In this document: positions 1 to 24,000 of the stretch, piece after piece
How positions within the stretch are numbered: position 1 is the first letter of the stretch
How the letters are laid out: every line of letters begins with the position of its first letter
Assembly (NCBI GenBank): GCA_019459455.1
Contig: JAIBEX010000021.1
Span: 197,576 to 221,575, forward strand
Length of the DNA: 24,000 nucleotides
Direction: 5' to 3'
Source of the DNA: Weeksellaceae bacterium
GTDB lineage: Bacteria > Bacteroidota > Bacteroidia > Flavobacteriales > Weeksellaceae
Notes under the pieces: model-generated
Told to the model about the DNA's origin: nothing
Database searches by the model: none
The model's input: only the letters and a program-made list of their open reading frames with translations
Translations under genes and position numbers: made by a program

Positions 1-2
1 AT

Positions 3-821
3 TCGCCGGAAAGAATTGTTCCCGGAGACAAAATCAATACCCTGACCTCCATCATTAAAATCACATCGGGCTCTACGCCTGAAACGGCAGCAGCTGTTGA
101 TGCGCTGTACCGGCTGATCATCACGGCCGGAACGCACCGGGCACCCAGTATCAAGGTGGCGGAAGCGGCAAAAGCCATTGAAAATGCCCAGCGGGACCTG
201 AATATTTCCTTTGTGAATGAACTCGCGCTTATCTTTGACAGGGTTGGAATCGATACCCACGATGTGCTGGAAGCGGCCGGAACCAAGTTTAACTTCATGA
301 AGTACAAGCCCGGTCTGGTTGGAGGTCACTGCATCGCGGTAGATCCCTATTATCTGGCTCACAAGGCCGAAGCGCTGGGGTATATTCCGCAGGTCATCCT
401 GAGCGGAAGGCGTGTGAACGATATGATGGCCGGTTTCATTGCCGGCAAGGTGGTGAAGCTGATGGCCGCCAAAGGGATGGCCATTAAGGATGCCAGTGCA
501 CTCCTCCTGGGCGTGACCTTCAAAGAGAACTGTCCGGATATACGCAATACGAAAGTGGTGGACATCTACTCCGAACTCAAGCAGTTTGGACTTCAGGTGG
601 AGGTATGCGATCCCTGGGCCGATGCGTACCTTGTAAAAGCGCAGTTTGGAATTGAGACCGTTGCGGTACCTGATGATAATAAAAGGTACGACGTGATTAT
701 CCTGGCGGTCGCGCATCAACAATTTATCACCCTGGATTATGCTGCCCTCAGGAAAGAGGTTTCGGTGATCTATGACGCCAAGGCGGTGCTTGACCGGGGC
801 ATTGTGGATGGCAGGCTGTAG
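3..821 (+). CDS. Nucleotide-sugar dehydrogenase (UDP-glucose/GDP-mannose dehydrogenase family, UDP-N-acetyl-hexosamine 6-dehydrogenase-like); 5' end cut by the window
   Basis: The frame is open from base 3 (SPERIVPGDKINTLTSIIKITSGSTPETAAAVDALYRLIITAGTHRAPSIKVAEAAKAIENAQRDLNISFVNELA...GGHCIAVDPYY). Track ORF 156..821 is only the part from an internal GTG onward. The motifs are typical of the central and C-terminal domains of this family, including the catalytic Cys in GGHCI. Confidence 0.9.
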   Translation, partial: SPERIVPGDKINTLTSIIKITSGSTPETAAAVDALYRLIITAGTHRAPSIKVAEAAKAIENAQRDLNISFVNELALIFDRVGIDTHDVLEAAGTKFNFMKYKPGLVGGHCIAVDPYYLAHKAEALGYIPQVILSGRRVNDMMAGFIAGKVVKLMAAKGMAIKDASALLLGVTFKENCPDIRNTKVVDIYSELKQFGLQVEVCDPWADAYLVKAQFGIETVAVPDDNKRYDVIILAVAHQQFITLDYAALRKEVSVIYDAKAVLDRGIVDGRL

Positions 822-862
822 ATATTGACTTTGCAGTATTTTTCAGGTCTTCCCGGTTCTGA

Positions 863-1003
863 AGCTATAGTGTTGGTGTATACGGTAGTAAGCAGCTGGA
901 TCATGGAAAAAAATTTTCAAGCCGACATAGTGCCTCGCTGGATCTCACGGTGCCAAAAGGCCTGTACTTCATTACCGTTCAGGTTGGGGATTTAAGTTTA
1001 TCA
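863..1003 (+). pseudogene. Possible remnant of a T9SS C-terminal sorting domain (Por_Secre_tail-like); it has no start codon and no upstream gene body
   Basis: The frame opens right after a TGA at 860 and reads VGVYGSKQLDHGKKFSSRHSASLDLTVPKGLYFITVQVGD. This matches the usual '...iyd..Gk.v.....ldls.l.kGlYfi.v' tail pattern. There is no Met-initiated ORF of 60 aa or more, which is why it is absent from the track. Confidence 0.3.
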
Positions 1004-1095
1004 GAGCGGGGTCGGTGCCGGCGGCTCTTAATGGGCTGGTGCCTTAGCCTACTGACCTTTTATGACTCCTTATAATCCACTAATCCCAACTTTCG

Positions 1096-1356
1096 TCAGG
1101 ATTTATCTAATTCATTAAAATATTCGTCAAAATCAAAAAGAATATCGAACAGTTCCTTTGGACTTTTACGTAAGCCTGTAGCAATTTCTATGAACGTACT
1201 TAATTGACAATCAATTCTATTATTTGCTACATCACTGATTCTTGCCGCAGTAGTATTACATTTTTCCGCAATTTTAGTATACGGTGTATCGCCTTTGAAA
1301 TCTTTTATTTTTGCAGCAACCAACTTTTTGATTTCATCAGTCTTATATTCGTTCAT
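1096..1356 (-). CDS. Small XRE-like helix-turn-helix DNA-binding protein in an AT-rich island
   Basis: Track ORF 1096..1446. The segment YTKIAEKCNTTAARISDVANNRIDCQLSTFIEIATGL looks like an HTH_XRE core. I prefer the internal start MNEYKTDEIKK at 1356, because the upstream extension contains a perfect 16-bp palindrome (a likely operator) and reads as low-complexity sequence. Local GC is far below that of the flanks. Confidence 0.55.
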   Translation of the reverse strand: MNEYKTDEIKKLVAAKIKDFKGDTPYTKIAEKCNTTAARISDVANNRIDCQLSTFIEIATGLRKSPKELFDILFDFDEYFNELDKS

Positions 1357-1402
1357 AATTGCACAGTTTATGGCAATTTGAGAGTTAAAAGTAAAATATT
1401 CG

Positions 1403-1418
1403 TTACCGAATTCGGTAA
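1403..1418. promoter_or_regulatory. Perfect 16-bp palindrome TTACCGAATTCGGTAA, a candidate autoregulatory operator of the HTH gene
   Basis: Seen directly in the sequence. It lies about 50 bp upstream of the ATG at 1356 on the minus strand. Confidence 0.4.
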
Positions 1419-1959
1419 TATCAAAAATTATTATTATATTTGTCACAAGGTTACATCCAAAATGTAATTTTGCGATACTTCAACGAATATTAGAAGCTAT
1501 TGCTTAGAATCTCAAATTCGAAAACTGGTAATTTTTATCATGCGAGAGGATAAGTATAGTAGCTCACGACCTAGGCGTGGGCTCACTTATCTGCATGTAA
1601 GGTATACCAGTACCCCGAATTGGATATGTTGAGTCCCACGCTGTTTTGTATCCGGCATTCTCAATTCCCTAAGCCCCGCTTTTCTATCATAAGTATTGAT
1701 TGACACTTACAGTGGGGGTGCACAGCCACTGCGGCCTTAGGGCTTACATTATAGAACATTCATATCATCTTTTTAGTAGCAGGCCGGGAAATGCATGACG
1801 TATTTCCCCCTGTACTGAAAAAGAATGAGAAACAGATCGGCCCCAGAGACACCGCCATAGCGGTAGTCCCCAGCCCGTTCCATGTCTAACCCCACGCAAA
1901 ATCCGGCTTCCAGCTCCCAGCTTCCAGCCTCCCGGATCTTGGCTCTAAAAAAAACATCC

Positions 1960-4950
1960 ATGAACAAAAATTTCCCCCGCCTGTACGGCGCCACCGCCTT
2001 CCTTATGCTGAGCGTGTTCTGCTCCAATGCGCAGGCACAAACCCGAACGGTCTCGGGTACCGTAACCCACGACGGTAAACCCCTGTCCGGCGTCACCGTC
2101 TCTCAGGAAGGCAGGAGCGAAGCCACCGTAACCGGTGCCTCCGGCCGCTATCAGCTCACCGTAAGCGGTGAAAACCCTGTCCTGATCTTCCGCCATCCCG
2201 ATCACCCGCTCTGGCGTGAAGAAACAGGGGACCGCACAGAAATCGACATTTCCCTGGGCGAGAAAGTGCAGGAAATACAGGAAGTCACCCTCAATGCCGG
2301 TTACTATACGGTAAAGGATAAGGAACGCACCGGCAGCATCGCCAAAGTCACCGCAAAGGACATCGAAAACCAGCCCGTCACAAACGTCCTCTCCGCCCTC
2401 CAGGGCCGCATGGCCGGAGTCAGCATCACCCAGGGCGGCGGAACCCCCGGCGGGGGCTATGACCTCCAGATCCGCGGGAAGAACAGCCTGCGAAGGGAAG
2501 GGAATGAGCCCCTCTACATCATCGACGGCGTGCCCGTATTATCCGAGAGTCCCGCAAAACTGGGGCTGAGCGTCTTCCCCTATTCCGGCGTCAATCCCCT
2601 GAACGCCATCAGCCCGAACGATATTGAGAGCGTGGAGATCCTGAAGGATGCCGATGGCACAGCAATCTACGGCTCCCGCGGCGCCAACGGGGTAGTCCTG
2701 GTAACAACCAAAAGAGGAAAGAAGGGCCGCAATCTGCTGCAGGTAAACGCCTCGTATGCCCTGAGTGAAGTTGCAGGCAAAATGGACCTGATGGACACCG
2801 GCCAGTATCTGAAGATGAGGAAGGAAGCCTACGCCAACGACGGGATCACCACCTTTCCCGCCAACGCCCACGATGTGAACGGCAACTGGTCTCAGGACCG
2901 GTACACGGACTGGCAGGAGGAACTCATTGGCAAAAGGGCAGAGGCCCTCGCGGTGCAGGCCTCCCTTACCGGTGGCAGCGACACCACCACCTACCTGCTG
3001 AGCTTCGGCCATCAGGAACTGGGCACCGTCTTCCCTGCGCCCTACACCTATAAAACCAATACCGTGGCCGGAAACTTCACCTACCGCTCGCCGGACGCCA
3101 GGTGGGCTTTGGGCCTTACCAATCAGCTTTCCTTTCAGAAGAACAGCGTCATCAGCGAGGACCTTACGAATAAGACCCTGACGCTGAGTCCCAACGCACC
3201 GGCCCTTTATACCGCGGACGGCAGCCTGAACTGGGAGAACAGTACGTTTACAAATCCCATCGCGGCTTTTCTGGGCACCTACCGCAATGATACAAAGACG
3301 CTGAACACGGGCATGAACGCGGAGTACCGCCTGACGCCGCACATGAAACTCCGGCTGAGCGGAGGGATCTCCTGGCAGTCCTTTGAGGAATGGTCCCTGA
3401 AACCGCATACCGTGAACAACCCCGCTTTCGGCCTTACCAGTGCAAACTCCACGGCGTTTAAAAACAACCTGGAAAGTTTCTCCTATATCCTGGAACCCCA
3501 GTGGCAGGCCACCCGGGAGTGGGGGAGCCACAAAGTGGAGGTGCTGGTGGGCGGTACCCTTCAGCAGGCCGTAACCGGTCAGGAGGCCGTCCAGGGCTAC
3601 GGCTTTGAGAGCAATGCCCTGATGAACAACATAGGAGCAGCCAAAACAAAGGTGGTGGGTGACCAGGTGCGGGGCCAGTACCACTATGCTGCCGGATTCG
3701 GCCGCCTCAATTACCGCTGGAGGGACCGATACCTGCTGAACGTAACGGGAAGGCGGGACGGTTCCAGCCGTTTCGGGCCCAACAACCGCTTTGCAAACTT
3801 CGGTGCGGTGGGCGCCGCCTGGATTTTTTCTGAAGAAGACTTCCTGAAGGACAGCCGGTGGCTCTCCCTCGGCAAGCTGCGGGGCAGCGCGGGAACCGCC
3901 GGTAATGACCGCATCGGGGACTATATGTACCTGAACACCTATACCGTGGGCAGCTATATCTACGACGGCATCACGGGCCTTAACCCTTCGCGGCTTTATA
4001 ATCCCAACTTTAGCTGGGAGAAGACGGTAAAGACCGAAGCGGCCCTGGAGCTCGGCTTCCTTCAGAACAGGCTGCGCACCACCGCGGCCTGGTACCGCAA
4101 CCGCTCCTCCAACCAGTTGGTGGGTGTGCCGCTGCCGTATACCACCGGCTTTACTTCCATACAGGCCAACCTTCCGGCCACGATGGAAAACACCGGGTGG
4201 GAGTTTGAACTGCAGGCCCGGCCGCTGCGGGGCACCCGCGCGGTGCAGTGGGACACGGGCTTCAACATCAGCCTGCCCAAAAGCAGACTCGTGGAGTTCC
4301 CGGGACTGGAAGGCTCCACCTATGCCAATCAGTATGTGGTGGGCTACCCGGTAACCATTGTAAAGGTCTATCAGCTGGAGGGCATTGACGCGGCCACGGG
4401 CCTGTACCGCTTTACGGACTTCAACGGCGATGGTAAGATCTCATCGCCCGATGACAATAAGGTTATTGAGAAGATCGGTGTGGAATATTTCGGCGGCTGG
4501 AACAACCGCCTGCGCTACCGCAATGTGGAACTGTCCGTGCTCTTCCAGTTCGTGAAGCAGCGCAACTGGAACTACAACAGGATCATGCCCCCACCGGGTA
4601 CCATGAACAACCAGCCGGTGGAAGTGCTCAATGCGTGGTCGGCGGAAAATCCCACGGGAACCTATATGGCCTATACCTCCGGCACCAGCCCGCAGAAAAA
4701 CGCCCTTCATTCCGGTTTTCAGAACAGTACGGCTGCGGTCGGCGACGCCTCATTTATCCGGCTGAAGAACGTGCAGCTGAACTGGCGCATCCCCACCGGC
4801 CTCCGCGGACTGAAAGACGCCACCGTGTATGTGCAGGGTCAGAATGTCCTTACGCTGACGGATTACTTCGGCCTGGATCCCGAGTTCATCCTTACCGGTT
4901 ATCTGCCACCTTTGAAAACCTGGTCCGCCGGCGTGCAGCTCACCTTTTAA
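1960..4950 (+). CDS. susC: SusC/RagA-family TonB-dependent outer-membrane transporter
   Basis: Track ORF 1882..4950. The likely start is MNKNFPRLYGATAFLMLSVFCSNAQAQ at 1960, which gives a signal peptide. It has a carboxypeptidase-regulatory-like domain (TVSGTVTHDGKPLSGVTVS), a plug region (DIESVEILKDADGTAIYGSRGANGVVLVTTKRGK), and a C-terminal beta-barrel ending in ...SAGVQLTF. Confidence 0.95.
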   Translation: MNKNFPRLYGATAFLMLSVFCSNAQAQTRTVSGTVTHDGKPLSGVTVSQEGRSEATVTGASGRYQLTVSGENPVLIFRHPDHPLWREETGDRTEIDISLGEKVQEIQEVTLNAGYYTVKDKERTGSIAKVTAKDIENQPVTNVLSALQGRMAGVSITQGGGTPGGGYDLQIRGKNSLRREGNEPLYIIDGVPVLSESPAKLGLSVFPYSGVNPLNAISPNDIESVEILKDADGTAIYGSRGANGVVLVTTKRGKKGRNLLQVNASYALSEVAGKMDLMDTGQYLKMRKEAYANDGITTFPANAHDVNGNWSQDRYTDWQEELIGKRAEALAVQASLTGGSDTTTYLLSFGHQELGTVFPAPYTYKTNTVAGNFTYRSPDARWALGLTNQLSFQKNSVISEDLTNKTLTLSPNAPALYTADGSLNWENSTFTNPIAAFLGTYRNDTKTLNTGMNAEYRLTPHMKLRLSGGISWQSFEEWSLKPHTVNNPAFGLTSANSTAFKNNLESFSYILEPQWQATREWGSHKVEVLVGGTLQQAVTGQEAVQGYGFESNALMNNIGAAKTKVVGDQVRGQYHYAAGFGRLNYRWRDRYLLNVTGRRDGSSRFGPNNRFANFGAVGAAWIFSEEDFLKDSRWLSLGKLRGSAGTAGNDRIGDYMYLNTYTVGSYIYDGITGLNPSRLYNPNFSWEKTVKTEAALELGFLQNRLRTTAAWYRNRSSNQLVGVPLPYTTGFTSIQANLPATMENTGWEFELQARPLRGTRAVQWDTGFNISLPKSRLVEFPGLEGSTYANQYVVGYPVTIVKVYQLEGIDAATGLYRFTDFNGDGKISSPDDNKVIEKIGVEYFGGWNNRLRYRNVELSVLFQFVKQRNWNYNRIMPPPGTMNNQPVEVLNAWSAENPTGTYMAYTSGTSPQKNALHSGFQNSTAAVGDASFIRLKNVQLNWRIPTGLRGLKDATVYVQGQNVLTLTDYFGLDPEFILTGYLPPLKTWSAGVQLTF

Positions 4951-4971
4951 GCCAAAAGCCAAAAGCCAAAA
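4951..4971. repeat. (GCCAAAA)x3 heptamer microrepeat in the G-poor susC-susD spacer
   Basis: Seen directly: gccaaaagccaaaagccaaaa, immediately after the susC stop codon. Confidence 0.8.
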
Positions 4972-5022
4972 GCAAACTCAACGACTTCACAACTAAACAA
5001 CTTTAACCCAAACTTTAACACA

Positions 5023-6399
5023 ATGAACCTCAAAAATACCCTCACAGCCCTTACCGCAGCACTGCTGCTCGGGCTTTTCTCCTGCGAGAAACTCATCGAA
5101 ACCGACTGGCCCAACAACCAGATCAGCACCGTTCAGGTCTTTGAAGATGTGCAGACCGCCAATGCCGCCCTGGCGGGCCTGTATGGCGGCCTCTGGAACA
5201 GCTCGCCGCTCTCGGGCGGCAGCGACGGCATGGGTGCGGTACTGGGAACCTATACCGACGACCTGAAATGTTACTACCCGACAAGTTCCAACGGCATCCT
5301 GGACATTTACCTGAACCAGCAGCTGCCCACCAACCTCATGGTGGAAAAGGTATGGGGCACCGGATACCAGTACATCTACGCCGCCAATGCCATTATGGAG
5401 GGTGCGGAAAAATCCCTGAGCCTGGGTTCCGCGGACAAAAAGCGGATAAAAGGGGAGGCCCTCTTCGTGCGTTCGGTGCTGTATTACAGCCTTCAGCGCA
5501 TCTATGGGGATATTCCCTACACCGAAACCACCGACTATGAAATCAACCGTCAGCTGAAGAAACAGCCCGGTACCGAAGTCCTTACGAAACTGGAAACCGA
5601 CCTCTCGCTGTCCACTCAGCTGCTCGAGGATGCCTACCGAAGCCCCGAACGGATCTACCCCAACAGGAAAGCCGCGGCATTGGTTCTGGCAAAGGTAAAG
5701 GCAGAACTCGGGAAATGGACCGAAGCGGAACTCCTGCTGAAGGATATCGGGCAGAGTTCCCTTTACACCTTTGAGCAGGATCTCACCAAAGTGTTCACCA
5801 AATCGAGGCTGCATATCCTTTGGCAACTGAAGCCCAAAAACAGCGGCGACGCCACGAAGGAGGCCACGCTGTACTACTTCACCAACGCCGTGCCCACTGC
5901 TTTTGCCCTGACTCCCCAACTGGTGGGAGCCTTTGCCCCGGGTGACCTGCGCAGGCAGGAATGGATGGTTCCGGTAACCGCATCTGCCCAAACCTTTTAC
6001 CGTGCGGCGAAATACAAAGTCCGCTCCGCTAATACCACCGAATACTCCGTGGTGTACCGCCTGGAGGAAGTGTACCTGCTGCTGGCCGAAGCGCTGATCC
6101 GTCAGGGTAAAGTCGGGGAGGCACTTCCGTGGCTCAATGCCACCCGTCAGCGCGCAGGGCTTCCTGCTCTTGCCCTGCCACTTACGCAAAATGAGGCCCT
6201 TACAGAACTGGAAAATGAATACCGCCGGGAATTCTTTGCCGAAGGCGGTCAGCGCTTCCTGACGCTGAAGCGCCTCGGAAAGCTTGGGAACCTCACGGCC
6301 GTGAAACCCAACTGGCAGGTCCACCATTCCCTCTGGCCCCTTCCGCAGAAGGAACTCCTCCTCAACACCAACCTGAACCCCCAAAACCCCGGTTATTGA
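5023..6399 (+). CDS. susD: SusD/RagB-family nutrient-binding outer-membrane lipoprotein
   Basis: It has a lipoprotein signal (MNLKNTLTALTAALLLGLFSC) and sits directly downstream of susC. SusD-like helical/TPR features are present (ANAALAGLY, VRSVLYYSLQRIYGDIPY, YRLEEVYLLLAEA, REFFAEGGQRFLTLKR). Confidence 0.93.
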   Translation: MNLKNTLTALTAALLLGLFSCEKLIETDWPNNQISTVQVFEDVQTANAALAGLYGGLWNSSPLSGGSDGMGAVLGTYTDDLKCYYPTSSNGILDIYLNQQLPTNLMVEKVWGTGYQYIYAANAIMEGAEKSLSLGSADKKRIKGEALFVRSVLYYSLQRIYGDIPYTETTDYEINRQLKKQPGTEVLTKLETDLSLSTQLLEDAYRSPERIYPNRKAAALVLAKVKAELGKWTEAELLLKDIGQSSLYTFEQDLTKVFTKSRLHILWQLKPKNSGDATKEATLYYFTNAVPTAFALTPQLVGAFAPGDLRRQEWMVPVTASAQTFYRAAKYKVRSANTTEYSVVYRLEEVYLLLAEALIRQGKVGEALPWLNATRQRAGLPALALPLTQNEALTELENEYRREFFAEGGQRFLTLKRLGKLGNLTAVKPNWQVHHSLWPLPQKELLLNTNLNPQNPGY

Positions 6400-6408
6400 G
6401 ACACCCCA

Positions 6409-6447
6409 CTCAACCTCAACCTCAACCTTAACCTTATCCTCAACCTC
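6409..6447. repeat. CTYAAC hexamer array (about 6.5 units) abutting the start codon of the peptidase gene
   Basis: Seen directly: ctcaac ctcaac ctcaac cttaac cttatc ctcaac ctca g ATG. It is the reverse complement of the GGTTRA arrays at 17788 and 19995. Confidence 0.85.
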
Positions 6448-6449
6448 AG

Positions 6450-9400
6450 ATGAAACAACCCACGATAAAACTCCTCCTCCTGCACCTGCTCCTGCTGTCG
6501 GCAATCCTTGATGCTCAGGACCGCCATGAAAATGAACTGGCCGGTATTATTGCCCGCACGGAGATACCCGGGCACCTCAAGGGCGCTCCCGGTGGCCGGT
6601 GGGTGGCATGGCGGAAGACCTATGATACGAGGAACGATACGCTGCGGATTCAGAATACGCTGAAGCCCGCGCGTTTTTTCCACCGTCTGCACATCCGCGA
6701 CTACGGCTTTATGCGCGGGGATGAGCTGTGGCTCCTCGGGAAGGACGGACAGGCGGAATGGCTGAATATGGATACAGGAAAGGCGGTGCGGTACAGCGGG
6801 GTGGCGGCAGTGCAGTACCTGTCCGCACGGGACCTCCTCCTCCTGCACCACACACCGGATGCCGGAAACCGGATGGTCATACTGGACCGGAAGGGAAGGC
6901 CGGTGTGTACCGTGGAGGACGTGGTGCGGTTTACCGTAACTCCGGAAGACACCGTGCTTGCCGTAACCGGCCCTAAGGGTGGTCCGTACAGGGTGGTGAA
7001 AACCGCGGGCACCGGTCCGGTACAGGAGGTGTTCCGTACAGATAAGGAGGTCACAACCACGCTCAGCCCGGCGGGTGCGCAGGGTGTGCTGGCAATCGTG
7101 GCCGATGCCGGTACGCGTGATGCCGTATTTGTGGAATCCGCCACCGGCAAGGTGCACCGCCTCTCCGCACTGGTGCCAGGGCCGTTTAAAAGTGTCGTGC
7201 CGGAACTGCCGGCCGGAGGCGAAGGCTTTCTGCTGAAACTGATCTCCTCGGCACCGCCAAAGCAGACAGAGCTGCCCGATATATGGTACGGGAGCGACCG
7301 GAACCTGCAGCAGAAATTCTATCCGGACCGCACGCAGACCGTTATTTGGCATCCCGCCCGCAACACCGTGGACGATTTCGGGGGCTACCGCTTCAGCCGC
7401 TCCTTCGGAGTGAACAGCGGACGGTATTTCCTGAGTTTCGACGAAACGGCACTGCAGGATTATACCGAGCTTTACCCGCCGCTGAAAATGTACAGGTACG
7501 ACGCGGTCACGGGATCACATGCGGTAATGGATACCATCAGCCGGGAACTGTTCGCAGATCCCAACGGAAAGTGGCTGCTGGCCCCTGTGGCCGGACGAAT
7601 ACCTGTTGCCGATTACAGAGATCCTAAAGTAGCCCGATGGCATCTTTATGAAACTGCCGGCGGAAGAAAGACCGTCCTGAACAGTGCGGGGCTGGGGGCT
7701 CCGTATTTCACCGGTTCGGGCACCATTTTATTCGACGGCGATGGGGGTATCCGCAGCTACCTGCCCGCACAGAATAAACTGCAGATGATGGCCCCGTTTG
7801 AAGGATGCCGCGTAAAGATCCTGAACGGAACCGCAACGGCCCTGCTGCAGCCCTTCCGGTTTTTTACCCCGGCAGTGAATGAAGACCAGCCCCTTTTGCT
7901 GGAAGTGACCGAAAAAGAGACCGGCAGGGTGATGTTCGCCCTCCGCCACCGGGGCATCACCACCGTTATTGTTCCGTTCACCGCGGACCGGATCACGCAT
8001 TTTACTCCTGATGCCGGGCTGGAACGTTTTACCTGGATCCGCGAAAACCACAACAAACCTCCTGCCGTGGAAACCGCCACCCGCAGCGGGAAGGTGCGTC
8101 TGCTCTATGCCAGCAATGCAAACCGCAGGCAGGAAGCGGCCCTGCATCTGGAACTTACGACTTATAAAGGGATATCGGGCGGCAACCTGAAGGGCCTGCT
8201 GTATCGACCAGCACACTATGAAGCCGGAAAGAAATATCCCGTGGTCGTCCATATTTATGAAAACCAGAGCCGCTATGCGAACCGGTTTATTGCACCGACG
8301 CTGAAGGAATTCGTGGGCTTTAACATCCGGACCCTTACCGAAAAAGGATATTTCGTTTATCTGCCGGACATTGACTACGGGGAGGCAGGCCCCGGCCTTT
8401 CGGCACTGCACTGCGTGAACCGCGCGGTGGATGCCCTTCTGGAAAACCCGGCGGTTGATGCGGGCAGGATCGCCCTCATCGGCCAGTCCTTCGGAGGCTA
8501 TGAAACCAACTTCATTGCCACCCGGTCAGGTCGCTTCGCCACGTATATCTCCGGTAATGCGCCGGCTGATCTCGTACATAATTATCACGCTTTCAGCTAC
8601 AATTATTTCAAGCCCGGCTTCTGGCGTTATGAGACCCAGCAGTTCCGCATGGGGGTCTCTTTTGCTGCCGGTAAGCAGAAATATATTGCCAACAGTCCGC
8701 TCCACCATGCGGAAAAGGTACAGTCCCCCATGCTGCTCTGGACCGGTCTGGAGGACCGCAATGTAGACTGGGAAGAAACCCGCACCTTTTACAATGCGCT
8801 GAAGCGGAATGACAAAAAAGTGATTGCCCTGTTTTATAAGAACAACGGCCACGGCATGCAGCATGAGGATGCCATGATGGACCTGAGCAAACGCATCCTG
8901 GACTGGCTGGATTATTTCCTGAAGGGAATCCCCGCCGAATGGATAGGGAAGGAGATGGAGTCGCGGCCGGTCGCGCACCTGACCCCAGATGCAGCGCCAG
9001 AAAGTCCTGCATGGATCCGGGAAAACCATAATCTGCCTCCTGCAGTGGAAACCGTCACCCGCAGCGGGAGGGTGCGTGTACCTCAGGCTGGCAATGCCCA
9101 CCTCCGGCAGGAAGTAGCCTTACATCTCGAACTTACGGCTTATAAAGGGGTGTCGGGCGGGAACCTGAAGGGGCTGCTGTACCGTCCCGCCCATTATGAA
9201 ACCGGAAAGAAATATCCTGCGGTCGTCCATATTTACGAAGACCAGAGCCGCTTTGCAAACCGGTTCATTGCACCTACCCTGAAGGAACCGCTCGGTTTTA
9301 ACATCCGGACCCTTACTGAAAAAGGATATTTCGTTTATCTGCCGGACATTGATTATGGAGACGAAGGTCCGGGCCTTTCGGCACTGCACTGCGTGAACCG

Positions 9401-10013
9401 CGCAATGGATGCGCTCCTGGAGCATCCCGGAGTGGATGCGCGAAGGATGGCGCTCATCGGCCAGTCTTTCGGAGGCTATGAAACCAACTTCATTGCCACC
9501 CGGTCAAATCGTTTTGTTGCTTATATCTCCGGCACCGCGCACGCTGATCTCGTACATACTTATCATTCGTTCAATTACAATTACCTTAAGCCCACCTTTT
9601 GGCGTCATGAAACTCAGCAGGTCCGCATGGGGGTCCCCTTTGCTGCCAATAAGCAGAAATACATTGCCAACAGTCCGCTCTACCATGCCGAAAAGATACA
9701 GGCTCCCATGTTGCTTTGGACCGGTTTGGAAGACCGAAATGTGGATTGGGAAGATACCCGAAGCTTTTATAACGCCCTGCGCAGAAACGACAAAAAAGTG
9801 ATTGCCCTGTTCTATAAGAACAATGGCCACGGCATGGAGCACGAGGATGCCATGATGGACCTAAGTAAACGCATCCTGGACTGGCTGGATTATTTCCTGA
9901 AGGGAATCCCCTCCGAATGGATAGGGAAGGAGATGGAGCAAGATAGTGGTCCGGAAGTGTTAACCGGCGGACCACGAATCAAAATGCAGATCTTGGATTC
10001 CACCACTTTATAA
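6450..10013 (+). CDS. Secreted S9 (prolyl oligopeptidase/DPP-type) serine peptidase: N-terminal propeller-like region plus two tandem alpha/beta-hydrolase catalytic domains
   Basis: It starts with a signal peptide (MKQPTIKLLLLHLLLLSAILDAQ). Two copies of the catalytic domain are present. Each has the nucleophile elbow GQSFGG (8481..8498 and 9459..9476), the acid motif GLEDRNVD and the His motif NNGHGM. Confidence 0.9.
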   Translation: MKQPTIKLLLLHLLLLSAILDAQDRHENELAGIIARTEIPGHLKGAPGGRWVAWRKTYDTRNDTLRIQNTLKPARFFHRLHIRDYGFMRGDELWLLGKDGQAEWLNMDTGKAVRYSGVAAVQYLSARDLLLLHHTPDAGNRMVILDRKGRPVCTVEDVVRFTVTPEDTVLAVTGPKGGPYRVVKTAGTGPVQEVFRTDKEVTTTLSPAGAQGVLAIVADAGTRDAVFVESATGKVHRLSALVPGPFKSVVPELPAGGEGFLLKLISSAPPKQTELPDIWYGSDRNLQQKFYPDRTQTVIWHPARNTVDDFGGYRFSRSFGVNSGRYFLSFDETALQDYTELYPPLKMYRYDAVTGSHAVMDTISRELFADPNGKWLLAPVAGRIPVADYRDPKVARWHLYETAGGRKTVLNSAGLGAPYFTGSGTILFDGDGGIRSYLPAQNKLQMMAPFEGCRVKILNGTATALLQPFRFFTPAVNEDQPLLLEVTEKETGRVMFALRHRGITTVIVPFTADRITHFTPDAGLERFTWIRENHNKPPAVETATRSGKVRLLYASNANRRQEAALHLELTTYKGISGGNLKGLLYRPAHYEAGKKYPVVVHIYENQSRYANRFIAPTLKEFVGFNIRTLTEKGYFVYLPDIDYGEAGPGLSALHCVNRAVDALLENPAVDAGRIALIGQSFGGYETNFIATRSGRFATYISGNAPADLVHNYHAFSYNYFKPGFWRYETQQFRMGVSFAAGKQKYIANSPLHHAEKVQSPMLLWTGLEDRNVDWEETRTFYNALKRNDKKVIALFYKNNGHGMQHEDAMMDLSKRILDWLDYFLKGIPAEWIGKEMESRPVAHLTPDAAPESPAWIRENHNLPPAVETVTRSGRVRVPQAGNAHLRQEVALHLELTAYKGVSGGNLKGLLYRPAHYETGKKYPAVVHIYEDQSRFANRFIAPTLKEPLGFNIRTLTEKGYFVYLPDIDYGDEGPGLSALHCVNRAMDALLEHPGVDARRMALIGQSFGGYETNFIATRSNRFVAYISGTAHADLVHTYHSFNYNYLKPTFWRHETQQVRMGVPFAANKQKYIANSPLYHAEKIQAPMLLWTGLEDRNVDWEDTRSFYNALRRNDKKVIALFYKNNGHGMEHEDAMMDLSKRILDWLDYFLKGIPSEWIGKEMEQDSGPEVLTGGPRIKMQILDSTTL
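7998..9938 (+). repeat. In-frame tandem duplication inside the peptidase gene (unit 978 bp = 326 codons; copy 1 is 7998..8960, copy 2 is 8976..9938)
   Basis: Three checkpoints give an identical 978-bp offset: HFTPDA/HLTPDA at 7998/8976, GQSFGG at 8481/9459, and GKEME at 8946/9924. The copies are clearly diverged, with many synonymous differences, and I saw no indels between the checkpoints. Confidence 0.9.
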
Positions 10014-10170
10014 AAAATCAGCGGACTCCCTTGTGGCATAAAATGCCAGCCGGCTCCCTTTAGGGTAGGGGTAAAACGGCTGGAATTTTATTCCTTCCTC
10101 TTTGTACTGTCTGCTACTTAAATATCGGTGTAAGGGAGTTAGGGCAATTTGGGTGCACAATTCTCCAAAA

Positions 10171-10418
10171 GAAAACACGAACCTTTGCCCCGACCCTAAA
10201 GGGTGGTTTCGTGTTTTCTTACCACATTTCTCAAAAAAAATCAGCGGACTCCCTTCAGGGTTAGGGGTAAAACCGCTGATTTTTTTCTTTAAGCGTCTGA
10301 GATAAAGTCTGCCCAAAACTGCTTAATAACCCCAATCCTTATGAAAAATTCCAACCGACTCCCTTTTTATGCTGAGCCTGTCGAAGTAAGGTCTTGGGGT
10401 AAAACGGCTCGAATTTTT
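10171..10418. repeat. Left copy of a roughly 245-bp composite direct repeat built from three hairpin modules
   Basis: It aligns by eye to 10877..11121 with an offset of about 706-709 bp. The modules are GAAAACACGAAcc-[CCCCGACCCTAAAGGG]-ggTTTCGTGTTTTC, then AAAAATCAGCGG-[ACTCCCTTCAGGGTTAGGGGTAAAA]-CCGCTGATTTTT, then TTCCAACCG-[...GCTGAGCCTGTCGAAG...GGGGTAAAA]-CGGCTCGAA. Confidence 0.85.
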
Positions 10419-10422
10419 GACT

Positions 10423-10821
10423 TTACATTTCCAGTTCCTCTATTTTAAGGCTTATCAGTTCAAGTACACAAGCTATATTTTCCTCTACTTCCTTATTGGT
10501 GAATCTGATAACTGCACAGCCTTGTTCCTCAAGGGTTTTTGTCCGATCTGTATCGTGCAGTATCTGGTTATCATTGTCGTGATACTCCCCGTCAATTTCA
10601 ATGATGAGGCTGTACTTATGACAATAAAAATCTGCAATATAAAGGTGGATGGGATGCTGCCTTCTGAACTTTAATCCTTTGAACTGCCTGTTTCTCAATT
10701 TTTCCCAAAGCATTTTTTCACACTTCGTAAGCGGATGCCGTAGCTTTACTGCTTTTATAAATCCCTCATTTGGTGCCCCCTTCCACATGCCATTATCATG
10801 ATTAGGTTTTATGGTATCCAC
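10423..10821 (-). CDS. DUF559 / Vsr-like endonuclease-domain protein
   Basis: The sequence PLTKCEKMLWEKLRNRQFKGLKFRRQHPIHLYIADFYCHKYSLIIEIDGEYHDNDNQILHDTDRTKTLEEQGCAVIRFTNKEV fits the DUF559 pattern (R.Q..i..yivDFyc......iE.DG..H........D..R...L...G..vlRf.n..v). The gene is AT-rich relative to the flanks. Confidence 0.85.
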   Translation of the reverse strand: MDTIKPNHDNGMWKGAPNEGFIKAVKLRHPLTKCEKMLWEKLRNRQFKGLKFRRQHPIHLYIADFYCHKYSLIIEIDGEYHDNDNQILHDTDRTKTLEEQGCAVIRFTNKEVEENIACVLELISLKIEELEM

Positions 10822-10876
10822 TGTGTATTTTTTTAAATTAAGGATAAATTAAGTTCACGTTCATTCAGTGGTACTT

Positions 10877-11121
10877 AGAAAATCCGAATCCATGACCCCG
10901 ACCCTAAAGGGGGAGATCCGGATTTTCTTACCGCGTTTCAAAAAAATCAGTGGACTCCCTTTAGGACTCGGGGTAAAACCGCTGATTTTTTTTTAAGCGT
11001 CTGAGATAACGTCTGCCCAAAACTTCTTACAAACATCAATCCTTATGAAAAATTCCAGCCGGCTCCCTTTTTATGCTGAGCCTGTCGAAGTAAGGGGCAG
11101 GGGTAAAACGGTTGGAATTTT
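10877..11121. repeat. Right copy of the roughly 245-bp composite direct repeat
   Basis: It has the same three hairpin modules in the same order as 10171..10418. Additional partial modules lie at 10013..10089 and 11122..11158. Confidence 0.85.
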
Positions 11122-11183
11122 CGCCCCTGGGCTCGGGCTAAAAACCGCTGATTTTTTCTTTATCCTCCCAGCCAACCACCATT

Positions 11184-11216
11184 AAAAAAGGGCTGCTTCC
11201 GTAAAGAAGCAGCCCC
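11184..11216 (-). terminator. Rho-independent terminator of the minus-strand operon
   Basis: A perfect 10-bp stem (GGGCTGCTTC / GAAGCAGCCC, 11190..11199 and 11206..11215) with a 6-nt loop. On the minus strand it is followed by TTTTTT, and it lies 6 nt after the stop codon at 11222. Confidence 0.85.
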
Positions 11217-11221
11217 TTTCT

Positions 11222-11491
11222 CTAGTTTATCCTGCTGAGCTGCAGACCGCACATCGTCTCATTCACAAACTGGTACAGGTTGTGCGTCGTAACACCGTCG
11301 TCCCACGTACATGCCGGGCCTTCAGTCGTTGAGCAGTCCACCGGTGTTTCTATACACTTCACTCCGGGAGCTGCCGGGTCATAACGGAAGCCCTGTACAA
11401 TAGTGGCATTTTTTTCTTTCGCCACGCCTGTTGCAAATGCACTTCCTGCGCCGATTAGAATAACGGCTGCAGGTAAAATGAATCTTTTCAT
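11222..11491 (-). CDS. Small secreted 4-Cys protein (resembles the Bacteroidota DUF6520-type family; this is from recollection only)
   Basis: It has a signal peptide (MKRFILPAAVILIGAGSAFA). The mature part is about 69 aa with four Cys (VKCIETPVDCSTTEGPACTW...ETMCGL). It starts 24 nt downstream of the MauE/DoxX gene and ends at the terminator. Confidence 0.75.
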   Translation of the reverse strand: MKRFILPAAVILIGAGSAFATGVAKEKNATIVQGFRYDPAAPGVKCIETPVDCSTTEGPACTWDDGVTTHNLYQFVNETMCGLQLSRIN

Positions 11492-11515
11492 CTTTTTAAA
11501 AATTTAAAATGGTGC

Positions 11516-13027
11516 CTACTCTCTTGAAGGTTTTCGGCTTCCCCTGCTTTTAAAATACCGGGTAAGGTTCTGCGCAAAACGGTACCGGATAAGTTCACTG
11601 CCGGCCAGAACGAACAGATGTTCGTCCGTCGCCAGAAATTGTATTCGTTTAATATTTTCGGGTCGGCTGAGGTAAAAACTGCCGGTGTAACGTTGCTCTT
11701 CGGTGCTGTACACATCAATTACTGCGGCGCGTTTCCGGAGGGTTTTGTCTTCATGCAGCCCTGGCCGGTCGGATTCGATAAAGATCAGGCCCCCGTATGC
11801 CGATGCTTTTTTGTTCACGGTAACCGGAGGTGCGTTCATTTGTTCAGCCCCGGACGGAAGGCGTACCGACTTCACACGCTTCACACTGGCCGTATCAATG
11901 GTGTGATAGTTCGCGTACTTCCGCATCCCGTAATCGGTTCCCAGAAATTCATTCCGGTAGTAGTACAGGTAGAACAGCTTTTCCGTGGCGGGGTCCTGAA
12001 GCAACTGCCCGTCTGCACCGAATATACCGTCCTTACCATGCTTCAGAAGCTGCTCATTTAATTCAAGCGGCGGCTCTGCCTGCGGCTTCAGAAGTCCAAG
12101 TACATGGCTCCTCGTTTTGCTGCTTTGGGCACGGATACCGAAACTTAGTGAATCAATAACTTCAAGCTGGTCGAAATACGCCTGCTTATGACTCAGCGTC
12201 TTGGCTTCGGCCTGTCCCAGTTCGCCGGAATAGATAACCGGCACACTGCCGTCGTAAGCATAAAACCGGTTCCCGCTTACTGCAAGCCGTACCGACCGGA
12301 ACAGGTAGGGGCTGTGGTCAGGCTTGATCTTCATCTCCTGCAGCACAGTCAGTGCAAAGTCAGCGGAAGTCAGAAGGAATGGCGTTCCGGTGTTTCCCAG
12401 CCAAACCTGATCCTGTGCTGTTCCGGCAAAATAGTAGGCATCACCCGGCAGGGTCAGACGCTTTTCTTCTGTCACAGGGTGGGGAATATACCGCCTGGTA
12501 AAGTTGTTCTCCTTTTTAATAATATGTTCTGAGGAAAGGAACAGACCAACCATGATTCCCGCGGCGGTCACAAACAGGACGCCCAGATGAAGCCGTTTTC
12601 TGCGGCCCGTAATATGGTTTCCCGTTGCAATCCATATCCCTGTCGCCCCAAGTATCACACAGACAAGGTTGAATATAAGATGCTCCGTCCATCCGAGATC
12701 TTCCAGAATGCCTCCGCAGGAGCACGGCACAAAATCACTGAAATGAAGAATAAGGTAAATATAGACGGTGAACGCTACCATAAGGCCGGTCGCCAGATAA
12801 AGGGATAGGGTTTTAGTCCGCTCGAAGCAAAACAGCAGTACGGTAATAAGCTCGGCACCGATAACTCCGTACGATACAGCTTCTGCGTATGCACTTAGTA
12901 ACGGCGACTGTGCCAGTTGTACCTGAAACTCTTCAAATTCCAGCACTTTGCTTAAAGCGGCGTAAGTAAACAGCAGCATAAAGAAGAAGCAGATCGCCCG
13001 TACAGTATTTGATTTTATATTTTTCAT
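11516..13027 (-). CDS. MauE/DoxX-type redox-associated membrane domain fused to a roughly 330-aa C-terminal domain of unknown function
   Basis: The N-terminal ~150 aa has 4-5 predicted TM helices and the motif FVPCSCGGILEDLGW, which is characteristic of MauE/DoxX-like proteins. The rest is beta-rich with no motif I recognise. Confidence 0.85.
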   Translation of the reverse strand: MKNIKSNTVRAICFFFMLLFTYAALSKVLEFEEFQVQLAQSPLLSAYAEAVSYGVIGAELITVLLFCFERTKTLSLYLATGLMVAFTVYIYLILHFSDFVPCSCGGILEDLGWTEHLIFNLVCVILGATGIWIATGNHITGRRKRLHLGVLFVTAAGIMVGLFLSSEHIIKKENNFTRRYIPHPVTEEKRLTLPGDAYYFAGTAQDQVWLGNTGTPFLLTSADFALTVLQEMKIKPDHSPYLFRSVRLAVSGNRFYAYDGSVPVIYSGELGQAEAKTLSHKQAYFDQLEVIDSLSFGIRAQSSKTRSHVLGLLKPQAEPPLELNEQLLKHGKDGIFGADGQLLQDPATEKLFYLYYYRNEFLGTDYGMRKYANYHTIDTASVKRVKSVRLPSGAEQMNAPPVTVNKKASAYGGLIFIESDRPGLHEDKTLRKRAAVIDVYSTEEQRYTGSFYLSRPENIKRIQFLATDEHLFVLAGSELIRYRFAQNLTRYFKSRGSRKPSRE

Positions 13028-13122
13028 CAGTTTGATTTTATACAGTGTATCACATCTGGTTCACTCAGGGGCAGGTTTTCGCAGATCACCGCCCCCGATA
13101 CCTCTCTGTAATGGCGGCCCCG

Positions 13123-13302
13123 CTATCCGGGCCTGATAAGTCTCCACCGGACTTTTTTACCGCAGTAGTCCGGCATGATCTGGTTTTTAGCCAGTACGGC
13201 ACTCGTCGTAAGTGCTCCCGTTATTTCCCATTCTCCGGATTCCGGACAGAGGGTACCGCTTGCTGCGGTTTTGGTTATCGGTAGTTCTGGTGTCTTTTTC
13301 AT
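13123..13302 (-). CDS. Hypothetical 59-aa protein with two Cys; below the track threshold
   Basis: My own translation: MKKTPELPITKTAASGTLCPESGEWEITGALTTSAVLAKNQIMPDYCGKKVRWRLIRPG*. It fills the otherwise empty gap between 13330 and 13027 on the operon strand. All plus-strand track ORFs here look spurious. Confidence 0.35.
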   Translation of the reverse strand: MKKTPELPITKTAASGTLCPESGEWEITGALTTSAVLAKNQIMPDYCGKKVRWRLIRPG

Positions 13303-13329
13303 GGGATTGGAGTTTCTTTCTGGTTTTCA

Positions 13330-13581
13330 TTATGGTACAGTTCGCCACTGCTGCCTGTCTTTTGTTGGCTCGTCATCTTCGTCACCGGTGTCGCCCGGTT
13401 CGGAATAAGCGGACCCTTGTGTGGAATCGCTTACTTTTTTATATTCCTGCCCTGCATTTTTCGGCAGGGCTTTCATCTCAGCTGCCACGGCTGGTTCTGG
13501 CAGTGGATGGTCAGTCTCCGGTCGGCAAGAGACGGCAAATAAGAGGATCATTAAGGTCGGAATGGTGAGATACTTTTTCAT
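13330..13581 (-). CDS. Small acidic lipoprotein (83 aa)
   Basis: It has a signal peptide with a lipobox (MKKYLTIPTLMILLFAVSC). The mature part is disordered and acidic (GDTGDEDDEPTKDRQQWRTVP). It is the first gene of the minus-strand operon and is divergent from the AraC-type regulator. Confidence 0.7.
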   Translation of the reverse strand: MKKYLTIPTLMILLFAVSCRPETDHPLPEPAVAAEMKALPKNAGQEYKKVSDSTQGSAYSEPGDTGDEDDEPTKDRQQWRTVP

Positions 13582-13822
13582 TTTGTTTAATTTTTAAAAG
13601 TGATCCCGCGCGGTTTTTTGTGATAGAATTCTGACCCGAAATTAGCCGCTCTGCTGCCGCAAAAAAAGCCTCTTACGGGCCGGTGTATGCACAGGCCCGT
13701 CCCAATGTATCCATTGGATCATATATAATGATTTGTCAGTCAGATAGTTAAATGGATTTGTCCTCAACGGCATGCATTGTAGAAAACAGAGGGTGATTTT
13801 AAATCTTTTTAGGTAAATTTGA

Positions 13823-15559
13823 ATGCTGCACCACTCTTTTTCGACCGTAGAAATGTTTAAAATTGGATGGATTGTCTGTTTTGCTCTTGCCTGCGTTTCT
13901 GCTCGTGGTCAGAAACGCACCGATATTCCTTATAAACAGTTTCAGGAAATCTATGACCGCTATCCGGAAAACGATGTACGCGGGCTGCCTTTTGTTCAGA
14001 TGCACATCGGGCAGGCCATAAAAGACAGCCGCCCCAAGCAGCTGCTCATTGCGTATGAAAATGCGGTTTTCTTTTCTACCGGCAGGCAGGACAAACTCAG
14101 GTATGCAGACAGTGCTGTTGCGGTAGCCCATAACCTGAAGGACAGCAGCCGGATAAGCAGGGCCTATTTGGGAAAGGGCATTGTCTATTATTTCAGTTTT
14201 CGCAGGTATAAGTCCGCACTCAATGAATATCTGAAGGCATACGATTATTCCGGTTCTGACCGCGGGTCCTACCTGCACCACAAGATCCGGTATCATTTGG
14301 GTGAGGTAAAAAGCTACCTTGGCCATTGTGAAGAGGCTTTGGAGCATTTTGAAAACTGCCTCCCGTACTTTCAGAAGAACATCGCAGCCGGCAACCATCC
14401 GAACGAAATCTACAACAGCACGCGCGGCTATCTGAACACCCTCCATCAGATGATTGTCTGCAACCAGAGACTGCGTTTGTGGGCCAGGGCCGATTCCCTG
14501 ACCGCCACAGCGGCGGCAGCAGTAAACCGGCTGCACGGATTTGAGCAGGAAAAGGGATACGTCTATAAGTGCCTGGGACGTTCTGCGTTCCGGAAAGGGA
14601 ACTACCGCTCCGCCATTGCATTGCTCCGAACATCCAACAGGCTGCTGGCGCGGGCGGATGATTTTACGTGGACTGCGCTGAATGATTTCTACATCGGTAA
14701 ATCCCATCTGCACATGAAGCAGACGGCGAAAGCAGTGGCCTGCTTTCAAAAAGTGGATTCCTCCTTCATTAAACACAGGTTCCTGCTTCCCGAATTGCGG
14801 GAAAACTACGAACTGCTCATTACACATTACAGGAAAGCAGGGCGGCAGGACCGCGAACTTTATTACACACAGCAGTTACTGAAGGTGGACGCCTTCCTGG
14901 CAGAAGATTTTGATTACGTCATGACGCGCATGCACAAAGAATATGATACCCGGACGCTTCGGGCAGATAAAGTGAGGCTCGAAAAAGCGTCTCAAACCCA
15001 GTCACGGATGATCACCCTGCTTGCAGTTACCGCCGCGCTCCTGTTATTGTTCCTGGTGTACCGGTACCACAGGGCGAGGCGGGTACATCACAAGTACCTG
15101 CAGCTCCTTGCAAAGCTGGAGGCTCTTCAGAATAAAGGGGGAACGCCTGGCACCCCTGCGGGAACCGTGGGACGGAAGTATGAATACCGTGATGAAATTA
15201 CGCAGGAACTTTTGGAAAAACTCCGCATATTTGAAGAAAAGAAAGGTTTTACAGCAAAAGGCCTGACCCTCCGCAAACTTGCCAGCAAATTGGATACGAA
15301 TGGTACCCACTTATCCTACGTGATTAACGGGTATAAAGGGATGAACTTCAATACCTACCTTAAACACCTGCGGATCAATTATATTACCCAGTTGCTGTAC
15401 AGTGACAGGAAGTACCTGAACTACACCATGGATGGCCTGGCCGCAGAATGTGGTATTGCCTCCCGCCAGAACTTTTCGGATCATTTTTATGAGATCAACG
15501 GTTTGCGGCCACGGGAATTCATTGAGAAGTACAGAAAGGAGAACCGGCCCGGTGTGTAG
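13823..15559 (+). CDS. Membrane-anchored TPR-containing AraC-family transcriptional regulator (one-component sensor)
   Basis: There is an N-terminal signal/anchor (an alternative start is MFKIGWIVCFALACVSARGQ at 13853). This is followed by about 380 aa of TPR-like repeats, a TM helix (ITLLAVTAALLLLFLVY) and a C-terminal AraC HTH (LTLRKLASKLDTNGTHLSYVING...GIASRQNFSDHFYEINGLRPREF). Confidence 0.9.
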   Translation: MLHHSFSTVEMFKIGWIVCFALACVSARGQKRTDIPYKQFQEIYDRYPENDVRGLPFVQMHIGQAIKDSRPKQLLIAYENAVFFSTGRQDKLRYADSAVAVAHNLKDSSRISRAYLGKGIVYYFSFRRYKSALNEYLKAYDYSGSDRGSYLHHKIRYHLGEVKSYLGHCEEALEHFENCLPYFQKNIAAGNHPNEIYNSTRGYLNTLHQMIVCNQRLRLWARADSLTATAAAAVNRLHGFEQEKGYVYKCLGRSAFRKGNYRSAIALLRTSNRLLARADDFTWTALNDFYIGKSHLHMKQTAKAVACFQKVDSSFIKHRFLLPELRENYELLITHYRKAGRQDRELYYTQQLLKVDAFLAEDFDYVMTRMHKEYDTRTLRADKVRLEKASQTQSRMITLLAVTAALLLLFLVYRYHRARRVHHKYLQLLAKLEALQNKGGTPGTPAGTVGRKYEYRDEITQELLEKLRIFEEKKGFTAKGLTLRKLASKLDTNGTHLSYVINGYKGMNFNTYLKHLRINYITQLLYSDRKYLNYTMDGLAAECGIASRQNFSDHFYEINGLRPREFIEKYRKENRPGV

Positions 15560-15593
15560 GAACGCAGTATTATTAAGAATAAGCGCTAAAATT

Positions 15594-16442
15594 ATGAATT
15601 CAAAACTGCTTTTCAGTAAATGCGACGCTCTATGGAAACAGCTGAATGAGAACACGGACCGGCTGCGGCGGGAGCACAGTGACTTTTTTGATTTTGCGGA
15701 AGGGGTATTGGCGGAAACGGACGAAGCGGTGCGGCAGCTTAAAGCGTGGATCACTACACATGAATTCGGCTGTTGGCAGGAGGAGGTGACCTTCTTCAGG
15801 GAGATAAAGCCCAGATTTGTTTCCCGCTTTATCTATTTTTCCCGCATCCTTTCGGTGGAGGCTTCTGTACCCTCCACAGGCGCGAAGGAACTGAGAAAAT
15901 ACTATGAAAAAGAACTGAATGCACTCGACTATTTTTCCTCGGAAAACCGGGATTTCATTAATTATTACCGTAGGAAAGCCACCTACCTGGACCTGAAGTA
16001 TTTTGTCCGCTTCCGTTACGATCTGAAAGTAAAACTTGCCCCCGATCTTCACAGCTATGATGAGAAATTCTCGACATCACATGATCTGACTGTTGCACAC
16101 ATTCTGGCTAATGATGAACTGGAAATCTATCTGCGCGGAAAAATAAGAAACACGGAAAAAACTTCGGTGGAAGAAGCCGCTCCCTCAAGACCGCTTCACT
16201 GGTCCGCCTCCAAAACGGCGCTTGTGGAACTTTTGGTTGCGCTGCACCACGCCAGGTGCTTCAATGGCGGCAATACCGAATTCTCCGAAATCGTCCGGTG
16301 GGCGGAGCGCTCCCTGGACATTGACCTGGGGCACTACCATAAAACCATTGGCGAAATCCGGAACAGAAAGATCGAACGCACGAAATTTCTCAAAATGTTG
16401 AATGAAGGTCTGACGCAAATGTTTGAGGAACTCGATGAATAG
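15594..16442 (+). CDS. rteC: RteC-domain protein (an excision-regulator family from Bacteroides conjugative transposons)
   Basis: Track ORF 15432..16442 overlaps the previous gene, so I prefer the start MNSKLLFSK at 15594. RteC-like motifs are present: EVTFFREIKPRF, YYEKELNALDYF, FINYYRRKATYLDLKYFVR, FSTSHDLTVAHILAND, LHWSASKTALVELLVALH, and IRNRKIERTKFL. Confidence 0.88.
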   Translation: MNSKLLFSKCDALWKQLNENTDRLRREHSDFFDFAEGVLAETDEAVRQLKAWITTHEFGCWQEEVTFFREIKPRFVSRFIYFSRILSVEASVPSTGAKELRKYYEKELNALDYFSSENRDFINYYRRKATYLDLKYFVRFRYDLKVKLAPDLHSYDEKFSTSHDLTVAHILANDELEIYLRGKIRNTEKTSVEEAAPSRPLHWSASKTALVELLVALHHARCFNGGNTEFSEIVRWAERSLDIDLGHYHKTIGEIRNRKIERTKFLKMLNEGLTQMFEELDE

Positions 16443-16817
16443 GGGCAGTGCATTACCGGAGTTCAAGATTAGAAGCTGCTTTTGTTTAAAGGTGGAGAAT
16501 CTTTCTTCGTCGTGCCTGCAGCACGCAGGATTTCCGGCTTCACCCCTTACTGTTGGGCCTCTCTACCCATTGTTCTTTTTAAAACCCGCCTTGCCCTCCG
16601 GGAGTGGATGCGTACCGCTGTGGTAATTGGAGTTCGCTTTTGAATTCGATATTTTTTATAAAATAGTGTCGGCCGTTTCTATTTGGCTTTGGCTGTACAC
16701 ACGGTGAATAAAGGAACCAGGTGCCTCTGATCATAAAAAAACACGGTACTACCGAAAGGCTTACGGGATTTATCCGTCCGGTTTGCAAAACTTTGTAAGC
16801 ACACAAAAACAGAACCA

Positions 16818-17018
16818 ATGAAACCAAAGAAAATCCGGGTCTGCGTGTACGTAAAGGATCTCCAATATGTAACCGGCCGCAGCGAAAGACACTGCCGCCG
16901 GATGATGCGCGATCTCCGAAGGAAGTTGGGGAAACCCAAACCTACGGCCATCACGGTAGAAGAAGTTGCCACCTATCTTAGCTTACCACCAGAAACCGTC
17001 CGGGATTTTATGGATTAG
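16818..17018 (+). CDS. Small basic putative DNA-binding protein (excisionase/HTH-like), 66 aa
   Basis: The sequence is MKPKKIRVCVYVKDLQYVTGRSERHCRRMMRDLRRKLGKPKPTAITVEEVATYLSLPPETVRDFMD. It is very basic and helical, and it sits downstream of rteC much as the excision genes do in CTnDOT-type elements. No family was confidently recognised. Confidence 0.5.
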   Translation: MKPKKIRVCVYVKDLQYVTGRSERHCRRMMRDLRRKLGKPKPTAITVEEVATYLSLPPETVRDFMD

Positions 17019-17145
17019 GTAGGTTTGACTTCCGGAAGATGCCGCCCACAGTGATGTCCCGGAACCGCTACCGTACCGGCAGTGTACATGATAAGGCCCG
17101 GTTGTGGCGCTGTGATTAATGATCGCTTTGAGCGCTACCCCTCTG

Positions 17146-17784
17146 TTAAGGTGTGCGCAGCATCACGCCGTTGATGAAGCCTGGTCCGGCGATGAAAGCA
17201 AAGGGGTAGTAAACTCCCTTCTTCAGCAGTTGCCACTTTATGATGAAGGGATGGGGAGCTTCGGGATGCGGAAGTATGCGGGTAAATTTGTAGTACACCC
17301 CTGTGCTGAGGTCGATCTGGAGCAAGATGAGGCGGTGGCCGTCCAGTACCGGAGGCAAGGGATAAAAGGTAATGCCCATTTTCCTCATGGTCACTGCATG
17401 GAGCTCCGGGACCCCATCCAGGGGCTCACAGAACTGAAAATTTTCAAATTCATCAGAGGCACGAGGCGACAACAGCCCTGTGGTCAGCAGTTGATCCCTG
17501 CCACCATACCTGTTTTTTATTTTTTCGAAAAGGCCGGACAACCGTTCGTGAAGATGGTCCGTTGCAAGGTCTTTTATTTCATCTCTGAGGGCCTCTATGA
17601 CCGATGAAGCCAACACGTGCGGATCGACACTCCTTTGCGGCATCCCGATATAGTCCGCTATGTCCCTATTTTTCGCATTCGGTGTGTTACGCGGGCTTTT
17701 AAACAGCTGTTTACCGCCCTCCATGTAATACATGATTCCATCGAGGGGTCCGGTCCAGTTGAGGTTTGGTTCTATTTTTCCCAT
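17146..17784 (-). CDS. Hypothetical protein (212 aa), a weak paralog of the 252-aa protein at 18709..19467
   Basis: In track ORF 17146..17814 the first 10 codons (MSTLTLTLTK) are a translation of the hexamer repeat, so I prefer MGKIEPN at 17784. By-eye motif parallels with the 252-aa protein are GIMYYMEGGKQLFKSPR vs DITFYRTKHGYMAKER, and DEFENFQFCEPLDG vs ELLEGFDFNSTSPLE. Confidence 0.65.
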   Translation of the reverse strand: MGKIEPNLNWTGPLDGIMYYMEGGKQLFKSPRNTPNAKNRDIADYIGMPQRSVDPHVLASSVIEALRDEIKDLATDHLHERLSGLFEKIKNRYGGRDQLLTTGLLSPRASDEFENFQFCEPLDGVPELHAVTMRKMGITFYPLPPVLDGHRLILLQIDLSTGVYYKFTRILPHPEAPHPFIIKWQLLKKGVYYPFAFIAGPGFINGVMLRTP

Positions 17785-17787
17785 TTT

Positions 17788-17858
17788 GGTTAAGGTTAAG
17801 GTTAAGGTTGACACTTCGGCTTCGCTCAGTGCAGGGGTTGAGGTTAAGGTTGAGGAGG
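17788..17858 (+). repeat. Dispersed repeat R1, copy A: a GGTTRA hexamer array flanking a 41-bp core
   Basis: The core GGTTGACACTTCGGCTTCGCTCAGTGCAGGGGTTGAGGTTA (17806..17846) is identical to 20019..20059 and is flanked by ggttaa/ggttga hexamers. Confidence 0.9.
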
Positions 17859-17863
17859 TTTAG

Positions 17864-17890
17864 AAAAAAGGCCTCCTTTTGGAGGAGGCC
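17864..17890 (-). terminator. Rho-independent terminator after the four-gene operon
   Basis: The stem is GGCCTCC (17870..17876) paired with GGAGGCC (17884..17890). On the minus strand it is followed by TTTTTT (the complement of 17864..17869), and it lies about 6 nt after the stop codon at 17897. Confidence 0.75.
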
Positions 17891-17896
17891 CCTCCG

Positions 17897-18091
17897 TTAT
17901 TGTTTATTCTTTTTCTTTCTGATACGGATCAGAAGAAATTTTACTACGAGGGTGAAAAGGTAACTGGAGATGCCCCCAATTCCCGCCAAAATCACCGTCT
18001 TCAGTATTTCGCCGCTTTCCAGCTGGACCAGCAGTACGAGTGCCATTCCGCCCACTGCGCCCATGCGCTGAGAAGAGTCGAAGAACATCAT
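17897..18091 (-). CDS. Holin-like membrane miniprotein (64 aa) with a strongly basic C-terminal tail
   Basis: It has one or two TM segments (GAVGGMALVLLVQL, TVILAGIGGISSYLFTLVVKFLLI) and the tail RIRKKKNKQ. Its start overlaps the upstream stop codon by 4 nt (18088..18091). Confidence 0.65.
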   Translation of the reverse strand: MMFFDSSQRMGAVGGMALVLLVQLESGEILKTVILAGIGGISSYLFTLVVKFLLIRIRKKKNKQ

Positions 18092-18306
18092 TTCTGCCGG
18101 CCGGTTTTCACTGCGGTCTGGCTCACCGCACTGGCGATGGCACCTGCGAGTGCGAGGTAGCCTGCGGCTGCGATGACGGCGGCCGGCAATGCGACCGGGG
18201 CCGTGGCAATGGCGCCTGCTACCCCTGTCAGGATAAGTCCTGCGTTCCTGACCTTTCGGAAGAAGCGTGGTGTAGGCGCTTTCAACCGCTGAACGATCTC
18301 TTTCAT
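18088..18306 (-). CDS. Gly/Ala-rich two-TM membrane miniprotein (72 aa)
   Basis: It has a basic N-terminus (RLKAPTPRFFRKVRN) followed by AGLILTGVAGAIATAPVAL and AAVIAAAGYLALAGAIASAV. There are 4-nt overlaps with the neighbouring genes at both ends. Confidence 0.65.
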   Translation of the reverse strand: MKEIVQRLKAPTPRFFRKVRNAGLILTGVAGAIATAPVALPAAVIAAAGYLALAGAIASAVSQTAVKTGRQK

Positions 18307-18707
18307 AAACCTGCTTTTTTAATTGTTAACGTTAAACCGATGCCATGATCCAGCACAGGATACAGGCGTTCTTTCATTCGCTGCAGGGCCATCTGTGAAT
18401 GAGCGCCCTTTCCTTCCCCGGTATGCTGCAGCACCGGAGCAATACATCCGCGCAATTCTTTCACCGCGTCGTTTGCCCCGTGGAAGAGAATGTACTTCCT
18501 GCCGGGTACGCCCAGAATTTCGAAGTGGTTTTTGAATCTGGGGCTGAACCGTCTGCGGACGTCGTACTTTCCTTCCGGAATGCATGAAATGCCAGGCTGA
18601 TTGTCCTTCCACGGCAGTTCGACCGTCCTGCAGATTTCCTCACCGTAGAAGAGTAACACTCCATTTACTCCCCGGGGGTGGTAGGTTCTGAGTAGGAGGA
18701 TTTCCAT
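18303..18707 (-). CDS. DUF5675-like protein with a YkuD-like His...Gly-Cys motif (putative cell-wall-active enzyme)
   Basis: The pattern TVELPWKDNQPGISCIPEGKYDV...FEILGVPGRKYILFHGANDAVKELRGCIAPV matches my recollection of the DUF5675 pattern (T.E.......S.IP.G.Y....SP.F....L..VPGR..IL.H.GN......GCI). FHGAN..(x8)..GCI resembles the L,D-transpeptidase (YkuD) catalytic motif IHGTN...GCIR. Confidence 0.7.
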   Translation of the reverse strand: MEILLLRTYHPRGVNGVLLFYGEEICRTVELPWKDNQPGISCIPEGKYDVRRRFSPRFKNHFEILGVPGRKYILFHGANDAVKELRGCIAPVLQHTGEGKGAHSQMALQRMKERLYPVLDHGIGLTLTIKKAGL

Positions 18708-18708
18708 C

Positions 18709-19467
18709 TTACGGTGTACCTGAAACCTTCACGATGCGCAAGGCATTGAAGGCTCCGTTTAACAGCGGATAGTGGAACCCATTCACCGACTGGTAAAAGC
18801 TGATCCCGAAAAGCAGGAAGAGCGGATTCACCGAAGCAGCAGGCAGGGCATTCTCCAGGTTAATCAGCGCGGTGGGCTGCGATTCGATTTTCATAATGGC
18901 GGTTTCGCTGAAGGCGGAAGCCGTAACCTTAGACTCGAAGTTAATGTCCAAAGCAGCAGATACCAGTTTGAAGTGGGTAGCCGCCGGATCAGAAATGATT
19001 ACTTCCGTTCCATCAAAGGGGTTTATTGTGACGTTGGCCTCTCCTGCTACGCGGTCCAGGGTGAGGGACAGCGGCGCCTTGAAACTTGTTTCGAGCGGCG
19101 AGGTGGAGTTAAAGTCGAAGCCTTCCAGCAGTTCCGCTTCACCGTCGATTACATTCCTCAGTCCGCGCGGGTTTACCATATCCAGGTGAATCACTTTCAT
19201 CATTTCCTGGGTTAGGCGGTTCTGAAGGGATTTGCCGCCGAAGGAAGTAAGTAGGGTACCCATGGCGTTTTTAAGCACCTTGGCGGCATTACACGCGCGG
19301 CCGAATTCGGCCATGTTTTCGCGGGTTCTTGCGAACCTCGGATCCGTCAGCATTCTACCCGGTGCGACCCTGAGTCTCTCTTTGGCCATATAGCCATGTT
19401 TGGTCCGGTAAAAGGTGATGTCGGCCATGGTACCGTCCAGCTTGATAATTCCTCTTTGTTTTGCCAT
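18709..19467 (-). CDS. Conserved-looking hypothetical protein (252 aa), first gene of the operon
   Basis: The sequence begins MAKQRGIIKLDGTMADITFYRTKHGYMAKERL...RTRENMAEFGRA... I recognise no domain. Its stop codon is 1 nt from the start of the next gene. Confidence 0.75.
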   Translation of the reverse strand: MAKQRGIIKLDGTMADITFYRTKHGYMAKERLRVAPGRMLTDPRFARTRENMAEFGRACNAAKVLKNAMGTLLTSFGGKSLQNRLTQEMMKVIHLDMVNPRGLRNVIDGEAELLEGFDFNSTSPLETSFKAPLSLTLDRVAGEANVTINPFDGTEVIISDPAATHFKLVSAALDINFESKVTASAFSETAIMKIESQPTALINLENALPAASVNPLFLLFGISFYQSVNGFHYPLLNGAFNALRIVKVSGTP

Positions 19468-19573
19468 TTTTTTAAATTTTTATGCATTAACATTCAGATG
19501 TTGAGGTACATCCGTTAAAACCTTTTGTGATCACGGAGTAAAATTTGAATGAAAAACTGAAGAATACAAGCGG

Positions 19574-19685
19574 GATGTCCGTTCGCGGCCGAAATATCCT
19601 TTATCAGGTGAAATATCCTTTTTCAGGTGAAATGTCCGGTTATGGCTGAAATGTCTGTTTCTGGCCGGAATGTCCTTTTTTGGCT
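19574..19685. repeat. Six tandem 18-20-bp direct repeats, consensus GAAATRTCCnTTTnTCRGGY
   Basis: The units are at 19574-19590, 19591-19609, 19610-19628, 19629-19647, 19648-19667 and 19668-19685. They lie 107-218 bp upstream of the operon start at 19467. Confidence 0.9.
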
Positions 19686-19693
19686 GTCCGTAA

Positions 19694-19715
19694 CTAAGGG
19701 TATACTAAGGGTATA
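19694..19715. repeat. Direct 11-bp repeat CTAAGGGTATA x2
   Basis: Seen directly, immediately distal to the 19-bp array. Confidence 0.85.
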
Positions 19716-19994
19716 CTGTGCTTATCCTAAGCCATTACCAGGCTGCAGGTGGCCTTTTCCTATTAATGAACTAATGGGTAATAGGCCTGACACCCCTGGT
19801 AGAGGGCGATTACGGATAGGGGTTAAAAAGGCCTCAAAACGGTCTGCCTGCGAGGCGTCAAATTTTGAATAAAAAAAAAGAATTAGTTTTGCAGATTTTT
19901 GAAAAAGAGATCCTTTTGGGCGGATTTCGCCTCCATGGGGGAAGCGACCTTTGTGTCAGTATGCGTGCAATTTCTACAAAAAGGGGAGTAAGGA

Positions 19995-20059
19995 GGTTAA
20001 GGTTAAGGTTGAGGATGAGGTTGACACTTCGGCTTCGCTCAGTGCAGGGGTTGAGGTTA
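19995..20059 (+). repeat. Dispersed repeat R1, copy B
   Basis: The sequence ggttaaggttaaggttgaggatgag precedes the identical 41-bp core (20019..20059). It has the same orientation as copy A. Confidence 0.9.
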
Positions 20060-20341
20060 GAAGCCGGGAGATGGAAGAGGGAAGAAAGGAGCGCGTTGTC
20101 CTCCCGACGCAGGAGGGATATCTCACGGAGCCACTGCCTCTCACTTATAACCGCTCCAATAACCGACATAGGAAATTTTTGCGTGAAGAAAAAACCTAAT
20201 TTTCTTTCTTAATTATAGTGATACTTATGACTTAGGAAAAATTTACACTGTTCGAAGCGCGACACCATACGTTGCTAATTCACCAAAATATAGACTCGCG
20301 CAAGTTTGTAAATTTTCTAAAAAGAAAATTAGGGTTTTTTA

Positions 20342-20397
20342 GCAAAAAGATCCAAGTCTTGATCTTTTGCTCAACTTTTGCATCAAGGCAAAAGTTG
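20342..20397. other. Twin adjacent hairpins sharing GCAAAAG/CTTTTGC arms
   Basis: Hairpin 1 is gcaaaaagatc-caagtctt-gatcttttgc (20342..20370). Hairpin 2 is caacttttgc-atcaag-gcaaaagttg (20372..20397, a perfect 10-bp stem). The arms are mutually complementary, so alternative pairings are possible. Confidence 0.6.
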
Positions 20398-20504
20398 AAG
20401 AATAGAATCTACTTTGGGATTACCTCGTCGGCTGCCACCTTCCCACTTTTTCCTTTTTACTTCTTCCTTGGTTCTTCCCCGCCAGTCACCCCGACGAGGA
20501 GGGG

Positions 20505-22433
20505 TCAACCTACCGGCAAATCATCATTAAGCCGCTTCAGGAAATAAGTCGGCGAGATATGATACCGTTCCTGGAAGTTCTTGGAAAAACTCTGTGCCGT
20601 GCTGTACCCCAGTTTCTGTGCAGTTTCCTGAATGCTCAGTTTCCTGGTTTTGGGTTTGGTCTTCCAGAGGTGTATGGCTTCGTTCAGTCTCAGGGTGTTG
20701 AGGTACCCGTTGAAATTCTGTCCTTTGTGCTGGTTAATCACCTTCGAGAGGTAGGAACTGTTGGTGCCGCAGTACAACGCCAGGGTGCTCAGCGTGAGGT
20801 TTTTCTTCAGATAGGCTTTTTCACTTTCAAAGGCATCAAGTTTCGCCAGGATATCGTCCACCAGTAAAGGATTGAGTTCTGTACCCGGCATCTGCACAGC
20901 AGCCGGTTCCGGAGTTTCCTGTGGCGGAGGATGAAACTGCTCATCGGGCAGTGCTTCATCCGGTACTGCAGCTTTTTCTTCATCCGGTACCTGCGTTACC
21001 TCCTGTTGGACAACAGGGTTTAGCGGCGGCACCTTTGAAATTTCAGGTACTGCCTCTTCATCCGGCACCGCCATAAATTCTTCGTACAGCTTTTTGTAAT
21101 AGTTGCGCCGGCGGTAGTACCGCAGGGCGAGGAGCAGGGAGGTAACCGTAATTATCAACGAAGCCCCGGTAATGATCCACAACCTTATTCTGTCTTTTTT
21201 CAGCTGCTCCTGCAGGTATACTTTTTCTTCCTTCAGTACGGTATTGTCATAGTGGCTGCTCAGGCTCCTGAAGAGGTCTTTGTAATTCTTTTCGTAAAGG
21301 GTATTGATCTGAAGCAACTTGTTTACATATTCCAGCTGCTTCTGCACATTGCCTGTTTTCTTATGGTGTTCATAAAGGGTTTCGAAGGCCGGGCGGAATT
21401 GCGGGTCAATCTTTCGGGTCTTTTCAAACTCCTTATCGAGCAGATTCAGATATTTCAGTGCTTCGGTTTCGTTTCCACTATGGTAATAGCTCATGCCGAG
21501 ATAGAATTTCTCGGTGAGGTGTTTCCAGTTGTCGTTGTAAAGGGCCAGCGTCTGTTTCAGTTTGCTGATGGCAAGGGGATAATTTTTCTGATAGTAGGCG
21601 TCAATGCCCTGCGACCCGATGAAGTAGGGCCGGAACTGCGGCAGTTTTTCCTTTGTGATAAACGCGATTCCCTCTGTCACGAGTTTTTCATTCCTGGAGA
21701 ATTCGCCCAGCTTCGAATGGGTGTCCAGCAGGGCGATAAGGGAATGCATATAATAGGGGCGGTAATCGGTATCTTCCACTGTCCCATGGTTTTCCCTGAA
21801 GAATGAAACGGCTTCCAGTAGCTGGGCGTTGGCTTCCTTATTCTGCCCGAGATAATTCCTGATCCGCGCAATACTGAGGTTCAAAACATTGACAAGGTAC
21901 GGGTTGTTTTTTACCAACAGGTGTCTTTGGGCCTGTACATAACTGTGCAGAGCGACGTTATAATCCTCAGTCAGTTCATGGAGCATGCCGTTCGTCATCA
22001 GCGCATCACCCATAATGTCCGGGCGGTTAATCCGTGATGCGGTTTGGAGCATACTGTCCGCATAGGCCATCTTTTTCCTGTTTTCTGCGTAAATGGTCCC
22101 CAGTGCATAGGCACGGTACAGCTTTTCGGGGTTTTTTTCCAGTTTTGCTTTCAGCGAATACAGGTCAATAATCTCCTGCGCCTGTTGAGGGTTATTCTGA
22201 ACTTCTATAACCTTTTTTTCAAGAGCAGAGAACGGCGTTTCATCTGCCAGTCCCTTACCCTGCGCCTGTAAACAGGACGTAAAAGTGATCACCATGAAGA
22301 GGGCTATACCTAAAAGGCATCTGTTACGGATTTTAAAAGTTCTCAAGCTAAAGGGCAGTTTTGCGGCCAGGTAAATATATAAAAAAATTTGTACTAAAAG
22401 CATAGGAGACCTATAAACACCGGACATCACCAT
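20505..22433 (-). CDS. Membrane-anchored TPR-containing AraC-family transcriptional regulator (paralog-type of 13823..15559)
   Basis: It contains TPR-like repeats, a TM helix (LWIITGASLIITVTSLLLAL), a Pro/Glu-rich linker with VPDEE repeats, and a C-terminal AraC HTH (LTLSTLALYCGTNSSYLSKVINQ...GYSTAQSFSKNFQERYHISPTYF). The true start may be later: an in-frame TTG at 22346 would give MRTFKIRNRCLLGIALFMVITFTSCLQA, a clean signal peptide. Confidence 0.9.
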   Translation of the reverse strand: MVMSGVYRSPMLLVQIFLYIYLAAKLPFSLRTFKIRNRCLLGIALFMVITFTSCLQAQGKGLADETPFSALEKKVIEVQNNPQQAQEIIDLYSLKAKLEKNPEKLYRAYALGTIYAENRKKMAYADSMLQTASRINRPDIMGDALMTNGMLHELTEDYNVALHSYVQAQRHLLVKNNPYLVNVLNLSIARIRNYLGQNKEANAQLLEAVSFFRENHGTVEDTDYRPYYMHSLIALLDTHSKLGEFSRNEKLVTEGIAFITKEKLPQFRPYFIGSQGIDAYYQKNYPLAISKLKQTLALYNDNWKHLTEKFYLGMSYYHSGNETEALKYLNLLDKEFEKTRKIDPQFRPAFETLYEHHKKTGNVQKQLEYVNKLLQINTLYEKNYKDLFRSLSSHYDNTVLKEEKVYLQEQLKKDRIRLWIITGASLIITVTSLLLALRYYRRRNYYKKLYEEFMAVPDEEAVPEISKVPPLNPVVQQEVTQVPDEEKAAVPDEALPDEQFHPPPQETPEPAAVQMPGTELNPLLVDDILAKLDAFESEKAYLKKNLTLSTLALYCGTNSSYLSKVINQHKGQNFNGYLNTLRLNEAIHLWKTKPKTRKLSIQETAQKLGYSTAQSFSKNFQERYHISPTYFLKRLNDDLPVG

Positions 22434-22459
22434 CTTGCTGATGTCCTTTATTTAGTGCA

Positions 22460-22498
22460 ATTTTTTATGAAAATACCACTATTTTTTATGATAATACC
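22460..22498 (+). promoter_or_regulatory. 18-bp direct repeat with 21-bp periodicity (ATTTTTTATGAAAATACC / ATTTTTTATGATAATACC), a candidate AraC-type operator
   Basis: The copies are at 22460..22477 and 22481..22498 and match at 17 of 18 positions. They lie in the divergent intergenic region, 67-105 bp upstream of the lipoprotein ATG at 22565. Confidence 0.5.
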
Positions 22499-22564
22499 GA
22501 AGATTTTACCGCATGATTTGAACCGGACGTAAAACTGAAGTAGATTTGACAAAAAATAAATCAA

Positions 22565-22783
22565 ATGAAAAAATTAGCAGCACTTTCCGCATTCGTATTG
22601 GTATTATCTCTAAACTCCTGCCGCAGCGAGCCTGCGGATGAAATGTTCTTAGAAGAAACGGAAGCTTCCGGTAATGTCTTTTTAAGAAATACCGATTCTC
22701 TGCAAATGACAGCGCGGGATTCAACAGGTACCAATCCGGTCACAGGTATAGAGACCGAACCCCCAATTCCTCCAAGAAAATAA
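22565..22783 (+). CDS. Small acidic lipoprotein (72 aa)
   Basis: It has a signal peptide with a lipobox (MKKLAALSAFVLVLSLNSC). The mature part is disordered and acidic and ends in TEPPIPPRK. It has the same position and style as the protein at 13330..13581. Confidence 0.7.
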   Translation: MKKLAALSAFVLVLSLNSCRSEPADEMFLEETEASGNVFLRNTDSLQMTARDSTGTNPVTGIETEPPIPPRK

Positions 22784-22813
22784 AGAGATTTTTCAGGTTT
22801 TATAAACCTCCAG

Positions 22814-22833
22814 CCGGTTTCTTCGGGAACCGG
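22814..22833 (+). other. Stable hairpin with a UUCG tetraloop between the lipoprotein gene and the next ORF
   Basis: CCGGTTTC-TTCG-GGAACCGG forms an 8-bp stem with one G:U pair. No T-tract follows it. Confidence 0.5.
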
Positions 22834-22846
22834 AGTATTGTAAAGA

Positions 22847-24000
22847 ATGGAACCACAAGTAATGCCCATCATGATTAAAAAAAAAGCCGGCAGTAAGAAA
22901 GTGCATACGCAGCAGGCCACAGACGGTATGTCTGAAAACGGAGTGCAGCGGAAATTGAGCGTACTTCATCTCCCGTCACCGGAGGACGGCCGCCATCTGT
23001 ATTTCCGGACGGTGGTGCAGGAACTGGAGGAAGCAGGCCTTTGGATCTGCCTGGTACTTTCGCAGCTCCGGGGTCCTGTTTCGGTTCCGGAGCTTAAAGG
23101 CATGCTGTCTGTGGAACACCGGGAGGACTGCCATGCCGCTCTAGCCGGCGTCCGTCACCTCATTCAGGGACAGGAAAGGATTGAAATCGCCGACCGGCAC
23201 TTCGCGGAGTTTTTGGCACTGCAGTATCCGGAATACCTAAAGGAATGCCGGGAGCACACCGTTCGGTTTTGCAGCGCGCATCCGGAAAGTCCGTATGCAG
23301 CAGTACACCTCGTGTACCATGATGCTTTATCGGGGAACGGGGCGGAAGCATTTGCAAACTGTTCACAGGAATGGGCAGACCGGCTGGCGCACCGGCATAC
23401 GCCACCTGATCTGATCCTATCGGATATCAAACGAACGGCAGCGCTGGCGGCTGAACTGGGAAAGCCTGCAGAACTGATCCGGCTTCTTTTGCTCCTTCAG
23501 CGTATGGAGTTCCGCTACAATACCGTCCTGAGCGAATTCTCGGCGGAAACGGCACAGGCCCTCATTGCGCAAAATAAATATGCAGAGGCTGTTTCCCTGC
23601 TGGTACAGCAGAACACCCTGCTCACAGACCCCGCCGAAGCCCTTCACTTTTTACCCTTTTTCTATGCACACGGAGCGAGGGCTGAAGCAGAAATGCTGCA
23701 TCATGCCCTGCAAAAGCAGTCTGCGCCGGATCCGGAGTGGGCCGGAAAAAATGTTTTTAACAGAAACCCGGAAGCCGCATCTTCCTGTGCGGATACGGTG
23801 CTGCATGAAACAAACAGGGGCGCACTCCCCGTGCAGAAGATATGGGACTGGGGAGTCGCGGGCCACGATCCGCAGATGCTGAGCTATGGCCGGATGCATA
23901 CGGATATTTCCGACCTGGAAAATGAGCCCGGTTCTGCTGTTGACCGTACCTGGGCCGGCAGGTATGCCCGGTCACTGATGGCATTTAGCACCCTCTTCGA
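22847..24000 (+). CDS. Hypothetical helical protein of at least 384 aa; 3' end beyond the window; not in the supplied ORF track
   Basis: I translated the frame codon by codon from the ATG at 22847 (preceded by an in-frame TAA at 22841) to base 24000 and found no stop codon. The sequence reads MEPQVMPIMIKKKAGSKKVHTQQ...LHLPSPEDGRHLYFRTVVQELEEAGLWICLVLSQLRGPVSVPELKGML...AQALIAQNKYAEAVSLLVQQ... Alternative starts are at 22862, 22871 and 22928. All track ORFs in this span are shorter and out of frame or antisense. Confidence 0.7.
   Translation, partial: MEPQVMPIMIKKKAGSKKVHTQQATDGMSENGVQRKLSVLHLPSPEDGRHLYFRTVVQELEEAGLWICLVLSQLRGPVSVPELKGMLSVEHREDCHAALAGVRHLIQGQERIEIADRHFAEFLALQYPEYLKECREHTVRFCSAHPESPYAAVHLVYHDALSGNGAEAFANCSQEWADRLAHRHTPPDLILSDIKRTAALAAELGKPAELIRLLLLLQRMEFRYNTVLSEFSAETAQALIAQNKYAEAVSLLVQQNTLLTDPAEALHFLPFFYAHGARAEAEMLHHALQKQSAPDPEWAGKNVFNRNPEAASSCADTVLHETNRGALPVQKIWDWGVAGHDPQMLSYGRMHTDISDLENEPGSAVDRTWAGRYARSLMAFSTLF

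Follow-up and report, generated by a model that had tools for sequence, protein, structure and literature searches.

The window analysed here is a stretch of 24,000 nucleotides from a Weeksellaceae bacterium (assembly GCA_019459455.1, contig JAIBEX010000021.1, positions 197,576 to 221,575). An intergenic gap in this window contains a small gene of the DUF559 family embedded in an array of hairpin repeats: seven full modules and two half modules, each with a conserved ~25-nt loop and with stems that differ between copies but remain complementary. Two composite units, each made of three modules and a spacer, frame the gene (Table 1). We found that genes of the same family are flanked by repeats of this design in several bacterial phyla. 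The repeats belong to a class described in E. coli as BoxC/PIT/TM triplex repeats, whose origin is unexplained.

A DUF559 gene lies within an array of hairpin repeats

The initial annotation had described a DUF559 endonuclease gene framed by direct repeats of ~245 bp, made of hairpins with conserved loops and covarying stems. We confirmed this observation; the gene, the core, the stem pairs and the composite units are all present where it placed them. We compared the array to that at the same site in relatives of the window's lineage, here called L119, L212 and L214.

Table 1. Features of the repeat array and the DUF559 gene. Positions are those of the window; z compares the predicted single-strand DNA fold with shuffled sequences.
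Position	Strand	Feature	Observations
10013-11221		Intergenic gap	Holds the gene and the repeat array
10012-10032	+	Half module M0L: A-run, left stem ATCAGCGG and first 8 nt of the core (ACTCCCTT)	Directly follows the stop codon of the S9 peptidase gene; arm 100% complementary to the arm at 11145-11157; kept in L119 and L212
10039-10091	+	Module M1: stem CCAGCCG/CGGCTGG around the core GCTCCCTTTAGGGTAGGGGTAAAAC	-12.8 kcal/mol, z -3.8
10165-10422		Left composite unit (M2-M3-spacer-M4)	Direct repeat of 10871-11125; 91% mean column identity (136 nt at 89%)
10169-10220	-	Module M2, core on the minus strand: stem GAAAACACGAA/TTCGTGTTTTC	z -4.3
10234-10286	+	Module M3: A7-ATCAGCGG, core, CCGCTGAT-T7	-15.8 kcal/mol, z -5.8
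10345-10417	+	Module M4, long-loop variant with about 24 nt inserted after CTCCCTT in the core	Ends 6 bp before the DUF559 stop codon; same variant in L119 and L212; weak predicted fold, z -0.7
10423-10821	-	DUF559 (YcjD-like, Vsr-fold PD-(D/E)XK) predicted nuclease gene	132 aa, GTG start
10822-10876	-	AT-rich 55-bp spacer upstream of the gene	Presumed promoter and 5' leader, by inference only; a sigma-70-type scan does not cover Bacteroidota promoters
10871-11125		Right composite unit (M2'-M3'-spacer-M4')	Direct repeat of 10165-10422
10877-10928	-	Module M2', copy of M2 with compensating stem changes: GAAAATCCGAATC/GATCCGGATTTTC	z -2.8
10940-10992	+	Module M3', copy of M3 (91%)	z -4.2
11049-11121	+	Module M4', copy of the long-loop module	z -2.1
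11124-11157	+	Half module M0R: degenerate core (CCCCTGGGCTCGGGCTAAAAAC), right stem CCGCTGAT and T-run	Complementary to M0L; like M0L, lies outside the composite units
11186-11219		Ordinary terminator hairpin of the DUF6520 gene, not a member of the repeat family	Marks the old boundary of the intergenic space; its counterpart is the only element in the empty site of L214
10188-10203 and 10896-10911		Exact core CCCCGACCCTAAAGGG	
10056-10071		Forward form of the core	
10250-10271, 10956-10977, 10360-10403 and 11064-11107		Variants of the core	

The repeat modules are confined to the gap. No core-type hit elsewhere in the 24 kb has the module form, and the 24-nt pattern is expected 0 times by chance. 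The stem pairs are true inverted repeats, and most modules fold as single strands better than shuffled sequences; the two long-loop modules are weaker. The folding calculations considered Watson-Crick pairs only. Differences between the two composite units include paired changes in the first stem, ACACG/CGTGT against ATCCG/CGGAT. In addition, arms are swapped between modules. A covariance-model search of the window and 13 related loci found no Rfam family at gathering score, and only chance-level hits in the gap.

The gene differs in composition from its surroundings, with a GC content of 39% against 51% for the window. Residues 23-127 of its product match Pfam DUF559 (PF04480) with 117.7 bits against a cut-off of 20.6 (E 2.8e-34); the only other Pfam match was MTES_1575. 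A sequence-profile search matched the solved family member 3HRL (E 4.6e-25), and an AlphaFold model (pLDDT 80) matched 3HRL with a TM-score of 0.83 normalised by target and 37% identity. An alignment of 25 homologues had 40 invariant columns, including D64, E75, D77 and H81, whose catalytic role is inferred from the family. The gene is syntenic in the window and L119, and is under purifying selection (dN/dS 0.15 against L119).

Repeats of this design flank DUF559 genes in several phyla

The loop core occurs across the phylum Bacteroidota with lineage-specific stems. Of 144 modules from other Bacteroidota genomes, 76 had an outer stem of at least 7 bp; in contrast, permuting the partners gave a mean of 7.0 and a maximum of 16. 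There were 34 distinct stem sequences.

We tested for an association between gene and repeat, as the initial annotation had proposed, by choosing 80 DUF559 loci by protein alone. Of these, 70 carried a motif of the same design within 200 bp and 51 carried it on both sides. Motif density was 7.3/kb near the gene and 0.20/kb more than 500 bp away, a 37-fold enrichment. A stricter detector that required the mirror tail gave 69 of 80 loci and densities of 5.4 and 0.16/kb. Shuffled sequences gave about a tenth of the far-region count. More distant viral DUF559 genes mostly lacked the motif (5 of 18 had it, and those were mostly weak), indicating that the detector is not trivially positive. Every close homologue locus examined (L119 to L131) had modules at the gene.

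We also chose 117 loci by motif alone. DUF559 was the one recurrent neighbour family that lay within 189 bp of a module in every case, at 9-189 bp. The only other recurrent neighbours were polysaccharide-synthesis genes, mostly in Flavobacteriia, and syntenic orthologues. About 95% of the Bacteroidota motif loci had no DUF559 gene in the 8 kb examined at each, a count that does not cover the whole genomes. Of 191 modules, 186 were intergenic, and there was no strand bias relative to neighbouring genes: 79 same-strand and 86 opposite-strand copies downstream, 69 and 92 upstream.

The association also held in Cyanobacteria, Alpha- and Gammaproteobacteria and Deinococcus, and in degenerate form in Neisseria. 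In E. coli, the DUF559 gene ycjD has such repeats downstream. Motif class tracked protein similarity only weakly (0.433 within classes against 0.410 between).

The repeats have the design of intrastrand-triplex motifs

The motif beside DUF559 homologues consists of a pyrimidine arm, a loop, the complementary purine arm, a linker of about 3 nt and a purine tail that mirrors the purine arm, with A matched by A or T. Of 140 unique instances, 76 were at least 90% compatible with this design, against a mean of 15 and a maximum of 28 in 500 permutations. Opposite A the tail had T 108 times, A 106, G 4 and C 3 (A or T in 214 of 221 cases). Opposite G it had G 534 times out of 554. These are the rules (G*G:C, A*A:T and T*A:T) of the BoxC/PIT/TM intrastrand-triplex repeats, and the E. 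coli version was shown by CD and NMR to form a stable triplex as single-stranded DNA (Holder et al. 2015, PMC4666352). The triplex was not detected in double-stranded DNA or by in vivo DMS footprinting in that work.

In Bacteroidota the unit is short (CCCT-TT-AGGG-NNG-GGGT) and forms the "loop" of a larger hairpin. The window's own cores give CCCT/AGGG/GGGT, that is, four triads with a 3-nt linker, which is below the 6-nt arms of the ITxF definition and too short to show triplex formation directly. Some copies have a non-canonical base opposite A (M2 has C there), and M3' has a broken arm.

Features that resemble mobile elements and RAYT genes

The commonest layout among the 80 loci was a pair of inverted copies hugging the gene (13 of 80). 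The repeats sat 1-18 bp from the stop codon and 17-89 bp from the start, and in most loci one module lay directly after the stop codon. A Deinococcus copy has 56-nt inverted ends at 98% identity and sits between paaD and paaZ, and a Pseudanabaena copy has 40-nt ends at 100%. In the window, the gene is framed instead by direct composite units, each holding both orientations, and not by a simple inverted pair.

Relatives of the window's lineage had three states at this site: empty (L214), array only (L212) and array plus gene (the window and L119). The Deinococcus site is empty in D. sp. QL22. The spacers of the empty sites were not alignable with the occupied ones, and only M0L/M0R looks like a split module. 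Some metagenome contigs carried one copy of gene plus module and others carried two tandem copies. Gene-free tandem arrays were also found.

Other features resemble those of RAYT genes. Within the DNA analysed, 78 of 80 loci held one gene copy, and the gene is inherited vertically in the window's lineage. E. coli has one ycjD against about 20-30 repeats (8-26 places). In a spread sample of 60 E. coli genomes, the 37 with ycjD held a median of 18 repeat places and the 23 without held a median of 3 (Mann-Whitney p 1.6e-9), although this split follows phylogroups and reflects only a few independent events, and genomes without ycjD still kept 1-17 places. The difference agrees with Table S7 of PMC4666352 and with the phylogroup distribution of ycjD (PMC12817139).

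A possible partnership between a nuclease and structured repeats

The initial annotation suggested that the locus resembles REP/RAYT logic, in which a nuclease is embedded among the structured repeats it may act on. Our results support this interpretation in part. The statistical association exists and is far stronger and wider than could be seen from the window alone, and the alternative that would have refuted it, repeats that are plain terminators unrelated to DUF559, was not what we found. However, three points differ. The conserved "loop" is the unit that recurs, whereas the stems are lineage-specific. That unit belongs to an already described repeat class. Lastly, the enzyme is not a RAYT but a member of the PD-(D/E)XK class, making this an analogue and not a member of the REP/RAYT family.

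The best explanation is that the locus is the Bacteroidota version of a partnership, found in several phyla, between a small YcjD-like DUF559 nuclease and a family of short structured repeats. We consider this about as likely as not. In this view, when the DNA is single-stranded during replication, transcription or repair, the unit would fold into a hairpin and, in the longer versions, into an intrastrand triplex. The nuclease would recognise this fold and nick at or near it, and host repair and recombination would then copy, homogenise, duplicate or delete repeats and the DNA next to them. A hydrolytic PD-(D/E)XK nuclease cannot carry out strand transfer by itself, so spread has to be indirect. 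Such a process would spread and maintain the repeats, carry the gene with its flanking repeats into new intergenic sites, build arrays, and allow loss of the gene by recombination between its flanking copies. Our analysis establishes the association of gene and repeat, the mirrored design of the repeat, and the features of layout, copy number and inheritance described above; this mechanism, including nuclease activity of the protein, its binding or cleavage of the repeat, and triplex formation by the Bacteroidota core, is inferred from sequence and by analogy.

It is also possible, though less likely than not, that YcjD-like DUF559 nucleases are the missing trans-acting enzymes of the BoxC/PIT/TM repeats across many bacterial phyla, recognising a folded hairpin or triplex in single-stranded DNA, nicking it, and so driving the copying, homogenisation and local instability of these repeats. 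This would be a second, independently evolved system of the REPIN-RAYT kind and the first nuclease known to be specific for a DNA triplex motif, with the motif nested in a second hairpin in the Bacteroidota form.

BoxC/PIT/TM repeats form triplexes in vitro and mark unstable loci, but the papers that we consulted (2015 and 2016) report no origin, mode of spread or partner gene for them. YcjD/DUF559 is a widespread protein family of unknown function that includes an E. coli K-12 gene. Linking the two gives each a concrete hypothesis that is testable in E. coli. If it holds, it adds a second enzyme class to the small set of repeat-and-nuclease partnerships that persist in bacterial genomes, and it would explain local genome instability at these sites and provide a nuclease that reads DNA structure instead of sequence. 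There are also practical consequences. These repeats break short-read assemblies (the window's gene is otherwise on record only on a 1-kb contig that ends inside the repeats) and generate spurious ORFs.

Other explanations

An unlikely but not excluded alternative is that DUF559 is a homing-type selfish gene. In this view, the nuclease cuts repeat copies that lack the gene and break repair copies the gene with its flanks into them, the repeats being conserved multi-copy landing sites that the host keeps for another reason. The catalytic domain is related to that of the homing endonuclease I-Bth0305I (PDB 3R3P; E 3.6e-4, TM-score 0.64). The gene is inserted into intergenic spacers inside conserved operons (sufB-sufC, paaD-paaZ and EpsG-GT2), and the sufB-sufC spacer of another genome holds a GIY-YIG nuclease. 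The presence/absence differences at fixed sites and the near-perfect inverted ends also fit. In contrast, E. coli has one gene copy against tens of unoccupied repeats, and this is stable across thousands of genomes. The predominance of single-copy loci, the vertical inheritance at one site in the window's lineage and the many unoccupied Bacteroidota motif loci also argue against homing. In addition, the flanking repeats are whole and not the split halves of one target, except for M0L/M0R.

It is less likely that the enzyme is a host repair-type nuclease that removes or resolves the folded repeats so that replication can pass, with the repeats spreading by some other route and tolerated only where the nuclease is present. 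The family is Vsr-like, and a Caulobacter DUF559 protein (VsrA) behaves as a repair-type nuclease that can cause an SOS response (PMC12907096). TM loci are unstable in E. coli (PMC4666352), and repeat numbers are lower where ycjD is absent. However, this explains neither why repeats hug both ends of the gene, often as near-perfect inverted ends, nor why gene and repeats appear together as insertions inside operons.

Passive co-localisation, with the repeats acting as terminators or marking recombination-prone or insertion-prone DNA where small horizontally acquired genes accumulate, appears improbable. TM loci are rearrangement hot spots, modules in Flavobacteriia cluster in variable polysaccharide loci, and modules in the window's lineage carry A and T runs like bidirectional terminators. 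But the association is specific to one gene family across several phyla, with strong local enrichment and short distances to the gene.

Equally doubtful is a role as cis-acting RNA or terminator elements of the DUF559 transcript (a stabiliser, attenuator or insulator, with orphan copies serving other genes in the same way): the module after the stop codon and the outer stems with T-runs fit, but the modules show no strand bias, occur on both sides of the gene and in gene-free arrays, match no Rfam family and have a mirror-repeat tail with no Watson-Crick meaning in RNA folding, and the E. coli motifs were reported to have no promoter or terminator activity (earlier work cited in PMC4666352).

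Comparison with known systems

Like insertion sequences with their MITEs, gene-bearing units here are bounded by inverted ends of up to 56 nt, and short gene-less doublets with the same ends are scattered in the genome. However, no transposase of any known class is encoded, and no target-site duplication could be defined. The Vsr-fold (EDxHD) homing endonuclease I-Bth0305I has a related catalytic domain, and the DUF559 gene likewise behaves as an insertion at fixed intergenic sites that are empty in some relatives. In contrast, there is no intron or intein context and no large DNA-binding domain, and the gene is stably single-copy despite many potential sites.

E. coli YcjD and N. gonorrhoeae NGO0050 (PDB 3HRL) are DUF559 proteins of unknown function with the same Pfam family and fold, and both genes have repeats of this design next to them. 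YcjD matches over about 70% of the window's protein at 46% identity. The window's protein has a conserved N-terminal extension (MWKGAP...), which the model predicts with low confidence.

The BoxC, PIT and TM_ECO repeats (Hoyne and Maher; Holder et al. 2015, PMC4666352) share the design of a C-rich arm, a loop, a G-rich arm, a 3-nt loop and a second G-rich arm. They also share the intergenic location without strand bias, the palindromic pairs and the link with local rearrangement, and the copies next to E. coli ycjD are TM_ECO-type sequences. Those papers report no common flanking gene and no mobility function, and do not mention ycjD, DUF559 or endonucleases. The window's version is much shorter, has a different sequence and is nested in a second, lineage-specific hairpin.

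REP/RAYT systems (REPtrons; REPIN-RAYT) also have a single-copy, vertically inherited nuclease gene flanked by members of a short structured intergenic repeat family that far outnumbers it. The repeats occur as singlets, inverted doublets and clusters, and their sequence differs between lineages while the design is kept. The enzyme here is of the PD-(D/E)XK Vsr-fold class and not an HUH/Y1 transposase of the IS200/IS605 type; its PDB relatives are PD-(D/E)XK enzymes. The repeat core, CTCCCTTTAGGGnnGGGGTAAAAC or a Y-R-R' variant, has no GTAG/CGTC tag; its defining feature is a pyrimidine/purine hairpin with a mirror purine tail.

The DUF559 gene and its hairpin repeats

We found that the space between the stop of a convergent S9 peptidase gene and a DUF6520 gene is 1.2 kb long and has a GC content of 42%, in a window with 51% GC. 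This space contains one real gene. Its product is 132 aa and matches Pfam DUF559 with 117.7 bits (E 2.8e-34). Around this gene are seven full hairpin modules and two half modules. Each full module has an A-run, a stem of 7-13 bp, a loop of about 25 nt close to ACTCCCTTTAGGGTAGGGGTAAAAC, the complementary stem, and a T-run. Two of the seven are long-loop variants, and both the split in the half modules and the insertion in M4 lie after CTCCCTT.

We searched for the modules in the rest of the 24 kb and tested their folding. No core-type hit elsewhere in the 24 kb has the module form, and the strict 24-nt pattern is expected 0 times by chance. Five modules folded as single strands clearly better than shuffled sequences (z from -2.8 to -5.8). 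The two long-loop variants were weaker (z -0.7 and -2.1). The two composite units aligned at 91% mean column identity and differ by paired stem changes. The initial annotation had described a DUF559 gene framed by direct repeats that are made of hairpins with conserved loops and covarying stems, and this description was therefore correct in every particular.

Features in the window and in related loci.
Feature	Sequence	Coordinates	Strand or orientation
S9 peptidase gene	window	6450-10013	+
Half module M0L	window	10012-10032	
Module M1	window	10039-10091	forward
Module M2	window	10169-10220	reverse
Module M3	window	10234-10286	forward
Module M4 (long loop)	window	10345-10417	forward
Left composite unit	window	10165-10422	
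DUF559 gene	window	10423-10821	-
Module M2'	window	10877-10928	reverse
Module M3'	window	10940-10992	forward
Module M4' (long loop)	window	11049-11121	forward
Right composite unit	window	10871-11125	
Half module M0R	window	11124-11157	
Complementary arms, M4 left and M4' right	window	10345-10357 / 11109-11121	
Complementary arms, M1 right and M4' left	window	10077-10089 / 11049-11061	
Complementary arms, M0L and M0R	window	10012-10024 / 11145-11157	
DUF6520 gene	window	11222-11491	-
DUF805b RNA motif (RF02914)	window	11513-11547	-
DUF805b RNA motif	L119 (relative with array and gene)	4013-4047	
DUF805b RNA motif	L212 (relative with array only)	11481-11515	
AraC/TPR-type regulator followed by RteC homologue	window	13823-16442	+
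Gene-free tandem array	genome locus L040	3813-3991	
Gene-free tandem array, six copies	genome locus L092		minus
Gene-free tandem array	genome locus L099	129-621	
Gene-free tandem array	genome locus L106	7168-7564	
Gene-free tandem array	genome locus L075	5695-5993	
sufB-sufC spacer with DUF559 gene	L218 (Sphingomonas parapaucimobilis plasmid)	1504-1914	
End of ycjD in degenerate hairpin	L221 (E. coli K-12)	5408-5430	

The repeats also affect how this locus is recovered. The only other record of the window's exact DUF559 protein is on a Logan contig (L001) of 1032 bp whose ends fall inside the repeat cores, which shows that the repeats break short-read assemblies. Most homologues in the protein search are also on contigs of about 1 kb.

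Distribution of the repeat

The repeat is not local. An exact-pattern scan of one genome per species found the loop core in more than 117 stretches, a lower bound. Apart from a few MAG contigs without a phylum label (one labelled Rickettsiales), all are from Bacteroidota: Flavobacteriales, Bacteroidales/Marinilabiliales, Cytophagales, Saprospiraceae and Chitinophagaceae. Across these loci the core is constant and the enclosing stem differs by lineage. Of 144 modules, 76 have an outer stem of at least 7 bp, compared to a mean of 7.0 and a maximum of 16 when the partners were permuted, and there are 34 distinct stem sequences. The modules were intergenic in 186 of 191 cases and had no strand preference relative to neighbouring genes. 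They also occur as tandem arrays without genes, with periods from 52 to about 230 bp.

We considered several known kinds of element for the modules. Rfam, searched at gathering score on the window and 13 related loci and at an E-value threshold on the gap, had no family that matched them; the only hits were at chance level, such as plastid 3'UTR hairpins. Plain intrinsic terminators were considered, but a terminator scan did not call the modules because their loops are 25 nt, and they have no strand bias. An integron cassette/attC was dropped because no other cargo genes lie between modules and because here the loop is conserved, not the stem. A G-quadruplex (Kaplan 2016) was also considered, but a single module from the window has only two G-runs and so cannot form one.

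Association with DUF559 genes

The initial annotation had proposed testing for an association between the repeats and DUF559 genes, and we looked for it from both sides. Starting from the repeat, 6 of the 117 motif-selected loci have a DUF559 ORF. It is always 9-189 bp from a module, and in four of the six it is framed by modules as in the window. Three of the six are one syntenic Flavobacterium locus. No other non-syntenic gene family was consistently within about 200 bp of a module. The largest other group of neighbours was polysaccharide-synthesis enzymes. In Flavobacteriia the modules are often in polysaccharide-synthesis clusters (epimerases/dehydratases, RmlD, Wzz, sugar transferase, MBOAT), as in the genome loci L014, L040, L094, L099, L100, L011 and L056, and one widespread DUF559 gene sits between EpsG and a GT2 gene.

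Starting from the gene, the result was much stronger. Every close homologue locus obtained by exact protein identity has modules at the gene. We then used a DUF559 alignment to obtain 80 metagenome loci whose proteins are 42-60% identical to that of the window. The Bacteroidota core was within 300 bp of the gene in 45 of these, and the remaining loci have different sequences of the same design. We then applied a sequence-independent detector that requires a pyrimidine-only arm of at least 4 nt, a loop of 2-6 nt, a perfect purine arm, and GGG within 10 nt. The design was present within 200 bp of 70 of the 80 genes and on both sides of 51. Its density was 7.3 per kb near the gene, compared to 0.20 per kb more than 500 bp away. 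Motif class co-varied with protein similarity; this effect was significant but small and is not strong evidence for specific recognition.

In contrast, more distant DUF559 genes on viral contigs (34-43% identity) mostly lack the design. There were only 18 such relatives among 2.9 million viral contigs, and 5 of the 18 have the design, most of these hits being weak. This serves as a negative control, and it also indicates that phage carriage is not the main story.

The same arrangement occurs in annotated records from other phyla: in Picosynechococcus and Pseudanabaena, in Sphingomonas (between sufB and sufC), in Deinococcus (between paaD and paaZ), in Neisseria gonorrhoeae in a degenerate form, and at E. 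coli ycjD. The sufB-sufC spacer has a DUF559 gene in one genome (Sphingomonas parapaucimobilis) and a GIY-YIG nuclease gene in another (Azospirillum lipoferum 4B), and seems to attract small nuclease genes.

The repeats have the design of an intrastrand triplex

Comparison of the instances revealed a regularity that is not explained by Watson-Crick pairing. After the purine arm and a linker, most often 3 nt long, there is a purine tail that is the mirror image of the purine arm, with A replaced by A or T. An example is CCCCTCTCCT-ca-AGGAGAGGGG-tt-GGGGTGAGGT. Among 140 unique instances with arms of at least 6 nt, 76 are at least 90% compatible with the triads G*G:C, A*A:T and T*A:T. Permuting the tails gave a mean of 15.3 and a maximum of 28 over 500 runs. 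Opposite A, the tail has T 108 times, A 106, G 4 and C 3. Opposite G, it has G 534 times out of 554. These are the rules of a purine-motif triplex.

A literature search with the E. coli sequence led to Holder et al. 2015 (PMC4666352). This class of motif has been described under the names BoxC, PIT motifs and TM_ECO, with the consensus CCCTCNCCC-N3-6-GGGNGAGGG-N3-GGGNGAGGG. There are 23 copies in K-12, 3610 in 262 proteobacterial genomes, and hundreds in cyanobacteria. As single-stranded DNA the motif forms a stable triplex by CD and NMR, but the triplex was not detected in duplex DNA or by DMS footprinting in vivo. The motif is associated with local genome rearrangement.

That paper states that no common flanking gene and no mobility function were found, and it never mentions endonucleases, ycjD or DUF559. 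The same is true of the G-quadruplex/hairpin paper on these sequences. Literature searches on the Bacteroidota core sequence, on DUF559 with repeats, on Vsr with REP/RAYT, and on intergenic repeats of Bacteroidetes gave nothing relevant. Judging from titles, abstracts and passages, no paper that mentions DUF559 or ycjD makes the link in the library searched, which omits most subscription journals and limits the claim of novelty accordingly.

The cores in the window are at the short end of this series. CCCT-TT-AGGG-TAG-GGGT gives only four triads, some copies deviate, and the unit is nested in a second hairpin, so triplex formation in the window itself is not shown.

Gain, loss and rearrangement

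We compared the window to three relatives, L214, L212 and L119, whose MauE-like neighbour is 86-90% identical in all pairs. L214 has an empty site: one ordinary terminator hairpin lies between the two stop codons, the gap is 13 bp, and there is no module and no DUF559 gene. L212 has a 1.1-kb array of at least 12 modules and no trace of the gene. L119 and the window have an array plus the gene. The DUF559 proteins of L119 and the window are 69% identical, with dN/dS 0.15, compared to 0.17 for the neighbouring DUF6520. Identities of the flanking genes group L119 with L212. The gene was therefore most simply lost in L212. The L212 array matches both the pre-gene and the post-gene arrays of L119, which fits deletion by recombination between flanking repeats, although alignment of L212 with L119 did not define a junction because the arrays are too scrambled.

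The S9 peptidase is 1187 aa because its C-terminal catalytic half of about 330 aa is tandemly duplicated, giving two Peptidase_S9 matches, and this duplication borders the repeat array. L119 has the long form (1200 aa), whereas L212 (873 aa) and L214 (842 aa) have the short form. A DUF805b RNA motif (40.4 bits; cut-off 35.6) lies between the end of the MauE-like gene and the start of the DUF6520 gene and is conserved at the same place in L119 and L212. The AraC/TPR-type regulator followed by an RteC homologue is a context typical of Bacteroidota conjugative transposons, and the same neighbours are present in L212 and L214.

Within the window, the arms of different modules are swapped. Arms of three pairs of different modules (see the table) are perfectly complementary to each other, while some modules have mismatched arms of their own. 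This is what crossovers inside the conserved core would give. The outermost pair, M0L and M0R, looks like one old module split by everything between.

Elsewhere, contigs with one identical DUF559 protein, found in hundreds of metagenome samples, have either one copy of gene plus module or two tandem copies. The commonest layout among the 80 loci is a pair of inverted copies hugging the gene, with tails outward, the upstream copy 17-89 bp from the start and the downstream copy 1-18 bp after the stop. In Deinococcus psychrotolerans the ends are 56 nt and 98% complementary, and the 495-bp unit is between paaD and paaZ. D. sp. QL22 has the same two genes with an unrelated 83-nt spacer. Alignment of the occupied and empty spacers gave no target-site duplication because the spacers are not homologous. 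Pseudanabaena has perfect ends of 40 nt.

Repeats and ycjD in E. coli

In E. coli, ycjD is between sapF and fabI and is followed by TM-type repeats. Its reading frame ends inside a degenerate triplex-type hairpin, with the stop codon in the loop. A published survey notes a 12-nt insertion at this end in ST69 and ST182. The sapF-ycjD-fabI arrangement is present in 3374 of 5426 complete genomes. It is reported in phylogroups A, B1 and C, while B2, D, E and F have the eef operon at that site (PMC12817139; confirmed for one ST131 genome). In strains without ycjD the site is not simply empty but holds the eef efflux operon, and it gives no clean empty allele.

We searched all the genomes with a composite query of ycjD plus one TM copy and took an even spread of 60. 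The 37 genomes with ycjD have 8-26 matching places (median 18). In contrast, the 23 genomes without ycjD have 1-17 (median 3; Mann-Whitney p 1.6e-9). Table S7 of Holder et al. shows the same split. K-12, B, HS, 55989, IAI1, W and E24377A have 19-30 copies; CFT073, UTI89, IHE3034, S88, APEC O1 and JJ1886 have 1-2; and O157:H7, UMN026, IAI39 and SMS-3-5 have 6-15. Here the strains are placed by their phylogroups. This is the pattern known from REPINs and RAYTs. However, it follows phylogeny and rests on few independent events, and repeats persist without the gene.

The DUF559 protein

The family is conserved, with 40 invariant columns in 25 sequences, including D64, E75, D77 and H81. Its closest solved relative is the N. 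gonorrhoeae DUF559 protein 3HRL (E 4.6e-25; model TM-score 0.83), followed by the Vsr-fold homing endonuclease I-Bth0305I and PvuRts1I. In the fold search, several mitoribosomal proteins of Toxoplasma and Tetrahymena (ranks 2, 3, 6 and 9) also resembled the DUF559 model (TM-score about 0.49 normalised by query), which fits a report of DUF559-like domains in Plasmodium proteins. A Caulobacter DUF559 protein causes an SOS response in a methyltransferase mutant (PMC12907096), so members of the family can damage DNA in vivo.

Interpretation

Our results establish the association of the repeats with the gene, the design of the repeat, the three states of the site, and the inverted ends. From these we infer that the nuclease recognizes and cuts the folded repeat and that repair of such cuts spreads and reshapes the repeats. 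In this view, the nick would be in or next to the small hairpin loop. We hold this reading with moderate confidence. The initial annotation had suggested a logic like that of REP/RAYT, in which a nuclease is embedded among structured repeats that it may act on. This interpretation is partly supported: the proposed association is there, while action of the nuclease on the repeats remains an inference.

It is also possible, though unlikely, that the gene is a selfish gene of the homing type that uses the repeats as landing sites. It is more doubtful that the enzyme is a host nuclease that clears these structures. Passive co-localization, or repeats that are cis-acting RNA or terminator elements, both seem improbable.

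The main advance is a link that appears to be unreported, between YcjD/DUF559 genes and the orphan BoxC/PIT/TM triplex repeats, and that is directly testable in E. coli. On our reading the system works like REP/RAYT, but neither the class of the enzyme nor the signature of the repeat is that of REP/RAYT. It is best regarded as a partnership of that sort that differs in these two respects and is joined to an already described class of repeat.

Follow-up and report, generated by a model that had tools for sequence, protein, structure and literature searches.

The 503-aa membrane protein encoded on the minus strand of this Weeksellaceae contig is, in our judgment, probably a DsbB-like MauE oxidase dedicated to a small neighboring protein of the DUF6520 family, the two belonging to a mobile SusC/SusD-S9 module. 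An oxidase-substrate pair is the best reading because the two genes are linked in both fused and split forms of the larger protein and because two MauE proteins can replace DsbB in E. coli by means of their own CXC motif, according to a 2026 preprint (bioRxiv 10.64898/2026.03.05.709764). The MauE family and DUF6520 (as a Pfam entry) were already known; our literature searches turned up nothing on the biological role of the module. The original prediction, made from the sequence alone, had suggested that the MauE-type protein could serve the adjacent cysteine-containing protein as its dedicated oxidative-folding system. The linkage, the cysteines and the C-x-C motif all came out in favor of that suggestion, but it missed the wider SusC/SusD-S9 unit: the functional unit is defined by convergent S9, SusD and SusC partners that lie beyond the coordinates then considered. 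The window (the whole stretch of DNA that was analyzed, 24,000 nucleotides) carries the following features:

1882..4950, plus strand: SusC/RagA-family TonB-dependent outer-membrane transporter (TIGR04056, 650 bits against a cut-off of 368)
5023..6399, plus strand: SusD-family outer-membrane lipoprotein (Pfam SusD-like_3 and SusD_RagB; present in 69/80 loci)
6450..10013, plus strand: periplasmic S9-family serine peptidase, 1187 aa (Pfam Peptidase_S9), convergent with the DUF6520 gene
11190..11215: hairpin terminator that follows the DUF6520 gene (GC-rich stem of 10 bp with 7 GC pairs, then T6, read on the minus strand)
11222..11491, minus strand: DUF6520 mini-protein, 89 aa (Pfam PF20130, 34.6 bits against a cut-off of 25.4)
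11516..13027, minus strand: MauE-propeller fusion protein, 503 aa (Pfam MauE, AlphaFold and Foldseek)
12716..12724, minus strand: CXC codons, Cys102-Ser103-Cys104, in the TM3-TM4 loop (within PCSCGG, residues 101-106)
13123..13302, minus strand: 59-aa ORF with two conserved Cys and no signal peptide (motif SGxxCPxSGxWE...MPxYCGxxVxW)
13330..13581, minus strand: acidic lipoprotein, 83 aa, with a signal ending in a lipobox Cys and a conserved C-terminal TG-DDDDEPxKD(K/R)QHWR
13823..15559, plus strand: divergent TPR-AraC regulator with signal peptide, TPR, a TM at about residue 410 and an AraC HTH (Pfam HTH_18 and TPR)
15594..16442, plus strand: RteC-family regulator, 282 aa (Pfam RteC, E=1.8e-65; likely start Met at 15594)

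All four minus-strand ORFs and the terminator of the original prediction are present where it had placed them (intergenic gaps of 27, 95 and 24 nt), and their homologues and neighbors are conserved. These ORFs are genuine genes and did not arise by chance: full-length homologues of the 503-aa protein number more than 1,800, it has 568 matches counted over GTDB species genomes, and the ORFs beside its gene recur in other loci (79 of 80 for the 89-aa ORF, 41 for the 59-aa ORF and about 37 for the lipoprotein).

Pfam MauE (PF07291) matches residues 8-132 only of the 503-aa protein, at 102.2 bits against a cut-off of 27, which confirms the predicted MauE-type multi-TM N-terminus. The four-TM core spans residues 1-140 (nt 12608-13027), residues 141-180 hold a fifth TM helix and a conserved juxtamembrane motif (SEHIIKKENNFTRRY), and residues ~181-485 form a six-bladed beta-propeller. 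No Pfam model covers the propeller region; the fold was recognized from an AlphaFold model (pLDDT 83.8, pTM 0.72; five helices, then 26 strands) and from Foldseek matches of that model to NHL, WD40 and DUF4221 propellers, and the earlier guess of a propeller for the C-terminal domain was therefore right. Within the PCSCGG motif that had been singled out, the C-x-C part (C102-x-C104) is invariant in 90 aligned homologues, as are K27 in TM1 and E59 in TM2; in the model, K27 lies within helix 4-29, E59 within helix 45-66 and the CXC between helices 69-96 and 113-135. The sequence here reads C-S-C-G-G-I: the Gly is retained, and in each of the 90 homologues another Gly stands where the family usually has Phe, Phe-Gly after the CXC being highly conserved across the MauE family and not a defining feature of it. 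Stretches rich in Lys and Arg are found at the N-terminus and in loops 66-72 and 135-146, and the positive-inside rule, together with the Sec-exported partner, would place the CXC loop on the periplasmic side. Stand-alone propellers begin with a basic N-terminus and a single TM helix, and the propeller would accordingly lie outside the cytoplasm.

Pfam already has an entry for the 89-aa protein, DUF6520. Its Sec signal peptide occupies residues 1-20 (..GAGSAFA|T), leaving a mature part of ~69 aa with four cysteines (Cys46, Cys53, Cys61 and Cys81). It had been described as secreted; the Sec signal supports export to the periplasm, but passage beyond the periplasm would need a further export step. 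The four cysteines are kept across the family as anticipated: an alignment of 115 sequences (mean identity ~38%) has C46 and C53 in every member and C61 and C81 in at least 90%, while in an alignment of 46 sequences C53, C61 and C81 are invariant and C46 is at least 90% conserved. A single-sequence search with the 89-aa protein returned 4 proteins only, so that a profile search was required for the wider family; the DUF6520 profile is matched by all 115 aligned relatives, the size is ~80-95 aa and every named match is from Bacteroidota. AlphaFold predicts a five-strand beta fold (pLDDT ~90 over residues 30-89) with no significant fold match in the PDB (best E-value 2.7), and a PDB sequence search with the family profile gave nothing relevant. 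Our literature searches found no paper naming DUF6520, and broad MauE/Bacteroidota queries gave noise only. One database entry bears a “fimbria pilin” label, and a conjugative pilin was ruled out by the all-beta fold and by the 29 loci that have no nearby ICE marker.

The membrane protein and the small protein are genomically linked in other taxa, as had been proposed. A co-directional DUF6520 gene lies 5-50 nt downstream of the MauE-propeller gene in 79/80 loci (the 80th is cut off), and the linkage spans four orders (Flavobacteriales, Sphingobacteriales, Chitinophagales and Bacteroidales). Reverse look-ups that start from DUF6520 or from stand-alone propellers recover the same trio of MauE, propeller and DUF6520. 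In the split versions, the MauE gene (145-149 aa) and the TM-propeller gene abut or overlap by 4 nt, and the DUF6520 pairing persists there. Together the split and fused versions (Rosetta-stone evidence) indicate that MauE and the propeller work together. No thioredoxin-fold or other carrier family is conserved in the neighborhood of the 80 loci.

On the reading that we favor, the 503-aa protein would generate disulfides in a quinone-linked, DsbB-like manner, with both the CXC loop and the C-terminal propeller presumably facing the periplasm. The DUF6520 protein would be exported by Sec, lose its signal peptide and fold as a small beta mini-protein held by two structural disulfides, likely Cys53-Cys61, which would close a hairpin, and Cys46-Cys81, which would tie the ends together, and the MauE-propeller protein would act on it directly as its dedicated oxidase. 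The propeller may serve as a docking platform, substituting for the thioredoxin-fold carrier (DsbA or MauD) thought to be used by other MauE proteins. A self-contained module that moves horizontally would have the pair as one arm and the SusC/SusD importer with the periplasmic S9 peptidase as the other, and the oxidized mini-protein most probably either cooperates with that second arm or is its target.

MauE was not shown to form disulfides generally until 2026, and the MauE-propeller family offers a natural experiment on how such an enzyme meets its substrates: a propeller, built in or separately encoded, takes the place of the thioredoxin-fold carrier, and the neighboring candidate substrate is obligatory and of a size suited to direct biochemistry. 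The oxidases described in the preprint have their active-site CXC in the TM3-TM4 loop and a conserved TM1 Lys and TM2 Glu as the proposed quinone site; thioredoxin-fold fusions make up 8.2%, and propeller fusions and Bacteroidota go unmentioned there (bioRxiv 10.64898/2026.03.05.709764). The present protein shares with them the Pfam MauE assignment, the four-TM core, the CXC in a periplasmic TM3-TM4 loop, the TM1 Lys and the TM2 Glu. It differs in its fifth TM helix and six-bladed propeller (fused, or encoded adjacently where split), in having G-G and not F-G after the CXC, in the absence of a thioredoxin-fold partner and in having a specific candidate substrate next door. Several points speak against our explanation: the two disulfides could come from a generic host oxidase, the G-G departs from the F-G usual in MauE, the preprint cites earlier work in which a MauE might act as a reductase, and the DoxX-type BufD1 is dispensable for maturing the neighboring 4-Cys peptide in the bufferin system (PMC11626156).

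The arrangement recalls other systems without matching any of them. MauE is needed for the disulfide-rich small subunit of methylamine dehydrogenase (MADH; van der Palen et al. 1997), and in candidate Streptomyces RiPP clusters mauE lies beside Cys-rich precursors. As in the mau cluster, a MauE gene here adjoins the gene for a small exported Cys protein whose maturation would depend on it. Membership in a mau cluster was rejected, as homologues of MauA, MauB, MauD and MauG are missing from the conserved neighbors within +/-6 kb; the phylum and the context also differ, and DUF6520 has 4 Cys (the MADH small subunit has 12) and no sign of a quinone cofactor. Uropathogenic E. coli carries the DsbL/DsbI system, in which a dedicated DsbB-type oxidase shares an operon with its own periplasmic substrate, arylsulfate sulfotransferase, itself a beta-propeller, and a DsbA-type carrier is present. 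There the propeller is the substrate enzyme; here it forms part of the oxidase or is tethered to it, and a mini-protein of ~69 aa is the candidate substrate.

The second arm of the module is a convergent SusC-SusD-S9 peptidase operon (window positions 1882-10013), which accompanies the pair in 72/80 loci. The adjacent SusC and SusD genes form a SusC/SusD-type transport pair (a PUL-like locus), SusC being found in 67/80 loci, a count limited by flank length. The S9 peptidase has a duplicated catalytic domain here, and its orthologue lies convergently downstream of DUF6520 in 72/80 loci and also in L081-L086. Apart from regulators, conservation within +/-6 kb is confined to four families: DUF6520, the S9 peptidase, SusD and SusC. 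The module parts all co-vary (Spearman 0.25-0.90) and share an evolutionary history, DUF6520 and S9 being the two fastest evolving (mean pairwise identity 40% and 36%, respectively). When the other parts are controlled for, the partial rank correlations of DUF6520 are -0.01 with the propeller, 0.11 with the MauE N-terminal part and 0.15 with S9; the last is the largest involving DUF6520 (0.37 Pearson, reached by 0/500 permutations), although mirror-tree signals for the partner of DUF6520 are weak and confounded by evolutionary rate. Co-evolution thus lends no specific support to docking of DUF6520 on the propeller. The propeller-S9 partial correlation is 0.27-0.46.

On another reading, DUF6520 would itself be the product, made, released (possibly with cargo), re-imported by the cognate SusC/SusD and cleaved by the cognate S9. 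The module would then be a mobile “protein-phore,” its mini-protein stapled by the MauE-propeller protein, recaptured by SusC/SusD and dismantled by S9. We hold such a cycle to be possible though rather unlikely, and since it keeps the MauE-propeller protein as the maturation enzyme it would extend the main explanation and not replace it. Its gene logic is that of the isopeptidase-containing lasso clusters (astexin/AtxE2), which have no encoded exporter and whose biological role is unsettled (PMC9266682). The likeness to AtxE2-type clusters takes in a regulator, a constrained peptide with its maturation gene, a POP-family propeller/hydrolase peptidase, a TonB-dependent transporter and a sigma/anti-sigma pair (ECF sigma/FecR in L081-L084), but here the constraint lies in disulfides of a Sec-exported protein and not in an isopeptide-threaded ring, the transporter is of SusC/SusD type, and lasso cyclase and leader protease are absent from the neighborhoods. 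AtxE2 (NF033523) is the best NCBIfam match of the S9 peptidase, but its 88.5 bits fall far short of the 400-bit cut-off, and the match is confined to the generic hydrolase domain. The rapid evolution of DUF6520 and S9 and their partial correlation fit the cycle, as does the fact that genomes keep more than one ancient and divergent copy of the entire module, which would be expected of cognate sets; the correlation is weak, however, and could mirror similar evolutionary rates. Against the cycle, DUF6520 has a Sec signal only, with no T9SS C-terminal domain, lipobox or evident outer-membrane route, and it lacks conserved cargo-binding residues (His, Met or acidic clusters). If the protein-phore were real, it would be a protein-sized counterpart, in Bacteroidota, of the isopeptidase-type lasso-peptide clusters, and DsbB-like enzymes would gain, in the propeller, their first known substrate-docking domain of a non-thioredoxin kind.

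The two arms are conserved jointly, which would also suit a redox service, in which the MauE-propeller protein and DUF6520 as its carrier reduce or reshuffle disulfides of SusC/SusD-imported peptides for digestion by S9; such a service might provide nutrition or protect against Cys-rich antimicrobial peptides. A four-Cys DUF6520 could fill the slot of the missing thioredoxin-fold carrier, the propeller-S9 correlation and the reductase activity proposed for one MauE (in an earlier report that the preprint cites) point the same way, and ICE carriage suits a resistance or niche trait. We nevertheless find this doubtful: MauE proteins complement DsbB (they are oxidases) and lack DsbD-like features, and the DUF6520 cysteines form neither a CXXC nor a CXC motif and, judging from the predicted strands, resemble structural staples. 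A bacteriocin, or a cell-cell signal sensed by the TPR-AraC regulator, is very unlikely. DUF6520 is small, exported and fast-evolving, and the regulator's TPR domain could bind a peptide, but that regulator is present in 47/80 loci only (unrelated cytoplasmic regulators occur elsewhere), no immunity, ABC-exporter or C39-peptidase genes are conserved, DUF6520 has no double-glycine leader and there are no PADLOC matches; a defense system was rejected on this last ground as well. The bacteriocin, adhesin and signal suggestions of the original prediction thus found no specific support, with no immunity or export gene and no evident crossing of the outer membrane. Most improbable of all is a bufferin-like, metal-buffering periplasmic peptide beside a DoxX/MauE-type membrane protein. 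BufA1 has the same format (Sec signal, four Cys, a folded core of ~68 aa) with BufD1 in its operon (PMC11626156), some database entries label DUF6520 members DUF2282, and metal-resistance cargo is frequent on ICEs of these bacteria. The BufA1/BufB MNIO/BufC/BufD DoxX arrangement is not reproduced, however, since MNIO (DUF692) and DUF2063 genes are absent among the conserved neighbors and the DUF2282 profile was matched by 0/115 members even at E<=1, and membership in a bufferin RiPP cluster was rejected; further, the dispensability of BufD1 contrasts with a membrane partner that is invariably present here and carries a propeller.

Taken with its importer-peptidase arm, the proposed oxidase-substrate pair makes up a module of five to nine genes that occurs in at least 568 species-level genomes, often in several divergent copies and frequently near conjugation genes. 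This wide occurrence and proximity suggest a trait that is common among environmental and clinical Bacteroidota, Chryseobacterium and Elizabethkingia for example, and is exchanged horizontally. Many copies adjoin conjugation genes, related loci having a TraG-TraQ operon, a coupling protein or a relaxase beside the module. As for a possible CTnDOT-type integrative conjugative element as the carrier, the 24 kb window has RteC but no tra genes. A tblastn search of PLSDB gave no match, and carriage on plasmids was rejected. TonB receptors and AraC regulators figure among the cargo described for Elizabethkingia ICEs in published papers, which do not mention the MauE-propeller/DUF6520 module. The parallel with the lasso isopeptidases suggests a recurring strategy of a constrained peptide with a private importer and peptidase, which this module could make experimentally tractable.

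The regulators and the remaining small genes vary by lineage. The TPR-AraC regulator, whose TPR domain would be periplasmic and AraC HTH cytoplasmic judging from its sequence features, keeps its position and strand in 47/80 loci, with RteC (orthologues of 281-289 aa) after it in 42; short AraC, Crp-like or NusG-like regulators stand elsewhere, and the regulator pairing is therefore not the fixed feature it had seemed. The lipoprotein and the 59-aa ORF are lineage-specific add-ons of one sub-lineage that accompany only this regulator type. The 59-aa ORF, for which profile searches found no family match, occupies the same position in 41 loci, with TPR-AraC in 41/41 and RteC in all except L067, and the lipoprotein is seen exclusively where TPR-AraC is present. 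A weak paralogue of the lipoprotein lies at 22565-22783, adjoining a second TPR-AraC gene.

Read on the minus strand, the operon carrying the MauE-propeller gene consists of four open reading frames and a terminator, the arrangement that the original prediction had described:

13330-13581, minus strand: acidic lipoprotein, 83 aa (ORF in the window)
13123-13302, minus strand: two-Cys protein, 59 aa (ORF in the window)
11516-13027, minus strand: MauE-propeller protein, 503 aa (ORF; Pfam MauE)
11222-11491, minus strand: DUF6520 protein with four Cys, 89 aa (ORF; Pfam DUF6520)
11190-11215: GC-rich hairpin with a 10-bp stem, then a T-run on the minus strand

The three gaps, in the direction of transcription, are 27, 95, and 24 nt. 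The 503-aa protein matches Pfam MauE at 102 bits (cut-off 27) over residues 8-132 only, and for the 89-aa protein Pfam DUF6520 gives 34.6 bits (cut-off 25.4); our searches gave no family match for the 83-aa lipoprotein or the 59-aa ORF. The latter, present in 41 related loci, is without a signal peptide and carries a well conserved motif (SGxxCPxSGxWE…MPxYCGxxVxW). The divergent gene upstream (TPR-AraC) codes for a regulator that unites an AraC HTH and TPR repeats with a signal peptide and a TM helix; an RteC-family gene comes after it.

When the ORFs of 80 genome loci were searched with the window proteins, 79 of them had a DUF6520 homologue co-directional with the MauE-propeller gene and 5-50 nt downstream of it, and the one exception (L024) ends before a DUF6520 gene could fit. 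The reverse test, starting from a distant DUF6520 protein that is identical across several Bacteroidota species, returned the same neighbours, so that the proposed co-occurrence of the 503-aa architecture with a four-Cys protein across Bacteroidota is borne out. The cysteines, on whose conservation the original prediction also depended, are retained: among 72 distinct DUF6520 sequences (the window's included) conservation extends to both the Sec signal (…GAGxAFA↓T) and the four-Cys pattern, and an alignment of 115 sequences has C46 and C53 throughout and C61 and C81 in at least 90%, with a slightly different split in an alignment of 46. The window's own protein is identical to one from a Weeksellaceae MAG. 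We found no publication on DUF6520 or on the module.

The AlphaFold model of the mini-protein (115 sequences; pLDDT ~90 over residues 30-89) has five strands (31-37, 46-54, 62-64, 69-75, and 81-84) and matched no PDB fold, the best E-value being 2.7. Since Cys46 and Cys53 lie on one strand they cannot pair with each other; the likely disulfides are Cys53-Cys61, closing a hairpin, and Cys46-Cys81, tying the ends together, and to judge from these positions the cysteines would serve as structural staples and not as a redox-active site. The protein had been called secreted; its sole export feature, the Sec signal, takes this as far as the periplasm.

More than 1,800 homologues of the 503-aa protein came up in a homologue search, and at least 568 relatives when one genome per GTDB species was scanned. 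Full-length homologues at 43-50% identity occur in Chryseobacterium, Elizabethkingia, Pedobacter, Sunxiuqinia, Prolixibacteraceae, and others, annotated as “MauE/DoxX family redox-associated membrane protein,” as “DoxX family,” or, wrongly, as “TerC.” Alignments of 25 and 90 sequences show C102-S-C104-G-G, K27, E59, and many propeller positions to be invariant. The AlphaFold model built from the 90-sequence alignment (pLDDT 83.8, pTM 0.72) has helices at 4-29, 45-66, 69-96, 113-135, and 141-173, followed by 26 strands between residues 185 and 484. This strand count fits six blades, and the C-terminal domain is accordingly modeled as a beta-propeller, as had been guessed. Foldseek comparison of the model with the PDB returned only generic beta-propellers at 7-13% identity: NHL (TM 0.62), the DUF4221 protein BVU_1028 (0.52), WD40, Ycf48, and BamB. 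No Pfam model covers the propeller, and a sequence search of the PDB gave no solved relative. From the basic N-terminus and the basic loops 66-72 and 135-146, which would face the cytoplasm, we infer a periplasmic position for the propeller, the CSC loop, and the invariant QSPLLSAYA loop.

A March 2026 preprint describes E. coli dsbB mutants that regain motility and PhoA activity through MauE proteins of Caldithrix and Desulfatibacillum; neither Cys of the CXC motif, which sits in the periplasmic TM3-TM4 loop, can be dispensed with, and a docked quinone is lined by a conserved TM1 Lys and TM2 Glu (bioRxiv 10.64898/2026.03.05.709764). Our protein shares the CXC, the TM1 Lys, and the TM2 Glu at matching positions and differs in these features solely at the residues following the CXC, with G-G in place of F-G, which supports its membership of the MauE family. 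The same preprint reports thioredoxin-fold fusions in 8.2% of MauE proteins and mentions neither propeller fusions nor Bacteroidota (bioRxiv 10.64898/2026.03.05.709764). As ORF clustering of the 80 loci found no thioredoxin-fold family conserved near the MauE-propeller genes, the propeller is the obvious candidate for a substrate-docking domain.

A propeller-only query against 1.84 billion representatives gave 1,534 clusters, whose best 148 representatives we inspected. PCxCGG, and thus the fused form, is present in 86; the other 62 are stand-alone propellers (350-375 aa), in which one N-terminal TM helix precedes the propeller and the juxtamembrane motif of the fused proteins is kept. In all three stand-alone cases looked up (L085, L086, and L087), a separate MauE gene (145-149 aa) abuts or overlaps the propeller gene on its upstream side and a small ORF of 80-94 aa follows downstream, with the four-Cys DUF6520 pattern in L085 and a Pfam DUF6520 match in L086. 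Two genes that are fused in one set of genomes and adjacent in another are a classic sign of joint action, here of the MauE core and the propeller.

Taken with the DUF6520 linkage and the CXC/Lys/Glu match to MauE oxidases, the core of the original prediction, a dedicated oxidative-folding system for the adjacent small protein, is supported, and we consider it somewhat probable that the 503-aa protein serves as a dedicated MauE-type oxidase of the neighbouring four-Cys mini-protein. Earlier work links MauE to maturation of the disulfide-rich small subunit of MADH, and in candidate Streptomyces RiPP clusters mauE adjoins Cys-rich precursors. A cycle in which the mini-protein is made, released, re-imported, and degraded seems to us rather unlikely.

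Several known systems were compared with the module. It is not a mau cluster, because MauA, MauB, MauD, and MauG genes are absent. Nor is it a bufferin system (whose DoxX partner is dispensable; PMC11626156): MNIO and DUF2063 genes are missing, and DUF2282 was matched by none of the 115 sequences. The closest parallel to its gene logic is offered by isopeptidase-type lasso clusters, in which a constrained peptide and its maturation gene are accompanied by a POP-like peptidase, a TonB-dependent transporter, a regulator, and a sigma/anti-sigma pair (PMC9266682). Membership of that class was rejected: AtxE2 is the best NCBIfam match of the S9 peptidase, but its 88 bits fall short of the cut-off of 400.

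The redox pair had been correctly picked out, but its context is wider than first described, for a convergent operon had been missed:

1882-4950: SusC
5023-6399: SusD
6450-10013, plus strand: S9 peptidase

By unbiased ORF clustering and direct searches, convergent SusC, SusD, and S9 peptidase (~840 aa) genes were found in 67, 69, and 72 of the 80 loci; in compact examples their operon ends ~15 nt from the DUF6520 stop codon. The same genes accompany the split MauE/propeller variants, and on this recurrence the module core is MauE, propeller, DUF6520, S9 peptidase, SusD, and SusC. The core occurs by itself in 29 loci, and the full set of RteC, TPR-AraC, and 59-aa ORF, with at least the S9 gene, in 34. 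An ECF sigma/FecR pair precedes the SusC-SusD-S9 genes in L081-L084.

The proposed regulator pairing did not hold up, since upstream regulators vary among loci (TPR-AraC in 47, short AraC-like in 17, Crp-like in 11, and NusG/UpxY-like in 9). The acidic lipoprotein is found only alongside TPR-AraC. A second gene of the TPR-AraC type in the window (20505-22433, minus strand), which shares 23% identity with the first, is likewise accompanied by a small acidic lipoprotein gene, divergently oriented (22565-22783, plus strand) and weakly similar to the 83-aa one (tblastn E=0.1). Regulator and lipoprotein may thus form a recurring unit, and it is with the regulator rather than with the redox pair that the lipoprotein belongs.

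The window's S9 peptidase is unusual in its length: its 1187 aa hold two complete catalytic domains, with the serine motif GQSFGGYE twice, through a 978-nt tandem duplication with copies ~80% identical (repeat 7993-8292 versus 8971-9270), while orthologues have 813-873 aa, the closest relative (L001, 873 aa) included. An insertion separates the convergent operons (region 10234-11121): a DUF559 endonuclease-like gene (10423-10821, minus strand) lies there between two direct repeats, ~136-190 nt long (10234-10417 and 10940-11121) and made up of hairpin units AAAAAAATCAGCGG…CCGCTGATTTTTTT.

Several genomes carry two copies of the whole module (L002/L060, L022/L030, L004/L065, L053/L074, and L005/L067). 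Same-genome copies share 42-55% identity in MauE-propeller, 29-40% in DUF6520, and 23-40% in the S9 peptidase; they are old and divergent, which suggests non-redundant specificities. Across loci, DUF6520 and the S9 peptidase change fastest (mean pairwise identity 40% and 36%) and SusC slowest (60%). The distance matrices of all parts correlate (Spearman 0.25-0.90), so both convergent operons have been inherited as one unit. Partial rank correlations were 0.73 for the known partners SusC-SusD, 0.40 for the fused MauE and propeller, 0.27 for propeller-S9, 0.15 for DUF6520-S9 (reached by 0 of 500 permutations), 0.11 for DUF6520-MauE-N, and -0.01 for DUF6520-propeller, the weak values being confounded by rate similarity; they only hint at a functional tie between the S9 peptidase and the redox arm.

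In related loci the module lies directly after a CTnDOT-type tra operon (TraG-TraQ), and further copies are near a T4SS coupling protein, DUF3853 and HTH_17 genes, or a relaxase; one DUF6520 sequence is identical across species. The window's 24 kb holds no tra genes; it does hold an RteC gene, a known component of Elizabethkingia ICEs, and ICE carriage of this copy is likely. We found no plasmid copies and no defence-system matches. Two minus-strand neighbours at 18303-19467, a DUF5675 gene (134 aa) and a 252-aa ORF of unassigned family beside it, recur together near the module, the ORF in five related loci (L001, L054, L056, L068, and L073) and DUF5675 as well in L054, L068, and L073. At 55-60% GC the SusC-SusD-S9 region (2-9 kb) stands a step above the remaining window, the MauE/DUF6520 operon included, which has 41-51%. 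Downstream of the second small lipoprotein a long open frame (22945-24000, plus strand) runs off the window end.

Follow-up and report, generated by a model that had tools for sequence, protein, structure and literature searches.

This locus raises the question of what an operon resembling a phage lysis cassette is doing outside a phage, behind a larger gene with no recognised domain. In the 24,000-nt stretch of Weeksellaceae DNA that was analysed (the window), four genes on the minus strand, A to D, are followed by a terminator and a fifth gene, E. The reading preferred here, with a confidence somewhat short of even, is that A–D is a regulated operon of Bacteroidota integrative islands and plasmids, not of phages, made up of gene A and a captured lysis or wall-opening cassette. 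The features of the operon and its 3’ flank are:

18709–19467, minus strand: gene A, 252 aa (ORF call)
18303–18707, minus strand: gene B, 134 aa (ORF call)
18088–18306, minus strand: gene C, 72 aa (ORF call)
17897–18091, minus strand: gene D, 64 aa (ORF call)
17865–17895, minus strand: intrinsic terminator at the end of the A–D operon (folding against shuffles)
17146–17784, minus strand: gene E, 212 aa from its ATG, 3’ of the terminator (ORF call)

An earlier note on this DNA had proposed all five reading frames, with A–D tightly coupled and ended by a clean terminator. Every frame was found where it had been placed, and the junction sequences agree with the coupling: A and B meet at TAAgATG, a 1-nt gap, and the B/C and C/D junctions are ATGA overlaps. 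The terminator is a 13-bp hairpin followed by a U-run (−19.5 kcal/mol, z = −3.54), and none of 200 shuffled sequences reached equal folding. A-B-C-D is a real four-gene operon, and it is widespread in Bacteroidota. In a neighbourhood check on the A family, the gene order was kept in 53–57 of 84 loci from three classes, with loci of Weeksellaceae, Flavobacterium and Chitinophagaceae among them, so that the co-occurrence in other genomes that the note had looked for is there. A homolog of C follows B in 47–55 of the 84 loci, a homolog of D is found in 50–57, and searches begun from B had A directly upstream in three of three cases. Gene structure, conservation and synteny are direct observations. 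About 29 loci have A without B–D, and two Lacibacter loci have C and D without B – the cassette is therefore optional, and the role of A may be unrelated to lysis.

Gene E lies outside this conserved core, since only 5 of the 84 loci carry it. It has only three database homologs, and an alternative GTG start upstream, which falls within a repeat, would lengthen it to 222 aa. The similarity of A and E that had been seen by eye is partly upheld: the two are reciprocal first non-self HMM matches (E = 0.002–0.009 among 4,613 ORFs), and hhalign aligns 191 colinear columns at P = 8.6e-4, but with a probability of 23%, and BLASTP is not significant (E = 2.1). E may perhaps be a rare, divergent paralog of A.

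The module is built around gene A, its invariant core. These genes are not spurious ORFs: A has 3,628 indexed homologs and 4,443 representatives of 50%-identity clusters at E ≤ 1e-3; identity between classes is 50–60%. Searches of Pfam, NCBIfam, PHROG and PADLOC place it in no family, and when 56 homologs of A were scanned against Pfam at E ≤ 1, no family recurred. The AF2 model (pLDDT 77.7, pTM 0.70) has a basic N-terminal hairpin and helices followed by an acidic 8-strand beta-sandwich, and the protein is predicted to be non-secreted. This fold has no match in the PDB or BFVD at E ≤ 1e-3, so the remark that the largest protein lacks a recognised domain extends to PDB and viral folds. The predicted fold gives no functional hint. 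A capsid or satellite protein was considered for the combination of a basic N-terminus and an 8-strand sandwich and was rejected, as neither the fold nor the sequence of A matches anything viral and genes for Rep or packaging are missing. A role as plasmid Rep or Par was not supported either: on the Fulvitalea plasmids discussed below Rep is encoded by other genes, and ParAB is also present on one of the two that were inspected.

Gene B is a DUF5675 protein, as the earlier note had it (PF18925, E = 4.6e-27, 94.6 bits against a gathering cut-off of 26.7), with residues 5–115 aligned to positions 2–112 of the 114 in the profile; it also matches phrog_1501 (E = 3.7e-17). The His/Cys motif on which a relation to YkuD enzymes had been based is FHGAN-x7-GCI, not FHGAN-x8-GCI. 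Its residues H76 (followed by G77), G87 and C88 (followed by I89) are invariant in 54 close homologs and five phage homologs, and this invariance spans chromosomal, phage, microvirus and crAss-like proteins. The relation to YkuD itself is only partly supported. There is no match to Pfam YkuD at E ≤ 1, sequence and profile searches of the PDB gave no match to YkuD or any other protein at E ≤ 10, and the structure search that had been suggested, Foldseek with the AF2 model (pLDDT 88, pTM 0.84) against the PDB, found no relative (best E = 0.3). An hhalign comparison with an approximate YkuD sequence aligned only the 7-residue GCI heptad. In favour of the relation, a 2026 preprint classes DUF5675 as ‘C82-like’, a candidate lysin, and crAss-like phage records name their DUF5675 homologs ‘transpeptidase catalytic domain protein’. 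B is a candidate for a peptidoglycan peptidase of the endolysin type with a Cys/His pair.

DUF5675 homologs of B are found in 155 phage records. In the Mu-like Vibrio phage martha 12B12 the DUF5675 gene comes next after the late activator, where an endolysin is expected; in Salinibacter phage M31CC-1 it precedes transmembrane proteins; and in a 5-kb microvirus it is the sole unassigned gene of enzyme size. These lysis positions agree with the earlier comparison of the enzyme and its holin-like pair to a lysis cassette. C has a basic amphipathic N-terminus with a conserved PTPxFF, and by Kyte-Doolittle analysis a single 41-residue Ala/Gly-rich hydrophobic stretch (a hairpin) divided by a conserved AP..LP. 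In D the same analysis places hydrophobic windows at residues 10–24 and 29–55, and the Lys-rich C-terminal tail is +6. These features fit the holin-like description, and D resembles a class II holin in them, but homology does not follow: neither protein belongs to a holin family in Pfam, PHROG or NCBIfam, tblastn against phage genomes gave no significant match for either, and the best family match of D is weak (phrog_11063, E = 0.0057). No spanin-like gene was seen. With no signal peptide of its own, B should need help across the membrane, and beside it are encoded the hydrophobic C and D, the latter with its +6 tail.

The context of the module is not that of a prophage. No structural, terminase or integrase genes were found among the large ORFs of the window scanned against Pfam, in line with the earlier note, and there is no tRNA in the window; no phage structural or terminase genes are among the recurrent neighbours in the 84 loci. 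Searches of 50,697 phage genomes and of 2.9 million viral contigs (IMG/VR) found no homolog of gene A, which sets the module apart from an ordinary prophage. What does recur is mobile DNA, and two genes next to the module in the window belong to this context:

16818–17018, plus strand: 66-aa excisionase-like HTH protein (weak HTH_17 and TIGR01764 matches)
15432–16442, plus strand: RteC-family regulator (PF09357, E = 1.8e-65)

A homolog of the HTH protein is the commonest companion of A (63–75 of 84 loci), usually divergent and 140–310 nt upstream. RteC is near A in 12–13 of the 84 loci and also in loci L100–L105. An integrase directly adjoins the HTH-A pair in 7 of 84 loci, about 8 of 50 loci have a tRNA gene in the 2 kb upstream of A, and two contigs sharing the module differ by an integrase-bearing insertion. 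The junction of this insertion resembles a tRNA 3’ end by eye; ARAGORN finds no tRNA there. Cargo genes near A include Schlafen-type (SLFN) helicases, NACHT, HD-CE + HATPase, SMC-like ATPase, SIR2, HipA and metal efflux genes. A is multi-copy in several genomes and is found on eight Cytophagia plasmids (seven of Fulvitalea, one of Marivirga), typed as non-mobilizable; in two inspected Fulvitalea plasmids it is near Rep in both and near ParAB in one. Genes for conjugation, relaxase or secretion are not among the recurrent neighbours of A in the 10 kb on either side. In Kaistella the region is syntenic chromosome, and since the window has neither integrase nor tRNA, the local copy may be domesticated. 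The RteC and HTH genes, integrases, tRNAs, plasmids, defence cargo and the leader upstream of A had been overlooked in the earlier note.

The region upstream of A contains several kinds of candidate control sequence, listed here with the 59-nt repeats that surround the operon:

19491–19534, minus strand: conserved A leader, a palindrome GTGATCAC followed by a candidate H-type pseudoknot, 53–60 nt before the ATG (alignments)
19539–19547, minus strand: CAAATTTTA, aligned to the CAAATTTTG box of related loci (alignments)
19591–19686, minus strand: about five 19-nt direct repeats GGAYATTTC-N10, 123–218 nt upstream of A, candidate activator sites
19693–19717, minus strand: 11-nt tandem repeat, 2.3 copies, upstream of the 19-nt array
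17788–17846: 59-nt direct repeat, copy 1, containing (GGTTAA)n, between the terminator and E
20001–20059: 59-nt repeat, copy 2, 95% identical, 534 nt upstream of A

The cis-regulatory leader of A is kept across three classes. The candidate pseudoknot, obtained with RNAalifold on a structure-blind alignment, has the helices S1 (GGU/ACC) and S2 (CGGAUGU/ACAUCUG). Its positions are paired in 98.8% of counts, against 84.5% in shuffles, both sides have changed in six of the nine pairs, and the covariation score was matched by none of 500 shuffles; the covariation, like the non-phage and mobile context, is directly observed. A covariance model of the leader matched only A leaders in 1.55 Mb, and an Rfam 15 scan of 16400–20600 gave no family match at E ≤ 1. 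A canonical TAnnTTTG box is absent upstream of A in the window. CAAATTTTA is only a near-match, which might correspond to this Bacteroidota −7 promoter element.

Other Weeksellaceae loci carry counterparts of the 19-nt repeats, of the form TTTCGGCA(A/G)AA. Arrays with an 11-nt period are found at a similar position in many loci with differing sequence. They were rejected as a simple operator, because they differ between loci L001 and L008 despite near-identical HTH and A proteins, and as integrase arm sites, being too distant from island ends. The idea that the 59-nt repeats are att sites of a cassette gained no support, with no further copy in 94 other loci; by eye they look like a dispersed intergenic repeat.

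As an operon of islands and plasmids, the module could work as follows. Gene A, we infer, binds nucleic acid and in this way would serve the regulation or maintenance of the island. B, C and D would be the captured lysis or wall-opening cassette, translationally coupled to A in about two-thirds of loci: C and D would permeabilise the inner membrane so that B, presumably a cytoplasmic DUF5675 Cys/His peptidase of the kind used by phages as endolysin, could reach the cell wall and cleave peptidoglycan. Holin action by C and D and an outcome in lysis are parts of this proposal. Control may be exerted at three levels – the direct repeats further upstream, an operator palindrome where the transcript starts, and the pseudoknotted 5’ leader – with the small neighbouring HTH protein and RteC as the likely regulators, which may pair with these sites. 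A bolder version, rather unlikely to hold as a whole, would make the A family and its leader an undescribed control module of Bacteroidota islands and plasmids. A would be an RNA- or DNA-binding regulator acting on its own leader or operator and gating an element-encoded autolysis cassette (the DUF5675 peptidase and two new membrane proteins), and the outcome would be lysis outside any phage, for release of DNA or vesicles or as altruistic death.

Several loci lie among SLFN-type helicases, NACHT, HD-CE + HATPase, SMC-like ATPase, SIR2 and HipA genes, and the module, with its apparently lytic effectors, is found on mobile islands beside integrases. This is the setting expected of abortive infection, in which A would sense phage and B, C and D would lyse the cell before the phage matures. 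Such a defence is nevertheless unlikely. None of A–E has a PADLOC-DB v2 match below E = 0.1, about one-third of loci have A alone with no substitute effector in the operon, a phage sensor caught in an arms race would not usually be as well conserved across classes as A is (50–60% identity), and the plasmid copies of A are in the Rep/Par backbone region. A shade less probable again is non-lytic remodelling of the wall, with B editing peptidoglycan cross-links locally and C and D tethering or exporting it, for example for the passage of an envelope-spanning apparatus or of element DNA. The absence of conjugation, relaxase or secretion genes recurring within ±10 kb speaks against such a passage, as do the non-mobilizable typing of the plasmids and the lysis positions of the phage homologs, though the His...Gly-Cys motif does resemble that of L,D-transpeptidases, which are remodellers and not destroyers of the wall, and a module without a spanin on mobile elements would suit it.

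Two further readings are improbable. Colicin operons have the cargo gene first and the lysis genes last behind a single regulated promoter, and the A–D order, apparent control and mobile or plasmid location would parallel them if A were a toxin or other cargo released by the lysis of some cells through B, C and D. A is too conserved for this, has no toxin domain and is often without release genes, and no immunity-like gene is consistently linked to it. The least probable reading is a decayed prophage, with a leftover lysis cassette of no present role. It would account for the 155 phage homologs of B and for the integrases and tRNAs adjacent at some loci, but none of A, C and D has a homolog in phages, and the 84 loci have no structural or terminase genes among their conserved neighbours. 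The reading frames are uninterrupted, the overlapping junctions have been retained, the presumed catalytic residues do not vary, and conservation of the leader extends over three classes.

That phages carry lysis cassettes is familiar, but the literature that was searched contained no description of their stable capture by non-phage Bacteroidota islands or plasmids; searches on DUF6876/DUF6943 and on RteC with holin gave nothing relevant. The A family has no Pfam model and no detectable fold relative and is strictly tied to mobile DNA. It comprises more than 4,000 clusters at 50% identity, so that thousands of genes would gain an annotation from even an elementary functional assignment. The operon is also genetically well suited for asking whether DUF5675 is a new cysteine peptidoglycan peptidase, since its His/Cys pair does not vary and the enzyme has membrane partners of its own, and the covarying pseudoknot leader is a candidate for a new cis-regulatory RNA specific to the A–D operon.

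The module shares features with several known systems. The H-G-x-N...G-C-I of B resembles the HG...SxGCIR of YkuD L,D-transpeptidases (MEROPS C82, PF03734). Unlike these, B has no conserved Arg after Cys-Ile (it has GCIAP), and neither sequence searches nor Foldseek matched it to YkuD structures; its His and Cys are 11 residues apart, and the spacing in YkuD is about 15. The A leader is like preQ1-type riboswitches and other small H-type pseudoknot RNAs in being a covarying 5’ leader of about 35 nt with two short helices, and unlike preQ1-type riboswitches in its lack of an Rfam match and in the DNA palindrome directly 5’ of the element. In CTnDOT, RteC activates Xis2c/Xis2d, and here an RteC-family gene and then a small excisionase-like HTH gene lie beside the module, so that by position only a CTnDOT-type regulation is suggested; the window has no IntDOT-type integrase, Exc, mob or tra genes, and the regulated genes differ. 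Compared to phage lysis cassettes, the module is outside phages, is led by the non-phage 250-aa gene A, has C and D unrelated to phage proteins and no spanin, and is optional relative to A. With the DUF5675 cassettes of martha 12B12, M31CC-1 and Vibrio phage Virtus it nonetheless shares a homologous B (32–47% identity) with the same invariant His/Gly-Cys and the same plan, in which overlapping genes encode a signal-less wall enzyme and then small membrane proteins.

A is the real centre of this system. It is the first of four coupled genes on the minus strand, and is followed by genes for a DUF5675 protein (B) and two miniproteins (C and D). A fifth gene, E, lies beyond a terminator. The features of the region are as follows.

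15432-16442, plus strand: RteC-family regulator (PF09357, E = 1.8e-65)
16818-17018, plus strand: excisionase-like HTH gene, 66 aa
17146-17784, minus strand: E, 212 aa counted from its ATG, beyond the terminator
17865-17895: terminator hairpin of 13 bp, then a U-run, directly 3' of D
17897-18091, minus strand: D, 64 aa
18088-18306, minus strand: C, 72 aa
18303-18707, minus strand: B, 134 aa
18709-19467, minus strand: A, 252 aa

The tight coupling of A to D described in an earlier note was confirmed – TAAgATG leaves a 1-nt gap, and two ATGA overlaps form the remaining junctions. The terminator also held up, at -19.5 kcal/mol (z = -3.5), with none of 200 shuffles folding equally well, as did the absence of phage genes nearby: a Pfam scan of the large ORFs of the window gave no integrase, terminase or structural gene. 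No tRNA genes were found in the window. The RteC-family regulator and the 66-aa HTH gene are two neighbours that the note had missed. The wider window encodes SusC/SusD, an S9 peptidase, a DUF559 nuclease, a MauE-domain protein and two TPR-AraC regulators.

None of the 3,628 indexed homologs of A has an informative name. A profile search with A across 1.84 billion representatives retrieved 4,443 clusters at E <= 1e-3, or 1,111 at the stricter E <= 1e-30, and the clusters of this family are nearly all of ~250 aa. A matched no Pfam, NCBIfam, PHROG or PADLOC model, and a Pfam scan of 56 members of the family at E <= 1 gave no recurring domain. In the AF2 model of A (pLDDT 77.7, pTM 0.70), a disordered N-terminus is followed by a beta-hairpin, three helices (36-94) and an eight-strand beta-sandwich (133-249); a Foldseek search with this model against the PDB and BFVD returned generic sandwich matches only, none at E <= 1e-3 and with TM of at most 0.29. 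By residue count, the net charge over the first 100 residues is about +11, and the rest of the protein is acidic. A is the core protein of the module and probably binds nucleic acid.

With one genome scanned per species, at least 556 A loci were found and 80 of these were kept; neighbourhoods were counted in 84 loci, the window included. In 53-57 of the 84, A is followed on its own strand by B, C and D, so the genes do co-occur in other genomes. Loci with all four genes span Weeksellaceae, Flavobacterium and Chitinophagaceae, and look-ups begun at B homologs found A directly upstream in three of three cases. A is solitary in about 29 loci, with convergent small genes after it (DUF6876 among them), and two Lacibacter loci have A, C and D without B. 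In 63-75 loci there is a homolog of the 66-aa HTH gene, which usually lies 140-310 nt upstream of A in divergent orientation. Other recurrent neighbours of A are DUF6943 (31 loci), RteC (12-13) and TPR-AraC regulators (10). The corresponding region of Kaistella is syntenic with the window and reads S9 peptidase, MauE, TPR-AraC, RteC, HTH, A-D; relative to RteC, the A-E block of the window is inverted.

Much of the context of A is mobile. In 7 of the 84 loci the immediate neighbour of the HTH gene is a tyrosine integrase that has an arm-binding domain, and of 50 loci scanned for tRNA genes, about 8 have one within the 2 kb upstream of A. The downstream cargo varies, and includes Schlafen-type helicases, NACHT, HD-CE with HATPase, an SMC-like ATPase, HipA, SIR2 and metal-efflux genes. 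Several genomes have two copies. Conjugation genes do not recur in the 84 loci. Homologs of A are also found on plasmids, seven of Fulvitalea axinellae and one of Marivirga. The Fulvitalea plasmids are from one strain, range from 44 to 325 kb and carry one A homolog each; on both that were inspected, pFA12 (L092) and pFA9 (L094), A is near Rep, and on one it is near ParAB as well, which suggests a plasmid-backbone role for A.

Two metagenomic contigs (L084 and L085) share an identical HTH-A-B-C module and right, metal-efflux flank, and split at ~9380. The difference on the left is an integrase-bearing insertion in one of the two, an island with SIR2 and Mu-transposase/IstB genes, which suggests that a hotspot for insertions adjoins the module. 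The junction resembles a tRNA 3' end by eye; ARAGORN detected no tRNA at this point.

Strong conservation extends over the 110 nt upstream of A, which contain three elements in this order.

CAAATTTTG box: resembles the Bacteroidota -7 element
Perfect palindrome: GTGATCAC in Weeksellaceae, GTGAATTCAC in Chitinophagaceae
7-bp hairpin: loop starting with RCC, which pairs with an upstream GGY

The hairpin and the RCC/GGY pairing together form a candidate H-type pseudoknot, placed consistently 53-60 nt upstream of the ATG. RNAalifold recovered the hairpin from a structure-blind alignment, with three pairs changed on both sides. In a MAFFT alignment of 18 sequences, 98.8% of cells pair, compared with 84.5% in shuffles and 28-50% with slid partners. 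Changes on both sides were found in 6 of 9 pairs, including two of the three in the pseudoknot helix, and none of 500 shuffles reached the covariation score, though many of the changes split two clades and independent events are fewer than the cell count. A covariance model of the leader, run on 1.55 Mb of related sequence, matched only A leaders, including those of non-seed loci, and the leader had no match in Rfam.

Two further conserved types of leader, GGAATAAT..GCACATA.CGG..GGAACGGAAGTG and ..AATCAATCGAAAAGTGTTGCAACAGGATGATGATTGA, occur where the pseudoknot is absent. These are found in solitary-A loci (L017, L020, L036, L042, L062 and others) and in Flavobacterium (L023-L026, L034, L040, L044). 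The type of leader seems to follow the clade and perhaps also whether B-C-D are present.

Upstream of the leader in the window are about five 19-nt direct repeats (19591-19686), with TTTCGGCA repeats as their counterparts in other Weeksellaceae. Beyond these lie arrays with an 11-nt period (19693-19717 in the window). More than 25 related loci have such tandem arrays, of 2-5 copies, at -190 to -320 relative to A; examples of array positions are L001 -317, L003 -247, L005 -467 and L070 -521. The units differ between loci with near-identical HTH and A proteins (CATGAAGTATC in L001, CCCCCACCCAT in L008), and the arrays were therefore rejected as a simple operator; their variation could reflect DNA curvature or fast repeat turnover.

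B spans the full-length Pfam DUF5675 domain (E = 4.6e-27), also matches phrog_1501 and has no signal peptide. The earlier note had likened B to YkuD enzymes for its His/Cys motif. The motif is present, with the spacing FHGAN-x7-GCI rather than x8, and its His76, Gly87 and Cys88 are invariant in 54 close homologs and remain so when homologs from a microvirus, a Salinibacter phage, a Mu-like Vibrio phage, an Alteromonas phage and a crAss-like phage are added; Cys42 and His61 are conserved in the close family only. The AF2 model of B is confident (pLDDT 88, pTM 0.84), but Foldseek found no relative in the PDB (best E = 0.3), sequence and profile searches of the PDB with B were empty, and hhalign against an approximate YkuD sequence aligned the GCI heptad alone. 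B is therefore placed in DUF5675, and is YkuD-like only by motif.

Homologs of B are found in 155 phage records, and their positions point to a role in lysis. In Vibrio phage martha 12B12 the order is GemA, late activator, one more gene, the DUF5675 gene, small genes and the small terminase, which is the position of the endolysin on the Mu genome map. The DUF5675 gene is followed by two annotated transmembrane proteins in Salinibacter phage M31CC-1 and by a TM-helix protein in Vibrio phage Virtus, and in a 5-kb microvirus it is the sole unassigned gene of enzyme size. Records of crAss-like phages label the homologs 'transpeptidase catalytic domain protein'. A 2026 preprint calls DUF5675 'C82-like' from structure alignments, and states that its function is unknown.

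The N-terminus of C is basic and amphipathic and includes a conserved PTPxFF motif. After it comes a hydrophobic stretch of 41 residues, rich in Ala and Gly, and the conserved AP..LP that interrupts this stretch suggests a helical hairpin. In D, two hydrophobic segments are combined with a Lys-rich C-terminal tail of charge +6. These features are holin-like, as first proposed, and the lack of a signal peptide on B fits a need for a holin; neither miniprotein, however, matched a holin family in Pfam, PHROGs or NCBIfam, or had a significant phage homolog.

E is outside the core of the module. It has three database homologs only and is present in 5 of the 84 loci. One database protein, from a metagenome-assembled genome of Weeksellaceae, matches E exactly, which places the source of the window in that lineage. 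Its proposed weak paralogy with A is plausible but weak: among 4,613 ORFs the A-family and E-family HMMs are reciprocally the first non-self match (E = 0.002-0.009), and a profile-profile comparison is colinear over 191 columns (P = 8.6e-4), but the probability of that alignment is just 23% and BLASTP of E against A was not significant.

The RteC/HTH/A-E region is bracketed by two TPR + AraC-HTH regulator paralogs in convergent orientation, 13823-15559 (plus) and 20505-22433 (minus), which are 24% identical and each have an apparent transmembrane segment. The first of these forms a block syntenic in Kaistella with RteC (15432-16442, plus) and the 503-aa MauE-domain membrane protein (11516-13027, minus); in Kaistella, a DUF6520 small protein and the S9 peptidase adjoin MauE. 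This block appears to be a distinct conserved locus, of peptide or redox type, beside the module. A DUF559 (Vsr-like endonuclease) gene (10423-10821, minus) lies between the S9 peptidase and MauE, and is missing from the syntenic Kaistella loci. At 22844-24000 (plus), in a region of 56% GC, there is an open frame without a Pfam match; it is at least 385 aa long and extends past the window end. A 59-nt direct repeat brackets A-D (17788-17846 and 20001-20059, 95% identical, 2,213 nt apart), with (GGTTAA)n flanks and a core with GCGAAGC. The window has just these two copies, and 94 other loci compared have none; judged by eye, the element is more like a dispersed intergenic repeat than an att site.

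The evidence best supports a regulated operon carried by mobile islands and plasmids. A, probably binding nucleic acid, would be its core, and the genes after A would be an optional, captured cassette for lysis or wall opening, in which a DUF5675 Cys/His peptidase acts with two membrane partners. Rival readings would make the module an abortive-infection defence system, a means of wall remodelling without lysis, or a device for the colicin-like release of A.

A prophage remnant is the least likely explanation. B has its many phage relatives, but A, C and D are absent from phages: tblastn of A against 50,697 phage genomes gave no match, no relatives were found among 2.9 million viral contigs, and phage structural genes do not recur near A in the 84 loci. 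The ORFs, their overlaps, the predicted catalytic residues and the leader are also all conserved, which argues against a remnant.

No description of the module was found in the literature searched. It overturns no expectation, and makes the functions of DUF5675 and of the A family accessible to study. The module would be a variant of the holin-endolysin type of cassette in a non-phage mobile context, joined to the large uncharacterised A family and to a candidate new leader RNA.
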